In this document: one piece after another, positions 1 through 63,123 of the stretch
Layout: the number at the start of each line of letters is the position of its first letter
How positions within the stretch are numbered: position 1 is the stretch's first letter
Assembly (NCBI GenBank): GCA_964569045.1
Contig: CAZMSR010000006.1
Coordinates: 1-63,123, forward strand
Direction: 5' to 3'
Length of the DNA: 63,123 nucleotides
Source: an uncultured Gammaproteobacteria bacterium
GTDB lineage: Bacteria > Patescibacteriota > Patescibacteriia > Patescibacteriales > BS150m-G62
Made by a program: the position numbers and the translations under genes
Notes under the pieces: model-generated
Seen by the model: the letters and a program-made list of their open reading frames with translations, nothing else
What the model was told of the DNA's origin: nothing
Databases searched by the model: none

Positions 1-67
1 AATCTGTCGTTATTTTAACCTAAAAACGGTTCATTATTTCCAGGACTTGACAGTTTGTGTTTAAAGT

Positions 68-2434
68 TTATTTTAATTTTTTTTCAAATTTTTCAATTTC
101 ATTAGTAGTTTTTATAATTGTGTCTGGGATAAGTGAAATACTATCAATACCTGAAGTGACTAAGAATTTAGCAAATTCAGGGTAATCACTAGGTGCTTGT
201 CCGCAAATACCAATTTTAGTTTTAGTTGATTTTGCTATTTTTATTACTTCTTTGATTAATTTTTTAACAGCTAAATTATTTTCATCATATACATGGTTTA
301 CTATAGATGAATCTCTGTCTACGCCTAATGTTAGCTGTGTTAAATCATTTGAGCCAATTGAAAAACCGTCAAATAATTTAGCAAATTCTTTGGCCAAGAT
401 TATATTTGATGGAATTTCAATCATGCAATATAGTTCTAGTTTATCTTTGCCTCTTTTTAGGCCATAGCGCTCCATTAATTTTATGACTTTTTTTGCTTCT
501 TCTATTGTTCGAACAAATGGAAGCATGATTTTTAAATTAGTTAAGCCAATTTCTGAACGTACTTTTTTTAGTGCTTTACACTCTAATTCAAAAGCTTTGA
601 TAAAATTTTTGTCATAGTATCTAGACGCACCGCGCCACCCAATCATTGGGTTTTCTTCTTTTGGTTCAAAAAGTGTGCCGCCTATTAATCCGGCATACTC
701 ATTTGTTTTAAAATCAGATAATCTTAAGATTACATCTTTTGGGTAAAAGCTAGCTGCAATAATTCCCACTCCTTCAGCAAGTTTGTTAATAAAGAAATCT
801 TTTTTGTCTTTGTATCCGAGAGTTAAGTTATTGATTTGCGATTTTAATTTTTTATCTTTTAGTTTATTAAAATTTATAAGGGCAAGGGGATGAATCCGAA
901 TGTGATTTGCTTGAATGAATTCTTCTCTAGCTAGTCCCACACCGTCACAAGGAATAAAGGAAGATGAGAATGCTAAATCAGGATTACCTAAGTTCATCAT
1001 TATTTTAGTTTTAGGTTTTTTGATCTTAGCAATACTTGTTTTTTTTATTTTGTATTTTAATATGCCACTGTAAACATATCCATCCTCTCCTTCGGCACAA
1101 CTGGCAGTAATAGCCTCACCTTGTTTTATTATTTTTGATGAATTTTGCGTACCCACTATACAGGGAATACCAAGTTCACGTGACACTATGGCAGCATGGC
1201 AGGTTCGTCCGCCTTTGTCAGTTACTATAGCACTAGCTATTTTCATAATCGGTTCCCAATCAGGGTCAGTCATGTCTGTCACTAGTACTTGGTCTTTTTT
1301 AAATTTAGAAATATCAGCAACGCCCATGATTTTATTAGCTTGCCCAGCGCCAATTTTACTACCGACACTTTGACCTTGAGTTAAAATGTGACCCTTTTTT
1401 TCTAATTTATATTCTTCTATTACGTTTAAATTTCTTATGGAGTGAACAGTTTCCGGTCGGGCTTGAATTATGAAAAGTTCTTTAGTTATGCCATCAAGCG
1501 CCCATTCTATATCCATTGGCCTGTTGTAGTGTTTTTCTATTATCATTCCCCAATCAGCAAGCTTAATAATTTGAGTGTCTGTGATAGATTGTTTTATTGC
1601 GTCTTTTTTACTTATTTTAATGTCTTTGACAGGCTTATTCTTGTTTTTTGTGTAGACCATTCTTAACCGTTTTGTGCCGATTTTTTTTGAAAGAATTTTT
1701 TTTGTGGGCTTAAATACATAGAATTCATCTGGATTTATTTTTCCTTGAACTATATTTTCTCCTAGTCCGTAAATTGAATTAATTAATACTGCATTTTGAA
1801 AGCCGGATTCAGTGTCAATAGTAAACATAACTCCTGAGCTTCCTTTGTCAGCTCTTATCATTTTTTGAACGCCTACAGAAAGAGCTACGTCAAAATGATT
1901 AAATCCTTTATCAACTCGATAAGATATTGCTCTATTTGTAAATAGAGAGGCAATGCATTTTTTTGTTGCTTTAAGCAAGTGTTCTTCGCCGCGAATATTT
2001 AGAAATGTTTCTTGTTGACCGGCAAAAGAAGCGTCAGGCAAATCTTCAGCAGTTGCGGAGCTTCTTACTGCTACGTCCATATGTCTTACGCCATGCTTAC
2101 TAGTTAGTTTTTGATAGGCTCTTTTTATTTGATTTTCTAGTTCTTTTGGGAATTTAGCTTTTAGAATTGTGTCACGTACTAACTTGCCTTGCTTGGCTAA
2201 ATCACGAACATTATGAGTATTTAAGTTTTTTAAAATATTTTGAATTTTGTCTTCTATATTATTGTGTTTTAAGAAATATCTATAACTTTCAGCTGTTGTG
2301 GCAAAGCCATTTGGTACTTTTATTCCTTTTTTGTGTAATTTTGAATACATTTCACCTAAGCTAGCATTTTTACCACCTACTTTTGGAACATCGGTATAAT
2401 TAATTTCATTAAAAAATTTAATATATTTTTTCAT
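68..2434 (-). CDS. ppsA: phosphoenolpyruvate synthase (pyruvate, water dikinase)
   Basis: 788-aa ORF. ATP-grasp motif VGGKNASLGEM, phosphohistidine swivel motif GGRTCHAAIVSRELGIPCIVG, C-terminal PEP-utilizer motif IGSNDLTQLTLGVDRD. Confidence 0.9.
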   Translation of the reverse strand: MKKYIKFFNEINYTDVPKVGGKNASLGEMYSKLHKKGIKVPNGFATTAESYRYFLKHNNIEDKIQNILKNLNTHNVRDLAKQGKLVRDTILKAKFPKELENQIKRAYQKLTSKHGVRHMDVAVRSSATAEDLPDASFAGQQETFLNIRGEEHLLKATKKCIASLFTNRAISYRVDKGFNHFDVALSVGVQKMIRADKGSSGVMFTIDTESGFQNAVLINSIYGLGENIVQGKINPDEFYVFKPTKKILSKKIGTKRLRMVYTKNKNKPVKDIKISKKDAIKQSITDTQIIKLADWGMIIEKHYNRPMDIEWALDGITKELFIIQARPETVHSIRNLNVIEEYKLEKKGHILTQGQSVGSKIGAGQANKIMGVADISKFKKDQVLVTDMTDPDWEPIMKIASAIVTDKGGRTCHAAIVSRELGIPCIVGTQNSSKIIKQGEAITASCAEGEDGYVYSGILKYKIKKTSIAKIKKPKTKIMMNLGNPDLAFSSSFIPCDGVGLAREEFIQANHIRIHPLALINFNKLKDKKLKSQINNLTLGYKDKKDFFINKLAEGVGIIAASFYPKDVILRLSDFKTNEYAGLIGGTLFEPKEENPMIGWRGASRYYDKNFIKAFELECKALKKVRSEIGLTNLKIMLPFVRTIEEAKKVIKLMERYGLKRGKDKLELYCMIEIPSNIILAKEFAKLFDGFSIGSNDLTQLTLGVDRDSSIVNHVYDENNLAVKKLIKEVIKIAKSTKTKIGICGQAPSDYPEFAKFLVTSGIDSISLIPDTIIKTTNEIEKFEKKLK

Positions 2435-2461
2435 AATAAAAACTCAAAATTTGCTATTTTT

Positions 2462-3106
2462 TTAGAGATTGATTTTTTTGCTCCATTTATATATGTATGG
2501 AATTTCATACCATTCTCCTTTGCTTGCTTTTACAAAACCAATAATACTAGCAATTATTACGGCGAGTAATACGAATGGTATAAATGATAGTAAGCTAAGA
2601 AGAAACAATACTATTCCTTGTTTCACGTGGTGCCTTGTGTAGCTAGATTTTGGTCGAATAAGTAAAGGGATTAAAAAAAGTATGGATAAATAAGAAAAAG
2701 CTGCTATAGTGCTATTTTTTTCAGCGTCAGTTTTAGCGTTTGGCTTCTCTGTTATAAAATCACTTGCTTTATTAATTGCTTTAGATACTACTTTTTCAGC
2801 TACCACTGCTTCTTTTGCTACTATTTTAGCTGTTTTTTTAACTGTTTTGGCTGCTTTTTCTATATCTTTCTTATTTATTTTTTTGGAAATATTTTTTATT
2901 GTTTTTTTAATGTTAACTGTTTTGGTTTTTTTCTTTTTTGCTTGTTTTTTGCTTGTTGGTTTTGTAACTTTTTTTGTAGTTGCGGTTTTATTTTTTATTG
3001 TTGCTTTTTTGGGTGTTGTTTTAGAGATTCTGGTTTTGTTTGGAGATATTTTTTTTGATTTAGGAGACACCTTTGTCTTTGGAATTTTTGTTTTTTTTAG
3101 AGGCAT
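2462..3106 (-). CDS. membrane protein: Lys/Thr-rich low-complexity N-terminal half fused to a DUF4870-like transmembrane domain
   Basis: 214-aa ORF. The first ~130 aa are K/T/P-rich (KKTKIPKTKVSPKSKK...). The C-terminal part has hydrophobic helices with the SYLSILFLIPLL...HHVKQGIVLFLL pattern seen in DUF4870-type proteins. Confidence 0.6.
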   Translation of the reverse strand: MPLKKTKIPKTKVSPKSKKISPNKTRISKTTPKKATIKNKTATTKKVTKPTSKKQAKKKKTKTVNIKKTIKNISKKINKKDIEKAAKTVKKTAKIVAKEAVVAEKVVSKAINKASDFITEKPNAKTDAEKNSTIAAFSYLSILFLIPLLIRPKSSYTRHHVKQGIVLFLLSLLSFIPFVLLAVIIASIIGFVKASKGEWYEIPYIYKWSKKINL

Positions 3107-3445
3107 ATAATTGGGTTGGGGAAAACCCCTAAGTTAGAAATTATATTTTTATTATAACATATTTTTTATGCAAAAAAAATTATATGTATTGATATTTATG
3201 CTATGCAATAAGATAGTGTTTGTTAATTACATGCATTTTTATTAAGATACAAAATACTTATCCGGTTTAAAAAAAGAGTTAAAAAGGCGGTGGCAAGTAC
3301 CCCGTTTTGCGCCCCCACATAGATATCTTTCGAACTTTTAATTGGGTAAAAACTTTGCCCATTCCTAATTTGGTTATTAATGATTGTGGGTATTTGTGTG
3401 GGCTGGTTTGTTGATCCCGCTTAAATTAAGTGATAAATTTAAATT

Positions 3446-4295
3446 ATGAATAAACGTGTTTCCAAAAAAAATCATTGTTCAGGGATCAGAAATTGCCTTA
3501 TTAATGCAACCCAACAATAATGACTATGTTTCTTTGACTGACATGGCTAAAAAGTTTGGTGACGATGTTTTGATTTATCAATGGATGCGCAACAGAAATA
3601 CAGTCGAATTTTTAGGAATCTGAGAGCTTCTCAATAACCCAAATTTTAAAAGTATCGAATTCGAGACCTTTAAAAAAGAAGTAGGGATAAGTAGTTTTTT
3701 TCTCACTCCTAAAAAATGGGTTGAAGTAACAGGTGCTATTGGTGTTCTTTCTAAAGCAGGTAGGTACGGTGGGGGAACCTATGCTCATATTGATATTGCC
3801 CTTGAATTTGGCTCTTGGCTTTCAGCAGAATTTAAGCTTTATCTTATCAAAGAGTTTCAAAGACTTAAAATAAAAGAAAATGAAAAATTAGCCCTAGGCT
3901 GGGATGTTAAGCGAATATTAACTAAAATTAATTATCGCATTCATACAGATTCAGTCAAAACTTAATTAATTCCAAAGAAAATTTTAGAAAAACAAATTAA
4001 TATGATTTTTGCTAACGAAGCAGATTTGCTAAATATTGCTTTGTTTGGAATTAATGCCAAGGAATGGCGTAATAAAAATTCAGACAAAGCAGAGAATATT
4101 AGAGATTATGCCAATGTATCCTAATTAGTTTGTTTAGCTAATTTAGAAACATTAAATGCAGAATTTATTCGTCAAGGACTACAATCTTCTGAAAGATTGC
4201 TTAAATTAAACGAAATTGCAATAATACAGATGCAATCGTTACTAGGTAATTCAAATATAAAAAAATTTAAAGTGAAAATATGTTTAATTTTCTAA
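3446..4295 (+). pseudogene. KilA-N domain DNA-binding protein, disrupted
   Basis: The frame starting at 3471 reads IIVQGSEIALL..VSLTDMAKKF..YQWMRNRNTVEFLGI*ELLNNPNFK..GRYGGGTYAHIDIALEFGSWLSAEFKLYLIKEFQRLK..INYRIHTDSVKT*LIP..DYANVS*LVCLANLE. The ATG at 3446 is one base out of frame across an A8 run (3464-3471). In-frame stops: TGA 3621, TAA 3963, TAA 4122. Confidence 0.7.
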
Positions 4296-4432
4296 AATTT
4301 TGGAATAAAAGTGCTAAACAATATAACGAATATAGTGCTAAATACCCTCAATATATAAAGACAAATGAAAAATTAGTAGAGCTAGCTAATATTAAATCGA
4401 ATCAAATCATTGTTGATTTAGCTTGCGGTATT
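4280..4432 (+). pseudogene. 5' fragment of a class I SAM-dependent methyltransferase
   Basis: The first ~50 codons of ORF 4280..4549 (FWNKSAKQYNEY...NQIIVDLACG) resemble a methyltransferase N-terminus up to SAM motif I. The similarity then switches abruptly to recombinase sequence. Confidence 0.45.
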
Positions 4433-5313
4433 TGCCAGCTACTACAAAACCCTTTTTATTACGGTAAAATTCTTTGGCAAGGCAAAGTGTACGAGGGTAA
4501 GCATAAGCCTATTATCTCTAAAGACTTATTCGAACAAAGTTCAAATTAAACTTAAAAGGCAGATTCAAAACCCACAATTTAAAAAACATTTACCAATATT
4601 TAAAGCTAAAATTAAATGCGTTTAATGCAAAGGTGCTATAAACCTGGGAAAAACAAAAAGGTAACTGGTATGGGCATTGTAATAAATACAAACCTTGTTC
4701 ACAAAAAAAGTATATACGGCAAGAGAAAGTAGAAGAGCAAATTTTATCCATGCTAAGCGATTTAAGCCTAGGTGAAGATAGATTAACCGATTGGCTTAAA
4801 ACAGCCCTCAAGGCATCTCGCAAGGATAAAATAGATTACATAGAAGCCAAGCAAGCTTTACTTAGCAAAAGCTACAAGAAGTATGAAAAACGACTAGAGT
4901 TGACTTATGAAGATAAAATTGATGGGGTGATCACCAAGAAATTCTACAAACAAAAATTTGAAGAATACACTAATACTAAAAATGATATTTTAGAAGAGCT
5001 AAAAATCATTAATACTAATAGTGATAAATATTATGAGGCTAGCATAGCTATTTTAGACTTAATGGATAAAGCCGAAGAAATTTATCATAGCCCAAAAGCT
5101 ACCACAGAAGACAAGCGATTATTATTAAGCTATATTTTTTCGAACTTAAGCTTAAACCACGATAAAATCGAGGTTAAACACACTTTAGCTAGTGATTTTT
5201 TAATAAACTGGATACCGACTGTAAACCGCACTTTCGAACCAGTTAAAATAGGCATTAATAAAGCACAAAACACCTCTTTAGAGGGTGTTTGTCCAAGCGT
5301 GTGCCCCCAGTAG
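4433..5313 (+). pseudogene. large serine recombinase, C-terminal portion only, disrupted
   Basis: LLQNPFYYGKILWQGKVYEGKHKPIISKDLFEQ, then a frame change near 4537 to VQIKLKRQIQNPQFKKHLPIFKAKIKC. In-frame TAA at 4623 lies inside a CxxC. A frame change near 4641 leads to TWEKQKGNWYGHCNKYKPCSQKKYIRQEKVEEQIL (zinc ribbon), followed by the coiled-coil tail (ORF 4750..5313). No resolvase catalytic domain is present. Confidence 0.65.
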
Positions 5314-5374
5314 GATTTGAACCTACGACCTTACGCTTAAGAGGCGTCTGCTCTACCAACTAAGCTATAGGGGC
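5302..5374 (-). tRNA. tRNA-Lys (anticodon CTT)
   Basis: Minus strand gcccctatagcttagttggtagagcagacgcctcttaagcgtaaggtcgtaggttcaaatcctactgggggca folds as a cloverleaf. Acceptor gccccta/tgggggc, T arm gtagg-ttcaaat-cctac, anticodon loop ctCTTaa. No encoded CCA. Confidence 0.85.
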
Positions 5375-5454
5375 TATGTTTAATTATTGATGCGCAATTA
5401 TCAAGTAAGTGATTAATGGTTTCGTATTGATAATTAAATATTGTTTTTTTATTG

Positions 5455-5528
5455 TAGCGGCGAGAGGACTTGAACCTCTGACCTAAGGGTTATGATTCCT
5501 TCGCTCTAACCAACTGAGCTACGCCGCC
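5455..5528 (-). tRNA. tRNA-Met (anticodon CAT; Ile2/lysidine type not excluded)
   Basis: Minus strand ggcggcgtagctcagttggttagagcgaaggaatcataacccttaggtcagaggttcaagtcctctcgccgcta. D arm gctc/gagc, T arm agagg-ttcaagt-cctct, anticodon loop atCATaa. One A-C mismatch closes the anticodon stem. Confidence 0.8.
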
Positions 5529-5571
5529 ATATTTAAAACTTTTTTACAAAAAAAGTTCTTAATATTTCTTG

Positions 5572-5645
5572 TGTGCCCGGTAGGATTCGAACCCACGATC
5601 TTTTGGTCCGAAGCCAAACGCTTTATCCAGCTAAGCTACGGGCAC
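5572..5645 (-). tRNA. tRNA-Arg (anticodon TCG)
   Basis: Minus strand gtgcccgtagcttagctggataaagcgtttggcttcggaccaaaagatcgtgggttcgaatcctaccgggcaca. Anticodon stem tttgg/ccaaa with loop ctTCGga, T loop ttcgaat. Confidence 0.85.
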
Positions 5646-5710
5646 TAATTTATTTAATTTTTTATATTTAATCAATAATTAGGTTAAAAGTCAAATTGTC
5701 AATATCGTAC

Positions 5711-5742
5711 TTAGTGAAAAGATGTATATGTTGTGTGAGTAG
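5711..5742 (+). repeat. intergenic repeat family, copy A
   Basis: ttagtgaaaagatgtatatgttgtgtgagtag matches 45849-45881 at about 29 of 33 aligned positions. Confidence 0.6.
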
Positions 5743-5809
5743 GTATAGATTATTTGCAATGATTGTTTACAAGTTATTATATTTGTAGTTTCTACTGAGT
5801 GGTTACAAG

Positions 5810-6523
5810 TTATTTCCACTTTAGAGTTAGGTAATAATTATACCTGTCCTTATATATTTTTTCTATCTTTAATCCGGCTTTGTTTGTGATTTTTTTTAGA
5901 CTACGTTTTGTAAAAGCGTGGTAGTATCTTTTGCTTTTGGTTGCGTCTTTTTTTCTAGTCCAGTCAAAGGTTATGTCTCCCCAGTTCATTTTGTTTTTTC
6001 TAATAATCTTAAGTAAGCCAAATTTTATTATTAGTTGTCTGTATTTTGGCTTATTCCATAGCCTCCAAACTGATATGATTATTTTCCCGTTTTTGGTTAC
6101 TTTGTTTTTTAATTGCTTTAAGGCTTCGATTTGAAGGTTTGTTCCTGGAATGTGATGTAATACAGCAATAGCAAATACATAGTCAAAGTTTAGTTCTTTG
6201 ATTAAATTTAGTTCCTGAATTTTTCCAATGCAAAATTTTGTGTTAGGCAAGTTGCCGTAATTTTCTCTGGCTAGCTCTACTAGGTTTTGGCTTTGATCAA
6301 TGCCTAGGTATTTTGTTTTTTTATCTATTAATGCATCAATAATTCTTCCATTACCGCAACCTACGTCCATGACTTTTGCGCCGATTTTAATGTCTTTGGT
6401 GAGGTTTTTTAATTCTTGCCAAAGTTCTTTTTTGCGTGTTTCATTGAATTCTTGTGCAATGTTTTCGTAGTTTTTTTGAACAATGTCTAATAATTTTTTT
6501 TGGGTTTGTCTATTCATGCACAA
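5810..6523 (-). CDS. class I SAM-dependent methyltransferase
   Basis: 237-aa ORF with motif I VMDVGCGNGR and the post-I/II pattern (YLGIDQS, FDYVFAIAVLHHIP). Confidence 0.8.
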   Translation of the reverse strand: MCMNRQTQKKLLDIVQKNYENIAQEFNETRKKELWQELKNLTKDIKIGAKVMDVGCGNGRIIDALIDKKTKYLGIDQSQNLVELARENYGNLPNTKFCIGKIQELNLIKELNFDYVFAIAVLHHIPGTNLQIEALKQLKNKVTKNGKIIISVWRLWNKPKYRQLIIKFGLLKIIRKNKMNWGDITFDWTRKKDATKSKRYYHAFTKRSLKKITNKAGLKIEKIYKDRYNYYLTLKWK

Positions 6524-6538
6524 AGCAAGCTTATTTTT

Positions 6539-9091
6539 TTATGTCCATGTAATGCTAGCAATAGAATCATCAGCTTTTTTAAACCTCATCATTTTAACGC
6601 CTTGAGTATCACGACCGCTTTTAGGTACTCCTTTGAAAGGCATTCTAATAACTTGTCCGCCTGTTGAGATCATTATTACATCTTTGTCTAGCATTTTTTC
6701 AGAATTTACAATAAAGGCGTTTACTAAGGCCCCTGATTTAGAAGATATTTTAGCAGTTTTAATGCCTGATCCACCACGACCTTGTATTTTGTAGTCTTTG
6801 AGGCGAGTTCTTTTGCTTAGGCCTTTTGAAGTTACAGAAAATATTTCATATTTTTTCATTTTTTCTGGGTCAGTATTTATTATGCCCATGCCAACTACAT
6901 AGTCATCTTTTTTTAGTCTAATGCCTGTAACTCCGGCAGCAGTTCTTCCCATTGCTCGTACATCAGCTTCTGAAAATCTAATAGCTTGACCATTTGCAGT
7001 TACTAGAAGTACATTGTCATTATCGGCGCTTGGTTTTGACCAAATTAATTTATCGTCTTCTTTGATTTTTATGGCTACTAGTCCTGATCTTCGAACATTG
7101 CTAAATTCTTTTAGTTTTACTTTTTTTACTAGTCCTTTTTCTGTTGCAAAAAATAAATAGTTTTTATTATTAATTTTATCTAACGGTAGTATTGCGGTTA
7201 CTTTTTCACTTCCCGGTAGTTGTAAAAAATTTACTATTGCTTGCCCTTTAGCTGTTCTTGAAGTTTGAGGTATCTCATAGGCTTTTAGTTGGAATACTCT
7301 TCCTTTAGTTGTAAAGAATAGAATGTCAGTGTGAGTCATGGTTGTGAACATGAATTCAACAGTGTCTTCTTCTTTTGTGGAAAGACCCACAACTCCTTTG
7401 CCGCCTCTAGCTTGAACTTTGAATGTATCAGTCGGAAATCGTTTTATGTACCCGTCTCGTGTCATAATAATCATTGTTTCTTCGTTGGGTACAAGGTCTT
7501 CAACTGAAAAATCTTTTACTCCACGCGCCATTATTTGTGTTTTTCTGTCATCTCCGTATTTTTCATCTAGTTCTTTTAGTTCGTCTTTGATTATGCCTAA
7601 TATTTTTTCGCGTGAGGCTAAAATAGATTCTAGTTGTTTTATTAATTCTTTTTTCTCTTTGAGTTCGTTCTCGATACGCAATCTTTCTAGGTTTGCAAGA
7701 TTTTGCAAGCGCATTTCTAGAATTGCTATTGATTGAATTTCTGTTAATTTGAATTTTTTTATTAATCCGGTTTTTGCTTCTTCTTTGTCCTTTGATTTTT
7801 TAATCAACTCAATAACTGCGTCAATATTATTAAGTGCTATCATTAAGCCTTCAAGAATGTGCGCTCGGGCTTTTGCTTTGTCTAATTCAAACTCTGTTCT
7901 TCTTTTTATTACATCTATTCTGTGTTTTATGTATTCTTCTAGGATTGTTTTTAGATTAAGGACTTTTGGTTGTATTCCTCCTATTAATGCAAGCATGTTT
8001 ACGTGAAAGGTATCTTGCAACTGGGTGTGTTTATAGAGTGAATTTAGAACTTTTTTAGGATAAGCGTCTTTTTTAATATCTACTACAACTCTAACTCCTT
8101 CTTTGTCAGATTCATCTCTTAAGTCTCGAATTCCATCTATTTTTTTGTTTTTTACTAAATCAGCAATTTTTTCAACCATGTTTGCTTTGTTTACTTGAAA
8201 TGGTAGTTCAGTGATTATTATTTGGAATTTACCTTCTTTTTTTTCTACAATTTCGGCCTTTCCTCGGACTACAATACCACCTCTTCCCGTTGTGTAGGCT
8301 TGTAAAATATCTTTTTTATTAAAAATTATTCCTCCGGTAGGGAAGTCCGGTCCTTTGACATTTTCTACTAATTCTTCAATTTCGGCTTCTGGTTTATCTA
8401 TTAAGAGTGTGATTGCATTAATTAATTCTCTTAAGTTATGTGGAGGAATGTTTGTAGACATTCCAACGGCAATACCCATTGTTCCGTTTAGTAATAAGTT
8501 TGGTAGTTTGGCAGGTAGCGCTTTTGGTTCGTTGTGTGATCCATCAAAGTTGGGTGCAAAGTTAACTGTGTTTTTTTCAATGTCAAACAATAATTCTTCT
8601 GATATTTGAGTTAATTTGGCCTCTGTGTATCTATAAGCAGCAGCGCGATCTCCGTCCATGCTGCCAAAATTACCTTGACCTCTTACAAGCATGTATCTCA
8701 TAGAAAAGTCTTGCGCCATTCTTACCATAGAGTCATAAACCGAAGCGTCTCCATGCGGATGGTATTTTCCAAGTACTTCACCGACAATAGTAGCTGATTT
8801 TCTAAATTTGGCATTAGCTTTAAGGCCAATCGTCCACATAGCGTAGAGTATTCGTCTGTGAACCGGCTTTAATCCGTCCCTGACATCGGGCAAAGCTCTC
8901 ATGACTATAACGCTCATGGCGTAATCAAGATAACTAGTTTTCATTTCATCTGTAATAGCTAGCGGTTCGACAATGCCAAACTTTGTTACTCTTTTTTCAG
9001 TAACTATGTTTTTGTTTTCTTCTTTTTTTTCTAAAATTTTTCCTTCTTTAGGTTTTTCGTCTTTGTTTTTTTTGTTTTCGTTATCTGCCAT
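6539..9091 (-). CDS. gyrA: DNA gyrase subunit A
   Basis: 850-aa [17 protein letters not shown], active-site region [15 protein letters not shown]-like [21 protein letters not shown]-terminal beta-pinwheel repeats. Has a ~40-aa K/E-rich N-terminal extension. Confidence 0.95.
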
Positions 9092-9102
9092 GTTTTTATT
9101 TT

Positions 9103-9315
9103 TTATTTTTTATTTAAAAATTCTGTCCCTAACTCAGCAAGTTCACTTACAAGATGATTTTCTTGTGCGTGTGCTGTTTGGTTAAAACTATTTTTTAGGT
9201 TAAGTGCCCAAACTCCAATTATTAGAATCATAAAAAAACCAACCAAGGTGTATAATTGTTTGTCTTTCTTTTCTTCGTCTTTATTTTTAATGATTTTTAT
9301 GGTTTTTTTGCGCAT
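9103..9315 (-). CDS. small hypothetical membrane protein
   Basis: 70-aa ORF just upstream of gyrA with one hydrophobic helix ([20 protein letters not shown]). No recognisable family. Confidence 0.35.
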
Positions 9316-9325
9316 GGCTTTATTT

Positions 9326-9355
9326 TTGATTTTTTAAGCATATTAATAGTATAAT
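9326..9355 (+). promoter_or_regulatory. putative sigma70-type promoter of the glycan operon
   Basis: TTGATT (9326-9331), 18-nt spacer, TATAAT (9350-9355). The -10 element is only ~10 nt from ATG 9366, so the mRNA would have a very short leader or none. Confidence 0.35.
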
Positions 9356-9365
9356 TGTGAGAACT

Positions 9366-10526
9366 ATGATAGTCAACCATAATATTAAAAAAGTTATTAT
9401 TTTTTCTACTGCTTATTTGCCACTAGTCGGAGGTGCCGAAATTGCTATAAAGGAATTAACAGATAGGCTAGGTGATTATGAATTTGATTTAATTACGGCT
9501 AGGCTTAATGCTAAGTTGCCAAAAAATGAGCGTATTTCTCGGGTAAATGTTTATAGAATTGGCTTTGGAGGTGCGATTGATAAGCTTTTGCTTCCTTTTT
9601 GGGGATGTTTTTTAGCTTTAAGGTTAAACAAGAAGAGAGAATATGATATTATTTGGGCAATAATGGCTTCTTATGGAGGTATTGCTGCAAGTTTTTTTAA
9701 GTTTTTTTGTGCTAAAAAGAAGTTTGTTTTGACTTTGCAAGAAGGGGATGAAGAGAGTCATTTAAAAAGGTATGCTTTTGGTATTTCTTTTTTGTATAGG
9801 TTATTTATTTATCCTTTATATACTCTTCCTATTAGAAGCGCGGATGTTATTCAGGCGATTAGTAATTATTTAAAAGACAGGGCAAGGAAGTCAGGGGCTA
9901 AGTGTGATATTAAAATAGTTCCTAACGGGGTAAATGTTTTTTTGTTTAAAAATAAAGGGAGTGATGTGGGCGCGATACGGAAAGAGCTTGGGTTTGGTAA
10001 GCTAGATAATGTTCTTGTAACGGTATCGCGGTTAGTTAAAAAAAATGCTGTTTTGGATCTTGTTAGGTCTTTATCTTTCTTACCTAACGAGATAAAGTTG
10101 TTAATTATCGGAGAGGGTAATGAAAGAGAGAAGATAAAGAAAGTTGTTAGTGATTTAGGTTTAGAGAAAAGGGTTAAAATTATTGGCTTTGTAAGTCATG
10201 CTAATCTTCCAAAATATTTGCATGCTTCTGATGTTTTTGTTCGTGCGTCTTTGTCAGAGGGGATGGGAAATGCTTTTTTAGAGGCAATGGCAGCTGGTTT
10301 GCCGGTTATTGCAACTCCTGTTGGTGGGATAGTTGATTTTTTAATAGACCAGAAAACCGGATTATTTTGTGATGTTAATAGTCCTGAGTCAATTGCTCAA
10401 GTTGTTCAAAAATTAATTAATAATCCTGAATTAGCTCGCCTAGTTAATAGTAATTCATTTAAAATGGTTAGTGAAAGGTATGATTGGAACAGGCTAGCAG
10501 AGGATATGAGAGAGGTTTTTGTATGA
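9366..10526 (+). CDS. glycosyltransferase family 4
   Basis: GT-B/GT4 C-terminal signature SLSEGMGNAFLEAMAAGLPVIATPVGGIVDFL. Start moved from track GTG 9357 to ATG 9366. Confidence 0.85.
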   Translation: MIVNHNIKKVIIFSTAYLPLVGGAEIAIKELTDRLGDYEFDLITARLNAKLPKNERISRVNVYRIGFGGAIDKLLLPFWGCFLALRLNKKREYDIIWAIMASYGGIAASFFKFFCAKKKFVLTLQEGDEESHLKRYAFGISFLYRLFIYPLYTLPIRSADVIQAISNYLKDRARKSGAKCDIKIVPNGVNVFLFKNKGSDVGAIRKELGFGKLDNVLVTVSRLVKKNAVLDLVRSLSFLPNEIKLLIIGEGNEREKIKKVVSDLGLEKRVKIIGFVSHANLPKYLHASDVFVRASLSEGMGNAFLEAMAAGLPVIATPVGGIVDFLIDQKTGLFCDVNSPESIAQVVQKLINNPELARLVNSNSFKMVSERYDWNRLAEDMREVFV

Positions 10527-11683
10527 GTAATAAAAATATTTTAATTGCAACTGGTATTTATCCGCCTGATATTGGTGGTCCGGCTACTTATGTTAAGATT
10601 CTTGAAGAAGAATTTTCAAGACGTGGTTTTGAGGTTAGAATTATTACTTATGGGGATTCTAAGGGTGTGAAGGATAATAATGGAGCTAGGGTTATTAAAG
10701 TGGATCGTAATCAAAATGTTGTTTTTAGATATATTGATTATTTTTTAGAAGTGCTTAGAAACTTGTCTTGGGCCGAAGCTGTTTATGTTCAGGGTCCGGT
10801 ATCCGAAGGTTTTCCTACTTTTTTGGCTTGCAAAGTGAGGCGAAAAGGGTATATTCTTAAAGTAGTGGGTGATTATGCTTGGGAGCAATTTAGGCAGGTT
10901 AGCGAAAGTTCTGTGAATGTGGAAAATTTTCAAAAGGGTAAGTATAATGTTAAAACAGAATTACACAGAAAAGTTCAAAAGTTAGTTGCAAAAGGGGCTA
11001 AAAAAGTTATTACTCCTAGTAATTATTTAAAAGGTGTAATTAAACAGTGGGGTATTCATGATGAAAAGATAAATGTTATTTATAATGCGGTCAGTGTTCC
11101 GGAAATTAAGAAAGGTAAAAGTACTTTAAAAAGTGAGCTTGGCTTAAAAGGGGATATTATTTTGAGTGCAGGGAGATTGGTTCCCTGGAAAGGGTTTAAC
11201 ACTTTAATTGGCTTAATGCCGGAACTATTAAAGGGGAATGTTAATTTTAAGTTAGTTATTGCAGGGGATGGTCCGGAAAAAAATAGTTTAAAAAGGCAAA
11301 TTAAAAAGTTAAATTTAGAGAAAAGTGTTTTTTTAGCTGGGCAGCTTGAAAAGAATGAGTTGTGGAGATTAATGAAGGCGAGTGATATGTTTGTGCTGAA
11401 TAGTGAGTATGAGGGCTTGTCGCATATTGTAATTGAAGCAATGGTAGTAGGAGTTCCAGTAATTGCGTCCAGTTGTGGTGGTAATTTTGAATTAATAAAA
11501 CATAATTTTACTGGTTTGTTAATTGAATATAATAATAGAGAGCAATTGCAATTAAATATAATTAAGTTATGGCATAATAGGGTGGTGGCAAACGAGATTG
11601 TTAGAAATGCGCAAAATTTATCTTGCGAAAAGTTTTCTAATAATAATATGGTGATTAGTTTAATAGGTGAATTAAATAAATGA
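10523..11683 (+). CDS. glycosyltransferase family 4
   Basis: NSEYEGLSHIVIEAMVVGVPVIASSCGGNFELI. ATG 10523 forms an ATGA overlap with the preceding stop, whereas the track start 10484 lies inside the previous gene. Confidence 0.85.
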   Translation: MSNKNILIATGIYPPDIGGPATYVKILEEEFSRRGFEVRIITYGDSKGVKDNNGARVIKVDRNQNVVFRYIDYFLEVLRNLSWAEAVYVQGPVSEGFPTFLACKVRRKGYILKVVGDYAWEQFRQVSESSVNVENFQKGKYNVKTELHRKVQKLVAKGAKKVITPSNYLKGVIKQWGIHDEKINVIYNAVSVPEIKKGKSTLKSELGLKGDIILSAGRLVPWKGFNTLIGLMPELLKGNVNFKLVIAGDGPEKNSLKRQIKKLNLEKSVFLAGQLEKNELWRLMKASDMFVLNSEYEGLSHIVIEAMVVGVPVIASSCGGNFELIKHNFTGLLIEYNNREQLQLNIIKLWHNRVVANEIVRNAQNLSCEKFSNNNMVISLIGELNK

Positions 11684-12762
11684 AGATTTTAACAATTGGT
11701 TTGGATAATTCTGTTTTGAATAAAAATTCTGGTACTGCCAAAAGGACTGTTGAATATGGGAATTTGGTTGATAAGTATGTGGTAGTTGTTCCAGCTAAAG
11801 AGGATATTGTGGTTGAGCTATCCCCTAAAGTTAGTGTTTATGGAGTTGGGGGAAGAAGTAAGGCGTTAATTTTTTTTAAAATTTTTTTTAAAGCTAATAG
11901 TATTATTAAGAAGGAAAAAATAAATATAATTAGCGTTCAAGATGCTTATTATTTAGCCTTATTGGTTTATATTTTATCTAAAAAATTTAATATTGGTTCA
12001 GAGGTTCAGGTAAGAGGATTTGAGAACAATGCTGGCTTAAGAAAATGTATTGCAAAGCACTTAATAAGAAGATTTAAATCGGTAAAAACTATTTCAAATA
12101 GATTAACTTGTTTAATGATAGGCGATTATGCTGTAGATAGAAATAGAATTACACAAATTCCAATATTTACAGACATTAGTAGGGGGTTAAAATATCAAAG
12201 AGAGTATGATGTAAAGGATGTGTGTAGGTTGTTGACTGTATCTAGATTGGTTCCTGTTAAGAATATAGTTCTTCAAATTAGGGCACTAAAAAATATTATA
12301 GATAATAACGAAAATATTAGAATGGAGCTATTAATTGTGGGAGATGGGCCAGAGAAAAAGAGTTTGCAAGGTTTAGTTAAGCGGTTAAATCTAAATAATT
12401 TGGTAAAGTTTGTTGGATGGCAAAATGAAGTTGAGCGATTTTATAAAGAAGCAGACATTTTTTTATTGACTTCTAATAGTGAAGGTTGGGGTAAGGTAGT
12501 AATTGAGGCAGCGAGCTATGGCTTACCAATTGTAATGACGGATGTGGGCTGCGCTAAAGAGGTTATAAGGAATAATGAGACTGGTATTGTAATTACTGTT
12601 AATAATCAAGAAGAACTAGAGACAGTAATAATTAATTTATATAAAAATAAAGATTTGCGTGAAAGGTTTGGGGTAAAAGTTCGTCAAGTTATTTTGAATC
12701 TTCCAAGTATACAGGAAACTAAAAAAAAGTATATAAAAAGTTGGAAGAATGCCCTTACTTAA
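11680..12762 (+). CDS. glycosyltransferase family 4
   Basis: TSNSEGWGKVVIEAASYGLPIVMTDVGCAKEVI. ATGA overlap with the upstream gene. Confidence 0.8.
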   Translation: MKILTIGLDNSVLNKNSGTAKRTVEYGNLVDKYVVVVPAKEDIVVELSPKVSVYGVGGRSKALIFFKIFFKANSIIKKEKINIISVQDAYYLALLVYILSKKFNIGSEVQVRGFENNAGLRKCIAKHLIRRFKSVKTISNRLTCLMIGDYAVDRNRITQIPIFTDISRGLKYQREYDVKDVCRLLTVSRLVPVKNIVLQIRALKNIIDNNENIRMELLIVGDGPEKKSLQGLVKRLNLNNLVKFVGWQNEVERFYKEADIFLLTSNSEGWGKVVIEAASYGLPIVMTDVGCAKEVIRNNETGIVITVNNQEELETVIINLYKNKDLRERFGVKVRQVILNLPSIQETKKKYIKSWKNALT

Positions 12763-12803
12763 GGGAATATGTGGATATAAAATGTTTTTTGTAAGTAGTT
12801 TTT

Positions 12804-13868
12804 ATGCGATTATTAATTATTACTCAAAAAGTAGATATGAATGCAGATAGTTTGGGTTTTTTTCATAATTGGGTTATTGAGTTTGCTAAAAATTGTGATA
12901 GAGTTACTGTAATATGCCTTAAAAAGGGTTCGTATAAATTACCGGATAATGTAAAAATTTTATCTCTTGGAAAAGAACTTGGGAAATCCAGATTAAAATA
13001 TATTTTTAATTTCTATAGATATATCTGGAAAGAAAGAAATGAGTATGATGATGTTTTCGTGCATATGAATCCGGAATATGTAGTTTTGGGAGGTATTTAT
13101 TGGAGGATATTAGGGAAGAAGGTTGGGCTTTGGTATACGCATAAATCCATTGATCTTAAGTTGGTGATTGCTGAGAAAATTGTTAACATGATTTTTTCAG
13201 CAAGTAAAAAAAGTTTTCGTTTAAAATCAAGCAAAATTAATATAGTAGGGCATGGTATAAATTTTGATATTTTCAAGCCGATTTATAGCAGTAATCCGGT
13301 GAGTGATTATCATGATACGGAATTCAAAATTCTTTCTGTTAGTAGAATTGCTCCGGTTAAAGATTGTGTAACTTTAATAAATGCTATTAATTGTTTAAAT
13401 AAAAATAGCATTAAAATTCAATTGAAAATTGTTGGTAGTCCTCAATTAAAAAAGGATGTCCAATATTTGAAAGATTTAAAGACGTTAATTATTAAAAAAA
13501 AACTTGGAGATGTTATTCGATTTATTGGCTTAGTTCCAAATAGAAAAATTTTAAGTTTTTATCAACAAGCAGATTTATTTGTTAATATGAGTCATACGGG
13601 TAGTTTGGATAAGTCAATTCTTGAAGCTGTTGCATGTAAATTACCGATTCTTACATGCAACGAAGCAGCATTAGATTTGATAGGTAAATATAAGGATGAA
13701 TGTTTTTTTAAAAAAAGAGATTTTAAAGATTTAGCAAGAAAGATAAAGATTCAAATTAATGCTAAAAAAGATTTTAAAAATAAGATGTGTGATGAGCTGT
13801 ACTTTATTGCGTTGAATAAACATAATTTAAAGAAATTGATTAAAAAAATTATAAGTATTTATAAATAA
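12804..13868 (+). CDS. glycosyltransferase family 4
   Basis: N-terminal LLIITQKVDMNADSLGFFHNW and C-terminal MSHTGSLDKSILEAVACKLPILT, a GT-B pattern. Confidence 0.75.
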   Translation: MRLLIITQKVDMNADSLGFFHNWVIEFAKNCDRVTVICLKKGSYKLPDNVKILSLGKELGKSRLKYIFNFYRYIWKERNEYDDVFVHMNPEYVVLGGIYWRILGKKVGLWYTHKSIDLKLVIAEKIVNMIFSASKKSFRLKSSKINIVGHGINFDIFKPIYSSNPVSDYHDTEFKILSVSRIAPVKDCVTLINAINCLNKNSIKIQLKIVGSPQLKKDVQYLKDLKTLIIKKKLGDVIRFIGLVPNRKILSFYQQADLFVNMSHTGSLDKSILEAVACKLPILTCNEAALDLIGKYKDECFFKKRDFKDLARKIKIQINAKKDFKNKMCDELYFIALNKHNLKKLIKKIISIYK

Positions 13869-13882
13869 ATAATTTATTATCA

Positions 13883-14935
13883 ATGAGTAAAAAGATCGCA
13901 ATTGTTTGTGGGGCTAGACCAAATTTTATGAAAGTGGCACCACTCTGCAAGACGTTAAAAGAAAAGTGCGTGGAATATTGTTTAATAAATACTGGACAAC
14001 ATTTTGATTTTGAAATGTCTCAAGCTTTTTTTGATGAATTTAACATCAAGCCCGATTATAATTTATCTCCTTCAAAAATTTCTGCTATCAAGCAATTCTC
14101 GGATATTATATGTGATCTAGAAAGAATCTATCAAAAAGAGAAAATTGATTTAGTTGTTGTAGTAGGAGATGTTAACTCAACTCTGGCTGGTGCTATTGTT
14201 GCTAACAAACTGAATATTAAATTAGTTCATATTGAGGCAGGATTAAGGTCCCATAATAAGAGTATGCCAGAGGAGCATAATAGAGTTATGGTGGATCATA
14301 TTTCAGATTTTCTTTTTACTACAACAGAAGATGGTAATAAGAATTTAAAAAAGGAAGGTATTCAAGACGGTATGTATTTTGTCGGAAATATTATGATTGA
14401 CACTTTAACTTCTTTTTTGCCTCAAGTTAAGAGTGCTAATGAGGATTATTATTTTTGTACACTTCATCGGGCTGAAAATATTGATAATAAAGAAATTTTT
14501 TTAAATATATTAGAGGCATTAGAGGAGATATCTCGTGAAAATAGTATATATTTACCACTACACCCAAGAACAAAAAAAATGGCCGAAAAATTTAATTATA
14601 TAGATAAGTTAAGAGGGATATTTGACATATTGCCGCCGCTTAGTTATGCAGATTCTTTATTTTATCAAAAGAATGCCAAGCTTATATTAACAGATTCTGG
14701 TGGAATTCAAGAAGAGGCTAGTTTTTTAGGGGTTCCGTGTATTACGTTACGTAAAGAAACAGAAAGACCTATTACTGTTGAACTTGGTACAAATTCTATT
14801 GGTGGTGTATCAAAAGGGTCAATTTTAGACGAGTACGGAAAGAAGCGGTTAGTTAAAAAAAATATAACAATACCATTGTGGGATGGCCAGGCAAATTTGA
14901 GAATTTTTAATATCATTAAAAAATCTTTGTTATGA
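13883..14935 (+). CDS. wecB: UDP-N-acetylglucosamine 2-epimerase (non-hydrolysing)
   Basis: IAIVCGARPNFMKVAPL, HIEAGLRS, PEEHNRVMVDHIS, LTDSGGIQEEASFLGVPCITLRKETERP. Confidence 0.85.
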   Translation: MSKKIAIVCGARPNFMKVAPLCKTLKEKCVEYCLINTGQHFDFEMSQAFFDEFNIKPDYNLSPSKISAIKQFSDIICDLERIYQKEKIDLVVVVGDVNSTLAGAIVANKLNIKLVHIEAGLRSHNKSMPEEHNRVMVDHISDFLFTTTEDGNKNLKKEGIQDGMYFVGNIMIDTLTSFLPQVKSANEDYYFCTLHRAENIDNKEIFLNILEALEEISRENSIYLPLHPRTKKMAEKFNYIDKLRGIFDILPPLSYADSLFYQKNAKLILTDSGGIQEEASFLGVPCITLRKETERPITVELGTNSIGGVSKGSILDEYGKKRLVKKNITIPLWDGQANLRIFNIIKKSLL

Positions 14936-16083
14936 GAATTGGGATGTTTTTAAATAATAGTCATAATATTGATGGGCGCGTTTACAAGGAGTGTGTTACT
15001 TTGACTGAAGCAGGTCACAGTTGCATTGTTTTAGGCTTATATAACAAGAAATTGCCAAATGAAGAAAATATTGGTGGAGCTAAGGTTGTTCGCTTGGTGC
15101 GATGGCCAAAATTAAAAATTCCAATTATTAGACAATTTTTGTATACGTATAATTGGGTTAAGGTAGGTATTAAACTAGATGTAGACGTGTATCATGCTCA
15201 TGATGCCAGTACATTATTAGAGGCTGTAATGTGCTCAGTAATAAAAAAAAAGAAATTAGTATATGATTCTCATGAGTTATTTTTGAATATAGCTTCACTC
15301 GAGAGAAAAAAAATTGTTAAATTTATTTGGTGGTTGAAGGAGAGTTTTTCTTTAAAAAAGGTTAGTTGTGTTATAAGCGCAAATTTAGAAAGAAGTAAGA
15401 TATTGAAACTAAGATATCCGCAAATCAAAAATTCTTTTGTTCTTGAAAATTTTCCGCTTAAAGAAATTGGCGAAACTCGCAATTACGATGCATCACGCAA
15501 AGCAATGAGAGCTAAATTAAATATTTTAGAAGATGATGTAGTTTTTGTTTTTCAGGGGGCATTAAGTAGAAATAGAGGTTTAGAAGATTTATTAAAAGCA
15601 TTACCTTTGTGCGATAATTTGAGTAAAAGAAAATTTTTGATAATAGGGGATGGAAGTTATAAAAAAGAATTTGAAAAAAAAATAAAAAATCATGCCTATA
15701 ATAATTTTATTTTTACAGGTAAAATAAATTACAAAGAGTTGCCAAGTTATTTGGTGGCAGGAGATATTGGGCTAATTTATTTTCCTCCAATATGTTTGAA
15801 TTATATCTTTGCTGCCCCAAATAAGCTTTATGAGTACATGTTAAATCGTTTGGCAATAGTCTCTGGTAACACTCCTACAGTAGTTAATGTGATCAATAGA
15901 TTAAAGAATGGGTTAATAGTTTATGAAGATTCATCAGAAGATTTTGCTAAAGTTATATGCAAGATGAGCGAAGATAAGGATCAGTTGCAAAAAATGAAAG
16001 AAGTGAGTTATCGCAATGCATTAAAATATTATACATGGGAAAAGCAAGAGAGTAAGTTTATCAAAATGTATGAAAATATCTAA
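14932..16083 (+). CDS. glycosyltransferase family 4
   Basis: 383-aa GT-B-like ORF (HAHDASTLLEAV, PNKLYEYMLNRLAIV). ATGA overlap with wecB. Confidence 0.75.
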   Translation: MRIGMFLNNSHNIDGRVYKECVTLTEAGHSCIVLGLYNKKLPNEENIGGAKVVRLVRWPKLKIPIIRQFLYTYNWVKVGIKLDVDVYHAHDASTLLEAVMCSVIKKKKLVYDSHELFLNIASLERKKIVKFIWWLKESFSLKKVSCVISANLERSKILKLRYPQIKNSFVLENFPLKEIGETRNYDASRKAMRAKLNILEDDVVFVFQGALSRNRGLEDLLKALPLCDNLSKRKFLIIGDGSYKKEFEKKIKNHAYNNFIFTGKINYKELPSYLVAGDIGLIYFPPICLNYIFAAPNKLYEYMLNRLAIVSGNTPTVVNVINRLKNGLIVYEDSSEDFAKVICKMSEDKDQLQKMKEVSYRNALKYYTWEKQESKFIKMYENI

Positions 16084-16759
16084 TTCTATTAAATATTTCA
16101 AAAAGAATCTAGCGTATATCTTTTCTAAAAAGGAATTTGTTTTAGACGAGTTTAATTATGATTTGGAGTGGAGTAAGGATAAAAAATTTGAGAATAATCC
16201 TCGCTTTTTGGCTATTGGTAGCGTTATTGATTCACAATGTTCAGTTTTAGATTTGGGTTGTGGGAAAGGCGAGTTATTGAATTTTTTAAAAAAAGAGAAG
16301 ATGGTATTGAAATTGATGGGGGTTGATGGCTCGGCTGTTGGGGTGGAGATGTGCAACGAAAAAGGTATCCCAGTAATTAAAAGTGAATTGTTAAGCGTTG
16401 ATTATTCTAGTTTAGAGAATTATGATTACGTGATATTATCTGAGGTTATCGAGCATATTAGGGATTGCGAAAAGATGATGCTGAAATTAAAGAAGTTGTT
16501 TAATAGGAGGTTGATAGTTACTATACCTAATATTGGATATATTTGGTATCGCTTGCGACTATTATTTGGTAGATTTCCAGTTGATGAAAATAGGCCGCCT
16601 CAAAATCATATAAGGTTTTGGACGCAGAAAGATTTTTTAATATGGGCAAAGCAACTTGGCTTTGAAGTTCAGTTAGTTAGAGGTTGCGGTGGTTTTCCTA
16701 TTTTGTGGAAATATTGGCCAAGCTTATTTTCAAGAAATAATTTATATTTATTAAAATAA
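16070..16759 (+). CDS. class I SAM-dependent methyltransferase (MetW-like)
   Basis: Motif I SVLDLGCGKGELL, YDYVILSEVIEHI, LIVTIPN. Confidence 0.75.
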   Translation: MKISNSIKYFKKNLAYIFSKKEFVLDEFNYDLEWSKDKKFENNPRFLAIGSVIDSQCSVLDLGCGKGELLNFLKKEKMVLKLMGVDGSAVGVEMCNEKGIPVIKSELLSVDYSSLENYDYVILSEVIEHIRDCEKMMLKLKKLFNRRLIVTIPNIGYIWYRLRLLFGRFPVDENRPPQNHIRFWTQKDFLIWAKQLGFEVQLVRGCGGFPILWKYWPSLFSRNNLYLLK

Positions 16760-16762
16760 ATT

Positions 16763-17620
16763 ATGAGCACAAAAGATGAGTATGAAAGAGAATTAAAAAG
16801 ATATGTTTTTAGAGGTGTTGATATTTGGTCAAGAGCGAAAGCGAAGCAAGAGCAGCGGTATAAAGAGCATTATTATCAAGAGAGAAATTTAAACGATATT
16901 GTGGAAAAAATTGAAAGTCAGGTTGGTTTACTAAAAAATAAGAGGGTTTTAGAGATTGGAAGTGGAACTGGTGGCTTAAGTGTTGCTTTGGCACTTAGGG
17001 GGGCAGAGTTATTCGGAGTTGAGCCTGAGGAGTCAGGAGTAAACGCTTCGCAGCTTCGAGCAAAAAGATATAGTAATATCAGAGCAGCATTTGCTGTTGG
17101 TTTTGGTGAATCTTTGAATTACAAAAATGATTATTTTGATATTGTGCTAATATTGCAAGTTATTGAGCATGTTAAAGAGCCAAAAAAAGTTGTGAGCGAG
17201 ATATGTCGTGTTCTAAAGCCAGGTGGTGCCTGTTATTTAGAGGCTCCAAACTATTTATGGCCAGTAGAGCGTCACTATAAGATTTTTTATCCTCCATTGC
17301 TCCCTAAGAAATTAGCAAAAATTTACTTAAAGTTGAGAGGAAAAAATCCTTTAGAAATTGACAATATCAACTATGTAACTCCTAAAAAAGTTAAAAGATA
17401 TTTTAATGATGCTGGATTTAAGAGTGTTGAGAATATTTTATATAATGATGTAAAAGAGAGACTAAATAATCCGAATAAAATGAGTTACAGTAAGCTATTG
17501 AAGAGACTGTTAATTTATTTGTACAAATATAATGTATTGTATAAGAGTGTGTTGTCAATATTTAATGTATTTTTGAAAGTCGGGTTCTACCCAAGTCTTA
17601 AATTTAAGGCTACAAAATAA
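16763..17620 (+). CDS. class I SAM-dependent methyltransferase
   Basis: VLEIGSGTGGLSVALA, FDIVLILQVIEHVKEP, LKPGGACYLEAPN. Confidence 0.8.
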   Translation: MSTKDEYERELKRYVFRGVDIWSRAKAKQEQRYKEHYYQERNLNDIVEKIESQVGLLKNKRVLEIGSGTGGLSVALALRGAELFGVEPEESGVNASQLRAKRYSNIRAAFAVGFGESLNYKNDYFDIVLILQVIEHVKEPKKVVSEICRVLKPGGACYLEAPNYLWPVERHYKIFYPPLLPKKLAKIYLKLRGKNPLEIDNINYVTPKKVKRYFNDAGFKSVENILYNDVKERLNNPNKMSYSKLLKRLLIYLYKYNVLYKSVLSIFNVFLKVGFYPSLKFKATK

Positions 17621-17643
17621 TATTAAAGTCAATAATAATTGTA

Positions 17644-18765
17644 ATGAAGATTATCTATATTGCCAATGCCAGGATACCTACTGAGAAAGCTCACGGTCTG
17701 CAAATTGCTAAAATGTGTGAGGCTTTTGCGCAAAGCAAGAATGTTGATTTAACTCTGCTTATTCCTAAGAGAAAAAAAGACCTAAAGCAGGATCTTTTTA
17801 GTTATTATGATGTTGAAAAAATATTTAAAGTTAAAAGAATTGGATACCTAAATCCGAAATTCTATTTGTTAAGTACTTTTATTTATTTATGTAGTGTGCA
17901 GCTTTACCTGATTCGAGAATTTTTGAAAAATATAAAAAGAAGAAAAAAAATTGTAATATATACTCGAGGTGAGTTAGTTATTTTTTTAGCCAACTTTAGT
18001 TTATTTTTTCCAATTATCTGGGAATCACATATTAAGCCTTCAAAAATGTGGTTATATAAAAATGTATTCAAGAGAGTTGCAGGTATTGTAACTGTTACAA
18101 GTTGTTACTACAATGAGTTGGCTCAAAGACATGGTGTTAATGGTGAAAGGATGCTCTATTGGCCTGATGGTGTGAATTTAAAGAGTTTTAAAAGGGAGTT
18201 TTCCAAAGATGAAGCAAGAGTTATATTGAAATTGCCTAAAAATAAAAAGATCATTGTTTACGTAGGGTCTGATTTAATATGGAAAGGCTTAAGTGTTTTA
18301 AAAAAAGTTAGTCATTCTTTGTCCGATGATTATTTAATTCTTTTCATTGGTAATATAAGTGGGAATGGTATTAATGAGAGGAGTAGAACGATTGGTTACA
18401 AAAAAAATAAAGAGGTAGCTATTTACATGAAAGCTGCCGATGCTTTAATATTAACAGGAGATATAAATTTTAAAGAAGCGCGGTATTATACATCTCCATT
18501 AAAACTTTTTGAATATATGGCATCAGATCGCCCTATTATAGCCTCTGATTTACCATCTTTTAGGGATGTTTTAAATAATAATAATTCTGTTTTAGTAGAA
18601 TCAAATAATGCTGAATCATTAATTCAGGCAATAAGACGCATTATTAATAATGAAGATTTTGGCAAAAGGATAGCCACAACAGCTCACAGAAATGTAGAAA
18701 AATATAGTTGGGATAATAGGGCAAAAAATATATTAAATTTTATCAACGAAAGGCTGTATGCTTAA
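17644..18765 (+). CDS. glycosyltransferase family 4
   Basis: MKIIYIANARIPTEKAHGLQIAKMCEAF N-terminus and SPLKLFEYMASDRPIIASDLPSFRDVL C-terminal motif. Confidence 0.75.
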   Translation: MKIIYIANARIPTEKAHGLQIAKMCEAFAQSKNVDLTLLIPKRKKDLKQDLFSYYDVEKIFKVKRIGYLNPKFYLLSTFIYLCSVQLYLIREFLKNIKRRKKIVIYTRGELVIFLANFSLFFPIIWESHIKPSKMWLYKNVFKRVAGIVTVTSCYYNELAQRHGVNGERMLYWPDGVNLKSFKREFSKDEARVILKLPKNKKIIVYVGSDLIWKGLSVLKKVSHSLSDDYLILFIGNISGNGINERSRTIGYKKNKEVAIYMKAADALILTGDINFKEARYYTSPLKLFEYMASDRPIIASDLPSFRDVLNNNNSVLVESNNAESLIQAIRRIINNEDFGKRIATTAHRNVEKYSWDNRAKNILNFINERLYA

Positions 18766-19357
18766 TCCAATAAGTCATAAAATTTATACAAAAAGCGGGA
18801 TTGTTAAAGAAGATGTTTTTGTGAATAAAAAGGTTCTACATCTTGGTTGTGGTAATAGTAAATTGAAAGGTGCTATTGGGGTTGATCGTTTGAGTTTGGC
18901 CGATGTTGATATTGTTCAGGATTTAGATAAAAAAAAATGGGCTTTTGAGGATAGTAGCTATGATATAGTATTTGCTCAAAGTTTGGTTGAGCATATTGAT
19001 GACTTAGTTGGTTTTTTTGAAGAAGTATGGCGTATTGGGAAAAATGGCGCTAGAGTAGTTATTGGTGTACCATATTTCCGTTCAATCGATAGTTTTGCTG
19101 ACCCAACACATAGGCATTTTTTTACTGCTAGATCCATGGATTATTTTATAGATGGCACGAAATTGTCTAATTATTCCTATAGTAGTTTTAAATTTGAGAA
19201 AATAGGTTTTTGGTATGGTTGGCCCCAAAGGTCCAATAATTTATTAGTAAATTATTTTAAGAGTTTTATTTTAGGGTACTCAAAATTTTATGATCAATAT
19301 TTGTCATTAATATTTCCTGTAAAAATATTAGTATGGGAATTAGAAGTAAAAAAGTAA
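18758..19357 (+). CDS. class I SAM-dependent methyltransferase
   Basis: VLHLGCGNSKL, YDIVFAQSLVEHIDD, GKNGARVVIGVPY. Confidence 0.7.
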   Translation: MLNPISHKIYTKSGIVKEDVFVNKKVLHLGCGNSKLKGAIGVDRLSLADVDIVQDLDKKKWAFEDSSYDIVFAQSLVEHIDDLVGFFEEVWRIGKNGARVVIGVPYFRSIDSFADPTHRHFFTARSMDYFIDGTKLSNYSYSSFKFEKIGFWYGWPQRSNNLLVNYFKSFILGYSKFYDQYLSLIFPVKILVWELEVKK

Positions 19358-19361
19358 TAAA

Positions 19362-20465
19362 ATGAGAATAGGAATAGTTACAAGTTATCATCACAAGAAT
19401 AAATCTGGTTTAGGTCGGTTTTTTTTAGAGTTACTGAAAGCTTTTGGTGAGTTTGATGAAAAAAATCAATATTTAATTTATGTAAGAGATAGTAATGATA
19501 TAAATATTATTTTAAATCATTTAAAGATTAAAAATGTTAAAGCAGTAAAAGTTGGAGGTGGATTTTTGTGGAAAGAGATTGGTTTATATTTTGCTCCGAA
19601 ATCAGATGTATATTTATTTAATGGACCATTTGCTTCATTTTGTTTTAACCCAGATAAAAGTATTGTTTTGGTTTATGATTTTGCGTATAAATATTTTGGT
19701 AAAAAAAAATTATTTTCAATAATTAAAAAGAAGATAAGTGATTTATTGTCTGCATTGATGTTTAAGCGAGCGAGTAAAATTGTTGCGATCTCTAATAAGA
19801 CAAAAAAAGAGATTATTAAATTTTTTTCAGTAGAAAGTAATAAAATTGAAGTAATTTATCCTGGGGCAATCCTGCTGGAAGATGTTAGTGATGGGGAATT
19901 TCTAAATTGTCCAAAAAAATTTTTTTTATACGTGGGTGCTATAAAAGAAAGAAAAAATGTTCTTAACCTTGTAAAGGCATATGAGTTGTTTTACAGATCT
20001 GTTGATTCTGGATATAAGCTTGTCATTACTGGTAATTTTAATAAAGAATCAAGCTATTGCAAGGAGATTTTTGACTTTATAAGCGAGAAAGGTATTCAAG
20101 ATTGCGTTATATTCACTGGGCATGTTAGTGATAACACTTTAAAGGTTTTGTATAAGAGAGCGTCTGTATTTATTTTTATATCTTTGTTGGAAGGGTTTGG
20201 TTTTACTGTTTTGGAGGCAATGAATTATGGACTACCTGTTATAACTTCTAATAGGGGCTCATTAGCTGAGATTGTCGATGACGCAGCCCTTCTGGTTGAC
20301 CCAAAAAACACTGCTCAGATTTCTAGTGCAATGGAAAAGTCTGTTGTAGACAGTGCTTTGATGAATGATTTAAGCTCGAGGGGTCGTGTTCAAGTAAGTA
20401 AGTTTACATGGGAAATAACAGCAATAAGATTTGTTAATTTATTTGATCAAACTAAGAAACTATGA
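19362..20465 (+). CDS. glycosyltransferase family 4
   Basis: ISLLEGFGFTVLEAMNYGLPVITSNRGSLAEIV. Confidence 0.85.
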   Translation: MRIGIVTSYHHKNKSGLGRFFLELLKAFGEFDEKNQYLIYVRDSNDINIILNHLKIKNVKAVKVGGGFLWKEIGLYFAPKSDVYLFNGPFASFCFNPDKSIVLVYDFAYKYFGKKKLFSIIKKKISDLLSALMFKRASKIVAISNKTKKEIIKFFSVESNKIEVIYPGAILLEDVSDGEFLNCPKKFFLYVGAIKERKNVLNLVKAYELFYRSVDSGYKLVITGNFNKESSYCKEIFDFISEKGIQDCVIFTGHVSDNTLKVLYKRASVFIFISLLEGFGFTVLEAMNYGLPVITSNRGSLAEIVDDAALLVDPKNTAQISSAMEKSVVDSALMNDLSSRGRVQVSKFTWEITAIRFVNLFDQTKKL

Positions 20466-21436
20466 AAAAAAAGGCATTAATTACTGGCATAACAGGTCAA
20501 GATGGAGCATATTTAGCGAAATTTTTGTTAAATAAGGGCTATTCTGTTTATGGCTTGGTAAGACGAGTTGTTAGTCGTAATTTAGATAATTTAGAGTATT
20601 TAAATGTTTGTGAGAGGGTGAATTTAGTGAATGGTGATTTAACTGATGAATGTTCATTGAACAATGTAGTAAAAACTATTCGTCCGGATGAGGTGTACAA
20701 TTTGGCAGCACAATCTTTTGTTGGACTTTCATGGGATCAGCCGATTGTCACTCAAGAAATAAATGCTTTTGGCCCTATTAGATTATTAGAGGCTATTAAG
20801 CGTCACTGCCCAACTGCAAAATATTACCAGGCTTCAACTAGTGAGATGTTTGGTAATAGTAATTTAGAGGGTGTACAGAATGAGCTTACTCCTTTTCAGC
20901 CTCGTAGTCCATATGCGATATCTAAGCTAAGTGCTCATTGGTCAACTGTGAATTATTGTGAGAGCTATGGGATGTTCTGCGTTAGTGGAATTTTATTTAA
21001 TCATGAGTCACCCATTAGAGGAATCGAGTTTGTGACAAGAAAAATTACAGATGGAGTAGTAAAGATTAAGTTGGGTCTTGCTAATGAAATACGATTAGGT
21101 AATATAAGTAGTGTGAGGGACTGGGGCTTTGCTGGTGATTATGTGGAGGCCATGTGGTCAATGCTTCAGCAAAGTAAGCCAGAAAATTTCATTATTTCAA
21201 CTGGCATCAACCACACAATCGAGGATTTTTTAATAATTGCATTTAATCATGTTGGAATTGAAAAATGGAGTAAATATATAAAAATTGATCCACAATACAA
21301 AAGACCTGCTGAGCTTTTTGTTTTAAAGGGTTCAAATGATAAAGCTAGGAGTAGTTTAGGTTGGAAGCCTAAAGTCGGTTTTATTGAATTAGTTAAGATG
21401 ATGGTTGATGCAGATTTAAAAAGATTGGGTGGTTAA
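20462..21436 (+). CDS. gmd: GDP-mannose 4,6-dehydratase
   Basis: KKALITGITGQDGAYLAKFLLNKGYSVYGLVRR, QASTSEMFG, SPYAISKL, ILFNHESPIRG. Confidence 0.92.
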   Translation: MKKKALITGITGQDGAYLAKFLLNKGYSVYGLVRRVVSRNLDNLEYLNVCERVNLVNGDLTDECSLNNVVKTIRPDEVYNLAAQSFVGLSWDQPIVTQEINAFGPIRLLEAIKRHCPTAKYYQASTSEMFGNSNLEGVQNELTPFQPRSPYAISKLSAHWSTVNYCESYGMFCVSGILFNHESPIRGIEFVTRKITDGVVKIKLGLANEIRLGNISSVRDWGFAGDYVEAMWSMLQQSKPENFIISTGINHTIEDFLIIAFNHVGIEKWSKYIKIDPQYKRPAELFVLKGSNDKARSSLGWKPKVGFIELVKMMVDADLKRLGG

Positions 21437-21437
21437 A

Positions 21438-22541
21438 ATGAATATTTTATTTATTACTAGTTCAAATCTAAGAAATCCTAAGAGGGGTACTCCATTGAGG
21501 GCACATAGTTTGTTAGAGCAAATTAATAAAGAGCATAAGCTACTTGTATGCGCAGAAGATATTGAGGATGTTTTGAAAGATAGATTTGAATCCTATCCTA
21601 AGAAAAATGGATCAATTAGTAAGCTGAGGTATTTCACAAGACTTATTAAAAATTATAAAATTGATGTAGTGTTTGTGGTTACAGAGCTTGGAATAAAGCT
21701 TCCAGTTATTTTGAAGATTTTATGTGGTACAAAAATCGTAATAGATTTGCATGGTTTGTATGCAGAGGAGTTAAAGTATAAAAAAGTTAGTTGGTTTACG
21801 CGATTTTATTTTAAAAATATTGTAAGGCAGTTATTAAGGTATTACGATTTAGTATTTGTTGTTTCTGAGAAATTAAAGAGTTATTATAAGGATATAAATA
21901 GTAATATTGAAGTTGTGTATGGTGGAGTTTGTTTAGATAAGGTAGTAAATAAACAATATCGAGAAAATATTGGTGGTAAGAGTTTGAGCATAGGTTACAT
22001 GGGTAATGCTCGTCATTATCAAGGTTTGGATTTTTTATTGGATGTTTCGAGGAAGATTAAGCAAAAAAAATTATTTAAATTTAAGATCAATTTGGTACTT
22101 AGCGGAAATAAAGAGTTGATTTTAGAAAAAATAAAAAAATTTGACTTAAAGGAGGATGTCATTTTGAATTTTAATATAAGACATGAGGATGTTTTTGATA
22201 TTATGGTGAAATCAGATGCCCTCGTTATACCAAGACCCAGCTTAACTATGACAGAGTACGCGTATCCTTCAAAGCTCCCAGAATGTCTAGCCACTAAAAT
22301 ACCAGTTATATTAACAGATGTTGGACCAGTAAGGGAATTGCTTGGTGAGCAGAAATTTTGTTTTGTGATTAGTAAGCATGATATAGTAAATGATTTATTG
22401 GCTAAGTTAAATAAGGTGAATAAAATGAATTGTGATATGCGGAGAGCTATGGGGGAGAGGGCATACTTTTTTATAAAAAATAAATTAACATGGGATGTTC
22501 AAGGCACATTAGTTAATCAGTATTTAAAAAAACTTAAATAA
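21438..22541 (+). CDS. glycosyltransferase (GT-B/GT4-like)
   Basis: YPSKLPECLATKIPVILTDVGPVRELL. ATG 21438 follows the gmd stop, whereas the track GTG 21429 overlaps gmd. Confidence 0.65.
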   Translation: MNILFITSSNLRNPKRGTPLRAHSLLEQINKEHKLLVCAEDIEDVLKDRFESYPKKNGSISKLRYFTRLIKNYKIDVVFVVTELGIKLPVILKILCGTKIVIDLHGLYAEELKYKKVSWFTRFYFKNIVRQLLRYYDLVFVVSEKLKSYYKDINSNIEVVYGGVCLDKVVNKQYRENIGGKSLSIGYMGNARHYQGLDFLLDVSRKIKQKKLFKFKINLVLSGNKELILEKIKKFDLKEDVILNFNIRHEDVFDIMVKSDALVIPRPSLTMTEYAYPSKLPECLATKIPVILTDVGPVRELLGEQKFCFVISKHDIVNDLLAKLNKVNKMNCDMRRAMGERAYFFIKNKLTWDVQGTLVNQYLKKLK

Positions 22542-22550
22542 AAATAGCGT

Positions 22551-23363
22551 ATGCATGATGAAAATTATGAAAAAATGTGGAATAGATTTGGAAGCATAAA
22601 AGCTGAGTCCTATTTGGGTTACAAGTTTCAACCTGTTCATAGAGTTGGCTTAACAAATTACTTGAGAGAGGTTTTTATTTTGAGAATGCTGAATCCTGAA
22701 AGTTTTGATAAGGTGTTAGATGTTGGGTGTGCTTCTGGCAGGCAGCTTTTTAAAATAAGTAAACAAATTAAACAGGGTTATGGGGTAGATATTTCTCAGA
22801 GTTTTATTAATAAAGCTCTTGAGTATAAAAATAAAAATAAAATATTGAATGTTGAGTTTTCTCAGGCTGTTATTGAAGAACTTCCTTTTAATGATGGTTA
22901 TTTTGATAAAATAGTTTGTTCGGAAGTTTTGGAGCATGTATTTAACAAAGATGTTGCGCTACAGGAGGTGCTGCGAGTTTTGAGGGTTGGTGCTATATTA
23001 ATTGTGACAGTTCCAAATCTAAATAGTGATGGTACTTTATGGGGTAAATTTTTAAGATTTATAAAAATTAGTAAATTTAAGCCTTTGGAGAATTTTTCTA
23101 AAGAAGAATTTTACAAGCATGGTGATGCGCATGTTCGAGAATTTGACAAAAATAATTTAGTTAACTGGGTTAAAGAAAATGACCTTGAGGTTTTAGATAT
23201 TAAATCAGTCTCTTTTGTTGATGGACCCTACTTTGATTTTCTATTAAGGATTTTGTTACACATTTTTTTCTTGAGGGCTCTATTGATTAAAATTGAAATT
23301 ATGTTGACTAATTTAGGGCTACTCTCCGGAAGGCATTTAATAATTAAACTAAGAAAAAAATAA
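22551..23363 (+). CDS. class I SAM-dependent methyltransferase
   Basis: VLDVGCASGRQL, FDKIVCSEVLEHV, LRVGAILIVTVPN. Confidence 0.8.
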   Translation: MHDENYEKMWNRFGSIKAESYLGYKFQPVHRVGLTNYLREVFILRMLNPESFDKVLDVGCASGRQLFKISKQIKQGYGVDISQSFINKALEYKNKNKILNVEFSQAVIEELPFNDGYFDKIVCSEVLEHVFNKDVALQEVLRVLRVGAILIVTVPNLNSDGTLWGKFLRFIKISKFKPLENFSKEEFYKHGDAHVREFDKNNLVNWVKENDLEVLDIKSVSFVDGPYFDFLLRILLHIFFLRALLIKIEIMLTNLGLLSGRHLIIKLRKK

Positions 23364-23364
23364 T

Positions 23365-24321
23365 ATGGCAAAGATATTAATAACAGGTAGTAATGGTGTT
23401 GTAGGCACGTGGCTTTCAAATATTTTAAAACAAAAAGGGAGCCAGGTTACTGGCTTTGATTTAGTGCATGGCGTTGGTGAGGTGGGGTGGCAGCATGAAA
23501 TGGCGAAGACTAAGCTTGCATACACTCGATGTGATATATCCGATTATCGTCAATTAGAAAGAGTATTTAGCAAACAGGGTGGTTTTGATTTTGTTTTTAA
23601 TACGGCAGCAGAGTTTGGTAGGTGGAATGGAGAGGATTTTTATGAGCAATTGTGGCGTTCTAATGTGATTGGAACAAAAAATATAATTCGCTTGCAAGAA
23701 AAATTAAATTTTAAATTAATACAGTTTTCTTCATCTGAAGTTTATGGTGATTATGATGGCGTTATGAGGGAGGATGTTATGGAGCAAGTAGAAATAAAAC
23801 AATTAAATGATTACGCAATGTCCAAGTGGGTGAATGAGATGCAAATAAGAAATTCACAAATTCAATATGGAACAAGTTCAGTTGTGGTGCGCTTATTTAA
23901 TACTTATGGTCCAGGAGAATGGTACCATCCTTATCGAAGTGTTAATTGTAAGTTTTGTTACCATGCCCTTCACGATTTACCAATAACAGTTTATCGAGGG
24001 CATTTTAGAACTTCAACGTACCTAGAGGATACTTGTCGCACAATATCTAATATTGTTGATAATTTTCAATCTGGTGAGACTTATAATATCGGGGGTTTAG
24101 AGTATCATGATATTGAAACATTGGCCGAGATGATCTGGCGAATGACTAAGGCTGATAAAAATTTAATTACTTATAGAGATTCTGAAGTTATGACAACAAA
24201 AAGCAAAAAAGTTGATATAAGTAAAGCAATAAAAGAGCTTGATCATAAATTAACTATTGATTTGGAAAGTGGTGTAAAGAAAACGATTGAGTGGATGAAA
24301 GGTTATTATAATATTAAATAA
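23365..24321 (+). CDS. NAD-dependent sugar epimerase/dehydratase (extended SDR)
   Basis: Rossmann motif ILITGSNGVVGTWL, SSSEVYG, catalytic YAMSK. Confidence 0.8.
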   Translation: MAKILITGSNGVVGTWLSNILKQKGSQVTGFDLVHGVGEVGWQHEMAKTKLAYTRCDISDYRQLERVFSKQGGFDFVFNTAAEFGRWNGEDFYEQLWRSNVIGTKNIIRLQEKLNFKLIQFSSSEVYGDYDGVMREDVMEQVEIKQLNDYAMSKWVNEMQIRNSQIQYGTSSVVVRLFNTYGPGEWYHPYRSVNCKFCYHALHDLPITVYRGHFRTSTYLEDTCRTISNIVDNFQSGETYNIGGLEYHDIETLAEMIWRMTKADKNLITYRDSEVMTTKSKKVDISKAIKELDHKLTIDLESGVKKTIEWMKGYYNIK

Positions 24322-24350
24322 TAATAATTTTTTATGAATTTATTTTTTAG

Positions 24351-24602
24351 AATTATAAGAAAGTTTATGCAAAAGCAAAAGAATTAAATATAAATATCAA
24401 GTTGAAATTTTTACCAACTTATTCACCAAACTTAAATCTAATTGAAAGACTATGGAAATTTCTAAAAAAGAAACTAAGGCAGAATAAATTTTATAAAGCT
24501 TACCCAAAATTTAAAAAAGCAATTAATAGTTTTTTCAAAAATATAGAGGATTATCGCCCTGACTTAGAAAAGCTACTAACCTTAAAATTTGAGATTATAT
24601 AA
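24351..24602 (+). mobile_element. IS630-family transposase, C-terminal remnant only
   Basis: The frame open from 24351 reads ...ELNINIKLKFLPTYSPNLNLIERLWKFLKKKL..., the DDE third-acidic-residue region of IS630/Tc1-type transposases. About 84 codons remain. No N-terminal part or inverted repeats were found. Confidence 0.7.
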
Positions 24603-24637
24603 TATGAATTATGTTAGCAGTTGAATATAGCTAGTAA

Positions 24638-25195
24638 TATTATTATGAATTTGGTCTTTATAGGGGGTATTCTTTTTATAAGGCTTATAAGTATGCCAAA
24701 AGATTTAATGGTAAAGCGATGAAATTTTTTGGATTCGACTCTTTTCAGGGTTTGCCTGAAATAGATAAGAGGAGTGTTGATTTTGAGTGGAAATTTAGAG
24801 GCGGGCAATATTCTTGTTCTTATGAAGTAGTGAAAAATAATTTAGAGAAGAGGGGTGTTCTTGGTAAGAATGCGTTTTTGATTAAAGGATTTTATTCAGA
24901 TTCTTTAAAGAATAAAAGGGAGTTATCTAAATATAATTTTCATAAAGCTAGAATAGTTTTAATAGATTGTGATTTATATGAATCAACTAAGGATGCGCTA
25001 GACTTTATTGTTAACTATTTGCAAGTAGGTACTATTTTGCTGTTTGATGATTAGAATTGTTTTAAGGGTGATAATGGCAAGGGCGAGAGGAGGGCTGCTA
25101 AGGAGTTTTTAGAGAAATATAAAAATATAAAAATTAAGTATTTGGGTGATTACGGGCAGCATGGTGGAGCTTATTTTGTTGTTGAATCAATTTAA
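24638..25195 (+). pseudogene. TylF/MycF-like sugar O-methyltransferase, 5'-truncated with one in-frame stop
   Basis: EFGLYRGYSF..FFGFDSFQGLPE..IVLIDCDLYESTKDALDF..GTILLFDD*NCFKGDNGKGERRAAKEF. TAG at 25052 sits where this family has Trp (DDW). The N-terminus is missing next to the IS630 remnant. Confidence 0.6.
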
Positions 25196-25215
25196 ATATA
25201 ATAGTTTCTATAAAT

Positions 25216-26568
25216 CTAATTTAATTTAGGTGCGTTCTTTGGAGGTTTTTTAAAGATTAATGTTGACATGATTATGTTTTGCAGTGTTTTTATTGTAATA
25301 TAAGCATAAATTAGTCCCCATATTCCATGGTAATATATAAAAGGAAGGGTTAAAAAAATATTTAAAATCGCATCAGTTATATTTATTATATGTAATTTTT
25401 TTATTTGTTTTTTGGCTTTTAAAATTTGAACCTGTATTGTGCTTATTATAGTTATTATCAATGAAATAGAATATATTTGGGAAAACTTTGTAGCATCTAG
25501 ATATTTAGGAAAAAATACTTTAAAGAATGTTGGTGCTATTAAAATATATGAAATTACACATAGTATCAATATAAGCAAAAAGGGGAGTAATTTTTTTAAA
25601 AATAATCTATAAGCAGGTACCTTCCACTGGTTATTGGAGATTTTTGGAAATATCAATGAAATTGGTATTGATAGCAGGGATCTGATTTGTTCAATTGGCG
25701 CAACAGCAAATGAAAAAACAGCCAAACTTTGACTTCCTAAAAAATGAAATAAAAAAATATTGTTTATATTTCCAGATAATATATTAAGGCCCTTCATAAA
25801 GCTTAAATGTTTTCCATAGCTTATGACAGCTTGGTCTTTATTGCTTGTAAAATTAAATTTATTGTGAGTGATAATTAAAAATATTACTCTAAAAAAAGTA
25901 TTACTTAAAAAATAAGTAAAAATAACTAAAAAAATATTATTACTATAATATATTGTTGTTATCATTATTGAGACAATAACAACCCTAGAGAATATATTGT
26001 ATTTTGTCGAAACACCAAACATCTTTTTGCCACTCAAAAAGGCTCCGTATATTCCAAAAGCGTCCATGAATGGTAAAAAAACAGCGCATATTAAAAAAGC
26101 AAAGGTGAGTGTGGTATTTCCATTGTGCCAATAGTATCCTGATAGCCCTATGCTAGCGACTGCGCTTAGTAACCCCCACTTTATTTTTTCTTTCATGGCT
26201 GGAATTACTATGCCTTCGTAGCCCCTTGCTACAGCTTGCGTTATTGCTGTTCCCATTCCCGATAGCGTTGGTATAGCTAAAATACTAGCAATAGAAAGTA
26301 TGTATTTATATTCTCCATAAGTCTCCTTGGGCAGTAAATTAGCAAAAGCAATAGCAAGTAAAAAAGCAGAAGTGCTTGAAACAACTTTTCCTAACGTCAA
26401 CCAAAAGCCACCCCGTGCTAAATAAATCATGTCAGTTTTGGTCCATTTTTCACTCCAGCGGAGTAGGTTGTATAGCTTTGCTTTTGATTTAGTTATCATT
26501 AAAAAAACTATTTTATAAATAAGCCTTTTTATACCACCCAACAAACTTTTCAATACCCTCCTCTTCAT
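25216..26568 (-). CDS. oligosaccharide/polysaccharide flippase (Wzx, MOP superfamily)
   Basis: 450-aa ORF with ~12-14 hydrophobic segments and a Wzx-like N-terminus (GGFWLTLGKVVSSTSAFLLAIAFANLL). An alternative start at 26499 is possible. Confidence 0.7.
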   Translation of the reverse strand: MKRRVLKSLLGGIKRLIYKIVFLMITKSKAKLYNLLRWSEKWTKTDMIYLARGGFWLTLGKVVSSTSAFLLAIAFANLLPKETYGEYKYILSIASILAIPTLSGMGTAITQAVARGYEGIVIPAMKEKIKWGLLSAVASIGLSGYYWHNGNTTLTFAFLICAVFLPFMDAFGIYGAFLSGKKMFGVSTKYNIFSRVVIVSIMITTIYYSNNIFLVIFTYFLSNTFFRVIFLIITHNKFNFTSNKDQAVISYGKHLSFMKGLNILSGNINNIFLFHFLGSQSLAVFSFAVAPIEQIRSLLSIPISLIFPKISNNQWKVPAYRLFLKKLLPFLLILILCVISYILIAPTFFKVFFPKYLDATKFSQIYSISLIITIISTIQVQILKAKKQIKKLHIINITDAILNIFLTLPFIYYHGIWGLIYAYITIKTLQNIIMSTLIFKKPPKNAPKLN

Positions 26569-26834
26569 TTATATTCTGTGCTTCCTCTATGTGAAATTGT
26601 GGTGATGTATATAGTATCTTTGTTTATGATTTTATAGATAATTCTATGGGGCCAGATTTTTATCTTGTAGTGATTTTTGTATTTGCCGTTCATTTTGATC
26701 CCAATATTTGGATTTTGTTCTAGGTTATTAATGGTTTTAATAATATTTATTTGCCATTTGTTTGTAATTTTAGATAAATTTTTTAAAGCTTTATTTCGAA
26801 TTTTGATTTTAACTTTTTGTTTTTTTTCAAGCAT
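26565..26834 (-). CDS. type II toxin, RelE/ParE family
   Basis: 89 aa. C-terminal HRIIYKIINKDTIYITTISHRGSTEYK fits the RelE/ParE pattern and follows a Phd/YefM gene with a 2-nt gap. Confidence 0.65.
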   Translation of the reverse strand: MLEKKQKVKIKIRNKALKNLSKITNKWQINIIKTINNLEQNPNIGIKMNGKYKNHYKIKIWPHRIIYKIINKDTIYITTISHRGSTEYK

Positions 26835-26836
26835 GC

Positions 26837-27109
26837 TTATTTTTGTAACTTTTTCTTAGCTTGCTCCCAGTTTGTATATTTACCTTTTTTAAAATCATTT
26901 TCAGCTAATTTTAGGTCTTTGATTGTTTCCGGTTCACTTAAAATTTCTAGCGTTTCTTGCCATGATTCAAATTCTTCTTTTGAAATCAAAACAACACCGT
27001 CTTTACCTGACATAGTTAGGTGATATGAAGTATTTGGCGATTTAACTTCAGAAGCAATTTTAAAAAGTTTTTTACGTGCTTCTGTTAATGTAATTGTTTT
27101 TTGAGGCAT
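26837..27109 (-). CDS. type II antitoxin, Phd/YefM family
   Basis: ITLTEARKKLFKIASEV...VVLISKEEFESWQETLEILSEPE. Start taken at the internal ATG 27109 (MPQKT) rather than the track start 27148. Confidence 0.7.
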   Translation of the reverse strand: MPQKTITLTEARKKLFKIASEVKSPNTSYHLTMSGKDGVVLISKEEFESWQETLEILSEPETIKDLKLAENDFKKGKYTNWEQAKKKLQK

Positions 27110-27169
27110 ATGTTTGATAATTAAGTATATGTACGTTATGTAGTACATATAATTGTATTACAAATATTT

Positions 27170-27853
27170 CTACTGTACAATAGTGCCTTCAAATTCATCA
27201 TCACTGAAAATTTTTACCCAATTGTTTATTTTTTTACCATGGCATATTATTACTCTGGTGTCAGATTCTGCGCATCTTTGAGAGGCAATTGGATCAAACG
27301 GTGCATTTAAGCCCGGCTGCCATTTTGTTCCTACTATTTTTTGAAATTCCGACCAACTAGTTTGTTTAATTATTTTTGCATTTGGGTTTTTTCTAGGATC
27401 GTCTGTGTATACGTAGTCAATGTTGGATAGATTTATGATTGTTCTGATGTTATGTTTTTCAGCTAAGTATGCAGCAACAAAATCAGTTGAGTGACCCGGT
27501 TTCCACCCTCCGGTAACTATAATCGGTTTATTTGTTTTTGGGTCAATGCTTGGGTCCCTAACTATTGAATGATGCGCATATTCAGTAAATAAAGTTCTAA
27601 TTATACAAGCATTTAGTCTAGTGGCAGCTATGCCAATCCAATCTTTTTGCTCGTTATTGATTTCAACTATGTTGTTAGCGGAATTTATAGAATTTCTGGC
27701 TGTTTGCCCACCGCCGGCTACTATGTAAAATTTATTGCCTTTGGTGATTTGCGCTAAAATTACTTCTCTAAATTCTTTAAGAAAATTAATGTCAACTCCT
27801 TTGCCTGTACTAATTAATGATCCCCCTAAAGATATTATATATGTATTTTTCAT
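27170..27853 (-). CDS. pyrH: UMP kinase, archaeal-type
   Basis: 227-aa amino-acid-kinase fold. IISLGGSLI, IVAGGGQTAR, VTGGWKPGHSTDFVAAYLAE, NIDYVYTDDPRKNPNAK. Length and motif spacing resemble archaeal PyrH rather than the bacterial form. Confidence 0.75.
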   Translation of the reverse strand: MKNTYIISLGGSLISTGKGVDINFLKEFREVILAQITKGNKFYIVAGGGQTARNSINSANNIVEINNEQKDWIGIAATRLNACIIRTLFTEYAHHSIVRDPSIDPKTNKPIIVTGGWKPGHSTDFVAAYLAEKHNIRTIINLSNIDYVYTDDPRKNPNAKIIKQTSWSEFQKIVGTKWQPGLNAPFDPIASQRCAESDTRVIICHGKKINNWVKIFSDDEFEGTIVQ

Positions 27854-27955
27854 ATGTTAAAATATTTTAAATATTTTTTCCCTGTCTATATTTGTTATTT
27901 TAAAATTATTTTTTACTATTTGTATTAAGTTATTTTAGCGTTTTTTTAAGTTTTT

Positions 27956-28777
27956 TCAAGATTTGCTTTCTTTTTTAATAAATTTAAAAATGCAAGTAAT
28001 TATGATTATTAAACTAATTATTTGAGGCCAGCGAACTTCGAATAAAGTTGGAGTATAGTCTATTCTTATGTATTCTAGGATGAATCTTAATATTGAATAT
28101 AGCAATAGATAGATTAGGATTATATTTGTAAAATTTTTTGTTATTTTTTCTTTGTTGAGCTCATTTTTTTGCATGTTTTTTTTATGCAAAAAAATTAATA
28201 CAATAAATATTATTAGGCTTCCAATTGATTCATAAAAAAAAGTAGGATGAAAGTGGGTGCTGTTTAAATAATTTTCCGGTCTGTTTATTATGCTTATTGG
28301 AATGCCCCAAGGGGAGTTTGTTGGGAGTCCGAATAGCTCTTGGTTAAAATAGTTACCAAAGCGGCCTAAGGCTTGTCCAAGTGCTAAGCCCGGAGTTATT
28401 ATTGACGCTAATTTAATAAATGATAGTTTGTTTTTTTTAGTAAAAAAATAAAGCCCTGTAGCTCCGCCAATTAATCCTCCGTGAATAGCCAAGCCGCCTT
28501 GCCAAATTTTAAAAATATCTAGCAGATTGTTTGCGTAATATGGGAATTCAAGAAAAACATCATAAATGCGCGCACCAATTATTCCAAATATTACTAAATA
28601 AAAAGCAAGATCTAGAATAGTTTCTTCTTTTACTTTGTATAGTTGCCCTAACTTAAATGAAACAAAAAGCCCGGTTAAGATAGCAGTAACCATAAAAAAT
28701 CCATACCAGTGAATGTCTATGGGACCAAATGAAAGCAGGATCGGTTCCGGGTAATAATTGTAAAGCAGCTTTTGCAT
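27956..28777 (-). CDS. lgt: prolipoprotein diacylglyceryl transferase
   Basis: IHWYGFFMVTAILTG, GIIGARIYDV, WQGGLAIHGGLIGG, LGQALGRFGNYFNQELFG. Confidence 0.9.
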   Translation of the reverse strand: MQKLLYNYYPEPILLSFGPIDIHWYGFFMVTAILTGLFVSFKLGQLYKVKEETILDLAFYLVIFGIIGARIYDVFLEFPYYANNLLDIFKIWQGGLAIHGGLIGGATGLYFFTKKNKLSFIKLASIITPGLALGQALGRFGNYFNQELFGLPTNSPWGIPISIINRPENYLNSTHFHPTFFYESIGSLIIFIVLIFLHKKNMQKNELNKEKITKNFTNIILIYLLLYSILRFILEYIRIDYTPTLFEVRWPQIISLIIIITCIFKFIKKESKS

Positions 28778-28795
28778 TAAGTATTTAAGTGGTTT

Positions 28796-29131
28796 TTATT
28801 TTTCTTTACTAATTTTTTTAAAAGATTCCTCTATGCTGGCTAGACGACTCTCGGTGTCGTCTATGGTCCAAGTAATTTTAGGTGTTCTTCTTAATTTAGA
28901 TTGTTTGTTTATTTCTCGTGCGATTAAGCTAGTATTTTCTCTGAGTTTAGATAGGGCAGTTCCGGTAAAATTTTTTGGAATAACAGAAATTCCAATTTTG
29001 GCATTTTTAAGATCTGGTGAAATATCAACAAAAGTGGTTGTAATTAAAGTATTGTCAATTTCAATTAGCCTTGCTATTGCATTTCCAATTATTGTTTTTA
29101 AAAGTTCGTTTACTTGCTCAGTTCTTGGCAT
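28796..29131 (-). CDS. rbfA: ribosome-binding factor A
   Basis: 111 aa immediately downstream of infB. ITTTFVDISPDLKNAKIGISV and LRRTPKITWTID patterns. Confidence 0.85.
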   Translation of the reverse strand: MPRTEQVNELLKTIIGNAIARLIEIDNTLITTTFVDISPDLKNAKIGISVIPKNFTGTALSKLRENTSLIAREINKQSKLRRTPKITWTIDDTESRLASIEESFKKISKEK

Positions 29132-29132
29132 A

Positions 29133-31109
29133 TTATTCTTCTTCGATTATTTTAACTAATTTATGAAAATTTAAAATGTCACCAACTTCAATAATAGGTT
29201 TGCCTTGGTACTTTAAGCCACATTCTTTATCTATCTCAACATTTTTTACGTCTTGTTTTCCTGATTGTAAATTAATCATTTCGCCTGAGCTTATTATTTC
29301 TTTATTTCTTAGAACTTCAATTTTGGAGTTTGCTTCAGCTTGGCCATGAATAACCTTACCACCAACAATTTGCGCGTTATTTTCGGTTCTAAAAATAGCT
29401 AATACTTTTAGTTTTCCAATTTCTACTCGTTTGTATTCGGGTTCTACTAATTCTTTAAGTTCTTTTTGAGCGTAATCTATTAGGTCGTATATTATATGGA
29501 ACAACTTTGTTTCTACATTTTTTGTTCTGGCTAATTCTTCTATAGAAGGGGAGAGCTTGACATTAAAGCCAAGTAGTATTGCTTTTGCAGACTCTGCTTT
29601 AGCTACATCTCCTTCGGTTATATTACCAAGGCCTCTTGAGATTATTTTGATTTTTGCTTTTTTGCTATTTAGTTTTTCAAGAGATTCTTCAATGGCTTCG
29701 CCAGACCCTAGTACATCAGTTTTTAAAACTATATTTAATTTAACAATGTTTTCATCTTCTGGTTCATTTTGAGTTTGTGATGTTTGCGTTTTTTTGGAAT
29801 TAGTTTGTATTTTTTTAAATTTCATTTTTTGCCCTATACCTACTTCCATTATATCTCCAACGCGCGGGGCAATTTTTAAGCCAATTATTTTTGCAGGAGT
29901 TGATGGGGTTGCGTTTTTTATATTTTCTCCGTGATGATTTTTTAATGCTTTGGCTTTTCCATAGTAGATATTATTAAAACATAGTTCATTCCCAATATTT
30001 AATGTTCCGTTTTGAATTAAAATTGTGGCAACCGGTCCTTCTCCTTTGTCAATGTGAGATTCGATTATTGTTCCGATTGCAGTAGTGCCTGGGTTTGCTT
30101 TAATATTTTTGTCTTCAATCTCAGCGGTTAATAATACCATGTCTAGTAAATCTTCAACGCCTTGGTTTTTTTTGGCTGATATTGGAGCACATATTGTTTT
30201 ACCTCCCCAGTCTTCAGGAGTTATGTTTAAAATGGTAGATAATTCTTGTTTTGTTTTGTTAATATCAGCGCCATCTTTATCAATCTTATTAATTGCTACT
30301 ATAAAGGGAATTTTGGCTGATTTGATCATGTTAAATGATTCAATTGTCTGCGGCTTTACTCCGTCATCAGCTGCTACTACTAGTATCGCAATATCAGCTA
30401 CTCTGGCGCCTCTTGAGCGCATTGCAGTAAAGGCTTCATGGCCGGGTGTATCAATAAAGGTAATAAATTGATTTTTGCGTTTTACTTGATATGCTCCAAT
30501 GTGTTGTGTTATTCCACCGGCTTCGCCTTCGATTACATCGGTTTTTCGAATAGCATCAAGCAAGCTGGTTTTTCCATGGTCAACATGACCCATTACCACT
30601 ATTACCGGTGGGCGCGAAATAGCTTTTTTTTCTTCTGATTCATTTGTTATGATATTTTTTAGTTTTTCACTTGCAGTGTCGCTTAGTGTATCTTCAGCTT
30701 GTTTGTTTAATTCCACTCTAATTCCTAAGTCTGAGGCTATTATTGAGGCTGTATCAAAATCAATTTTTTCATTAATAGACGCAAATATTCCATTTTTCAT
30801 TAATTCCGGTAATACTTTACTTACGGGTAGGTTTAATGAGCTAGCAAATTCCTTGACACTTACATAGCTTGGAATAGATATTATTTTGCTTGTTTCAGTT
30901 AATTTTGAAGCTGTTGATTCTTTATTAATAGTTTCTTTTTGAGGCTCTAGTTGCCTGGTTAGCTTTTTCCAATCGCGTAATATTGTTTGAGCGGTTCTTG
31001 AATCTATTTTTATAGCTTTTGCTCCAATATCAAAACCAATCTCAGGCAAGGTTGAGAGCAATTCTTTTGGGGTAACTTTTAGTATTCTGGCTAATTCGCT
31101 TACGTTCAT
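29133..31109 (-). CDS. infB: translation initiation factor IF-2
   Basis: 658 aa. G domain RPPVIVVMGHVDHGKTSLLD, DTPGHEAF, AINKID, and conserved C-terminal domains. Confidence 0.95.
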   Translation of the reverse strand: MNVSELARILKVTPKELLSTLPEIGFDIGAKAIKIDSRTAQTILRDWKKLTRQLEPQKETINKESTASKLTETSKIISIPSYVSVKEFASSLNLPVSKVLPELMKNGIFASINEKIDFDTASIIASDLGIRVELNKQAEDTLSDTASEKLKNIITNESEEKKAISRPPVIVVMGHVDHGKTSLLDAIRKTDVIEGEAGGITQHIGAYQVKRKNQFITFIDTPGHEAFTAMRSRGARVADIAILVVAADDGVKPQTIESFNMIKSAKIPFIVAINKIDKDGADINKTKQELSTILNITPEDWGGKTICAPISAKKNQGVEDLLDMVLLTAEIEDKNIKANPGTTAIGTIIESHIDKGEGPVATILIQNGTLNIGNELCFNNIYYGKAKALKNHHGENIKNATPSTPAKIIGLKIAPRVGDIMEVGIGQKMKFKKIQTNSKKTQTSQTQNEPEDENIVKLNIVLKTDVLGSGEAIEESLEKLNSKKAKIKIISRGLGNITEGDVAKAESAKAILLGFNVKLSPSIEELARTKNVETKLFHIIYDLIDYAQKELKELVEPEYKRVEIGKLKVLAIFRTENNAQIVGGKVIHGQAEANSKIEVLRNKEIISSGEMINLQSGKQDVKNVEIDKECGLKYQGKPIIEVGDILNFHKLVKIIEEE

Positions 31110-31218
31110 ATATTAAAAAATTTTAGAGTTTCTAATGCATTAAATTTAGCTTACATTAAATTATTTTGTTCGTCAATTATGGTTTGTATTTTTTTATATA
31201 GGAAAATGTTTGATTTAA

Positions 31219-31247
31219 TTGACATATTAGTGTATTATGAATATATG
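31219..31247 (+). promoter_or_regulatory. putative promoter of the two-CW gene
   Basis: TTGACA (31219-31224), 17-nt spacer, TATATG (31242-31247). A GGAG ribosome-binding site lies ~9 nt before ATG 31306. Confidence 0.3.
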
Positions 31248-31305
31248 ATCAAAGTAAGTTCTTTTGATTAAGTTGTTAACGATCAAATCAGTCTGGAGTA
31301 GTGGT

Positions 31306-31614
31306 ATGTTGTATGCAGAGCAAGTTGATAAAACTTTTGAAAAAGCAACTGAAATAAAAAATGGGGGCTTGAATTGTTGGGTAGTAAAGCAATGTGGCAG
31401 AAAAGCCGGTCAGCCAATTGGTTATGATAGATTGTTTTGTCCGATTCCTGTCAAAAGGAATCCTGAAAACCCATTATCGGGTGATTATTCCGGCAAGACA
31501 TGCTGGAAAATGAAAAATGCTCTTTGTAAAAAGGAATTAGTTAACTCTGGTGTCTCAGTAGACATAGGAGATTGCGAGAATTGTGAGGTTTACAGAAGTC
31601 ATATGATGCAATAA
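31306..31614 (+). CDS. stand-alone two-CW domain protein (Cys-rich)
   Basis: NCWVVKQCGRK..FCPIP..GKTCWKMKNALCKKE..IGDCENCEVY reproduces the two CW motifs and eight-Cys spacing of proteins annotated as two-CW domain. Start set at ATG 31306, which has a GGAG RBS, whereas track start 31264 is TTG. Confidence 0.6.
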   Translation: MLYAEQVDKTFEKATEIKNGGLNCWVVKQCGRKAGQPIGYDRLFCPIPVKRNPENPLSGDYSGKTCWKMKNALCKKELVNSGVSVDIGDCENCEVYRSHMMQ

Positions 31615-31649
31615 TCTTCGTATTAAGTTTTTTTATGTCTCTAGTTTTA

Positions 31650-32495
31650 CTAGGGGCTCTTTTTTTGGCATTTTGGACAGTAAAATGCACTTCTCCCAGC
31701 TAATTTTTTCCTTAGAATTATTGTTTTGCATTCTTGGCAGGGTTTGTTTTCTTTTCTATATACTTTTAAAATTTTTTGAAATTTGCCTGTTTTTCCGTTG
31801 GTGTCTCTGTAGTCAGAGTCAGATGTTCCTCTTGATCTGATTGCTTTTGTAAGTATTTTTTTGGTGGAATTCCAAATTTTTTTTATCTGTGCGTTGTTTA
31901 AGTTAGTGTTTAACATAAATGGATTTATCTTGGCCTCGTAGAGAATTTCGCTTCTGTATATATTGCCTATACCAGAAATGGCTTCTTGTAGAAGCAAAAA
32001 TGTCCCAATTTTAGTTTTTGGAGCTTTGTGTAGTGCGTCTTTAAATTGATTAAAAGTAATATTTAGAGCGTCTAATCCGAGTTTTTTTATTGATGGTAAA
32101 TCATGAATTTTAGAGGTGGAAACTAAATTTATCCATCCAAATTTGCGTAAGTCAGAAAATTTTAGAGAATTTCCATTTTTAAAGTAAAAGATATGATGAA
32201 TATATCCGTTTACTTTTTCGTTTAGTAAAGAATTTGATTTATTATTGTCTAGTAATAAGTGGCCGGTCATTTTTAAATGAATTACTATAGTGTGATTGTT
32301 GTTAAGATTAATTAATATATGTTTTCCTGTTCGTTTTGTGTTTAAAACTTTAGTGTTTTTTATTTTATTTTGGAATTTTTTCAAGGGTAATTTTAGGCCT
32401 TTTTCCCAATTACTCCAAAATTGAATTATGACATAGTCTTTGATTTTTTTATTTAAATCTGTTACTATTGTTTCAACTTCTGGTAATTCCGGCAT
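31650..32495 (-). CDS. mutM: formamidopyrimidine-DNA glycosylase
   Basis: N-terminal MPELPEVE, H2TH region, C-terminal zinc finger CQECKTIILRKKLAGRSAFYCPKCQ. Confidence 0.9.
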   Translation of the reverse strand: MPELPEVETIVTDLNKKIKDYVIIQFWSNWEKGLKLPLKKFQNKIKNTKVLNTKRTGKHILINLNNNHTIVIHLKMTGHLLLDNNKSNSLLNEKVNGYIHHIFYFKNGNSLKFSDLRKFGWINLVSTSKIHDLPSIKKLGLDALNITFNQFKDALHKAPKTKIGTFLLLQEAISGIGNIYRSEILYEAKINPFMLNTNLNNAQIKKIWNSTKKILTKAIRSRGTSDSDYRDTNGKTGKFQKILKVYRKENKPCQECKTIILRKKLAGRSAFYCPKCQKKSP

Positions 32496-32511
32496 GATAA
32501 ATTAGATTTTT

Positions 32512-33666
32512 ATGTTAATTATTCATTACTCTGAAATAGGTCTAAAGGGTGGAAATAGGGAGTATTTCGAAAATAAATTAATAGAAAATATTAGAACCTT
32601 ACTTATTACTGTAGTGGATAATTGTTTTATTTGCAAAAAAATATTTGGTAGATTATTAGTTGATTTCAAGAAAGATTTAACCAAGGTTGAAATTCAAAGT
32701 ATAAAAAAAAGGTTAGGTGATATTTTTGGTATTGCTAATTTTTCTTTTGTGAAAGCTGTAGAGGCTGATATTGACTTAATTGAAAAAGAAATTTTAAAAG
32801 AATTAAAAAAAAGAAATTTTAATACATTTAGAATAAGTGCTCGTCGGGCAGATAAAAATTTTAAATATAATTCGCAAGAAATAAATATAATAATTGGTGC
32901 AAAAGTAGTTGAAAATTTTAATAAAAAAGTAAGTCTAAAAGATCCAGATATTAATTGTTATATCGAGTTAGTGGGGAAGTGTGCTTATGTGTATTTTGAC
33001 AAGTTTAAAGGCTTGGGCGGATTGCCTGTCGGGGTAAGTGGTAAGGCTTTGGTGCTAATATCCGGTGGTTTTGACTCACCGGTTGCAGCATGGTTTGCGT
33101 TAAAGCGTGGTATTCGATTAGAATTTATTCATTTTCATTCAATGCCTTATACATCAAAGACTTCGTTAGATAAAGTTAAAACGTTAATTAAAATATTAAG
33201 TAAATATGGAGCTAGTTCTAAGCTTTATTTAATTCCTTTTGCAGATATTCAAAAAGGAATAATGATTAATTGCCCTGAGAAATTACGTGTTATTTTATAC
33301 AGGCGTATGATGATGCGTATATCAGAAAATATAGCGACGCAAAGGAATTGCAAGGCATTAGTCACCGGCGAAGCAGTGGGGCAGGTAGCTTCGCAGACTT
33401 TAGAAAATATGCGCGCAATAAGTGATGTAGTTAATTTACCTATAATTAGGCCACTTGTGTGTTTTGACAAAGAGGATATTTTAGTAAAAGCTAGGTCTAT
33501 CCGTACTTATGATATTTCAGTTAAGCCTCATGATGATTGCTGCACTCGCTTTGTTCCCAAGCACCCTGAAACAAAGGCTAAGTTAGACGAAGTTAAGAAA
33601 GCTGAAAAATTAATAAATATAGATGAATTATTAAATTCAGTTTTGCTTAAAAATTGCACTAAGTGA
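32512..33666 (+). CDS. thiI: tRNA 4-thiouridine(8) synthase
   Basis: N-terminal ferredoxin-like/THUMP region, PP-loop LISGGFDSPVAAW. No C-terminal rhodanese domain. Confidence 0.88.
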   Translation: MLIIHYSEIGLKGGNREYFENKLIENIRTLLITVVDNCFICKKIFGRLLVDFKKDLTKVEIQSIKKRLGDIFGIANFSFVKAVEADIDLIEKEILKELKKRNFNTFRISARRADKNFKYNSQEINIIIGAKVVENFNKKVSLKDPDINCYIELVGKCAYVYFDKFKGLGGLPVGVSGKALVLISGGFDSPVAAWFALKRGIRLEFIHFHSMPYTSKTSLDKVKTLIKILSKYGASSKLYLIPFADIQKGIMINCPEKLRVILYRRMMMRISENIATQRNCKALVTGEAVGQVASQTLENMRAISDVVNLPIIRPLVCFDKEDILVKARSIRTYDISVKPHDDCCTRFVPKHPETKAKLDEVKKAEKLINIDELLNSVLLKNCTK

Positions 33667-33706
33667 AAAAGCATGCGTAGGATTAGTGGGCAGTTATATT
33701 CAATTA

Positions 33707-33741
33707 CTAAACTAATTCCGATAATTTCCTTATTAGTTTAG
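33707..33741. terminator. hairpin between convergent thiI and malic enzyme genes
   Basis: Perfect 10-bp inverted repeat ctaaactaat (33707-33716) / attagtttag (33732-33741). Confidence 0.4.
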
Positions 33742-33758
33742 GAATTGAGTATATTGTA

Positions 33759-34916
33759 TTATTTTATAACATTGGCAATGTTATCTACAATAAATTTATC
33801 TGTTAGTTTGGGTAGAATGTTGTCTTTACTTGGATTAATGCTATTGGCAATAGCAATTGCTGCTTTAATTTTCATTTTTTTAGTAACTTGTTTTACTTTA
33901 TTTTTTAATAGGCCTTTGAAGATTCCCGGAAACACAAGTGCATTATTAATTTGATTTGAAAAATCAGATCTTCCGGTGCCTACAATAGCTGCTCCGGCTT
34001 TTTTGGCAATATTTGGCATTATTTCAGGAATAGGATTTGCCATGGCAAGAATAATTGGATTTTTATTCATAGACTTTATCATCTTTACAGTAACTAGATT
34101 ACCAATAGATACTCCAATAAATACATCAGCTTTAACTAAGGCATCTTCTAGAGTACCGCATATTTTATCTTTATTCGGGATCTTAATATTTGAATTTTTA
34201 TTTATTTGTTTTAATATTTTTTGTTTATCCGAGTTTAGATCTTTTCTTAAATTGCACACTATTTCTTTGCTGTCAGCTAGGGTAATGTCTTTTATTCCAT
34301 AATGTGTTAGAAGATTTGTAATTGCAATGCCAGCAGCTCCGGCTCCATTTATTGCTATTTTCAAGTTTGTTATTTTTTTGCTAGTGAGTTTGCATGCATT
34401 AATTAGTGCGGCTAAGGTTACTATTGCAGTTCCGTCTTGATCGTCATGAAAAACAGGAATGTTTAGCTCTTTTTCTAGTCTTTTGAGTATTTCAAAGCAT
34501 CTTGGTGCACTTATGTCCTCTAGATTAATTCCGGCAAAACTTGGTTCAATATTTTTGCAAAATTTTATAATTTCTTCAGTTTTTGTGGTGTTGATACAAA
34601 GCGGCACTGCATCAATTTTAGCAAATTCTTTAAATATTATTGCCTTGCCTTCCATTACCGGCATAGCGGCTTCCGGGCCGAGGTCGCCTAAGCCGAGTAT
34701 TGCTGTGCCGTCGCTCACTATGGCTACTTGATTAGCTCTGTTAGTAAGACTCCATGAGTTTTTATTGTTTTCTGCAATTTTTTTACACACACTACCAACG
34801 CCTGGCGTGTAGGCTAGCGAAAGATCCTTTTTTGTTTTTAAGTTTACTTTGGATATGATTTCAATTTTTCCTTTATTTTTTTGATGAAGTTTTATTGAGT
34901 CTTGATCAAAGTTCAT
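33759..34916 (-). CDS. NAD(P)-dependent malic enzyme (short form)
   Basis: LSLAYTPGVG, VAIVSDGTAILGLGDLGPEAAMPVMEGKAIIFKEFA, INGAGAAGIAI. Confidence 0.88.
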   Translation of the reverse strand: MNFDQDSIKLHQKNKGKIEIISKVNLKTKKDLSLAYTPGVGSVCKKIAENNKNSWSLTNRANQVAIVSDGTAILGLGDLGPEAAMPVMEGKAIIFKEFAKIDAVPLCINTTKTEEIIKFCKNIEPSFAGINLEDISAPRCFEILKRLEKELNIPVFHDDQDGTAIVTLAALINACKLTSKKITNLKIAINGAGAAGIAITNLLTHYGIKDITLADSKEIVCNLRKDLNSDKQKILKQINKNSNIKIPNKDKICGTLEDALVKADVFIGVSIGNLVTVKMIKSMNKNPIILAMANPIPEIMPNIAKKAGAAIVGTGRSDFSNQINNALVFPGIFKGLLKNKVKQVTKKMKIKAAIAIANSINPSKDNILPKLTDKFIVDNIANVIK

Positions 34917-34934
34917 GATTGAGTTTATTGTTTG

Positions 34935-36173
34935 TTAATATATTGGATATTTTAAACAAAGGCTGCGAATTTCATTTTTAATGTCATTTAGTGCTGTTTT
35001 GTTTTCTTTATTATTAATTGCTTTATCTATTAGTCTTGAGATATTGATTATTTCTTGGTTTTTCATGCCTCTTGTGGTAATTGCTTGCACTCCAAATCTA
35101 ACTCCGCTTGGGTTTAGCGGTGGGTTGGGATCATTAGGGATTGTGGAACGACTAACTGAGATGCCAATTTGTTCTAGAATTGCTTCCGCTTCTTTGCCAC
35201 TTAATCCTTTTGAGATCATGTCTGCTACTATTAAGTGGTTGTCAGTACCACCTGAAATTATTTTATAGCCTAGGTCGATAAGCTCACTTGCCATTATTTT
35301 TGCATTTTGTATTACTTGTTTGGCGTATTCTTTGAATTCGGGTTTAAGTGCTTCGCCAAAGGCTACGGCTTTAGCGGCAGTTACGTGATCATGAGGTCCG
35401 CCTTGCATTCCCGGAAAGACTGCTCTATTGATTTGTTTTGCGTATTTTTCTTTGCACATTATCATAGCTCCTCTTGGCCCTCTGAGTGTTTTATGTGTTG
35501 TTGTTGAGACAACATCAAATATTGGCACAGGATTATTCATTAGGCCTGCCGCAATTAGTCCGGCGGTGTGAGCAATATCTGCAAATGTAAAGGCATCTAC
35601 TAAATCGGCTATTTTTTTGAAGCGTTTCCAGTCTATTTCTCTTGAATAAGCGCTGAATCCGGCAACTATCATTTTTGGTTTTTCTTTTAGTGCAATTTTT
35701 TCAACTTCATCCATATCTATATATCCATCTTTAGCTGATACGCCATATTGCACAAAATTGTATAACATTCCAGAGAAATTTACAGGATGTCCATGAGACA
35801 GATGTCCTCCGTGGTCAAGTTTTAGGCCCATAACCTTGTCTCCTGGTTTTAAAAAGGCAAGATAAACAGCCGCGTTTGCCGGTGAGCCACTTAATGGTTG
35901 GACATTAACATGCTCGGCTGAAAATAATTTTTTAGCTCGTTCAATTGCTAGATTTTCTATTTTATCTATTATTTGATTACCTCCGTAATACCTTTTACCT
36001 GAATATCCTTCTGAGTACTTATTTGTTAGTGAGGTGCCAAGTGTTTCAAGAACTGTTTTTGATACATAGTTTTCAGAAGCGATTAACTCCATTTCTTCGT
36101 TTTGACGTTTTGTTTCTTTGTATATAAGTTCGTATACTTGTGAGTCTTGCTTGAGAAGTGTTTTGTAGTTCAT
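34935..36173 (-). CDS. glyA: serine hydroxymethyltransferase
   Basis: ELIASENY, GYSGKRYYGG, PLP-lysine region VSTTTHKTLRGPRGA. Confidence 0.95.
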   Translation of the reverse strand: MNYKTLLKQDSQVYELIYKETKRQNEEMELIASENYVSKTVLETLGTSLTNKYSEGYSGKRYYGGNQIIDKIENLAIERAKKLFSAEHVNVQPLSGSPANAAVYLAFLKPGDKVMGLKLDHGGHLSHGHPVNFSGMLYNFVQYGVSAKDGYIDMDEVEKIALKEKPKMIVAGFSAYSREIDWKRFKKIADLVDAFTFADIAHTAGLIAAGLMNNPVPIFDVVSTTTHKTLRGPRGAMIMCKEKYAKQINRAVFPGMQGGPHDHVTAAKAVAFGEALKPEFKEYAKQVIQNAKIMASELIDLGYKIISGGTDNHLIVADMISKGLSGKEAEAILEQIGISVSRSTIPNDPNPPLNPSGVRFGVQAITTRGMKNQEIINISRLIDKAINNKENKTALNDIKNEIRSLCLKYPIY

Positions 36174-36197
36174 TTGATAGAGATTAAAGTAGTTATG

Positions 36198-36929
36198 TTA
36201 ATTAAGTTCAATTTCAATTACTCTTTTTAATTCACTGTTGCTAATTTCTCCCATAAATTCTTGTTTATTTATATATATAAATGGAACACCGGTGATATTT
36301 AGGGCATTACCTTCTTTTTTGTTATCAGTTATAATTTTTTTGACTTGTGTAGGGTTGTTAAAGCATGTATTGAATTTTTCTTGATCAAGGTTTGTATTTT
36401 GTACTAAAGATTTTATATTATTATCCTGATGTTTGGCAATAGTGTCTTGAAATTCCCAAAATTTATTTTGCTCTCCGGCGCATCTGGTAGCAATAGCAAG
36501 CTTATATCCGCGTGAGTCTTTGCCTGCTTTAATGGGGTAATCTTTCCACACTAAGGCTACTTTATTTTTATAGTTATTATTGATAATTGTTTTTATTTTT
36601 TGTAATTGATTTATGCAATAGCTACAATCGTAATCACCAAAATAGGTTATGATAACAGGTGATTTTTTAGAGCCTATTACTTCGTCAATGTCTGTTATGA
36701 TTGGACCTGTTAAAAGGCGTTCAAGTGTTTGTTTTGTTGTTATGTACGGATCACTAGTGTCGTAGAGGGTGGTGGTACTTGTTGTTCTTTGAGTTATTTT
36801 TGGTTTTATTTCTTTTGTTGTTGACTTGGAAGAAATCAGCGAATTTAATGCATTAAAGCAAATCGGTATAGCAGGAAGTGCAAGTATGGCACAAATAAGC
36901 AAGAGGATTGTTTTTTTTTGAGTTAACAT
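36198..36929 (-). CDS. exported DsbA-family thiol:disulfide oxidoreductase
   Basis: N-terminal hydrophobic anchor, active site DCSYC (CxxC), cis-Pro loop region ITGVPFIYIN. Confidence 0.75.
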   Translation of the reverse strand: MLTQKKTILLLICAILALPAIPICFNALNSLISSKSTTKEIKPKITQRTTSTTTLYDTSDPYITTKQTLERLLTGPIITDIDEVIGSKKSPVIITYFGDYDCSYCINQLQKIKTIINNNYKNKVALVWKDYPIKAGKDSRGYKLAIATRCAGEQNKFWEFQDTIAKHQDNNIKSLVQNTNLDQEKFNTCFNNPTQVKKIITDNKKEGNALNITGVPFIYINKQEFMGEISNSELKRVIEIELN

Positions 36930-36939
36930 ATAATGTTTT

Positions 36940-38169
36940 TTATTTTAGTCTAATTTGTTCAATGTTGTTTGTTTTGTTATCTGTAAAATAAAGATATTTA
37001 CCATTTTTAGAGACAACTAAGTTGCTAGCTGTGAAATTATTTTCAGGTATGGCAATAATTTTTTTTGCACCTGTTTTTATATTTATTTTATAGAATTTAT
37101 CAGGAATATTTTCAGCTAATTTTGGAAATATGCCGGCTCCTTCCGGTAATTCTTTTGGAACAGCGCAATACAATTCATGGTTTGTGTGAAAGGTGCATTT
37201 GGAAGCCCAGGTTTCAAGATGTAATCTTTTTCTATTCATGCCAATTGATTCACCGCGAGCATTAACAGACCAAAGAGTGGGTTTGTCAAAGCTTAAGCTG
37301 GAATAGGTTGAATATAGTAGTTTATCGCCTTGAGGTGCCCATTTATGTTCAAAGCCTCTGCCATGAATTACTGTTGATCTGAAGTTTTCTTTATTTTTTC
37401 CTATAAAATACACTTCTTGTCTGTCTAAATCAATCCCATCCAGCTCCATAGCAATAATCTGATTATTTGGTGACCAGCTTGGGTAAATATTTGCTGCATT
37501 AAGACCAATTGGTTCTATGCTTTTTGCTCCTGAGCCATCTTCATTTGCAATTGCAAGCCATCTGTTGTTTGGATCCAGACCAATACTTTTCATGATAATT
37601 TTATCTCCTCTTGGTGAGAATTTAAATTCTTCCCAGTGAGTGGGTAAAGTAATTTGTTTTTCTGTTTTGAAATTGTATATTATATTAGCTCCGTCTGGAT
37701 ATTCTATAATTGCTTTTTGTTTTGAAGGGGACCATTCGACTTTTTCAACATTAAAAAATTGTTTATCTGATAGTTTTTGAATTTTGCCATCGCTTGTAAC
37801 TGTGTAGAATTTTCCATCGTTTTGATTGTAGTATTGTAAGGCATCGCCCTTAGATGATGCGCTTGCTGCTCTTGTGTTGTGGTTAGATATTTTTTTGATT
37901 TGTGTTATTCCGCCAACAGCTATAGGGCTAGATTTTATAACTTGCTCTTTTCCTAGAATTTTAGCCGGAGTAGTTGGCTCTTCTGTGATTTTAATTGTAC
38001 CTTTATCAGCAATTGGAAGACCTTTAGTTGTTATAGTTTCTTTTTTTGGTTCTTCTGTGGGTAGCATTGGCTTAAAAAAAACAATGTATAGGAGGTAGCC
38101 GATTATGAATACTGTGACAATAAATCCAAATGCTAAAAAAAATTTTTTATACTTAGTGAAAATGTTCAT
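36940..38169 (-). CDS. membrane-anchored TolB-like beta-propeller (PD40 repeat) protein
   Basis: N-terminal TM helix followed by repeated WSPSKQKAII / FSPRGDKIIM / WSPNNQIIAM / WAPQGDKLLY blades. Confidence 0.65.
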   Translation of the reverse strand: MNIFTKYKKFFLAFGFIVTVFIIGYLLYIVFFKPMLPTEEPKKETITTKGLPIADKGTIKITEEPTTPAKILGKEQVIKSSPIAVGGITQIKKISNHNTRAASASSKGDALQYYNQNDGKFYTVTSDGKIQKLSDKQFFNVEKVEWSPSKQKAIIEYPDGANIIYNFKTEKQITLPTHWEEFKFSPRGDKIIMKSIGLDPNNRWLAIANEDGSGAKSIEPIGLNAANIYPSWSPNNQIIAMELDGIDLDRQEVYFIGKNKENFRSTVIHGRGFEHKWAPQGDKLLYSTYSSLSFDKPTLWSVNARGESIGMNRKRLHLETWASKCTFHTNHELYCAVPKELPEGAGIFPKLAENIPDKFYKINIKTGAKKIIAIPENNFTASNLVVSKNGKYLYFTDNKTNNIEQIRLK

Positions 38170-38335
38170 ATTTTTAAATGTAACTAAAATAAAAATTGTG
38201 TTATAATTAAATAAAAAAATGTGTAAAACTTATTTTTTCTTGATGATTAGCTGAAAATTTTAATAACTTATTTTTATTATATCTTAATTGAATAATATTG
38301 AAAATCATCAAAAACATATTTTTTAATAATTTACT

Positions 38336-39385
38336 ATGGCATTATTTTCATCAAATAAAAATTTTGTAGGTATTGATATAGGAACATCTGGAATTAAGGT
38401 TGTTGAGTTAATTAAGGATGGTAATTCAGTTGTTTTATCAAATTATGGGTTTAGTGAAAAAAAAATTGAGGATGTAGTCGCTCAGCAAAAAATTAATCAT
38501 AGTTATGTTGCAAAAGCAATTAACGAGGTTTTAAAAAAGAGTAAAATTCAAACAAGAAATGTGGTGACTGCACTTCCTACATTTTCGGTTTTTTCTTCGG
38601 TGCTTAGCTTAAAAGAAATTCCAGATAAGTCACTTGATCCTGCTATAAGGTGGGAAGCAAAAAAGATTATACCATTGCCGCTTGATGAAATGGTGCTTGA
38701 TTGGAAAAAAATTGAAACGTCAGAAAATGAGAAAAAAAAGAATGGTGTAATAAAGGTACTTATAACAGGCGCACCCAGGACGCTTGTTAATAGTTATATA
38801 AATATTTATAAAAAAGCAAAGCTTAATTTGTTGAGTCTTGAGACTGAAACATTTTCTTTAGTTAGATCACTTATTGGTAATGACAAATCTCCATTTATGA
38901 TAGTGGAAATCGGAGCCAGCACTACAGATATTTCACTTATTAATAATTCTATACCTGTGCTTAGTAGAAGTATTGATATTGGTGGTAAGGTGTTTACAGA
39001 GGCTGTTGCTAAAAAGCTTAAAGTTAATGTTGGGCGAGCTGAGCAATTTAAATGTGATCTTGGATTGAGTGCAATTGAGTTAACAGAAGAGGCGGTGCCA
39101 AAAATAATAAAAGAATCTGTTTCCCCAATTGTAAATGAAATTAAGTATGCTTTAAATTTATTCAAAAATAGTAATAACTTGGAAGTGGAAAAAATAATAT
39201 TATCCGGAGGTTCATCTATGCTAGCTAATTTAAGTAATTTTTTATCTAAGGAATTAGATAAAAAAGTTATTATCGGTAATCCATGGTCAAGAGTAATCTT
39301 TCCTCATGAGTTGACTCAGACTTTGGATGAGATTGGTCCAAAAATGGCTGTTGCGATTGGTTTAGCTATGAGGGAAGCGGGTTGA
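38336..39385 (+). CDS. pilM: type IV pilus assembly protein PilM
   Basis: Actin-like ATPase fold. VGIDIGTSGIKVVEL, VEIGASTTDISL, ILSGGSSMLANL. Confidence 0.85.
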   Translation: MALFSSNKNFVGIDIGTSGIKVVELIKDGNSVVLSNYGFSEKKIEDVVAQQKINHSYVAKAINEVLKKSKIQTRNVVTALPTFSVFSSVLSLKEIPDKSLDPAIRWEAKKIIPLPLDEMVLDWKKIETSENEKKKNGVIKVLITGAPRTLVNSYINIYKKAKLNLLSLETETFSLVRSLIGNDKSPFMIVEIGASTTDISLINNSIPVLSRSIDIGGKVFTEAVAKKLKVNVGRAEQFKCDLGLSAIELTEEAVPKIIKESVSPIVNEIKYALNLFKNSNNLEVEKIILSGGSSMLANLSNFLSKELDKKVIIGNPWSRVIFPHELTQTLDEIGPKMAVAIGLAMREAG

Positions 39386-39417
39386 TTAAAATAGATATTA
39401 CTTCTTAATTATTTATT

Positions 39418-41280
39418 ATGCCCAAAAGGAGGGATGAAAAAATTGATATAAGTAAAGCGCGCGCTAAAATGCTAAGTGATATTCATGGTAGCAAAAAGCG
39501 TGAGTCTTTGTTTGGGAATTATTTAAAAAAATATAAAAAAAAGCAAGAAGAAAAAGAAAAAATTCGTAAAGAAAAGCTAAAGACTAAAGAGCTTGAGGGT
39601 CGTAAAAAATTACGTGCTGATTTATTGCGTGCAAGAGCCGAGCAAAAATTATTAGCTATTGAGAAGCGTAAAAAAAATGAACAGGCAAGAATAAAGCAAG
39701 CTACGGCTTTAAAGGAACAAAAAGAAAGGAAGAAATTAGAATTAGCTCAAGATAAATTAGCGCAAGAAAAAAAGGAGCGTGATAAATTGAAATTGTTTAA
39801 AAAAAGAGAGCTTGAAAAAGAGAATATAAAAAAAGAAAAGAAGTTATTGCGAGAAAAAAAATTAGCAAAAATTAAAGAAGAAAAGCAGACTTTAATGAAA
39901 GCTAGAAAAGGAGCACAAGCATTAGCTAAAAAAAGAAAAGAAGAAGTAGCTTTAAAAAAAGCTGAACAGATTAGAAAGTTAAGGATAATAAAAGCAAGAA
40001 GACGCAAAGAGAAGCGAAAGGAGTTGTTAAAAAATTGGTCAGGTTTTTTAGAAAGAAGAAAAAGTGTAAGGTTAGCTAAAAAAATTGAGAAAGAAAAGCT
40101 ACATAGCGAAAGAAATAAGTATTTTAAGTCAGCTACAGATTACAAAAAAAAGCTTAATGCGAATAGTGTACAAAAAGATGCACGTCTTAAAGCTAAAAAT
40201 AAAAGCAAGGCAGAGAAAAAAGTAAAACTTAAAAAAGAAAAAAAGATTAGGTTGCGTGCTTCTTGGATAAATTTTATCGGTGCTTTTAATACGATTTTTA
40301 AAAAAAGAAAAGTTTTAAAAAAAGAACAAAAAAAAGATCAAATTACAAAGCAAAAGTTATTTTATTTAAAACGAGAAAAGGAGGTAAGAGTAGCAAAGAA
40401 AGAAAAGCAAATTCAATTTACTAGAGGACTCTTGGGAATAAAGGCTGCAAAAAAGCAAATTCAACCAAAAAAAGAAGATCAGCCTAAAAAGTTAATAAAA
40501 ATAAGCGAAAAAGAGTTGCAAAAGAAAAAGTTGATAAAAAAAGAGCTTGGCTTTTTTAAGAAATTAGTTAAAAAGAATGTTGTTTTGGATAAAGAGCATA
40601 AAAAGCAAGAGGCTAAGAAAGAGCTTGAAAAAAAAGCTAAATTAAAAGAGAAAGAAGAAGAAAAAGCTCGCAGGATTCGTGAAAAAGAGTTAAGGAAGAT
40701 TAGATGGTCATCACCGGAAATTTTAAAAGCAAATCTTATAAGAGATGAAGTGGTTAGTTATATTGATTGGAAAAAGAATTTAATAATGTTGTTTGTTGGG
40801 ATATTTGTGTCAATTATGATTATTGGAGTGTCTTATCAGTATTTAAATATTGAAGAAAAGAAAAAACAAATAGTTAATGAAGCTTTGCTTGAAAAAATAG
40901 ACCAAACTACAAAAAAAATTGAATTAGCAAAAAGAAATGTGAAGTTAATAGTTGTTTTTCAAGAAAAGATGGAGTTAGTGAGCGAGATAATGGATGATCA
41001 TATTTATTGGAATAATTTTTTTAGATTTTTTGAAGATAATATTTCTAATGATGTTTATTTTTTTGGTTTTTCCGGTGATGTTAGCGGGGTATATAGTTTG
41101 GCTGCTAGTGCAAAAAACTTTAATACAATAGCAGAACAGATTAAGTCATTAAGAAGAAATGAAAGTGTTTTAGTTGCATCTACACAGGGAGGAAGTGTGG
41201 CTGCGTCAGAAATCGGTGAAGCTCAATTTGTTAATTTTAATCTTAATTTAGAGCTTGATACGAATATATTTTTAAAATAA
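39418..41280 (+). CDS. PilN-position protein with ~430-aa K/E-rich cytoplasmic extension
   Basis: 620 aa. Residues ~1-430 are almost only K/E/R/L/A, followed by one TM helix (LIMLFVGIFVSIMIIGVSY) and a ~150-aa C-terminal domain. Sits between pilM and the PilO-like gene. Confidence 0.5.
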   Translation: MPKRRDEKIDISKARAKMLSDIHGSKKRESLFGNYLKKYKKKQEEKEKIRKEKLKTKELEGRKKLRADLLRARAEQKLLAIEKRKKNEQARIKQATALKEQKERKKLELAQDKLAQEKKERDKLKLFKKRELEKENIKKEKKLLREKKLAKIKEEKQTLMKARKGAQALAKKRKEEVALKKAEQIRKLRIIKARRRKEKRKELLKNWSGFLERRKSVRLAKKIEKEKLHSERNKYFKSATDYKKKLNANSVQKDARLKAKNKSKAEKKVKLKKEKKIRLRASWINFIGAFNTIFKKRKVLKKEQKKDQITKQKLFYLKREKEVRVAKKEKQIQFTRGLLGIKAAKKQIQPKKEDQPKKLIKISEKELQKKKLIKKELGFFKKLVKKNVVLDKEHKKQEAKKELEKKAKLKEKEEEKARRIREKELRKIRWSSPEILKANLIRDEVVSYIDWKKNLIMLFVGIFVSIMIIGVSYQYLNIEEKKKQIVNEALLEKIDQTTKKIELAKRNVKLIVVFQEKMELVSEIMDDHIYWNNFFRFFEDNISNDVYFFGFSGDVSGVYSLAASAKNFNTIAEQIKSLRRNESVLVASTQGGSVAASEIGEAQFVNFNLNLELDTNIFLK

Positions 41281-41837
41281 TGAATATTAATATTCAAAGG
41301 CAAATAAATATTTTTTTGGCAAACTATTTTACTTACTTGGTATTTATTTTAGTGATTGTGATTTTAAGTATTGGATATTTATTTGTACTAAAGCCTAAAA
41401 AAGAAGCATTTGAAGAAAATATTGGAAGAGAAGCAGTAGCACGAGAGCAACAATACCTAGCTCTTAAAAAGGATTTAGCCGGGTTAGAGGAATTAAGTTT
41501 AGCGTATAAAGGTATAGATTCGAAAAATATTGCAAAATTAGATAAAATTTTGCCATTAAAGCCGGATTTAGAAGAGTTAATGAAGCAGATTGAAGTAATT
41601 GTGTTCCAGAATGGATTACTTATGACAAGTATGGCTATTCGTGAGGAATTGTCAAAAACTCAAAAAATTGGAGTTGCTAGAATTACATTGTCGGTTGTAG
41701 GGACAGATTATATGGGTTTAAAAACTCTTTTAAGAAGTTTTGAGAATAATTTAAGATTACTTGATGTGCAAACAGTGAATTTTACTCCGGACGGAAGGAG
41801 TGCAAATTTAGAAATTAATGCTTATTATCAATTGTGA
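41280..41837 (+). CDS. PilO-like pilus assembly protein
   Basis: 185 aa with an N-terminal TM helix, a coiled segment and a C-terminal alpha/beta region. TAATG overlap with the upstream gene. Called by position and topology. Confidence 0.5.
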   Translation: MNINIQRQINIFLANYFTYLVFILVIVILSIGYLFVLKPKKEAFEENIGREAVAREQQYLALKKDLAGLEELSLAYKGIDSKNIAKLDKILPLKPDLEELMKQIEVIVFQNGLLMTSMAIREELSKTQKIGVARITLSVVGTDYMGLKTLLRSFENNLRLLDVQTVNFTPDGRSANLEINAYYQL

Positions 41838-41861
41838 AATTAGTAAATTTAATAATAATTT

Positions 41862-42218
41862 ATGTTAGTTGCCACTAAAATAACACAAAAAAGAAAAATA
41901 GTTGCTTATGGGTTAATTATGTTTATAATGGTTTCTTTTAGTATTTACTTAGCTTATGATTATTATGTAGAATCACTTGAGCTTTCAGGGGCTGATAGTG
42001 GGTTACCGGCGTATATTTCTAGGCTGGGAAGCGGAGCTGGATTAAAGGTTGTAGATGATGAAGAGGTGAAAGACTCTGAATCCAGAATAAGAGAATATTT
42101 TGACATTGATTTATTTTATGATCCAAAGTTTAGAGCTTTAAAGGAAAATGTGGCTGAAGATATTGATCTTGATTTGGGCAAAAGAGACCCATTTAAGAGT
42201 TTTGTTGAAGCAGAATAG
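41862..42218 (+). CDS. small membrane-anchored hypothetical protein in pilus operon
   Basis: 118 aa with one TM helix (VAYGLIMFIMVSFSIYLAY) and an acidic C-terminal part. No recognisable family. Confidence 0.4.
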   Translation: MLVATKITQKRKIVAYGLIMFIMVSFSIYLAYDYYVESLELSGADSGLPAYISRLGSGAGLKVVDDEEVKDSESRIREYFDIDLFYDPKFRALKENVAEDIDLDLGKRDPFKSFVEAE

Positions 42219-42256
42219 GGTTTAAAATTTTTATTATATTTTAGCGGCATTAAATT

Positions 42257-44005
42257 ATGACAAAACAAGAGGAGCTTATAAAAGCATTGCTTAAGAATAA
42301 CCTTATTAGTCAAAAAAAAGTAGATAGTGCTTTAGAAGAAGCAAAAAAAGCAAAAAAAACTTTTGAAAGCGTTATTTTATCTAGGCAATATATTGATTCT
42401 GAAGTTCTTGTAAAGACAAAGTCAAACTTGTATGGTCTTGATTATGTAAATTTGTTTGATATTAAAATAAATGATTCTGCTCTTAATACGATTCCTCTTG
42501 AAGTAGCTGAAAATTATAATGTTGTATGTTTTGAAGTTACAGATAAATTGATAAAGGTTGGCTTGGCTAGACCTGATGATTTTAAAGCAATTGGTGCAAT
42601 TGATTTTTTGGCAAAAAAGAAAGGCTTAAAAGTAGAATATTACTTGATTTCTCCAGGTAGCTTTAAGCATGCATCAAAGCAGTATCAGTCAATGAGTAGA
42701 GAGGTTGTATCTGCTTTGCAAGCTAAAGAAGAAGAAGAAAAAGAACTTATAGAAATAAAAGAAAAAGAAGTTGAGAGTGTTGAACTTGAGGAGGTTGTTA
42801 AAAGTGCCCCGGTAACAAAAATAGTATCTGTAATAATAAGGCATGCTGTTGATGGTAAGGCTAGTGATATTCATGTTGAGCCTTTGCTTAGAGAGACAAG
42901 AGTAAGATATCGTATTGATGGTATTTTGCATACTTCCTTGGTTTTACCAAAAAATATTCATTATGCTGTTGTTGCTAGGATTAAAGTGTTAGCAGGACTT
43001 AAATTAGATGAAACAAGAATACCTCAAGAGGGGCGTATAAGATTACTTATTAATGATAAGGAAATTGATTTTCGTATTTCAATAATTCCATTAGTTGACA
43101 CTGAAAAGGTTGTGATGAGAATTTTAGATGTTACAAAAGGAGCTCCTACTCTTGAGGAGTTAGGTTTTGAAGGACGCGAAGCAAAAGTGATTAAAGAACA
43201 TATTAAAAGAACATATGGTATATTTTTAATAACAGGACCAACTGGATCAGGAAAGTCAACTACTTTGTTTTCTATTTTAAATATGATAAACAAGGAGGGT
43301 GTTAATATTTCTACTTTGGAGGATCCTGTTGAATATTACGTGCCTGGTGTGAATCAATCTCAGATTAGACCTCGTTTGGGATATACGTTTGCCTCTGGAT
43401 TAAGAACATTGTTACGTCAAGATCCTGATGTTATGATGGTAGGTGAAATTCGTGATAATGAAACCGCTGAATTGGGAATACATGCGGCACTAACCGGACA
43501 TTTAGTTTTGTCTACTTTGCATACAAACAATGCAATAGGTGCTTTGCCGCGTTTAGTGGACATGGAAGCTGAGAAATTTTTATTAGCCTCTACTATTAAT
43601 GTTATTTTGGCTCAACGTTTAGTGCGTAAGATATGTAATAGTTGTCGTGTTAAAGCTGAGATTCCTAAGAATATGAAAGAAGATGTACAAGAAAATATTA
43701 AAAAAATACCATTAGACGTTTTAAAGAAAAGAATAAAAGGTTATAACGCAGATAAAATGACATTTTTTAAAGGTAATGGCTGCACTCGATGTGGTAATAC
43801 CGGTTATTCCGGTCGAATGGCTATTACAGAGATTGTTGATATAAATGATAAATTAAGAAAAATTATTTATGATCCAAGGGCTGTACTCACAATTGAAGAT
43901 GTAAAAGAGACTCAAAAGTTTGTAAGTTTAAATCAAGATGGCTTAATAAAAGCAATGCAAGGTAAAACTACATTAGAGGAAATATTAAGAGTTATTTCAG
44001 AGTAG
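42257..44005 (+). CDS. pilB: type IV pilus assembly ATPase PilB (GspE family)
   Basis: N-terminal T2SSE_N-like domain, Walker A GPTGSGKSTT, Asp box, Walker B DPDVMMVGEIRD, His box, tetracysteine CNSC...CTRC. Confidence 0.92.
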   Translation: MTKQEELIKALLKNNLISQKKVDSALEEAKKAKKTFESVILSRQYIDSEVLVKTKSNLYGLDYVNLFDIKINDSALNTIPLEVAENYNVVCFEVTDKLIKVGLARPDDFKAIGAIDFLAKKKGLKVEYYLISPGSFKHASKQYQSMSREVVSALQAKEEEEKELIEIKEKEVESVELEEVVKSAPVTKIVSVIIRHAVDGKASDIHVEPLLRETRVRYRIDGILHTSLVLPKNIHYAVVARIKVLAGLKLDETRIPQEGRIRLLINDKEIDFRISIIPLVDTEKVVMRILDVTKGAPTLEELGFEGREAKVIKEHIKRTYGIFLITGPTGSGKSTTLFSILNMINKEGVNISTLEDPVEYYVPGVNQSQIRPRLGYTFASGLRTLLRQDPDVMMVGEIRDNETAELGIHAALTGHLVLSTLHTNNAIGALPRLVDMEAEKFLLASTINVILAQRLVRKICNSCRVKAEIPKNMKEDVQENIKKIPLDVLKKRIKGYNADKMTFFKGNGCTRCGNTGYSGRMAITEIVDINDKLRKIIYDPRAVLTIEDVKETQKFVSLNQDGLIKAMQGKTTLEEILRVISE

Positions 44006-44070
44006 TTAATTAAATGTAATTATTAGTTATTTAATAAAATGGTTGTTTTTAAAAAAATAATAATCAAAAT

Positions 44071-44496
44071 ATGCCAAAATCAAAAGGTTCAATTTTAATA
44101 GTAGAAGATGATTTTTTTCTATTAAATATTTATTCAACAAAGTTTGAGGGAGAAGGGTATGAAGTATTTGTAGCGCCTGATGGAGCAAAAGGAATTGAGC
44201 TTGTTGCACAAAGAAAACCAGATATAATTTTGCTTGATGTTTTAATGCCTAAATTAGATGGATTTGGTTTTTTAAAAGAAATTAAAAAAGACAAGAAATT
44301 GAGCGAAATTCCAATTATTTTATTAACAAACTTAAGTCAAAAAAAGGATATTGATAGAGGATTAGCAATGGGTGCTAATGATTATTTAGTTAAGGCTCAT
44401 TTTATGCCATCTGAAGTTGTAGAAAAAGTAGAGACTTTGATAAATAAGTTTGTTAAAAAAACCGGAAAAAAGAAAATTAAAAAAAAGAAAGTTTAA
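44071..44496 (+). CDS. receiver-only response regulator (CheY-like) with Lys-rich tail
   Basis: ILIVEDD, phospho-acceptor region PDIILLDVLMPKLDG, LLTNL, DYLVKA. The C-terminus is KKTGKKKIKKKKV and there is no output domain. Confidence 0.85.
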   Translation: MPKSKGSILIVEDDFFLLNIYSTKFEGEGYEVFVAPDGAKGIELVAQRKPDIILLDVLMPKLDGFGFLKEIKKDKKLSEIPIILLTNLSQKKDIDRGLAMGANDYLVKAHFMPSEVVEKVETLINKFVKKTGKKKIKKKKV

Positions 44497-44501
44497 TTAA
44501 T

Positions 44502-44576
44502 AGCGAGTGCTTGAAATTAGCATCCGCTCACCACTCTGCACAATTGCACGTAGTGATGAGTTATTGTAATTAACAA
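44502..44576 (+). other. GC-enriched structured intergenic element between regulator and pilC
   Basis: Imperfect hairpins agcgagtgc/gcatccgct (44502-44528), ctcaccact..agtgatgag (44527-44560, 8 of 9 pairs, inner tgca/tgca) and attgt/acaat (44562-44576). No U tract follows. Confidence 0.35.
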
Positions 44577-44594
44577 TGATTAAAAAGTAATTAT

Positions 44595-45806
44595 ATGGCT
44601 GTCTATAAGTACAAGGCAATAAATACTTCTGGTGAGGAAGTTGAAGGATTGGTGGATGCAGTTAGTGATCAAGAAGCTTCACAGCTTGTTGCTGCTAAGG
44701 GGTTTAAAGTTGTTTTTGTTAAGGCAGAAAAGACAAAAGGAAAGTCAAAAAATATAGTTATTACTTTTGGTGCTAAAGTTAAAACAAAGGATCTTGTAAT
44801 TTTCTTTCGTCAATTTGCTGTAATGATTTCTGCTAATGTTGCTATGGTGCAAGCATTAAAAATTATAGTTGAGCAAACTACAAATATTAAACTTAAGATG
44901 TTAATTTCTGAAATAGCTGATGAAGTTGACTCTGGTTCAAGGTTGTCAGATGCTATGATAAGGCATTCAAAAGTATTTAGTAGTTTTCATACTAGTGTTA
45001 TAAGAGGAGGAGAAACTTCTGGTAAGCTAGCTGAATCATTAACTTATTTAGCTGATGAAGTTGAAAAGGATTATGATATGATTTCTAAAATTAAAGGGGC
45101 TATGACTTATCCTGCTTTTGTTTTAATTGGTTTATTAATAGTAGGGTTTGTTATGATGATATTTGTTGTTCCAAAATTAACCGGTGTTTTAACTGAGTCT
45201 GGTGTTGCGCTTCCAATAGCAACTAAAATACTTATTGCCACTTCTAATTTTATGCAAAATTATTGGTTTTTAATAATTATTGGTTTGATTGGGCTGGGAA
45301 TATTTTTAAAAATATATATGTCTACTCCACGAGGTAGATATGTAGCTGATTTTATTTTACTTAAACTCCCGATTTTTGGACAATTATTTCAAAAAATTTA
45401 TATTGTTAGGTTTTCACGTTCAATGGAAACTTTGATTTCCGGTGGAATTACTGTTAATGAGAGTTTAAAAGTGTCAGGAGATGTTGTTAATAATAGAGTG
45501 TTTGCAAAATTAATTAAAAAAACTACTCAAGATGTTGAAGATGGTTCACCAATGTCAGCTACACTGTCTACTTCCAAAATGATACCACAGATGGTGGCGC
45601 AAATGGCTAGTATTGGAGAAAAAACTGGTAAACTTGATATGATTTTAGGAAAGGTGGCTAAATTTTATCAAAGAGAAGTTAATAATACTATTGATAATTT
45701 AATGACATTAATGGAGCCAATTATTATGGTGATAATGGGTGTTGCTGTGGGCACAATGGTGGCAGCAGTTATTTTGCCTATGTATAATATGGCAACTGCA
45801 TCTTAG
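44595..45806 (+). CDS. pilC: type IV pilus platform protein PilC (GspF family)
   Basis: 403 aa with two T2SSF repeats (FFRQFAVMISANV; FSRSMETLISGGI) and three TM segments. Confidence 0.9.
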   Translation: MAVYKYKAINTSGEEVEGLVDAVSDQEASQLVAAKGFKVVFVKAEKTKGKSKNIVITFGAKVKTKDLVIFFRQFAVMISANVAMVQALKIIVEQTTNIKLKMLISEIADEVDSGSRLSDAMIRHSKVFSSFHTSVIRGGETSGKLAESLTYLADEVEKDYDMISKIKGAMTYPAFVLIGLLIVGFVMMIFVVPKLTGVLTESGVALPIATKILIATSNFMQNYWFLIIIGLIGLGIFLKIYMSTPRGRYVADFILLKLPIFGQLFQKIYIVRFSRSMETLISGGITVNESLKVSGDVVNNRVFAKLIKKTTQDVEDGSPMSATLSTSKMIPQMVAQMASIGEKTGKLDMILGKVAKFYQREVNNTIDNLMTLMEPIIMVIMGVAVGTMVAAVILPMYNMATAS

Positions 45807-45835
45807 TTATTGATTATTATCAAGAATCACTACAT

Positions 45836-45881
45836 TATAACTAGATAATTAGTGAAGAGATGCATTATGTTATGTGAGTAG
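45836..45881 (+). repeat. intergenic repeat family, copy B
   Basis: tataactagataattagtgaagagatgcattatgttatgtgagtag. The 5' part matches copy C (58694-58716) and the 3' part matches copy A (5711-5742). Confidence 0.6.
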
Positions 45882-45895
45882 TTGTGTTATTAGTA

Positions 45896-45925
45896 TTAGA
45901 AAATGTTAAATTTTTATGCTATAAT
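45896..45925 (+). promoter_or_regulatory. putative promoter of pilin 1
   Basis: TTAGAA (45896-45901), 18-nt spacer, extended -10 TGcTATAAT (45917-45925). A strong RBS aaagggggtg precedes ATG 45989. Confidence 0.4.
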
Positions 45926-45988
45926 GTGGATAAATACTTAAGATAATTGATATAATTTTTAATTTCTTTCTAGAAAGGGGGTGAAATA

Positions 45989-46459
45989 ATGAGACGACAA
46001 AAAGGTTTTACATTAATTGAGTTATTAGTTGTTATTGCTATTATTGGTTTACTATCAACTTTAGCAGTAATCGCCCTTAATAACGCAAGAGCAAAATCTA
46101 GAGATGCTCGACGTGTTTCTGATATTAAGCAAATTCAATCTGCTTTAGAGTTGTATTATAATGATATGAATGGTTATCCGTATGCAGCATCTTATGCTAG
46201 TATTGAAGATAATTGTCTTCAAGCCAATGAAGGTGGATTTGTTGGTTCAACATGTACTGCAACAGGTACTGTTTACATGACAAGAGTCCCAGGCAATCCG
46301 GAGCCAGGAGGTACTACATATCAATACATAAATACTGACAGTACTGCTAACAGAACATATGCTATTGAATATGAATTAGAAAATGGTGCAGGTGGAGTTC
46401 CAAGCGGTATTCAGACTGCTTCACAAGCAGGCACCTATGGTGGCGACTATACTCGTTAA
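45989..46459 (+). CDS. type IV pilin (prepilin with N-terminal methylation motif)
   Basis: Leader MRRQKG then FTLIELLVVIAIIGLL (class III signal, Glu at +5). Two Cys in the mature part. Confidence 0.9.
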   Translation: MRRQKGFTLIELLVVIAIIGLLSTLAVIALNNARAKSRDARRVSDIKQIQSALELYYNDMNGYPYAASYASIEDNCLQANEGGFVGSTCTATGTVYMTRVPGNPEPGGTTYQYINTDSTANRTYAIEYELENGAGGVPSGIQTASQAGTYGGDYTR

Positions 46460-46502
46460 GTTGAGTCTTTAAAGGGATCCTACTTGAAGATTCAAATAAA
46501 TT

Positions 46503-46567
46503 CCCCGCTTTATTTTTTGTAAATAAGTAAACTTGTTTACAGAAAATAGAGCGGGGTTTTTCTTTTT
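46503..46567 (+). terminator. rho-independent terminator after pilin 1
   Basis: 14-bp stem ccccgctttatttt / aaaatagagcgggg (one G-U pair) with inner tgtaaa/tttaca pairing, followed by tttttcttttt. Confidence 0.7.
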
Positions 46568-46568
46568 G

Positions 46569-46577
46569 TGTTATAAT
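46569..46577 (+). promoter_or_regulatory. putative extended -10 promoter element of pilin 2
   Basis: TGtTATAAT followed by GTG, the same TGnTATAATGTG context as upstream of pilin 1. It lies ~30 nt before ATG 46608. Confidence 0.35.
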
Positions 46578-46607
46578 GTGTATAAATATAGATATGAATT
46601 TTAATTT

Positions 46608-47069
46608 ATGTGTTATAAAAATAAACAGGGTTTTACATTAATAGAATTACTGGTAGTTATTGCTATTATTGGTTTAATTTCGACTTTATCAATTATTGCT
46701 TTGAATGGTGCTAGGTCAAAATCTAGAGATTCACGAAGAGTGTCGGATATTAAGCAAATGCAAGCTGCGCTCGAGCTTTATTATAATGATCGGTATTCAT
46801 ATCCTCCCGGAGAGAACGTGGATATTGCAAATAAGTGTTTAGATTCAAATGAGCTTGGTTTTAATACTTCTTGTACGGCTGGTGCCCTTCTGTACATAAC
46901 TACTATACCAAGTACGCCTCAACCAAATGGAGATAAAGAATATACTTATTCAAATACTGATGACAATAAAGCAAGAACTTATAAGTTAGAATATTCATTA
47001 GAAAATTCTACCGGAGGTATTCCAGCCGGCCTTCAAACAGCATCGCAAGCCGGAATTTACGGTGGTTAA
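46608..47069 (+). CDS. type IV pilin paralog
   Basis: Leader MCYKNKQG then FTLIELLVVIAIIGLI. Collinear with pilin 1 and matching at roughly 60 percent of positions by eye, with two Cys in the mature part. Confidence 0.88.
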   Translation: MCYKNKQGFTLIELLVVIAIIGLISTLSIIALNGARSKSRDSRRVSDIKQMQAALELYYNDRYSYPPGENVDIANKCLDSNELGFNTSCTAGALLYITTIPSTPQPNGDKEYTYSNTDDNKARTYKLEYSLENSTGGIPAGLQTASQAGIYGG

Positions 47070-47105
47070 TTGGTTTTAGTGTGTTATTAGAGTAAGGTAT
47101 TTATT

Positions 47106-47127
47106 AAGGCTTGATGCTTAAAGCCTT
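47106..47127 (+). terminator. hairpin after pilin 2 (first of two)
   Basis: aaggctt gatgctta aagcctt. Confidence 0.35.
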
Positions 47128-47151
47128 TTAAAAATTTGTTAATTTTGGTTT

Positions 47152-47175
47152 AATCCCTTTAAAGGGATTTTTTTT
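47152..47175 (+). terminator. rho-independent terminator after pilin 2
   Basis: aatccctttaaagggatt palindrome followed by a run of eight T. Confidence 0.6.
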
Positions 47176-47197
47176 ATGTAAAATATCGTTACTTAAT

Positions 47198-49234
47198 ATG
47201 AAAATAAATAAATACATAAATAAGTTTGGATTTTTTAGTATTTTGTTGATTGTTTTTTTGGTGCCAATTTATTTTTCTTATTTTGTAAGAGGGTATGATT
47301 TTTATGTATTACCAAAACAGGGTCTGTTTCATTTGCTCGTAATGTTTGGTGTGATTAGTTTTTTAGTTAATGTTTTTGTTAAAAAAAAATTTAAATGTAA
47401 GACTAGTATTGTTTTAAAAAAATTTTTATTTATTTTATTTTGTTTGTGTTTATCGTTATTGATTTCTGTATTATTTTCAGATACTCCACAAAGTAGTTTT
47501 TGGGGTGTTTTTTTGCGTGAACAAGGTCTTTATTCTTATTTATATTATATTGTCTTTTTTTTATTGATAATTTGTGTTGTAAAAACCGCTTCACAAATAG
47601 AGTATGTATTATTAGTTGTGCCTTTTTCTTCGTTTTTAATTGGAATTTACGGTCTGTTTGAATATTATGGATTATTTGAAGGGCATTTTGATGGTAGAAT
47701 TGCTTCTACATTAGGGCAGCCTAATTATTTTGGGCATTATTTAATTATGACATTTCCCGTATTAGTGTACTTTTGGTTTTTTTTAAAAAGAGGTGTGGCT
47801 TGGAAGATTTTTCTTTTAATGGTTATGATTTTGCAATTTGCGAATTTAATTTTTACTTATAGTCGAGCAGCATGGTTAGGGTTTATTGTTGCTTTAGGTA
47901 TTTTTTTGGTAGTTTTATGCTTTTTAAAATTTTTTAGTTTAAATAAAAAAAATAATGTTTTAACAAATAACATTAAAATTAAAAGGAGGCCTTTACTAAT
48001 TATTTTTTCTATTATTTTTTTCGTTTTTATTTTCTTTTTTAATAATGATTTTTTTTACAATAGATTAGCTAGTTTTGCTGATTTTAGTTCAGGTTCTATT
48101 AAAAATAGGTTAATATATTGGAGTGCTTCTATTAATGAGTTAAGAGATATGGATGCTAAAAAAGTTCTATTTGGATATGGACCGGATGCAATGGGAAATG
48201 TTTTTGCAAAGCATTATAAAAAAGAAAATGCTATTTTTGAAAAAATAAACACCTATCCTAGTCGGGCTCATAATTTCATATTTGATTCACTGCTTCAATT
48301 TGGAATTGTTGGATCCTTAATGTTTTTTTTATTTTTTTATTATGTTTTAGAGGGCGCAATATTTAGTATTAAGAAATATTCACCTAACTCTAAAGAGCGT
48401 TGGTTGATTTATGCTTTATTGATAGCTATTTTTGCACATTTTATAAATAATTTATTTAGTTTTTCTTTGGTTGTTACTAGTATTTATACTTATTTATACT
48501 TAGCTTTGCTTTGTAGATTGTCTTATAGAGAAATAATAAATTGTAGTTTTAGTAATAATTGTGTGCGGTTTTTATTTTTTTATAGGTTTATTATTTGTTT
48601 GATTTTAATTTTTTTACTATGTATAGTTTATAATTACGATTATAAATTTTTAAAAGCTGATTATTTTCGTTTTCAAGCAGAAAAAGCGTTTTTAGTAAAT
48701 GATTGTGATCGTTTTGCAAAAAATATTAAGAAGTCTATTGCTTTAAATTTTTATAAACTTAGATATAAGCAGGATTTTTTAGAGTATGGATCAAGGTGTT
48801 TGCTAAAAATAGAAGAAGAAACGGCTAAACAAATTTTGGTAAATGATTTGATTGATATTATTACTCAGATAAAGTTGTTAAGCCCTGATTATAGATCTAC
48901 AATAAGTGTAGCTCATACGTATTCATATCTAGGACTTCAAGTAAATCCTGTTTATTTTAAATTAGCAGAATTAGAATATTTGGCAGCAATTAATTTTAAT
49001 CCGGAGTTGAGTTTGCCATATCGTAATTTAGCTCAAGTATTGGCTTGGCAAGGTAAATATAGAGAAGCTTTAAAGTATTTAGAGGTTGGTTTAAGTAATA
49101 TGCCAAATGTTCGTGACTCTCGTTTAGAGCTCCAAGTTCATAAAGAACATAAGGAAGAAGTAAGACAAGAATTGGATGCGTTTAGAGGTATAAAAAATTA
49201 TATTATGACTCGCTTTTCTTTTTTTGAGCGTTAA
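47198..49234 (+). CDS. O-antigen ligase (Wzy_C) family membrane protein with C-terminal TPR domain
   Basis: GRIASTLGQPNYFGHYL, TYSRAAWLGF and SRAHNFIFDSLLQFGIVG in a polytopic N-terminal part. The C-terminal ~200 aa are TPR-like (AELEYLAAINFNPELSLPYRNLAQVLAWQGKYREALKYLEVGL). Confidence 0.75.
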   Translation: MKINKYINKFGFFSILLIVFLVPIYFSYFVRGYDFYVLPKQGLFHLLVMFGVISFLVNVFVKKKFKCKTSIVLKKFLFILFCLCLSLLISVLFSDTPQSSFWGVFLREQGLYSYLYYIVFFLLIICVVKTASQIEYVLLVVPFSSFLIGIYGLFEYYGLFEGHFDGRIASTLGQPNYFGHYLIMTFPVLVYFWFFLKRGVAWKIFLLMVMILQFANLIFTYSRAAWLGFIVALGIFLVVLCFLKFFSLNKKNNVLTNNIKIKRRPLLIIFSIIFFVFIFFFNNDFFYNRLASFADFSSGSIKNRLIYWSASINELRDMDAKKVLFGYGPDAMGNVFAKHYKKENAIFEKINTYPSRAHNFIFDSLLQFGIVGSLMFFLFFYYVLEGAIFSIKKYSPNSKERWLIYALLIAIFAHFINNLFSFSLVVTSIYTYLYLALLCRLSYREIINCSFSNNCVRFLFFYRFIICLILIFLLCIVYNYDYKFLKADYFRFQAEKAFLVNDCDRFAKNIKKSIALNFYKLRYKQDFLEYGSRCLLKIEEETAKQILVNDLIDIITQIKLLSPDYRSTISVAHTYSYLGLQVNPVYFKLAELEYLAAINFNPELSLPYRNLAQVLAWQGKYREALKYLEVGLSNMPNVRDSRLELQVHKEHKEEVRQELDAFRGIKNYIMTRFSFFER

Positions 49235-49240
49235 TATTGC

Positions 49241-50353
49241 ATGATTAATCAAGATAGTATTAAAAGAAATAAAGAGATTATTTTTAATAGTATTTGTCTA
49301 TTATTAGTTTACAAAGTTGTGATTATTATTGCAGCTTTTTTTTATTTTTATTATACATTTCATTATATTGAATTTGACATTAAATTGTTATTAAATTTTT
49401 GGACACAATGGGATGCTAAGCATTATTTAGATATTGCGAAAAATGGATATGATATAACAAAGGCAAATATGGCATTTTATCCATTGTATCCATTATTAAT
49501 TTATATTTTTAGTCCTTATTTTGGTTTTGAATTGTCTGCACATATAATAAATTCATTAGTTCAATTTGGGTTAATTTTGGGTCTGTATAAGTTAGCTTTA
49601 TTAGATCTTGATAGATGCGCTGCCTGGCGTGCTTGTTTTTATTTGTTACTTTTCCCGGCAGCAATTTTTTTTAATTCAATATATACTGAATCACTTTTTT
49701 TATTTTTTGCTGTATGGATATTTTATTATGCAAGATTGCGTAAATGGAGCGAGTTTAGTGCATTTGGTTTTTTTATCGGACTAACAAGAATTGAGGGTTT
49801 AGCTGTTATGCTTTTTGTTCTATTTGAGTATATGCAAGGTATAAAATTTAAATTTAATTTAATTAAATTAGACATGCTATATGTTTTTTCACCTTTATTT
49901 GGATTGTTAAGTTATTTGGTGTATTTGAAGGTGAGACATGGTGATTATTTTTTATTTTTAACTTCGCAGAGTGCATGGGGTAAGGAGTTTACTTTGCCAT
50001 GGAGTTCTATTAATAGTTATTTAGAAGTATTTTTTAATTCAACAACGCAAGCTTTTTACATTTCAAGAGATATTGATTTATTTTTTTTCTTATTTGGTGT
50101 TTTTGTGAGTGTGTGTCTAATGTTTATGCTGAGATTTTCTTATGGAATTTATTCTTTGTTTACGATTTTAATGGTTAGTTTTACCGGTGATTTAGTTTCG
50201 AGTAATCGGAGATTTTTATTGTTGTTTCCGGCTTTTATTTTGTTTGCAAAATGGGGAGAGGATCGTTATGTGAATTTTTTTATAATTTTTATATTTCAAG
50301 CTTTTTTCTTTTTAAATATGTTTAGGTTTATACATGGTTTTTGGGTTGGTTAA
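49241..50353 (+). CDS. polytopic membrane protein, PIG-V/mannosyltransferase-2-like (GT-C-type)
   Basis: 370 aa with ~9 hydrophobic segments. The loop motif WDAKHYLDIAKNGY resembles the WD..hYL.IAe.GY motif of PIG-V-type mannosyltransferases. Confidence 0.5.
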   Translation: MINQDSIKRNKEIIFNSICLLLVYKVVIIIAAFFYFYYTFHYIEFDIKLLLNFWTQWDAKHYLDIAKNGYDITKANMAFYPLYPLLIYIFSPYFGFELSAHIINSLVQFGLILGLYKLALLDLDRCAAWRACFYLLLFPAAIFFNSIYTESLFLFFAVWIFYYARLRKWSEFSAFGFFIGLTRIEGLAVMLFVLFEYMQGIKFKFNLIKLDMLYVFSPLFGLLSYLVYLKVRHGDYFLFLTSQSAWGKEFTLPWSSINSYLEVFFNSTTQAFYISRDIDLFFFLFGVFVSVCLMFMLRFSYGIYSLFTILMVSFTGDLVSSNRRFLLLFPAFILFAKWGEDRYVNFFIIFIFQAFFFLNMFRFIHGFWVG

Positions 50354-52217
50354 AATTAATTTTATGTTTTATGAGAAAATTAAAAAAGTAAAGGGTTGGA
50401 TTTTTTCAAGCTCTTTGTTTATGCTTATTCTTTGCCCCGGTTTTTTAAATGCTGGCAAGGATGTGCTTATTTTAGAAGTGTTAAGCGTTTGTTTTGGTGC
50501 TTTAAGTATTTTTTATTTTTTTAAAGTTAAGACAAGTTTTTTTCATAACAGATCTATAGATTTGCCTATTTTATTATTTTTGGGGTTGTTTTTGGTATTT
50601 GGTTTTTTTGGGATTGTTTTTTCTAAATCGTTATTTGTTAGCTTAGAGGCATGGTTCTTGTATTTAATGTATTTTTTAGTATTTATTATTGGCTCTAAAA
50701 TATTATTAACTCGTAAAATATTTAAACAGTATTTATTTTTGTGCGTATTAGCTTCGTTGGTTTTGTCTGTTGTCGGGCTAATGATATATATGACCGGTTC
50801 TTATAATCGTTTAACATCTGTTTTTTATTGGCCAAATCCGTTTGCTACATATTTATTAATGATGCTTCCTTTTATATTTTATTTATTAAAATGTGGAGAG
50901 TTGAAACAGAAGTATGTGGTTTTTATTAGTGCTCCTTTGATTTTTGCCGCCTTTTTGTTAACAGGTTCTAGAGCGGCTTATATTACTTTTATTTTTTTAA
51001 GTCTTTTTTTATTGTTTAGAGATTTTAAATATGTGCGAAAAAAATATAAAGTATTTATTTTAGTTTTTCTTTTGGTATTTAGTGTGGTTTTTTTAACAGG
51101 AAAAATTAAAAAAAATGATGATACTTTTTTAAGTAGAGAAATAAATAATAATGAAATTTTAGATGTATCTTCAAACATGCGTTTGAGTTACTATGATGCC
51201 GGATTAACTATTGTATATGATTATTTATTTTTTGGAGTTGGATTAGGAACTTTTAGTCATTTGTATCCCATATATCAAGAAAGTCCAATCACTGCAACTA
51301 AATATATACATAATTGGTATTTAGAGATTTTACTTGAAATGGGGGTCTTTGTATTTTTAACCTTTTTATTATTTTTTTTATTTGTATTTAAAAAGATTGC
51401 GTCTTATTTTTACAGTGATGGGGTTGTTGTGTTGTTTTTGTCGATTAGTGCTTATCTGATGCATAATTTTGTTGATATTGGTTCGCATTATTTGGCTAAT
51501 AATGTAGTTTTTTGGTTTAATTTAGGACTTTTAGTTAATGTGTTTAGTAAATTTGACTCTAAAAGAAAGGTTTTGGTTAATAAAGAAAGTATATTTTTTA
51601 AATATTTATTTTTATTTATTGGAATTTTAATTTTTATAAAAGGATTTATTGGATTGCACTCCGCAAGTAATTATAATTTAGGCAAAAAGGCACAATTTTA
51701 TGGAGATTATATAAAAGCAAATGAATATTTTGAAAAATCTGTTTTAATATATCCATATATTGAAAAGGTAAGAGATTTAGGTATTAATTATTTAATTCTT
51801 GCTTCTTTAGAAAGCGATGTTTTAGTAAGAAATTTTTATTATTCAAGGCTTCAAGAGATAACAAGTTTTTTAGTTAGACATGAAGGGTTGAACGCATTAA
51901 ATTATGAGTTAAAAGGAAAATTTTATGAAAGCATGAATAATTTTAAAAAAGGGGAGAAAGCTTATACAAAAGCCGTAAATTTAAATAAATTTAGTCCAAG
52001 ACATACAATAAATTTAGCTAGTATTTTAATTTTAAGAGAAGAGCACAAGAGAGCTATTGAGTTAATAGATAATTTTTTTATTCATTATCCGGAAGATGTA
52101 ATTGAAAGAAAAAGAATAAAAATTTTGCCTAATCAAAAAATAACATCCGGCATTAAAGAGCAGATTAATTTACTTCGTTACTTACAAAAATTATCGCTAA
52201 ACTTGCTTTACCAATAA
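50334..52217 (+). CDS. O-antigen ligase (Wzy_C) family membrane protein with C-terminal TPR domain (second copy)
   Basis: NRLTSVFYWPNPFATYLL, TGSRAAYITF, YIHNWYLEILLEMGVFVF. The C-terminus is TPR-like (GDYIKANEYFEKSVLIYP; KGEKAYTKAVNLNKFSPRH). An alternative start at ATG 50364 is possible. Confidence 0.75.
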   Translation: MVFGLVKINFMFYEKIKKVKGWIFSSSLFMLILCPGFLNAGKDVLILEVLSVCFGALSIFYFFKVKTSFFHNRSIDLPILLFLGLFLVFGFFGIVFSKSLFVSLEAWFLYLMYFLVFIIGSKILLTRKIFKQYLFLCVLASLVLSVVGLMIYMTGSYNRLTSVFYWPNPFATYLLMMLPFIFYLLKCGELKQKYVVFISAPLIFAAFLLTGSRAAYITFIFLSLFLLFRDFKYVRKKYKVFILVFLLVFSVVFLTGKIKKNDDTFLSREINNNEILDVSSNMRLSYYDAGLTIVYDYLFFGVGLGTFSHLYPIYQESPITATKYIHNWYLEILLEMGVFVFLTFLLFFLFVFKKIASYFYSDGVVVLFLSISAYLMHNFVDIGSHYLANNVVFWFNLGLLVNVFSKFDSKRKVLVNKESIFFKYLFLFIGILIFIKGFIGLHSASNYNLGKKAQFYGDYIKANEYFEKSVLIYPYIEKVRDLGINYLILASLESDVLVRNFYYSRLQEITSFLVRHEGLNALNYELKGKFYESMNNFKKGEKAYTKAVNLNKFSPRHTINLASILILREEHKRAIELIDNFFIHYPEDVIERKRIKILPNQKITSGIKEQINLLRYLQKLSLNLLYQ

Positions 52218-52285
52218 ATTGTTACTACTAATCTCACATTTGTTCAAAAATAAAATCAGGCTCAGTAATATTTTTTTATAAAAAA

Positions 52286-53917
52286 ATGAAAAAATTAATT
52301 AGAAATTTATTTAATAAAGAAGGTTTTTTAGTATTTTTAATATTGGCGTTGATTATTGTTGTTAGAGTAGTGTATTTGTTAAATTGGAAATCTTTTTTAG
52401 ATGGTGATGAATCTTTGGTCGGGGTTATGGCAAAGCATATTACTGAAGGAAAAAGCAGCCCAATTTATTATTATGGGCAATCGTATATGGGAACATTAGA
52501 GCAGTATGGCGCGGCAATGTTGTTTGTTGTTTTTGGAGCAAGTCCTTTTGTATTAAAATTGGTTCCTTTATTATATTATAGTTTATCTTTGTGGTTAGTG
52601 AGTCTAATAATTCAAAAGTATTACAAAAAAGCGGGTTCAGTTTATTACCTTTTTTTTAGTGTATTTCCTTCATTGTTTGTAATTGTTTGGAGTACAAAAG
52701 CCAGGGGTGCATATTCTGAAATGGTATTTTTATGTATCTTATTTCTTTATTTCTTATTTAAATTTCAGGAAAAACCTAAGCTTAGTTACTTATATTTTTT
52801 ATCGATTATTTTTGGTTTTAGTGTTTATCTTAATTTACTTTGTCTGCCATTTTATATTGTTATATTGATATTGCACTCGCTTGATGCTCGTAAAGCTCAA
52901 AGTGTGTATTCTTTAGTTGATAGAATAAAGTTATTTTGTATTTCGGTAGTGTCTTTTTTAATTGGATATCTTCCAGCCATAGTATATATATTTAATAACC
53001 CGGGAAAAGATTATATGCATTTTGATTTTCCGGAGATTGGTCAAATATTTGATAATATTATAATTTTATTCTCTGAGCTAATCCCATTAATTTTAGGAAG
53101 ATATTTAAATAATTTTGATCAGTTGTCAATATTTGTAATTGCAGAATTAATTCTATTTAGTCTGTCTTTATTTGCTATCATTACTATTTTACTCGAGTAT
53201 AGAAAGTGTTTTTATGGTTTGCTTTTTTTTAAAAAAAGTAAATATCCAAAAATATTTTATTTAATTGTTATTTTTTTTGTTTATGTGGTGGTTTTGGTGT
53301 TTTCTCCTTTTGAGCTACATATGCCAAATCCTCAGATTGTGTTACAAAATAGTCATAATTTTACTGAATTAGTAAATGAATTGCCATTTTATCTTCCATT
53401 GGTTCGATACATGATATTTGGAATAATTATTATTCCGTTAATGCTTTTTATAGCCTTTAATGTCATAAAAGAAAAAAGTAATAAATTGGCCAGTGTTTAT
53501 ATTTGGTTTGTATTTTGTTCCGGGTTAGTAATTTCCTCTCAAACTATTTTTATAAATGATAATCAAGAGCTTTCTTATACTTACAAAGCTTTTTTAGTGC
53601 GAAAAGATTATTCAGAGTTAATTTTATTTTTAAATCAACATAATCTTTATTATGGGTTTGCAGATTATTATGATCAATGGAATATTAATTTTATATCAGG
53701 TGAGAGAATCCGGTTAGCTACTAGATCCTTGCCAAATTATGCCGGAGTTGATAATAGATATAACGATTATTTAGAGTTAGCAAATAGACACTCTCATAGA
53801 TTAGTAAATATCTATTATGATACTCAAGTGAGCAGTATACAAGAAGTTAGAAAAGAATATAATAAGGCCAGAAATAGTAATATTAAAATAATCAATGATT
53901 TTGTTGTAATTTATTAG
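52286..53917 (+). CDS. GT-C-fold membrane glycosyltransferase (ArnT/PMT-like)
   Basis: 543 aa, polytopic. The acidic motif FLDGDESLVGVMAKHI lies right after TM1. The C-terminal soluble domain YGFADYYDQWNINF is shared with the next gene. Confidence 0.6.
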   Translation: MKKLIRNLFNKEGFLVFLILALIIVVRVVYLLNWKSFLDGDESLVGVMAKHITEGKSSPIYYYGQSYMGTLEQYGAAMLFVVFGASPFVLKLVPLLYYSLSLWLVSLIIQKYYKKAGSVYYLFFSVFPSLFVIVWSTKARGAYSEMVFLCILFLYFLFKFQEKPKLSYLYFLSIIFGFSVYLNLLCLPFYIVILILHSLDARKAQSVYSLVDRIKLFCISVVSFLIGYLPAIVYIFNNPGKDYMHFDFPEIGQIFDNIIILFSELIPLILGRYLNNFDQLSIFVIAELILFSLSLFAIITILLEYRKCFYGLLFFKKSKYPKIFYLIVIFFVYVVVLVFSPFELHMPNPQIVLQNSHNFTELVNELPFYLPLVRYMIFGIIIIPLMLFIAFNVIKEKSNKLASVYIWFVFCSGLVISSQTIFINDNQELSYTYKAFLVRKDYSELILFLNQHNLYYGFADYYDQWNINFISGERIRLATRSLPNYAGVDNRYNDYLELANRHSHRLVNIYYDTQVSSIQEVRKEYNKARNSNIKIINDFVVIY

Positions 53918-53921
53918 TTTT

Positions 53922-55463
53922 ATGTTTTTTTATAAAAAAAGTATTTTTATTACCATATTTCTAATGTTTTGTATTTGTCTTACAAGGTTTGTGTTTCTTG
54001 ATAAGGCAGAATTATTTATTGACTCAGATGAGTCTTTAATTGGTGTGATGGGAAAACATATTTTAGATGGTAAACCGGTGCCTATTTTTTCTTATGGACA
54101 AGCATACAAAGGTACGTTTGAGTCAATAACCCATACTTTGTTTTTTAAGGTTTTTGGAATATCGTCATTTATTTTAAAGTTAGTGCCGTTTTTTTATTTA
54201 TTATTGTCAATATTATTGATTTGCGTTATTTTAAATAAATTTACTAAATTAAATTACAATAATTATTTGACACTGCTAATTTTTGTGCCTTTGTTTTCAT
54301 TAGTTATTTGTTTAAAAGCTGGGTATGGCATGGAAGTTGTGTTTTTTTGTTTTTTATTCTTACTGTTATTTTTTGAATTTAAACGAGAAAAAAACATAAA
54401 TTATTTATATTTAATGGCATTTATTGTTGGTTTTACTTTATATCTTCAAGCAATGTCGTTACCCTTTTTTCTTGTTGTTATGTATGTAGGTATTTTGGAT
54501 CAAAAACCAGGAAATAAGATTTTGAGAATTTCGTTTAAACACGTAATTATTGTTATCAGCTCTCTTGTTATAGGTTTTTCACCGGCTATTTATTTTAAAA
54601 TAATTTTTGGCTTTAATTATGATGTTAATTTAAAGCTAGATTTAGTTAATAATTTACTACATAACTTTAATTTAGTGATAAATAAAATTATTCCTGCTTT
54701 TTTTGGCGGATATGATTTTGAATGGGGTAGTTATAGTATTTTTTCTTTATCTGAGATTGTTTTGGTTTTTGTGGGTGTATTTGCTTTTTTGTATGCAATT
54801 TTTATAAAAAAAAAGGAGTTGTTTGATTTAATTTTTTTTAAAAAAAGAGACTTTAGTGCTGAAATTTATTTTTTAACTATTTTTATTGCTTATATAGTAA
54901 TTTTATTTGTGTCACCTTATGTTCGTGATATTTATAGCTTACGTTATTTGCTGACTATTGTTTTAATATATCCAATATTAATAATTATTGCAGAGAGAAA
55001 TTTGAGATGTATTTCAGTTTTGCTTTCTCAAGTATTTATTATTTTTTTTGTTTGTGGTTCGTTTATGTTAATGATGCAAATTTTTTTTATAAATAAAAAT
55101 ACAAACACTAAATTGTTTAGAGTTTTTTTTAATTCTTTTGAGTATAATGAGGTGATAGAATTTTTAATAGAGAATGATTATAAGTATGGGTTTGCAGATT
55201 ATTGGGATCAGTGGAATATTAATTTTTTATCTGAGGAAAAGATATCTTTAGCTGCATTTGAACCAGGAGATTATTGGCGTAACAGATATATACCATATTA
55301 TCATTCTGCAATAAACAGTCCTGATCCTGTTTATATATATAGACATCCGATTAAAAAAGAAAATTTTAACGTAATTTTGAGTTCTTTGCCTAGCGACTAT
55401 GAGTATATAATGATTAATAATTTTGTTGTATTTTATAAAGCTAGAGATTTTAAAAAGAGTTGA
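53922..55463 (+). CDS. GT-C-fold membrane glycosyltransferase, tandem paralog of 52286..53917
   Basis: FIDSDESLIGVMGKHIL after TM1, collinear TM pattern, C-terminal YGFADYWDQWNINF. Confidence 0.6.
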   Translation: MFFYKKSIFITIFLMFCICLTRFVFLDKAELFIDSDESLIGVMGKHILDGKPVPIFSYGQAYKGTFESITHTLFFKVFGISSFILKLVPFFYLLLSILLICVILNKFTKLNYNNYLTLLIFVPLFSLVICLKAGYGMEVVFFCFLFLLLFFEFKREKNINYLYLMAFIVGFTLYLQAMSLPFFLVVMYVGILDQKPGNKILRISFKHVIIVISSLVIGFSPAIYFKIIFGFNYDVNLKLDLVNNLLHNFNLVINKIIPAFFGGYDFEWGSYSIFSLSEIVLVFVGVFAFLYAIFIKKKELFDLIFFKKRDFSAEIYFLTIFIAYIVILFVSPYVRDIYSLRYLLTIVLIYPILIIIAERNLRCISVLLSQVFIIFFVCGSFMLMMQIFFINKNTNTKLFRVFFNSFEYNEVIEFLIENDYKYGFADYWDQWNINFLSEEKISLAAFEPGDYWRNRYIPYYHSAINSPDPVYIYRHPIKKENFNVILSSLPSDYEYIMINNFVVFYKARDFKKS

Positions 55464-55464
55464 T

Positions 55465-57027
55465 ATGAAAAAAGTATTTTATTTTCTAAATGTAAAATTT
55501 TTAGTATATGTTTTTTTTATTGCATATTTTATTATTGGGATTTTTTTGACACCTCATTATGGGTTATCATGGGACGAAGAAGTACAGCGTAAGAAAATCG
55601 GTGAAAACAATTATGAGTATATAATCGGAAATATTTCAGAATTGGATGAGTTTCATAGGTATTATGGACCAGTTTTTGAAATATTTTTAATTTTACCTGA
55701 AAAGTTGTTTAATATTGTTGATTCGCAAAAAATATATATATTAAGGCATTTTTTTACTTTTTTTGTTTTTTATATTGGGGTTGTTTTCTTTTTTTTAATA
55801 AATAAAAAGATTTTTAAGAGTGAAATTTATGCATTAATTGCTGTTTTAATGCTTGTATTGCATCCACGAATTTTCGGTCATTCTTTTTTTAATTCAAAAG
55901 ATATCCCTTTTTTGTCTTGTTTTATAATTAGTGTTTATAGTTTAAGGTTATTTTTAGAAAATAAAAATTATAAAACTGTTTTTTTGCATGCATTTGCATC
56001 GACTGTTTTAATCGGTATACGAGTTTTAGGGGTTATTATTCCTTTTTTAACTTTTGCTTTTTTAATTTTTGAATTGCTAATGATGAATAAATATTGTCTA
56101 ATGCAAAAAATATGTAAAAAATTTTGGATGTTATATTTTTTATTAGTTGGTGGGCTGGTTACTTTATTTTGGCCGCATCTTTGGAATAGCCCTGTTAGCG
56201 GCATTATTGATGCTTTTCAATTTATGAGTAATTTTAACTATTATTTGGATGTTTTGTATCTTGGTAATTATATTAGAGCAGATAATTTACCATGGCATTA
56301 TGTTCTTATTTGGATTTTTATATCAACTCCTATTGTATATCTGGTATTTTTTGTTTTTGGAATAATAACTATTTTTAAAAAAATATGCAATAATAAAGTT
56401 AGCTGTTTTAATTTAAATAAAATTGATTTTTTGTTAATTATTGTTTGGTTTTTTGTGCCAATTATTTTAGTTTTAGTTTTAGGGTCAGTAATTTATGATG
56501 ATTGGAGGCATTTATATTTTGTTTATCCGGCATTCTGTGTTATTGCAACACTGGGGGTTTGGCAAATTGTTAATAATTTAAAAATAAAGAATTTTAAACT
56601 TGGGTTGGTAGGTGTATTATTTGTTTTTTTGAATTTCACATTTGTAATTCGCGAGATTTATAAATTCCATCCTAATGAAAATGTTTATTTTAACAGTATT
56701 GCAAAATTATTTGAAGGTAATTTAAGATATTATTTTGATATTGATTATTGGGGTTTGTCTTATAGGCAAGCGCTTGAATATATTCTTTTAAATGATTCAT
56801 CTAAAATTATTAACATTTATGTGCTAAATTTTCCAGGTGAGCTTAATAGAAAAATTCTTATCAAAAATTCTAGACAAAGAATAAAATATGTAAAAAATAT
56901 TAGTGAAGCTGACTATTTTATTAATGATTATAGGTTTTATAAAGATGAGTTTGCACCGGGAAGTACTTTTTATTCTCTATCTATTGATAATATTAGTATA
57001 ATAGATGTATTTAAGTTAAAGATGTAG
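55465..57027 (+). CDS. GT-C-fold membrane glycosyltransferase (GT39/ArnT-like)
   Basis: HYGLSWDEEVQRK after TM1, ~11 hydrophobic segments, C-terminal soluble domain. The start is taken at ATG 55465 because the track start 55423 is TTG inside the previous gene. Confidence 0.65.
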   Translation: MKKVFYFLNVKFLVYVFFIAYFIIGIFLTPHYGLSWDEEVQRKKIGENNYEYIIGNISELDEFHRYYGPVFEIFLILPEKLFNIVDSQKIYILRHFFTFFVFYIGVVFFFLINKKIFKSEIYALIAVLMLVLHPRIFGHSFFNSKDIPFLSCFIISVYSLRLFLENKNYKTVFLHAFASTVLIGIRVLGVIIPFLTFAFLIFELLMMNKYCLMQKICKKFWMLYFLLVGGLVTLFWPHLWNSPVSGIIDAFQFMSNFNYYLDVLYLGNYIRADNLPWHYVLIWIFISTPIVYLVFFVFGIITIFKKICNNKVSCFNLNKIDFLLIIVWFFVPIILVLVLGSVIYDDWRHLYFVYPAFCVIATLGVWQIVNNLKIKNFKLGLVGVLFVFLNFTFVIREIYKFHPNENVYFNSIAKLFEGNLRYYFDIDYWGLSYRQALEYILLNDSSKIINIYVLNFPGELNRKILIKNSRQRIKYVKNISEADYFINDYRFYKDEFAPGSTFYSLSIDNISIIDVFKLKM

Positions 57028-57157
57028 TATTTATTCACTGTTTAAAACTACTTGTTTCAAAGTTTTTATAAAATATTAAAAATTATATATTTTTAATATT
57101 TGATTGTAATTTTTTGAAAAAATAGTTTTTATCGGTGACTTGTTATTAGGTGTAGTT

Positions 57158-57895
57158 ATGCTTATTGAGTTTTGTTTGCCAGTATATAATGAAGAGCAAA
57201 TTATTGAATCAAATGTGCTTAGATTGCTTGATTTTTGCAAGTTAAAGTCATACGAATTTGATTGGTATATTATTATTATTGACAATAATTCAAAAGATCA
57301 AACAAGTAAGATTGCGGATTTATTGTCACGATCATATCCGAATAGAATTAAGTCTGTGAGAATCGGAAAGTCTGGGAAGGGGTTAGCTTTAAAGTATTGG
57401 TGGCATATAAGCGAGGCTGATGTACTTGCTTATATGGATATTGATTTAGCTGTTTCGCTTGAATATTTGGATAGACTTATTAATCCGATTGTATTTGGTA
57501 AATATGATTTAGTTATTGGATCGCGTTTATTGTCTGATTCTGAGGTAGATAGGTCTATGTTTCGTGAGTTTAACTCAAGAGCTTATAGTAAGCTTTCTCA
57601 GTTAATGTTGGGTCATGAGTATAAAGATTTGCAATGCGGATTTAAAGCAGCTAAGACTAGCATGTTAAAGAGATATACTCCTTTAATTAAAAATGATAAA
57701 TGGTTTTTTGATACAGAGATAGTTAGTTTTTTTAATTTAAATAATAATAAAATATTAGAAATTCCGGTTAATTGGAAAGAGTCAAGGTATGACGCTCGTA
57801 AAAGTAAGATGAGTGTGTTGCGCGATGGGTTTGATTTTCTTGTGAATTTATTAGAACTTAGGAAAAGAATTCGTGACTACAAGAGAAATATTTAA
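57158..57895 (+). CDS. GT2 glycosyltransferase, polyprenyl-phosphate sugar synthase-like (Dpm1/GtrB type)
   Basis: LPVYNEE, IIIIDNNSKDQT, YMDIDLAVS, LVIGSR. Start at ATG 57158 (track start 57140 is TTG). Confidence 0.8.
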   Translation: MLIEFCLPVYNEEQIIESNVLRLLDFCKLKSYEFDWYIIIIDNNSKDQTSKIADLLSRSYPNRIKSVRIGKSGKGLALKYWWHISEADVLAYMDIDLAVSLEYLDRLINPIVFGKYDLVIGSRLLSDSEVDRSMFREFNSRAYSKLSQLMLGHEYKDLQCGFKAAKTSMLKRYTPLIKNDKWFFDTEIVSFFNLNNNKILEIPVNWKESRYDARKSKMSVLRDGFDFLVNLLELRKRIRDYKRNI

Positions 57896-57925
57896 TTATT
57901 ATTGTTAATTCAAATATTTTGTAAC

Positions 57926-58660
57926 ATGGATTATATTGACTATATTAAAAATAAGACTCAGTTGAATTTTTGGTATAGAGCTCGTTTATCTTTAATAGAG
58001 AATTTATTGGCACAAGTTTTGAATAAAAATTCAAAAGCTACAATATTAGATATAGGTTGTGGAACAGGGACAGAGCTTCGAGTGCTTGAAAAATACGGTA
58101 AGGTTGTTGCACTTGATAAAAATTCTAAATCACTTAAAATTGCTAATAAAGTATGTTCACAGATTTTACAAGTTGATATTGAAAAAGAATCATTAGGAAG
58201 CAGGGAGTATGATGTAATATGTTGTTTTGATGTGCTAGAGCACCTAGATAATGATTCTCAAGCACTTGCTAATATATATAAATCTTTAAAAAAAGGTGGT
58301 TATTTATTGTTTTCGGTGCCTGCGTATCAATTTTTGTTTTCTTCGCATGATTATGCTTTAGGACATGTGCGGCGATATTCAAAAAAAGATATAGAAGAAA
58401 AAATTAAGTTATTAAATTTTTCAATTTATAGATTAAGCTATTGGAATTCTTTGCTTTTTCCAGTAATTTTAACTTTAAGAATTGTTAAGAAGTTTTATTT
58501 TAAAATAAAGAAAAAGCATAAACACCAAACTGAGACATTTAAATTACGGACTTTTTTTGATAATTTATTGTTTAATGTATTAAATTTTGAGTCAAATTTA
58601 ACTCAGTCAAAATTAAAATTACCATTTGGACTTACTATTTACGGTATAGTTAGGAAATAA
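57926..58660 (+). CDS. class I SAM-dependent methyltransferase
   Basis: ILDIGCGTGTEL, YDVICCFDVLEHLDN, LKKGGYLLFSVPA. Start at ATG 57926 (track start 57902 is TTG). Confidence 0.8.
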   Translation: MDYIDYIKNKTQLNFWYRARLSLIENLLAQVLNKNSKATILDIGCGTGTELRVLEKYGKVVALDKNSKSLKIANKVCSQILQVDIEKESLGSREYDVICCFDVLEHLDNDSQALANIYKSLKKGGYLLFSVPAYQFLFSSHDYALGHVRRYSKKDIEEKIKLLNFSIYRLSYWNSLLFPVILTLRIVKKFYFKIKKKHKHQTETFKLRTFFDNLLFNVLNFESNLTQSKLKLPFGLTIYGIVRK

Positions 58661-58693
58661 TTAGCATTGAATCATTATTTAGTACCAAGCTAG

Positions 58694-58731
58694 TATAACT
58701 AGATGATTAGTGAAAATTTACACCACCTTAG
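58694..58731 (+). repeat. intergenic repeat family, copy C
   Basis: tataactagatgattagtgaaaatttacaccaccttag. Its last 32 nt (58700-58731) match 63038-63069 at 30 of 32 positions. Confidence 0.7.
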
Positions 58732-58737
58732 TACTAA

Positions 58738-59463
58738 ATGGTGAGTGGATACAATAATTTTATGTTACTAAGCGTTGTTATTCCTGTTTTTAACGAGGAA
58801 AAGACAATTTTGGAAATACTTAAAAAAATTGAAAATGTCCCTATTAATAAGGAGATAATTATTGTTGATGATTTCTCTAGTGATAATACAAGAAACATAC
58901 TTTTAGCACTTGAAAAAAAATACAGCATAATTTATCAAGAACAGAATTTTGGTAAAGGCGCTGCTATTAGAGCTGGGTTTAAACGAGCAAAAGGGGATGT
59001 GATAGTGATTCAAGATGCAGATTTAGAATATGATCCGTGTGATTTTTTTAAATTAATTCAGCCTATTATTTTGGGTGAGTATAGTTGCGTTTATGGATCT
59101 AGATTTTTAAATAGTAATTTTAAACCTCAGTATTTTTTGGCTTATGTTGGAAATAAATTTTTATCTTTATTAACAAGTATTTTGTATGGTCAAAAAGTAA
59201 CAGATATGGAGACTTGTTATAAAATGTTTAAAAGAGATGTTTTAGCTGATTTTGAACTAAGTTCTAATGGTTTTGATATTGAACCTGAAATAACAGCTAA
59301 AATTATTTTAGCAGGCTATAAAATTAAAGAAATCCCAATAAATTATAAAGGGCGAAGTTTTGAAGAAGGTAAAAAAATTGGCTGGCGTGATGGTGTTTTA
59401 GCAGTATTTGTTTTACTTAAATATTTTTTTAATAGGCAGGAAAGCGCAAAAAGAGTGATGTAG
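58738..59463 (+). CDS. GT2 glycosyltransferase, polyprenyl-phosphate sugar synthase-like (Dpm1/GtrB type)
   Basis: LSVVIPVFNEE, IIIVDDFSSDNT, VIQDADLEYDP, VYGSRF, hydrophobic C-terminal tail. An alternative start at ATG 58762 is possible. Confidence 0.85.
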   Translation: MVSGYNNFMLLSVVIPVFNEEKTILEILKKIENVPINKEIIIVDDFSSDNTRNILLALEKKYSIIYQEQNFGKGAAIRAGFKRAKGDVIVIQDADLEYDPCDFFKLIQPIILGEYSCVYGSRFLNSNFKPQYFLAYVGNKFLSLLTSILYGQKVTDMETCYKMFKRDVLADFELSSNGFDIEPEITAKIILAGYKIKEIPINYKGRSFEEGKKIGWRDGVLAVFVLLKYFFNRQESAKRVM

Positions 59464-59519
59464 GGATGGTTGCCTAACATGTTAAGTTTTTGCATAGTTA
59501 TTAGGAGGCGATTTTAAAA

Positions 59520-60167
59520 ATGCTCGATCAATTTTTAGCTAATCAATCAGAAGCTTTTTTTACTATTAATTTAGTGCCTAGTATTAGCTATAATCAATTT
59601 AATTTTGTTTTACTGGTTGGATTTTTTTTTATTTTTGTATTGTTTATTTTGTTTTTTTTAAAAAAAAGAATTAGATTTATAAATGTTTATTTTAATAATC
59701 TTTTCTTAATAATAACGTTTATTTTTTGGCTTCCTTTGTATATTATTTTTACTTATAATAATTTGCATGATGCTAAAGAAAATTATAGTTATATTGAAAG
59801 AAGGCTTAAGCATAGTCATAAAAAAATCATAAGATATTGTAATCTCGGTTTTGCTATGGGAGATGGTGATAATTGGTGTAAATTGTTAACATTTATTAAT
59901 TTTGTTAAGAGGGAGGTAGAGGAGAAAAAAAGTGTTTTTATTTTATCTCGCGATATTTATTTACCATATTTGGTTTATGATCTGTATCCGTATTATAATG
60001 TTGTAAGTTCAATAAATGATGCTGATTATATTTTGCTTTATAATGACCCAAATTATTATAAAGACGGTCATGATTTGGTTAAAAGAGATAATGATGATTT
60101 TAAATTGGAAGATTATCTGGTGTACGATTATTACTCAGATCAAGCAGTGATTTTTTCTAAAAAGTAA
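59520..60167 (+). CDS. hypothetical membrane protein
   Basis: 215 aa with two hydrophobic helices followed by a Tyr/Asp-rich soluble part. No family recognised. Confidence 0.45.
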   Translation: MLDQFLANQSEAFFTINLVPSISYNQFNFVLLVGFFFIFVLFILFFLKKRIRFINVYFNNLFLIITFIFWLPLYIIFTYNNLHDAKENYSYIERRLKHSHKKIIRYCNLGFAMGDGDNWCKLLTFINFVKREVEEKKSVFILSRDIYLPYLVYDLYPYYNVVSSINDADYILLYNDPNYYKDGHDLVKRDNDDFKLEDYLVYDYYSDQAVIFSKK

Positions 60168-60173
60168 GTATAC

Positions 60174-61655
60174 ATGAAGCGTGAAAATAATATTGTAAAT
60201 AAGTTTAATTTTTTACTCGCATTTTTTTTATTTTCAATATTTAATTATTGTGTAATTCGCGCTATTTTTCTTTCAATAACTCATGATGAAGCTATTACCG
60301 TAATTTATCATGCGCAAGCAAGTTTAAGAGATATTTTTTATTTTAATGGTTCGATTTTAGCTAATAATCATCTTCTTAATACTGTGATGGTTAAATTTTT
60401 GAGTGCATTATTTGGTTTTAATGAGTTTGTTGTTAGATTACCTGCTTTATTAGGAGCTGCTTTGTATTTAAGTGGTGTTTATGTTTTTTCTTGGCGATTA
60501 TTTGCGTTTAATCAGCTTTATCGGTTTTCTTTAGTTTTTTTACTTGTAGCTAATCCTTTTTTGGTTGATTTTTTGTCTCTATCTCGCGGATATTCTTTGG
60601 CGCTTGGTTTTTTTATGTGGGGACTTTGTTTTGTTGTTGATTTTTTGCAAGAAGAAAATATTATGCAAAAAAGAAAAAAGCTTTTTATTACTTCTTTTTT
60701 GTTTGGTTCTTCGGTTTTATCAAATTTAGTTTTTTTAAATATTTTTTTAGCATTTTTAGTTACGCTATTAGTGGTCTTTGTTTTAAAATACAAAGAGCAA
60801 AAAAAATATGTTTATGAGAATGTAATGGCTAATTACTTGTTGCCGATTATGCCATCAATTTTGTTTATATTAATAATATTTACTTTTCCTGTTTTGAAAA
60901 TGGCAAGAGCTAATGAGTTGTATTTTGGGGGCGTAAACGGATTTTGGGGTGATACAATTAATAGTTTAGTTAAGTCTTTTTTTTATAATGTAAATTATTC
61001 ATTTTTTGGGCAAATTCAAGTGAAGTTTGGTTTGTTTGTGTTTATTGGCTTATTTGCAGTTATTTTGTATTATGTTGTTTTTAGATTAAAAAAGGAGATT
61101 AAAATTGAGTATTTGGTTGTAATTTTATTTTCTGTGTTTACTTGGCTAAGCATAGAGTTTCAGTTTATGTTGCTTGGGACTAAATATGTTGTTGGAAGGG
61201 CAGCTTTGTTTTTTTTGGTTTTTGGATACATATTGATTGTTATTTTGGCTAGTATTGCAAAAGAGAATTCCTTAAAATGTAGCAATGTGATTAATATTTG
61301 TTGCTTTATATTGGTTGTTGTCTTTTTTGTTCATTTTTTAAATACTTTAAATTATTATAAAACCTATACTTGGAGTTATGATAGTAATTCAAAGGATGCA
61401 ATGCTGTATATAAAGAAAATTGTTGATAGAGGGTATAAGGTAGGCTCAATTGGAGCAAGTAAAGAATATTGGCCAAGTTTAAATTTTTATAAATTTAAGT
61501 ATGATTTAAATGAAATTAATTTGGTTGGAAGATCTGGACCAGATGGGAAACATGATGTTTATTATCTTACTTTAAGAGATTTGCCGATTATTAAAAAATA
61601 TAATAAAAAAAATATAAGAGAATATAAGAAAAGTGGTGCACTACTAGCGCTGTAA
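60174..61655 (+). CDS. GT-C-fold membrane glycosyltransferase (ArnT/PMT-like)
   Basis: 493 aa, polytopic. Acidic motif ITHDEAITVIYH after TM1 and a C-terminal soluble domain. Confidence 0.6.
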   Translation: MKRENNIVNKFNFLLAFFLFSIFNYCVIRAIFLSITHDEAITVIYHAQASLRDIFYFNGSILANNHLLNTVMVKFLSALFGFNEFVVRLPALLGAALYLSGVYVFSWRLFAFNQLYRFSLVFLLVANPFLVDFLSLSRGYSLALGFFMWGLCFVVDFLQEENIMQKRKKLFITSFLFGSSVLSNLVFLNIFLAFLVTLLVVFVLKYKEQKKYVYENVMANYLLPIMPSILFILIIFTFPVLKMARANELYFGGVNGFWGDTINSLVKSFFYNVNYSFFGQIQVKFGLFVFIGLFAVILYYVVFRLKKEIKIEYLVVILFSVFTWLSIEFQFMLLGTKYVVGRAALFFLVFGYILIVILASIAKENSLKCSNVINICCFILVVVFFVHFLNTLNYYKTYTWSYDSNSKDAMLYIKKIVDRGYKVGSIGASKEYWPSLNFYKFKYDLNEINLVGRSGPDGKHDVYYLTLRDLPIIKKYNKKNIREYKKSGALLAL

Positions 61656-61675
61656 GTGAAAATTAATTAACAAGT

Positions 61676-63022
61676 ATGGGAATGTATGAATTTAAATTAA
61701 TTTTATTTTTTTTATCTATTTTTTTTCCGGGTTATTTGTTGACCTCGTTTTTGTTAAAAGGGGGGCAATTTTCATTTTTGTTTAAGCTAGCTTTGGCTTA
61801 TGGATTGGGAATTTATTTTGTAGTAATTCAGATTTTTATCTGGATGTTTGTTTTTGGGGTTAGCTTTTCGATTTTTTGGTTTTGGTTATTGTTTATTACA
61901 GAAGTGATTATTATTTTTGATATTTTTAGGAGAGGTAAAAACTTCAAGTGTAAAATTGAGATTATAAATTATATTAAAAGGTTTTTTTTAAAAGTTAGGT
62001 TAAAAGAGGCTTTGCTTTTGCTATTAATTCTATTTCAGATTATTTTTTTGTTATTTAATGCCTATTCTCGCCCGGTTGCTACATTTGATAGTGTTGCAAC
62101 TTGGGTGTATAAGGCTAAAATTCTTTATTTTGAAAATCAAGTAGAGTTAAATGATAAAACAAGTGATATTTATTTAGTTAGTGAATCTCATAATAATTAT
62201 CCTTGGCTTGTACCTCTTGTACAATTTTGGCTTTTTAATGTATTGGGTGAATTTAATGAAATTGTTGTTAATTATATTATCGTTTGTTTTTTTGTCTCAG
62301 TATTAATTGTTCTATTTTATTTCTTAAGAAGGTATCAAAACGTTGTTAATTCTTTGGTGTTAGTTTTTTTACTAAGCTCAATGCCTTTATTTTTTTATCA
62401 TGGATACAACGTATATGCTGATTTGATTCTTGCTTATTATGTTTTGTGTTCTTTTGGTTTTTTATTTTTGTGGCTTGAAGAGCGTGATAATCGATTTTTA
62501 GCAGTGAGCGCTATTTTTTTGGCAATAACATTGTTTGTAAAGTCGGAAGGTGTTATTTTTATTGTTAATGCTTGCTTACTTGTGTTATTAAATTTATTTT
62601 TTAAGGGTAAATTTTTTAAGAAGTTTGTATATTTTGTTGGCTTAATTTTTTTAATTTTGTCTCCTTGGGAATTTTTTAGAGCAAAATATTCTTTGGGTAT
62701 TTTAAATGAAGGTAATAATTTTGAGCTACATTCTGAAGTGCTACCACAATTTTTTTCTTCTTTTTTTATAACAAATAGTTTTAATCTTTGGTGGTTTTTG
62801 GTAGTGTTGGTTTTTATTTTTAATGTTGTAGGCATTGTTAAGCAAAATAATTTGTTGTTTTCGTGGTTGGCGTTAATTTTGCCTATTTTTTTGTATTTAT
62901 TGATTTATTTATTTACTGATTCATATTTAACAGTTTTAAATTATACAGCAATTATGCGAAATTTGTTAACAGTTGTTCCTTTGTCTGTGTTGGTTGTTGG
63001 CAAAAGTCTGAAAGCAAGGTAG
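61676..63022 (+). CDS. polytopic membrane protein, possible GT-C-type enzyme
   Basis: 448 aa with ~12 hydrophobic segments and the loop FDSVATWVYKAKILY. Called from topology and context only. Confidence 0.45.
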   Translation: MGMYEFKLILFFLSIFFPGYLLTSFLLKGGQFSFLFKLALAYGLGIYFVVIQIFIWMFVFGVSFSIFWFWLLFITEVIIIFDIFRRGKNFKCKIEIINYIKRFFLKVRLKEALLLLLILFQIIFLLFNAYSRPVATFDSVATWVYKAKILYFENQVELNDKTSDIYLVSESHNNYPWLVPLVQFWLFNVLGEFNEIVVNYIIVCFFVSVLIVLFYFLRRYQNVVNSLVLVFLLSSMPLFFYHGYNVYADLILAYYVLCSFGFLFLWLEERDNRFLAVSAIFLAITLFVKSEGVIFIVNACLLVLLNLFFKGKFFKKFVYFVGLIFLILSPWEFFRAKYSLGILNEGNNFELHSEVLPQFFSSFFITNSFNLWWFLVVLVFIFNVVGIVKQNNLLFSWLALILPIFLYLLIYLFTDSYLTVLNYTAIMRNLLTVVPLSVLVVGKSLKAR

Positions 63023-63037
63023 GTTGGCGGTATTTAT

Positions 63038-63069
63038 TAGATAATTAGTGAAAATTTACACCATCTTAG
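63038..63069 (+). repeat. intergenic repeat family, copy D
   Basis: tagataattagtgaaaatttacaccatcttag, matching copy C at 30 of 32 positions and in the same orientation. Confidence 0.7.
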
Positions 63070-63123
63070 GGACTGTCGCCAAACTCGCTTTAATTCATAA
63101 ATTTGGAAATTTTAAGATAAATT

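Follow-up and report, generated by a model that had tools for sequence, protein, structure and literature searches.

A pilin gene pair and its neighbors

What is the function of a pair of O-antigen ligase family (Wzy_C) membrane proteins encoded immediately downstream of two type IV pilin genes? The question is raised by a stretch of 63,123 nucleotides (hereafter, the window) from an ultra-small, Falkowbacteria-like bacterium of the Patescibacteria, a group whose pili are thought to serve host-cell attachment. We give about an even chance to the reading that a pilin glycosylation island begins here, within a type IV pilus gene cluster. The first of the two proteins, which we term WzyA, is a good candidate for glycosylating pili, both here and in dozens of related species.

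The pilus machinery operon (38336..45806, + strand) encodes PilM, a long PilN-like protein, PilO, a 118-aa ORF, the PilB ATPase, a response regulator and the PilC platform protein, with Pfam matches to PilM_2 (E 1.7e-48) and PilO (E 1.8e-4). Relatives show the same operon order, with precomputed Pfam matches to T2SSE, Response_reg and T2SSF, and the machinery gene order is kept in most of the 85 WzyA loci described below. The operon is followed on the + strand by pilin 1 (45989..46459, 156 aa, tail ...GIQTASQAGTYGGDYTR; N_methyl E 1.1e-10, with GspG/pilin NCBIfam matches) and pilin 2 (46608..47069, 153 aa, tail ...GLQTASQAGIYGG; N_methyl E 3.2e-9). Both carry the prepilin N_methyl motif and share a QTASQAG tail; pilin 2, directly upstream of WzyA, is the candidate acceptor.

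Within the 128-nt spacer between pilin 2 and WzyA lies a terminator-like hairpin, AATCCCTTTAAAGGGATT followed by TTTTTTT (47152..47176, + strand). The WzyA ATG at 47198 falls about 22 nt past the hairpin and T-run, as an earlier, sequence-only reading of this DNA had described. A comparable hairpin is found in 29 of 50 related pilin-WzyA spacers, and its position, separating pilin from WzyA, counts against a pilin O-oligosaccharyltransferase (O-OTase). Three ORFs follow, for which coordinates and + strand were verified: WzyA (47198..49234, 678 aa), a PIG-V-like polytopic GT-C-type glycosyltransferase (49241..50353, 370 aa) whose 3' end overlaps the next start by 20 nt, and a divergent second Wzy_C/TPR protein, WzyB (50334..52217, 627 aa). 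Their Pfam matches agree with the earlier description of two Wzy_C/TPR proteins and a PIG-V-like enzyme. Longer contigs of the same organism show the island leading directly into PilD and minor pilins.

Domains and predicted fold of WzyA

WzyA comprises a Wzy_C core (residues ~1-445), a 13th transmembrane helix (~460-482) and a TPR domain (~500-678). The match to Wzy_C (PF04932; E 1.1e-16) scores 61.4 bits against a gathering cut-off of 31.7, and all 38 relatives searched match the same domain. TPR matches at residues 608-637 are weak in the single-protein Pfam search; at the family level the assignment is firm, with TPR_2 matched in 34/38 relatives (best E 1e-18) and the family profile matching consensus TPR structures. 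The helix count (13) and the positive-inside pattern predict that the TPR domain is extracytoplasmic. Far from being peculiar to the window, the TPR fusion is the standard architecture in a family of at least 194 clusters at 50% identity, with members mostly 650-820 aa long. The fusion is family-wide; the doubling of Wzy_C genes is sporadic.

For the PglL_A domain (PF15864), no match was found in WzyA at E<=1, or in WzyA or WzyB at E<=0.01. Sub-threshold PglL_A matches occur in 6 of the 38 WzyA relatives (best E 0.002), and the match in one of these, P0051, covers a GQPN motif that is invariant in the family.

The AF2 model of WzyA (pLDDT 88.9, pTM 0.90) is a confident prediction of a WaaL-like fold. 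Foldseek ranks WaaL first (7TPG_B, E 1.8e-4, target TM-score 0.68), and this is the sole membrane-protein match among the 50 Foldseek matches listed. A family profile restricted to the transmembrane region found no sequence in the PDB. Residues R107, R167, R304, H358, D363, G326 and G328 are invariant in the family. Alignment to E. coli WaaL (hhalign, 63% probability) pairs R223 with R215 and H358 with H338, and places R304 one position off R288; R223, R304 and H358 are invariant or nearly so. The Arg/Arg/His set reported to be required in WaaL (R215, R288 and H338 in E. coli) is also conserved in PglL, as R224, R298 and H349 (PMC3643930).

Conservation of the WzyA locus among Patescibacteria

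Gene order was compared in 85 WzyA loci, drawn from GTDB species representatives (80), from close relatives and from the window. This set was chosen via WzyA itself, and its members are not phylogenetically independent. The pilin adjacency seen in the window is conserved in relatives: in about 80 species-level Patescibacteria genomes WzyA lies directly after the major pilin or before the prepilin peptidase. Of the 80 loci in which an upstream gene is called, 53 have a pilin gene immediately upstream of WzyA on the same strand (50/77 without near-duplicates), against a background of 8% pilin-like genes among all genes in these loci; the naive binomial P of ~5e-35 is for non-independent loci picked via WzyA. 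SecF is directly upstream in 23 loci. PilD is found downstream of WzyA in 64 loci, 33 of which have the two genes directly adjacent.

Patescibacteria are generally described as being without LPS. Neither the 63-kb window nor the 85 loci showed any Lpx or Waa genes, and the neighbors of WzyA are pilus genes together with GT2, GT-C and methyltransferase glycan genes rather than an LPS core locus. On these grounds WzyA does not look like a true WaaL.

A variable island of glycan genes

Between WzyA and PilD lies an island, enlarged to ~16 kb in the window, whose complement of GT2, GT-C and methyltransferase genes varies. In 31 loci, 92 genes intervene between WzyA and PilD; most of these are glycan genes, among them 25 GT2, about 28 SAM methyltransferases, 5 GT4, and PMT_2, GT9 and FkbM genes. 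In the window, where the island holds the PIG-V-like gene and WzyB, these are followed on the + strand by three polytopic GT-C-like proteins (52286..57027; 543, 513 and 534 aa) with weak PMT_2 matches (E 2.4e-4 and 2.2e-3). In each, the first transmembrane helix is followed by a D-E motif, and the first two proteins are paralogues (E 3e-67). Next on the same strand are a GT2, a SAM-dependent methyltransferase and a second GT2 (57140..59463; Glycos_transf_2 E 4e-20 and 3e-35, Methyltransf_23 E 7e-22). These GT2s may be polyprenyl-phosphate-sugar synthases supplying the GT-C enzymes. A 215-aa membrane protein, a 493-aa GT-C-like protein and a PMT_2-family GT-C (E 4.7e-8) complete the set (59520..63022, + strand); the first and last of these turn up together in at least 11 related loci.

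An unlinked glycan cluster (9357..26568) includes nine GT4 genes, a UDP-GlcNAc 2-epimerase, a GDP-mannose dehydratase, an epimerase/reductase, several methyltransferases and a Wzx-like flippase. The Wzx-like gene, at 25216-26568, is 20 kb away, and neither WzyA nor WzyB lies within that cluster. No Wzz-like gene was noticed, and no initiating phosphoglycosyltransferase was found in the 63-kb window. The cluster is a possible source of a lipid-PP-linked donor.

A flippase and nine GT4 genes in a cluster with no Wzy_C gene of its own also lend themselves to another interpretation. WzyA and WzyB could be the polymerase and/or ligase of a general surface glycopolymer (for instance an S-layer or lipoglycan-type glycan, or a wall polymer), with repeat units drawn from clusters like this one and the adjacency to pilin and PilD being historical. 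We think this unlikely but worth weighing. The acceptor class of a Wzy_C protein, whether O-OTase, WaaL-type ligase or Wzy-type polymerase, is not separable by sequence (PMC9829042), and WzyB relatives are found in non-pilus glycan clusters. The hairpin after the pilin agrees with it as well, as do 23 species in which the gene order is SecDF-WzyA-PilD-FtsA-FtsZ and a pilin is not upstream. However, WzyA is never found beside Wzx/GT4-type clusters in the 85 loci, and in 33 of them it stands by itself between a pilin or SecF and PilD. Where there is no adjacent pilin, the prepilin peptidase still adjoins WzyA. In other Patescibacteria, moreover, PilC, pilin and PilD are contiguous with nothing between them, which suggests that WzyA and the island are an insertion into a slot of the pilus operon.

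WzyB and the PIG-V-like gene

The PIG-V-like ORF matches Mannosyl_trans2 (E 5.3e-10; 39.6 bits against a cut-off of 22.4) over profile positions 53-234 of 443. WzyB has a Wzy_C match (E 1.2e-20; 74.3 bits against 31.7) and sub-threshold TPR_2/TPR_8 matches. It retains the WaaL-type conserved Arg, Arg and His but is only 24% identical to WzyA, so that the two are old paralogues rather than products of a recent duplication. Only 20 homologues of WzyB were detectable; these lie beside or are fused to GT2 genes, and sometimes are away from pilus genes. The PIG-V-like gene, an accessory member of the island, is missing from the two closest relatives of the window, loci L001 and L004.

All three genes had been proposed as candidate pilin O-OTases. 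The proposal is supported for WzyA, on the basis of synteny, the WaaL-like fold, the Arg/Arg/His set, a predicted external TPR domain and the lack of an LPS locus in the loci compared. It is not supported for the other two as equivalent enzymes, given the few, GT2-linked homologues of WzyB and the absence of the PIG-V-like gene from close relatives; both look like variable glycan-assembly genes.

One version of the proposal would make both Wzy_C/TPR proteins pilin O-OTases, one for each pilin. The window, L001 and L004 do each have two pilins and two Wzy_C genes, and WzyB shares with WzyA the SR, R, GxG and HN motifs as well as the layout of extra transmembrane helix and TPR. This version nevertheless appears improbable to us. 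In many of the 85 loci a single WzyA accompanies two or three pilins, and the window pilins share the same tail, so that two specificities are not called for. WzyB is also scarce, fused to a GT2 in L004, and located in non-pilus glycan contexts in L088 and L089. WzyB is an accessory gene that possibly encodes a glycan polymerase or second transferase, and a role as polymerase or second-step transferase is more likely than one as a second pilin O-OTase.

The pilin C-terminus as a putative acceptor

The TfpO-style modification of a C-terminal Ser, cited as a precedent in the sequence-only reading, does not fit the pilins. Those of the window end in G or R, with the conserved Ser/Thr 5-8 residues inward, and among the 44 pilins directly upstream of WzyA just 2 have Ser or Thr as their last residue, the others ending in G, R, N, D and similar residues. 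An A-(S/T)-x-x-G-(I/L) motif lies 5-8 residues before the C-terminus in 40 of these 44 pilins, and is missing from three pilins that have PilD directly after them. Among 76 pilin homologues, position 144 is Thr in 67 and position 146 is Ser or Thr in 61. The AF2 model of pilin 2 (pLDDT 90.7) places T144-A145-S146 in the last beta-strand (residues 141-146). Since the candidate Ser/Thr lies within a predicted beta-strand, and about 20% of homologues have Cys, Asp, Gly or Arg in its place, the motif may be simply structural.

Comparison with known systems

Genes for TfpO, TfpM, PglS and many PglL proteins adjoin pilin genes (PMC3643930, PMC9829042). WzyA resembles TfpO (PilO; P. aeruginosa 1244 and Acinetobacter) and TfpM (Moraxellaceae) in its Wzy_C domain and conserved His, in the location of its gene directly downstream of a pilin with matching orientation, and in the proposed use of a lipid-PP-linked donor and an acceptor close to the pilin C-terminus. 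However, TfpO and TfpM are 420-470 aa proteins with no extra domain (PMC9829042), whereas WzyA, at 678 aa, has the 13th helix and TPR domain. They modify the very last residue (Ser/Thr), and WzyA-linked pilins mostly end in other residues. Their hosts are proteobacteria, while WzyA belongs to Patescibacteria.

PglL (Neisseria) and PglS (Acinetobacter) share with WzyA the Arg/Arg/His set and a sizeable extracytoplasmic C-terminal region, predicted as such for WzyA. WzyA has Q-x-N and G-x-G motifs spaced much like the PglL-specific residues Q178/N180 and G316/G318 (PMC3643930). The sequon of PglL and PglS is internal rather than terminal, as is the acceptor proposed for WzyA. The WzyA of the window nonetheless falls below the PglL_A model, and its C-terminal domain is a TPR. 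PglL acts as a general O-OTase, and in Neisseria it has no linkage to pilE.

TfpW, a pilin glycosyltransferase of P. aeruginosa Pa5196/PA7, has a periplasmic TPR domain and is encoded directly downstream of pilA, accompanied by genes for a polyprenyl-phosphate sugar donor (bioRxiv 10.1101/2020.04.19.049825). It is thus like WzyA a polytopic protein with a large C-terminal TPR domain (in WzyA predicted to be extracytoplasmic) and a gene directly after a pilin, but TfpW is an ArnT-like GT-C with a DDX motif. The WaaL-like fold of WzyA, which has no Pfam match to any GT-C family, argues against a TfpW-type GT-C. Nearer to the TfpW chemistry are the GT-C and GT2 genes that come later in the island, where the other polytopic proteins have D-E motifs after the first transmembrane helix and PMT_2 matches that are weak or, in some, significant. 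WaaL itself (7TPG, from Cupriavidus metallidurans, and the E. coli protein) provides the best structural match and three aligned functional residues, and is distinguished from WzyA by the latter's location outside an LPS core locus and its extra transmembrane helix and TPR domain.

It is doubtful that WzyA works chiefly in pilus assembly or anchoring, with an external TPR like that of PilF/PilW or binding wall glycan and a Wzy_C core serving as membrane anchor or acting on another substrate: some members bear the JGI product name 'O-antigen ligase/Tfp pilus assembly protein PilF', the TPR region weakly matches the pilus biogenesis factor PilW (2VQ2, Foldseek rank 47) and synteny is as much with the machinery gene PilD as with pilin, but the invariance of Arg/Arg/His and GQPN across 25-45% identity argues for a conserved active site, and glycan genes pile up immediately downstream of WzyA.

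A proposed pilin-maturation module

From gene content, conserved synteny, predicted fold, residue conservation and the variability of the island, we infer a topology, donor, acceptor and activity for WzyA. As a WaaL/PglL-type enzyme, it would take a glycan built on a polyprenyl-diphosphate carrier at the membrane's outer face and transfer it onto the major pilin. The target is likely to be the conserved Thr/Ser of the C-terminal ...HTA(S/T)xxG(I/L) strand, with the outward TPR domain serving to dock the pilin or the pilus machinery. The island genes that follow, up to PilD, would be a strain-variable set for making, extending or decorating the glycan; in the window this set consists of the PIG-V-like protein, WzyB, five further GT-C-like proteins, two GT2s, the methyltransferase and the small membrane protein. 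That WzyA represents a new, TPR-fused class of pilin O-OTase, with WzyB and the PIG-V-like enzyme building or decorating its glycan, seems to us an evenly balanced proposition.

A broader proposal, which we hold tentatively and consider to have somewhat less than an even chance, is that this Patescibacteria lineage coats its type IV pili with strain-variable glycans by means of an unrecognized fifth class of Wzy_C O-oligosaccharyltransferase, one that is defined by an additional transmembrane helix and a TPR domain outside the cell and is encoded with pilin and prepilin peptidase as a pilin-maturation module. If this is true, the hypervariable glycan island would tune host recognition, or evasion of phages and predators, in these epibiotic bacteria.

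Gene content of the pilin-proximal region

Three genes on the forward strand follow the two major pilins, at the coordinates of the sequence-only reading: WzyA (47198-49234; 678 amino acids), a PIG-V-like gene (49241-50353; 370 amino acids) and WzyB (50334-52217; 627 amino acids). The domain assignments of that reading also hold, since both Wzy proteins exceed the Pfam Wzy_C gathering score, with weak TPR matches near the C-terminus, and the PIG-V-like product lies above the Pfam Mannosyl_trans2 threshold. WzyA and WzyB share only 24% identity. The two ORFs immediately upstream, pilin 1 (45989-46459) and pilin 2 (46608-47069), are both prepilins: each has an N_methyl motif, and they have the tail QTASQAG in common. 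A hairpin and T-run occur at 47152-47176, about 22 nt 5' of the WzyA start codon; a terminator-like hairpin 3' of the pilin is present in the window and in 29 of 50 relatives.

Upstream of the pilins is a type IV pilus operon (38336-45806, forward strand) encoding PilM, a PilN-like protein, PilO, PilB, a response regulator and PilC. The protein in the PilN position (39418-41280, forward strand) is unusually long at 620 amino acids (relatives range from about 220 to 640) and had no Pfam match. Divergent from pilM, an ORF on the reverse strand (36940-38169) encodes a 409-amino-acid beta-propeller (PD40-like) protein, whose position is kept in loci L001 and L004, and genes of similar size and orientation are seen in several other loci.

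From WzyB to the window end, all on the forward strand, are genes for three GT-C-like polytopic proteins, then a GT2, a methyltransferase and a second GT2, and finally a 215-amino-acid membrane protein, a GT-C-like protein and a PMT_2 protein. Two adjacent GT-C-like genes at 52286-55463 (543 and 513 amino acids) are paralogous (phmmer E about 1e-66) and have in common the motif (L/I)D(G/S)DES(L)(V/I)GVM(A/G)KH, located after the first transmembrane helix; the pair looks like a tandem duplication within the island. In longer contigs that encode an identical PMT_2 protein, the next genes are the prepilin peptidase PilD (Peptidase_A24), minor-pilin-like genes and DNA ligase; the 16-kb glycan run is thus embedded between the major pilins and PilD with the minor pilins. 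A separate glycan cluster (9357-26568) encodes nine GT4 enzymes, a UDP-GlcNAc 2-epimerase, a GDP-mannose 4,6-dehydratase, an epimerase/reductase, at least five methyltransferases and a Wzx-like flippase of divergent sequence. Within this cluster neither a polymerase nor a ligase gene was found, and housekeeping genes lie between it and the pilus operon. No initiating phosphoglycosyltransferase was seen within the 63-kb window.

The WzyA family and its gene neighborhood

A word-index search identified 103 WzyA homologues, nearly all of which combine Wzy_C and TPR domains; those with named sources are all from Patescibacteria, Parcubacteria or Falkowbacteria. Many GTDB records (L007, L008, L012 and others) are titled "uncultured Gammaproteobacteria", and carry WzyA homologues and the same pilus-operon order as loci titled Patescibacteria or Falkowbacteria; the titles seem to be taxonomic placeholders. 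When the transmembrane domain alone was used in a full scan, 194 clusters (50% identity) were obtained at E<=1e-30. The best 150 of these matches are mostly proteins of 650-820 amino acids in which the match is confined to the first ~445 residues. The TPR fusion is therefore the norm across the family.

Gene order was compared in loci chosen through WzyA itself, 80 of which came from scanning one genome per GTDB species. Gene calls were crude (the longest non-overlapping ORFs were kept), and labels were assigned by phmmer with the window proteins and by a prepilin regular expression. The commonest order is PilM-N-O-x-PilB-RR-(PilT-like)-PilC-pilin(1-3)-WzyA-[0-7 genes]-PilD-FtsA-FtsZ. The pilin adjacency seen in the window proved to be conserved: an upstream gene was called in 80 loci, and in 53 of these it is a pilin directly next to WzyA; against a pilin-like background of 8%, this gives a naive binomial P of ~5e-35, which ignores shared ancestry, the synteny counts not being phylogenetically independent. 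SecF is directly upstream of WzyA in 23 loci, in the order ClpP<-SecD-SecF-WzyA-PilD-FtsA-FtsZ. Downstream of WzyA, 64 loci have PilD, in 33 of them as the immediate neighbor. In many genomes (for example L009:11842-15716 and L062:12267-15605) FtsA and FtsZ come straight after PilD, so that pilin-maturation genes abut cell-division genes.

In a rough neighbor-joining tree of the WzyA family, the arrangement with an adjacent pilin extends across the deepest splits, and the SecF arrangement is limited to one part, interleaved with pilin-adjacent clades. Other Patescibacteria, represented by the four metagenome loci L095, L097, L103 and L105, have PilC-pilin-PilD with no gene between, which suggests that WzyA and its companions occupy a slot inside the pilus operon. 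The pilin-seeded metagenome scan provides anecdotes rather than a fair frequency of pilin-WzyA pairs, the matches listed being mostly to generic pilin N-termini.

Predicted fold, conserved residues and topology of WzyA

The AlphaFold2 model of WzyA, built from a 38-sequence alignment, has a pLDDT of 88.9 and a pTM of 0.90. A Foldseek comparison, proposed earlier with PglL, TfpO and WaaL in view, points to a WaaL-like fold: a single match, to the WaaL ligase 7TPG (target TM-score 0.68), reaches E<=0.001, and the remaining matches listed are TPR or other helical-repeat proteins. Searches of PDB sequences with the whole proteins and the full-length profile returned only TPR matches, apart from a marginal match of WzyB to WaaL (7tpg, E 0.14). 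Because a profile of the transmembrane domain alone found nothing among PDB sequences at E<=1, the connection with WaaL depends on the fold prediction and on profile alignment by hhalign. The only NCBIfam match, "IctB family putative bicarbonate transporter", scored 33 and 51 bits where the cut-off is 366, and was dismissed as an artefact of naming, due to the Wzy_C core held in common.

Residues R107, R167, G173, P175, N176, R304, G326, G328, H358 and D363 are invariant in the family alignments; S222 is invariant in the transmembrane-domain alignment and nearly so at full length, and Q174 and R223 are nearly invariant. Alignment of the WzyA transmembrane profile with E. coli K-12 WaaL by hhalign (probability 63%) pairs R223 with WaaL R215 and H358 with H338; R304 falls one position off R288. 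These three WaaL residues are reported to be functionally important and to be conserved in PglL (PMC3643930). Of the domains that the sequence-only reading proposed to search for, Wzy_C was recovered above threshold and TPR weakly, and PglL_A had no match in WzyA. Sub-threshold PglL_A matches occur in 6 of 38 relatives, one of which (in P0051) covers the invariant GQPN motif. As a lead, the spacing of Q-x-N and G-x-G in WzyA appears to resemble that of the PglL-specific residues, judged from the residue list in PMC3643930.

The WzyA model has thirteen long helices. Loops rich in Lys/Arg (63-70, 250-262, 393-399 and 443-459) take turns with the conserved ones (93-110, 157-174 and 282-359), so that the conserved loops, like the TPR domain (about residues 500-678), would face the outside of the membrane. 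Inspection of the WzyB sequence finds the same extra helix after a basic stretch.

A variable glycan island between WzyA and PilD

WzyA and PilD are separated by intervening genes in 31 loci, 92 genes in all. Individual Pfam scans identified 25 GT2 enzymes, about 28 SAM methyltransferases and 5 GT4 enzymes, the others including PMT_2, GT9 and FkbM proteins. At least 11 loci have the recurring pair formed by the 215-amino-acid protein and the PMT_2 protein. The largest islands are those of the window and of its two closest relatives, L001 and L004 (42% WzyA identity), both of which lack the PIG-V-like gene.

WzyB is sporadic, with 20 homologues. It directly follows WzyA in L001, lies between WzyA and GT2-PilD in L087, and in L088 and L089 has GT2/GT4 genes around it and no pilus genes in the vicinity. 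The L004 orthologue (12022-14499, forward strand) is an 825-amino-acid triple fusion of GT2, Wzy_C and TPR domains, which suggests that WzyB works together with a GT2. In L087 (6371-14338) the order WzyA-WzyB-GT2-PilD is followed by a Peptidase_S74 gene and then by a radical-SAM and HxsD-like cluster.

The PIG-V-like gene and WzyB are accessory members of the variable glycan island. A model of two transferases for two pilins, which would correspond to the "doubled" arrangement of the sequence-only reading, was rejected: in many loci one WzyA accompanies two or three pilins.

A candidate acceptor in the pilins

The pilin family is very large (4981 matches). An alignment of 76 sequences ends in ...LEGxTGG(L)xAGxHTA(S/T)xxG(I)..., in which, by pilin 2 numbering, A145 and G149 are nearly invariant, position 144 is Thr in 67 and position 146 is Ser or Thr in 61. 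The C-terminal peptides bearing the candidate acceptor region are:

AGLQTASQAGIYGG

The non-redundant pilins directly upstream of WzyA number 44; 40 of these have A-(S/T)-x-x-G-(I/L) at a distance of 5-8 residues from the C-terminus, and Ser or Thr is the last residue of only two. A terminal-residue acceptor of the TfpO/TfpM type was therefore rejected. The shared tail QTASQAG, put forward earlier as a candidate acceptor, fails as a terminal Ser/Thr site; a near-terminal internal glycosylation site is possible. Alternatively, the motif may be purely structural; residues 141-146 form the last beta-strand in the AlphaFold2 model of pilin 2 (pLDDT 90.7). Pilins directly followed by PilD in L095, L097 and L105 are without the HTA(S/T)xxG(I/L) tail, although these are few and phylogenetically confounded. 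In L091, a Patescibacteria-like metagenome contig, a pilin (7968-8432) with the tail ...HTATQNGLQ is directly followed by a gene (8528-10777, forward strand) for a 749-amino-acid YfhO-family GT-C protein (PF09586, E 5e-24), with no Wzy_C/TPR protein; this is a single, confounded case.

Relation to known systems and proposed function

Four families of Wzy_C O-oligosaccharyltransferases (O-OTases) are on record, namely PglL, PglS, TfpO and TfpM, all of 420-620 amino acids and none with a described TPR domain (PMC9829042). Pilin genes adjoin 21 of 31 PglL homologues (PMC3643930). The gene for TfpW lies directly 3' of pilA, and its product is a GT-C enzyme whose TPR domain is periplasmic (bioRxiv 10.1101/2020.04.19.049825). 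WzyA joins a catalytic core of TfpO/PglL type to a TfpW-type TPR module. For Saccharibacteria, pilin O-glycosylation has been suggested in silico by a sequence predictor, and no enzyme was named (PMC12206443). No description of the pilin-WzyA-island-PilD module in Patescibacteria was found in the limited literature collection searched.

WzyA is a conserved enzyme of predicted WaaL fold, probably catalytic, and is locked into the pilin/PilD neighborhood beside variable glycan genes. In the mechanism we propose, a glycan would be assembled on a polyprenyl-PP carrier and flipped, and WzyA would transfer it to pilin at the membrane's outer face, its TPR domain perhaps binding pilin or the machinery. 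The GT2 enzymes would make polyprenyl-P-sugars, which GT-C enzymes (PIG-V-like, PMT_2 and others) could use in extending or decorating the glycan outside the cell, and WzyB might polymerize the glycan or add a second block. That WzyA is functionally tied to the pilus we consider likely; that it is a pilin O-OTase we give an even chance. The suggestion that all three genes may encode pilin O-OTases narrows to WzyA, a strong candidate for a new, TPR-fused form of such an enzyme, with WzyB and the PIG-V-like gene as accessory island genes.

If WzyA is not the transferase, its family is still a very common membrane enzyme of Patescibacteria, tightly tied to pilus genes. If it is, the TPR-fused Wzy_C transferases would form a fifth O-OTase class beside PglL, PglS, TfpO and TfpM, of interest for glycoengineering as coming from a bacterium presumed to have no outer membrane. 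Among the host-attachment organelles of Patescibacteria/CPR bacteria, type IV pili have the best support. The conserved pilin-WzyA-(glycan island)-PilD module would then name a candidate glycosylating enzyme, offer a concrete, testable acceptor motif and mark a variable locus that may govern host specificity.

Follow-up and report, generated by a model that had tools for sequence, protein, structure and literature searches.

The window, the whole 63,123-nucleotide stretch of contig CAZMSR010000006.1 that was analysed, carries a glycosylation island at 52286-63022; the observation is confirmed and the enzymology is well supported. The island comprises five membrane GT-C glycosyltransferases and two GT2 enzymes that are probable makers of lipid-linked sugars, in a tiny-genome member of the Patescibacteria/CPR. 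We consider it reasonably probable that it attaches sugars from lipid-phosphate-linked donors at the external face of the cytoplasmic membrane, with a pilin or a pilin glycan as the most likely acceptor. According to the ORF list, the interval is filled by nine tightly packed ORFs, all on the plus strand and with gaps of 1-130 nt. An earlier interpretation made without database searches (the sequence-only reading) had counted ten co-directional genes; its coordinates and the shared strand are borne out, but the number is nine. Its starts at 55465, 57158 and 57926 are internal ATGs within slightly longer TTG ORFs and agree with the start positions of the orthologs. Judged from gene order and conservation, the island consists of two modules: a core of the GT2 58738, the two-helix protein 59520 and the GT-C enzymes 60174 and 61676, and a variable module of the GT-C enzymes 52286, 53922 and 55465, the GT2 57158 and the methyltransferase 57926.

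The assignment of all five polytopic proteins as GT-C-type glycosyltransferases, as proposed in the sequence-only reading, is supported by structure matches, by paralogy and by PMT_2 matches, either direct or at the family level. The first protein (g52286; 52286..53917, 543 aa) has about 12 TM helices and a C-terminal α/β domain. In a Foldseek search of the PDB with its AF2 model (pLDDT 79), the best 21 matches are all GT-C enzymes, among them PglB (5ogl, 1e-6), ArnT (5ezm, TM 0.50) and ALG12 (TM 0.53); its Pfam PMT_2 score of 21.8 bits is under the cut-off. The DGDES motif lies at residues 39-43 (nt 52400-52414), and Asp41 and Glu42 are invariant across seven members of the family. The next protein (g53922; 53922..55463, 513 aa) is a tandem paralog of g52286, with 33% identity over 494 aa (E 3e-67) in an alignment that runs through the DxDE motif (DSDES, residues 34-38, nt 54021-54035) and the C-terminal domain. 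The third (g55465; 55465..57027, 520 aa) comes from a PMT_2-like family of very large size (7385 representative homologs). Its direct PMT_2 match is weak (E 0.002), and PMT_2 is matched by 25 of 31 aligned family members and PMT by four of the 31; taken together, these matches support its classification as a GT-C enzyme. Within its SWDEE motif (residues 35-39, nt 55567-55581), Asp37 is invariant and Glu38 is at least 90% conserved across the 31 members. A 41% homolog elsewhere sits immediately after a GT2 gene.

The two GT-C enzymes of the core module are g60174 (60174..61655, 493 aa) and g61676 (61676..63022, 448 aa). The AF2 model of g60174 has a pLDDT of 92.9 and a pTM of 0.93, and its best 28 PDB matches are all GT-C enzymes (ArnT 5ezm, 3e-6, TM 0.54; ALG12, TM 0.57). 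Asp38 and Glu39 of its THDEA motif (residues 36-40, nt 60279-60293) are invariant in 36 homologs, as are Asn64, His66, Arg88, Arg138, Gly139, Tyr140 and Arg342; seven of the 36 match PMT_2. The g60174 and g52286 families are related (hhalign 95.8%), with DE aligned to DE and RGY to ARG. g61676 scores above the PMT_2 cut-off (33.8 versus 26.1 bits; 37.6 bits for an ortholog). It has a three-helix N-terminal extension, following which Asp138 is placed after the fourth helix; this residue (RPVAT[F/Y]DS; TFDS at nt 62081-62092) is invariant in four orthologs.

The four acidic motifs are located as the sequence-only reading had described, each after a first hydrophobic helix. In g52286, g53922, g55465 and g60174 this helix is preceded by a K/R-rich N-terminal tail, so the motifs should face outside, and their conservation among homologs argues that they are not due to chance. 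We considered whether the polytopic proteins could instead be transporters or other membrane proteins with coincidental acidic motifs. In its favour, there is no direct Pfam match for g53922 or g60174, the matches of g52286 and g55465 are sub-threshold and PDB sequence-profile searches returned no matches. The PMT_2 matches at the family level and the invariance of the acidic residues (at least 90% for Glu38 of the g55465 family) argue against this explanation, and no search assigned the proteins to a non-glycosyltransferase family. A transporter identity was rejected on the Foldseek results for g60174 and g52286: GT-C enzymes make up nearly all of the best matches (ArnT, PglB/AglB/STT3, ALG12, Pmt4 and Emb/Aft for the two AlphaFold models), and transporters are found only among matches with a probability of 0.15 or below. 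We thus strongly disfavour this explanation and regard it as highly improbable.

The two GT2 enzymes are probably polyprenyl-phosphate sugar synthases, the type to which they had initially been assigned, as judged from the proteins that they match best along the entire catalytic domain. The first (57158..57895) has a DID motif at residues 100-102 of the 251-aa ORF starting at 57140 (g57140) and scores 72.7 bits for Glycos_transf_2 in Pfam. Its best PDB matches are the P. furiosus synthase PfDPMS (5mlz, 6.9e-9), ArnC (1.6e-7) and GtrB (7.5e-5), and in NCBIfam it is closest to AglJ and ArnC, over about 220 aa. The second (g58738; 58738..59463) carries DADLEYDP at residues 93-100 (nt 59014-59037) and scores 122 bits for Glycos_transf_2 and 125 bits for AglJ in NCBIfam. 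It matches PfDPMS (5mlz, 3.8e-19) over residues 6-213, as far as an R..GESK-like motif, as well as ArnC (1e-14) and GtrB (5e-10).

Neither GT2 enzyme has a TM helix, and so both lack the C-terminal TM anchor that is a feature of GtrB, ArnC and PfDPMS. The best NCBIfam matches of the pair (AglJ, a dolichyl-phosphate hexose transferase, ArnC, PgfS and PpgS) all fall below the equivalog cut-offs, with all specific matches lying far under. Both observations would suit peripheral GT2 enzymes of the ordinary kind, acting in the cytoplasm to extend a glycan linked to lipid diphosphate, with the donors of the GT-C enzymes made elsewhere. However, the full-length matches are to polyprenyl-phosphate synthases only, other GT2 families matching just the N-terminal nucleotide-binding half, and the alignment extends to the C-terminal R..G(E)SK-type motif. 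Synthases without TM helices are also known, human DPM1 and the catalytic domain of mycobacterial Ppm1 among them. The GT2 genes tightly adjoin GT-C genes in the island and also in other phyla. Of 80 genomes from many phyla with g60174 homologs, 24 encode a g58738-like GT2 within 10 kb of the homolog (E below 1e-50 in 13). In the relative L009, the ortholog of g58738 (72% identity) forms a fusion with a polytopic domain of 575 aa. A purely cytoplasmic, glycan-extending role for the pair thus appears improbable.

Between the two GT2 genes lies a class I SAM-dependent methyltransferase (57926..58660; Methyltransf_23, 78 bits; Methyltransf_11, 65 bits) with an ortholog at the same position in L005. 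The remaining ORF (59520..60167) encodes a 215-aa membrane protein with two TM helices, for which there was no Pfam or NCBIfam match and a single homolog in a large protein search. Its predicted topology is N-out/C-out, with an external domain that has two invariant Cys residues in the ortholog alignment. In L005, L009 and L011, the ortholog is always placed between the GT2 gene and the homolog of g60174, and we regard the protein as a candidate accessory subunit.

Contiguity of the island with the pilus locus had been proposed, and the link turns out to be stronger than could be seen at first, with pilus genes on both flanks. Upstream, all on the plus strand, are PilM, a 620-aa protein without assignment, a PilO-like protein, a 118-aa protein also without assignment, PilB, a response regulator and PilC (38336..45806). 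These are followed by two major-pilin genes, the candidate acceptors (45989-46459 and 46608-47069; N_methyl, 41 and 36 bits), each with a terminator-like hairpin after it (46506-46553 and 47152-47169). Two Wzy_C/TPR enzymes (47198-49234 and 50334-52217; Wzy_C, 61 and 74 bits) then flank a PIG-V-like GT-C (49241-50353; Mannosyl_trans2, 39.6 bits), also on the plus strand; orthologs of these enzymes are present in L005 and L009. With these three added, the original estimate of about eight extracytoplasmic glyco-enzymes holds. In contigs identical to the window, the prepilin peptidase PilD, a conserved secreted protein and minor pilins directly follow the island, which therefore sits inside a type IV pilus operon, after the two pilins and the two Wzy_C/TPR enzymes and before pilD and the minor pilins. 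The Wzy_C enzymes directly follow the pilin genes, like tfpO in P. aeruginosa, where tfpW and tfpO (encoding the Wzy_C-type pilin glycosylase TfpO) lie directly after pilA. P. aeruginosa TfpW is a pilin-modifying glycosyltransferase/oligosaccharyltransferase that has a periplasmic loop 1 and a motif common to Emb proteins (bioRxiv 10.1101/2020.04.19.049825).

Two relatives also keep the island beside pilus genes. The same arrangement is found in L005 (about 50% amino-acid identity), and in the Black Sea Patescibacteria MAG GCA_016784175.1 the island is at the same place with the core genes only; in the majority of CPR relatives that share the pilus synteny, however, this site has no island, and nothing is inserted in the pilin-pilD-minor pilin synteny of L093, L106, L116, L121, L123, L136, L154 and L159. 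Other CPR loci have smaller GT2/GT-C inserts beside pilin genes. In L097, a GT-C (family HMM, 3e-9; RADEL motif) is found together with a GT2 between pilin genes, immediately upstream of pilD. L099 has a polytopic protein, a GT2 (7e-68) and a methyltransferase upstream of a pilin and pilD, with the GT2-methyltransferase pair adjoining the pilin gene.

The same enzymes could act on an acceptor other than the pilus, either an envelope glycopolymer or lipoglycan, as in the case of mycobacterial Ppm1 with PimE, Mpt and the Emb/Aft enzymes, or S-layer or other surface proteins; the island would in that case have come to lie in the pilus operon by chance, through insertion at a permissive site. As well as the absence of the island from most related pilus loci, the wider distribution of the families fits this explanation: 79 of 80 g60174-homolog loci are without pilus genes, and the g55465 family is likewise widespread in such phyla and loci, so neither family is pilin-specific. 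The low GC content of the island (0.25-0.29 versus 0.31-0.35 for the pilus genes) is as expected of a mobile glycan cluster, and several GT-C enzymes with one common lipid-sugar donor is the classic pattern of polymer building. Against this, at least four related loci (L005, L009, L097 and L099) have acquired glyco-genes between pilin and pilD by independent insertions, with differing gene sets. The Wzy_C enzymes stand immediately behind the pilin genes, as tfpO does, and no wall-polymer genes, for example for LCP ligases or TagGH-type exporters, came to light beside the island. A non-pilus acceptor is thus somewhat unlikely in our view, and the location of the island between the major pilins with their Wzy_C enzymes and pilD with the minor pilins makes the pilin or its Wzy_C-added glycan the likeliest acceptor.

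A separate cytoplasmic glycan-assembly cluster (9357..26568) contains nine GT4 genes, a UDP-GlcNAc 2-epimerase, a GDP-mannose dehydratase, an epimerase/reductase, several methyltransferases and a Wzx-type flippase (25216-26568, minus strand). This cluster may supply the lipid-linked oligosaccharide for the Wzy_C enzymes; no priming phosphoglycosyltransferase was recognised within the window. With this full assembly cluster and two Wzy_C enzymes in the window, the GT-C enzymes may have a Gtr-like, 'serotype-converting' role, adding side-branch sugars to the undecaprenyl-diphosphate-linked oligosaccharide before or after Wzy_C transfer instead of joining sugars to protein directly. Three-component GT2/flippase/GT-C systems that modify finished periplasmic glycans are well documented (PMC11127046). 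These Gtr systems have a GtrA-type or MATE-type flippase, however, and none was found in this window; for GtrA, neither a Pfam match nor a plausible small 4-TM ORF is present, in agreement with what had been noted from the sequence. The two clusters are also 21 kb apart with housekeeping genes between them, and five GT-C enzymes far exceed the number in known seroconversion modules. We consider such a role possible but doubtful; it overlaps with pilin or pilin-glycan decoration rather than excluding it.

For decoration of the pilin or its glycan, the explanation that we prefer, we propose the following donors, flipping step, order of action and acceptor. Inside the cell, the GT2 enzymes 57158 and 58738 would each take a nucleotide sugar as donor and transfer one sugar to polyprenyl phosphate, and the methyltransferase 57926 would probably methylate a sugar or the glycan. 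The lipid-linked sugars would then cross the membrane. Outside, the five GT-C enzymes (52286, 53922, 55465, 60174 and 61676) would transfer the sugars to the acceptor, with catalysis by the conserved Asp/Glu motif of the first outer loop. The gene neighbourhood points to the pilin itself, or a glycan placed on it by the Wzy_C enzymes, as the most likely acceptor, and the product would be a pilus with a decorated surface. The island would thus be a variant of the Gtr/TfpW-type systems, in which the chemistry is of a known kind and the place and number of the enzymes are unusual.

Nine forward-strand ORFs, spaced by 1–130 nt, occupy positions 52286–63022; the sequence-only reading had described ten co-directional genes here, and the common direction stands whereas the count does not. 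Five of the ORFs encode large polytopic proteins, named by their start coordinates (g52286, g53922, g55465, g60174 and g61676), each with about 12 or more hydrophobic segments in a hydropathy scan. Two further ORFs encode GT2 enzymes (g57140 and g58738) and one a methyltransferase (57926), none of which has a segment above the threshold of the scan, and the last encodes a two-helix protein (g59520). The acidic and DxD motifs attributed earlier to these genes were all located within the ORFs: DGDES at residues 39–43 of g52286, DSDES at 34–38 of g53922, SWDEE at 35–39 of g55465, THDEA at 36–40 of g60174, DADLEYDP at 93–100 of the GT2 enzyme g58738 and DID within the GT2 enzyme g57140. In g52286, g53922, g55465 and g60174 a K/R-rich N-terminal tail precedes the first helix and an acidic loop follows it, so that by the positive-inside rule the motifs should lie on the outer side of the membrane.

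According to Pfam, g61676 is the sole island protein to match PMT_2 above the cut-off (33.8 versus 26.1 bits); g52286 and g55465 give weak matches (21.8 and 18.7 bits, respectively) and g53922 and g60174 give none. PDB sequence-profile searches, run with g61676 and with the alignments of three GT-C families, returned no match, and only structure comparison was informative. The AlphaFold model of g60174, built from 36 homologs, has a pLDDT of 92.9 and a pTM of 0.93, and its best 28 PDB matches are GT-C enzymes throughout, led by ArnT (PDB entry 5ezm; E = 3e-6, TM-score 0.54) and ALG12 (TM-score 0.57) and followed by AglB/STT3, DPY19, AftB, Pmt4 and Emb. The model of g52286 is usable (pLDDT 79) although it was built from only seven sequences; its best 21 PDB matches are likewise all GT-C enzymes (PglB, AglB, ArnT, STT3, ALG12 and ALG9). 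The top GT-C matches of the two models have TM-scores of 0.47–0.57, and transporters appear in both searches at negligible probabilities. By profile comparison the families of g60174 and g52286 are related with 95.8% probability, THDEA being placed over DGDES and RGY over ARG, and g52286 has a tandem paralog in g53922 (33% identity over 494 residues, E = 3e-67). The g55465 family is very large (7385 representatives at E up to 1e-3); 25 of its 31 aligned members match PMT_2 and four, distant ones, match PMT (PF02366), while PMT_2 is also matched by seven of the 36 g60174 homologs. A fold of the ArnT/PMT/STT3-like GT-C_A class is thus indicated by models for g60174 and g52286, by paralogy for g53922, by PMT_2 for g61676 and at the level of the family only for g55465; hhalign comparisons of the g61676 family with other families gave probabilities of 14 and 5%. 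Invariant acidic residues were found in four family alignments, D38/E39 in g60174, D41/E42 in g52286, D37 in g55465 and D138 in g61676, in what should be the first extracytoplasmic loop judging from the positive-inside rule; D138 comes after helix four, preceded by three additional N-terminal helices and a loop that is strongly basic. Models, paralogy, PMT_2 and the invariant acidic residues together bear out the GT-C reading of the polytopic proteins, and neither Pfam nor the structure (Foldseek) searches, which gave almost exclusively GT-C enzymes as top matches for the two models, assigned any of them to a non-glycosyltransferase family.

The proteins resemble the Ppm1/Dpm1–PMT (GT39) and ArnC/ArnT (GT83) systems in their PMT_2 signal and in having a DE-type motif on the first outer loop; the GT-C enzymes have ArnT among their best structural matches, and the GT2 enzymes match DPMS and ArnC best. 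PMT enzymes, however, have PF02366 and luminal MIR domains, neither of which was found by Pfam in any window protein; the ArnT NCBIfam model matches no island protein, and the equivalog scores of ArnT and ArnC are not reached. A string search found WWD or WWDxG, the mark that STT3/PglB/AglB (GT66) carry in a C-terminal external domain, in no island protein, and PglB and AglB, although among the top structural matches of g52286, score no better than ArnT or ALG12. As the specific marks of PMT, ArnT and STT3/PglB are all missing, we class the proteins as ArnT/PMT-like GT-C enzymes whose families are uncharacterised; in the structural alignments their identity to any solved GT-C enzyme is 10–17%. 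The pair g52286/g53922 looks like a near-orphan GT-C family: a search of a 5.8-billion-protein index, which depends on shared words, found six proteins including the query, and the family HMM adds one member. The mycobacterial Ppm1–PimE/MptA–C/Emb/Aft enzymes are similar in being a battery of GT-C enzymes that draw on one or two polyprenyl-phosphate sugar donors and assemble a glycan stepwise outside the membrane, and Emb, AftA and AftB are among the structural matches of the island models. Their acceptor, however, is a lipoglycan or wall polymer, genes for which were not seen beside the island, and Emb and AftD are much larger than the island enzymes.

Both GT2 enzymes match Glycos_transf_2. 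The best solved relatives of g58738 are Pyrococcus furiosus DPMS (E = 3.8e-19), ArnC (about 1e-14) and GtrB (5e-10), and those of g57140 are again DPMS (6.9e-9), ArnC (1.6e-7) and GtrB (7.5e-5), in line with the Dpm1/GtrB-like nature proposed for them: the best matches of both are polyprenyl-phosphate sugar synthases. The alignment of g58738 extends through residue 213, into the R..G(E)SK-like region; the GT2 domain, the DxD motif and the full-length similarity expected of a polyprenyl-phosphate glycosyltransferase are all present in the two enzymes. NCBIfam matches over about 200 residues are mainly to ArnC, PpgS and the dolichyl-phosphate hexose transferase AglJ, and the PgfS match covers about 160; for most other GT2 families the match is confined to the N-terminal half, and an arsenosugar-type GT2 model covers about 140 residues. 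All NCBIfam GT2-family scores fall well short of the equivalog cut-offs (for ArnC, PRK10714, 61 and 43 bits versus 529). It is well supported, at the sequence level, that g57140 and g58738 are candidate polyprenyl-phosphate sugar synthases. At the hydropathy threshold neither has a C-terminal transmembrane anchor, the C-terminus having no more than a short helix of hydrophobic or amphipathic character, whereas GtrB, ArnC and the P. furiosus DPMS are anchored. Members of the family that lack transmembrane segments are known, such as human DPM1 and the catalytic domain of mycobacterial Ppm1, and the window enzymes resemble these. The adjacency of the GT2 genes is what points to a polyprenyl-phosphate or polyprenyl-diphosphate sugar as the putative donor of the GT-C enzymes. 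Sequences and models together give good support to a division of labour in which lipid-phosphate sugar synthases would work inside the cell and GT-C transferases outside.

This division is also that of the three-component periplasmic glycosylation systems, including the pentofuranose systems (PMC11127046). In GtrA/GtrB/Gtr* and in CsbB/GtcA/YfhO of lipoteichoic acid, as in the island, a polyprenyl-phosphate sugar synthase (of the GT2 type or another) and an outside GT-C enzyme are encoded by adjacent genes, in modules that are swapped between relatives. The three-component systems include a dedicated flippase, whereas no such component was recognised in the window; their loci serve O-antigen or teichoic acid, whereas the island lies in a pilus operon; and the island has several GT-C enzymes per synthase, with synthases that lack membrane anchors. 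The dedicated small flippase that a Gtr-type system encodes together with its synthase and GT-C enzyme was not found within the window: the window proteins searched with Pfam gave no GtrA-like (PF04138), SMR or MATE flippase with the island, and the sequence-only reading's remark that no GtrA-like protein is visible therefore holds for the window. Small multi-TM ORFs, considered as GtrA candidates, were all antisense to annotated genes and had no Pfam match. No priming phosphoglycosyltransferase was recognised within the window either. The gene for g59520 keeps its place between those of the synthase and g60174. The protein is predicted to have two helices, a basic loop in the cytoplasm and, in its external domain, two invariant cysteines; a large protein search found a single homolog, and hhalign compares its family with that of g60174 at 1%.

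The island is nested inside a pilus operon. Upstream are PilM, a 620-residue protein, a PilO-like protein, a 118-residue protein, PilB, a response regulator and PilC, followed by two pilin genes (45989–47069). Two Wzy_C/TPR genes (47198–49234 and 50334–52217), flanking a PIG-V-like GT-C gene (49241–50353), begin 129 nt past the second pilin gene and lead into the island. Contigs from several samples contain 11.4 kb at 100% identity to the window and run beyond its end, which cuts the operon in the middle; in one of them (L001, 11669–16466) there follow PilD (Peptidase_A24), a 479-residue protein, three or four minor pilin-like genes, LigA, GatC and GatA. It is these genes downstream, together with the pilins upstream, that establish the nesting, and the island, lying between the pilins and pilD, has the adjacency of transferase and pilin genes that is typical of pilin-glycosylation systems. 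The contiguity with the pilus locus proposed earlier thus extends to both flanks, and the estimate of about eight extracytoplasmic glyco-enzymes is matched by eight membrane glyco-enzymes over about 16 kb (47198–63022). The Wzy_C proteins, which match WaaL (PDB entry 7tpg) weakly (E = 0.14), may be oligosaccharyltransferases, polymerases or ligases. A terminator-like hairpin follows each pilin gene (46506–46553 and 47152–47169), which would be consistent with strong transcription of the pilin genes and some read-through into the genes for glycosylation; no convincing terminator was found within the island, and a promoter scan gave nothing above shuffled sequence. The GC content is 0.25–0.29 in the island (47198–63022) versus 0.31 in the pilus machinery, 0.35 in the pilins and 0.325 in housekeeping genes. 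In the pilMNO–pilB block, the 620-residue (39418–41280) and 118-residue (41862–42218) proteins have no Pfam or NCBIfam match, and the former occupies the site expected for PilN. The 479-residue protein (L001, 12454–13893) is secreted and Cys-rich, with repeated GW(A/I)WS..GWISFN-type motifs and no Pfam match; it is 61–83% identical in two close relatives, is widespread in CPR metagenome contigs beside PilD or PilM (77 related loci, L092–L171) and may be a pilus-associated surface protein.

Related loci show which parts of the island are kept. In L005 (about 50% amino-acid identity) the gene order is that of the window, with the PIG-V-like gene missing. In a Black Sea Patescibacteria MAG (GCA_016784175.1; loci L009 and L010) the order is pilin, pilin, Wzy_C, a GT2–Wzy_C–TPR fusion (L009, 3253–5730), a reverse-strand GT2 gene, a fusion of the g58738 ortholog to a polytopic domain (L009, 6824–9262), homologs of g59520, g60174 and g61676, and then PilD and the rest. 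The g58738 ortholog (72% identity) is fused there to 575 residues of unknown family, with no Pfam or NCBIfam match and with the motif PGDGGDSFLFLW behind the first helix; hhalign gives 11% against the g52286 family and 1% against the g55465 family. As g52286, g53922, g55465, g57140 and the methyltransferase are all absent from this genome, the island can be divided into a core module (58738, 59520, 60174 and 61676) and a variable module. Between genomes the GT-C proteins diverge faster (42–52% identity) than the flanking pilus proteins (61–83%). A truncated methyltransferase in L004, considered as a natural variant, proved to be a run of N at about 6410–6420, i.e. a scaffold gap.

Beyond these relatives, a locus search with a seven-sequence subset of the 36-sequence g60174 alignment gave 80 genomes from many phyla, 24 of which have a g58738-like GT2 gene within 10 kb (13 of them with E below 1e-50); pilus genes lie near the g60174 homolog in the Patescibacteria MAG only. 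The GT2–59520–60174 triple also occurs on a 2.5-kb Taylorbacteria contig, and in a non-pilus locus a GT2 gene is directly followed by a g55465 homolog. In a MAG of candidate division SR1 (L019), translation with table 11 yields no more than short pieces of the g60174 homolog and the adjoining GT2 gene; in SR1 UGA codes for an amino acid, which may account for the fragmentation. CPR pilus loci were surveyed by a metagenome search anchored on the 479-residue protein. In eight related loci there is no island insert, and pilin directly adjoins pilD; co-occurrence of island and pilus genes among relatives is seen in L005 and GCA_016784175.1 but fails in these eight. Other loci carry different genes: a GT-C gene (g52286-family HMM, 3e-9; RADEL after helix 1) and a GT2 gene between pilin genes (L097); a polytopic protein, a GT2 enzyme (7e-68) and a methyltransferase directly ahead of pilin and pilD (L099); a GT2 gene ahead of pilin (L094); and Wzy_C, methyltransferase and GT4 genes ahead of pilD (L092). 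The pilin/pilD junction of related lineages has taken up glyco-modules repeatedly, and the modules differ.

The closest precedents by position are in Pseudomonas aeruginosa, where tfpW and tfpO both follow pilA. TfpO/PilO of strain 1244 is a Wzy_C-type O-oligosaccharyltransferase that transfers a lipid-diphosphate oligosaccharide, and TfpW of Pa5196/PA7-type strains is a membrane D-arabinofuranosyl transferase. TfpW uses a lipid-phosphate monosaccharide donor, has a periplasmic loop 1 and is partnered by TfpX, a small membrane protein, and by a GtrA-like component (bioRxiv 10.1101/2020.04.19.049825). Likened by type and position, the systems share membrane glycosyltransferase genes beside the major pilin, and both enzyme types follow the pilins in the window; likened by description, g59520 accompanies the core GT-C enzyme of the island much as TfpX accompanies TfpW, and an accessory role comparable to that of TfpX is our guess for it. 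In contrast to the single enzyme of TfpW or TfpO, the GT-C enzymes of the island number five to six and are accompanied by two donor synthases and a methyltransferase; the TfpW donor comes by a PRPP/DprE route whereas the donor synthases here are GT2 enzymes; and the GtrA-like component of TfpW has no counterpart found in the window, whose host is a CPR bacterium. Taken with the repeated insertions at the pilin/pilD junction, this precedent makes the pilin, or a pilin-borne glycan, the most likely acceptor. A role in an envelope polymer or in general surface-protein glycosylation is a live alternative, which draws on the broad distribution of the GT-C families outside pilus contexts and on the absence of the island from most relatives.

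A glycan may also be supplied from the cytoplasm. A large cluster for cytoplasmic glycan assembly, separate from the island, spans 9357–26568. Besides nine GT4 genes it has a UDP-GlcNAc 2-epimerase, a GDP-mannose 4,6-dehydratase, an epimerase/reductase, four or five methyltransferases, a TylF-like fragment (24719–25054) and, on the reverse strand, a Wzx-type flippase. Gtr-like side-branching of the oligosaccharide of this GT4/Wzx cluster, within the framework of PMC11127046, is compatible with either acceptor. Elsewhere in the window are a reverse-strand tRNA trio (Lys-CTT, Met-CAT and Arg-TCG; 5301–5645), a reverse-strand gene for a Phd/YefM-type antitoxin (26837–27148) and two overlapping ORFs on opposite strands (2462–3106, reverse; 2709–3110, forward), neither with a Pfam match, the forward one being very hydrophobic.

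The outside-membrane glycosylation island is a real and coherent feature, correctly read from the sequence, and is a variant of known extracytoplasmic glycosylation systems; it is set apart by its size, its position in a CPR pilus operon, its modular turnover, its anchor-less synthases, the missing flippase and a near-orphan GT-C family. With pilin glycosylation still the preferred reading, a wider proposal, which we think rather improbable as a whole, would make the pilin–pilD junction of this patescibacterial clade a hot spot for interchangeable glycosylation modules. In this organism a methylated decoration of several sugars would be assembled stepwise on the pilus subunit, outside the membrane, by up to six GT-C enzymes, served by synthases that lack transmembrane segments and by a hitherto undescribed accessory in place of GtrA, and the glycan would set the partner-cell or phage specificity of the pilus in an episymbiont. 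The candidates for this accessory would be g59520 or, from the relative, the polytopic domain to which the synthase is fused.

Type IV pili are the best-documented tools of cultivated Patescibacteria for binding to and living on host bacteria. For this group, glycosylation of pilin is so far no more than a prediction (PMC11623550). The triple of synthase, putative accessory and GT-C enzyme without a recognisable flippase bears on how polyprenyl-phosphate sugars cross membranes. An insert of about 16 kb, encoding eight membrane glyco-enzymes in the middle of a pilus operon, suggests that surface sugars are a major source of variation among these organisms, with possible effects on how hosts are recognised, on escape from phages or on both.
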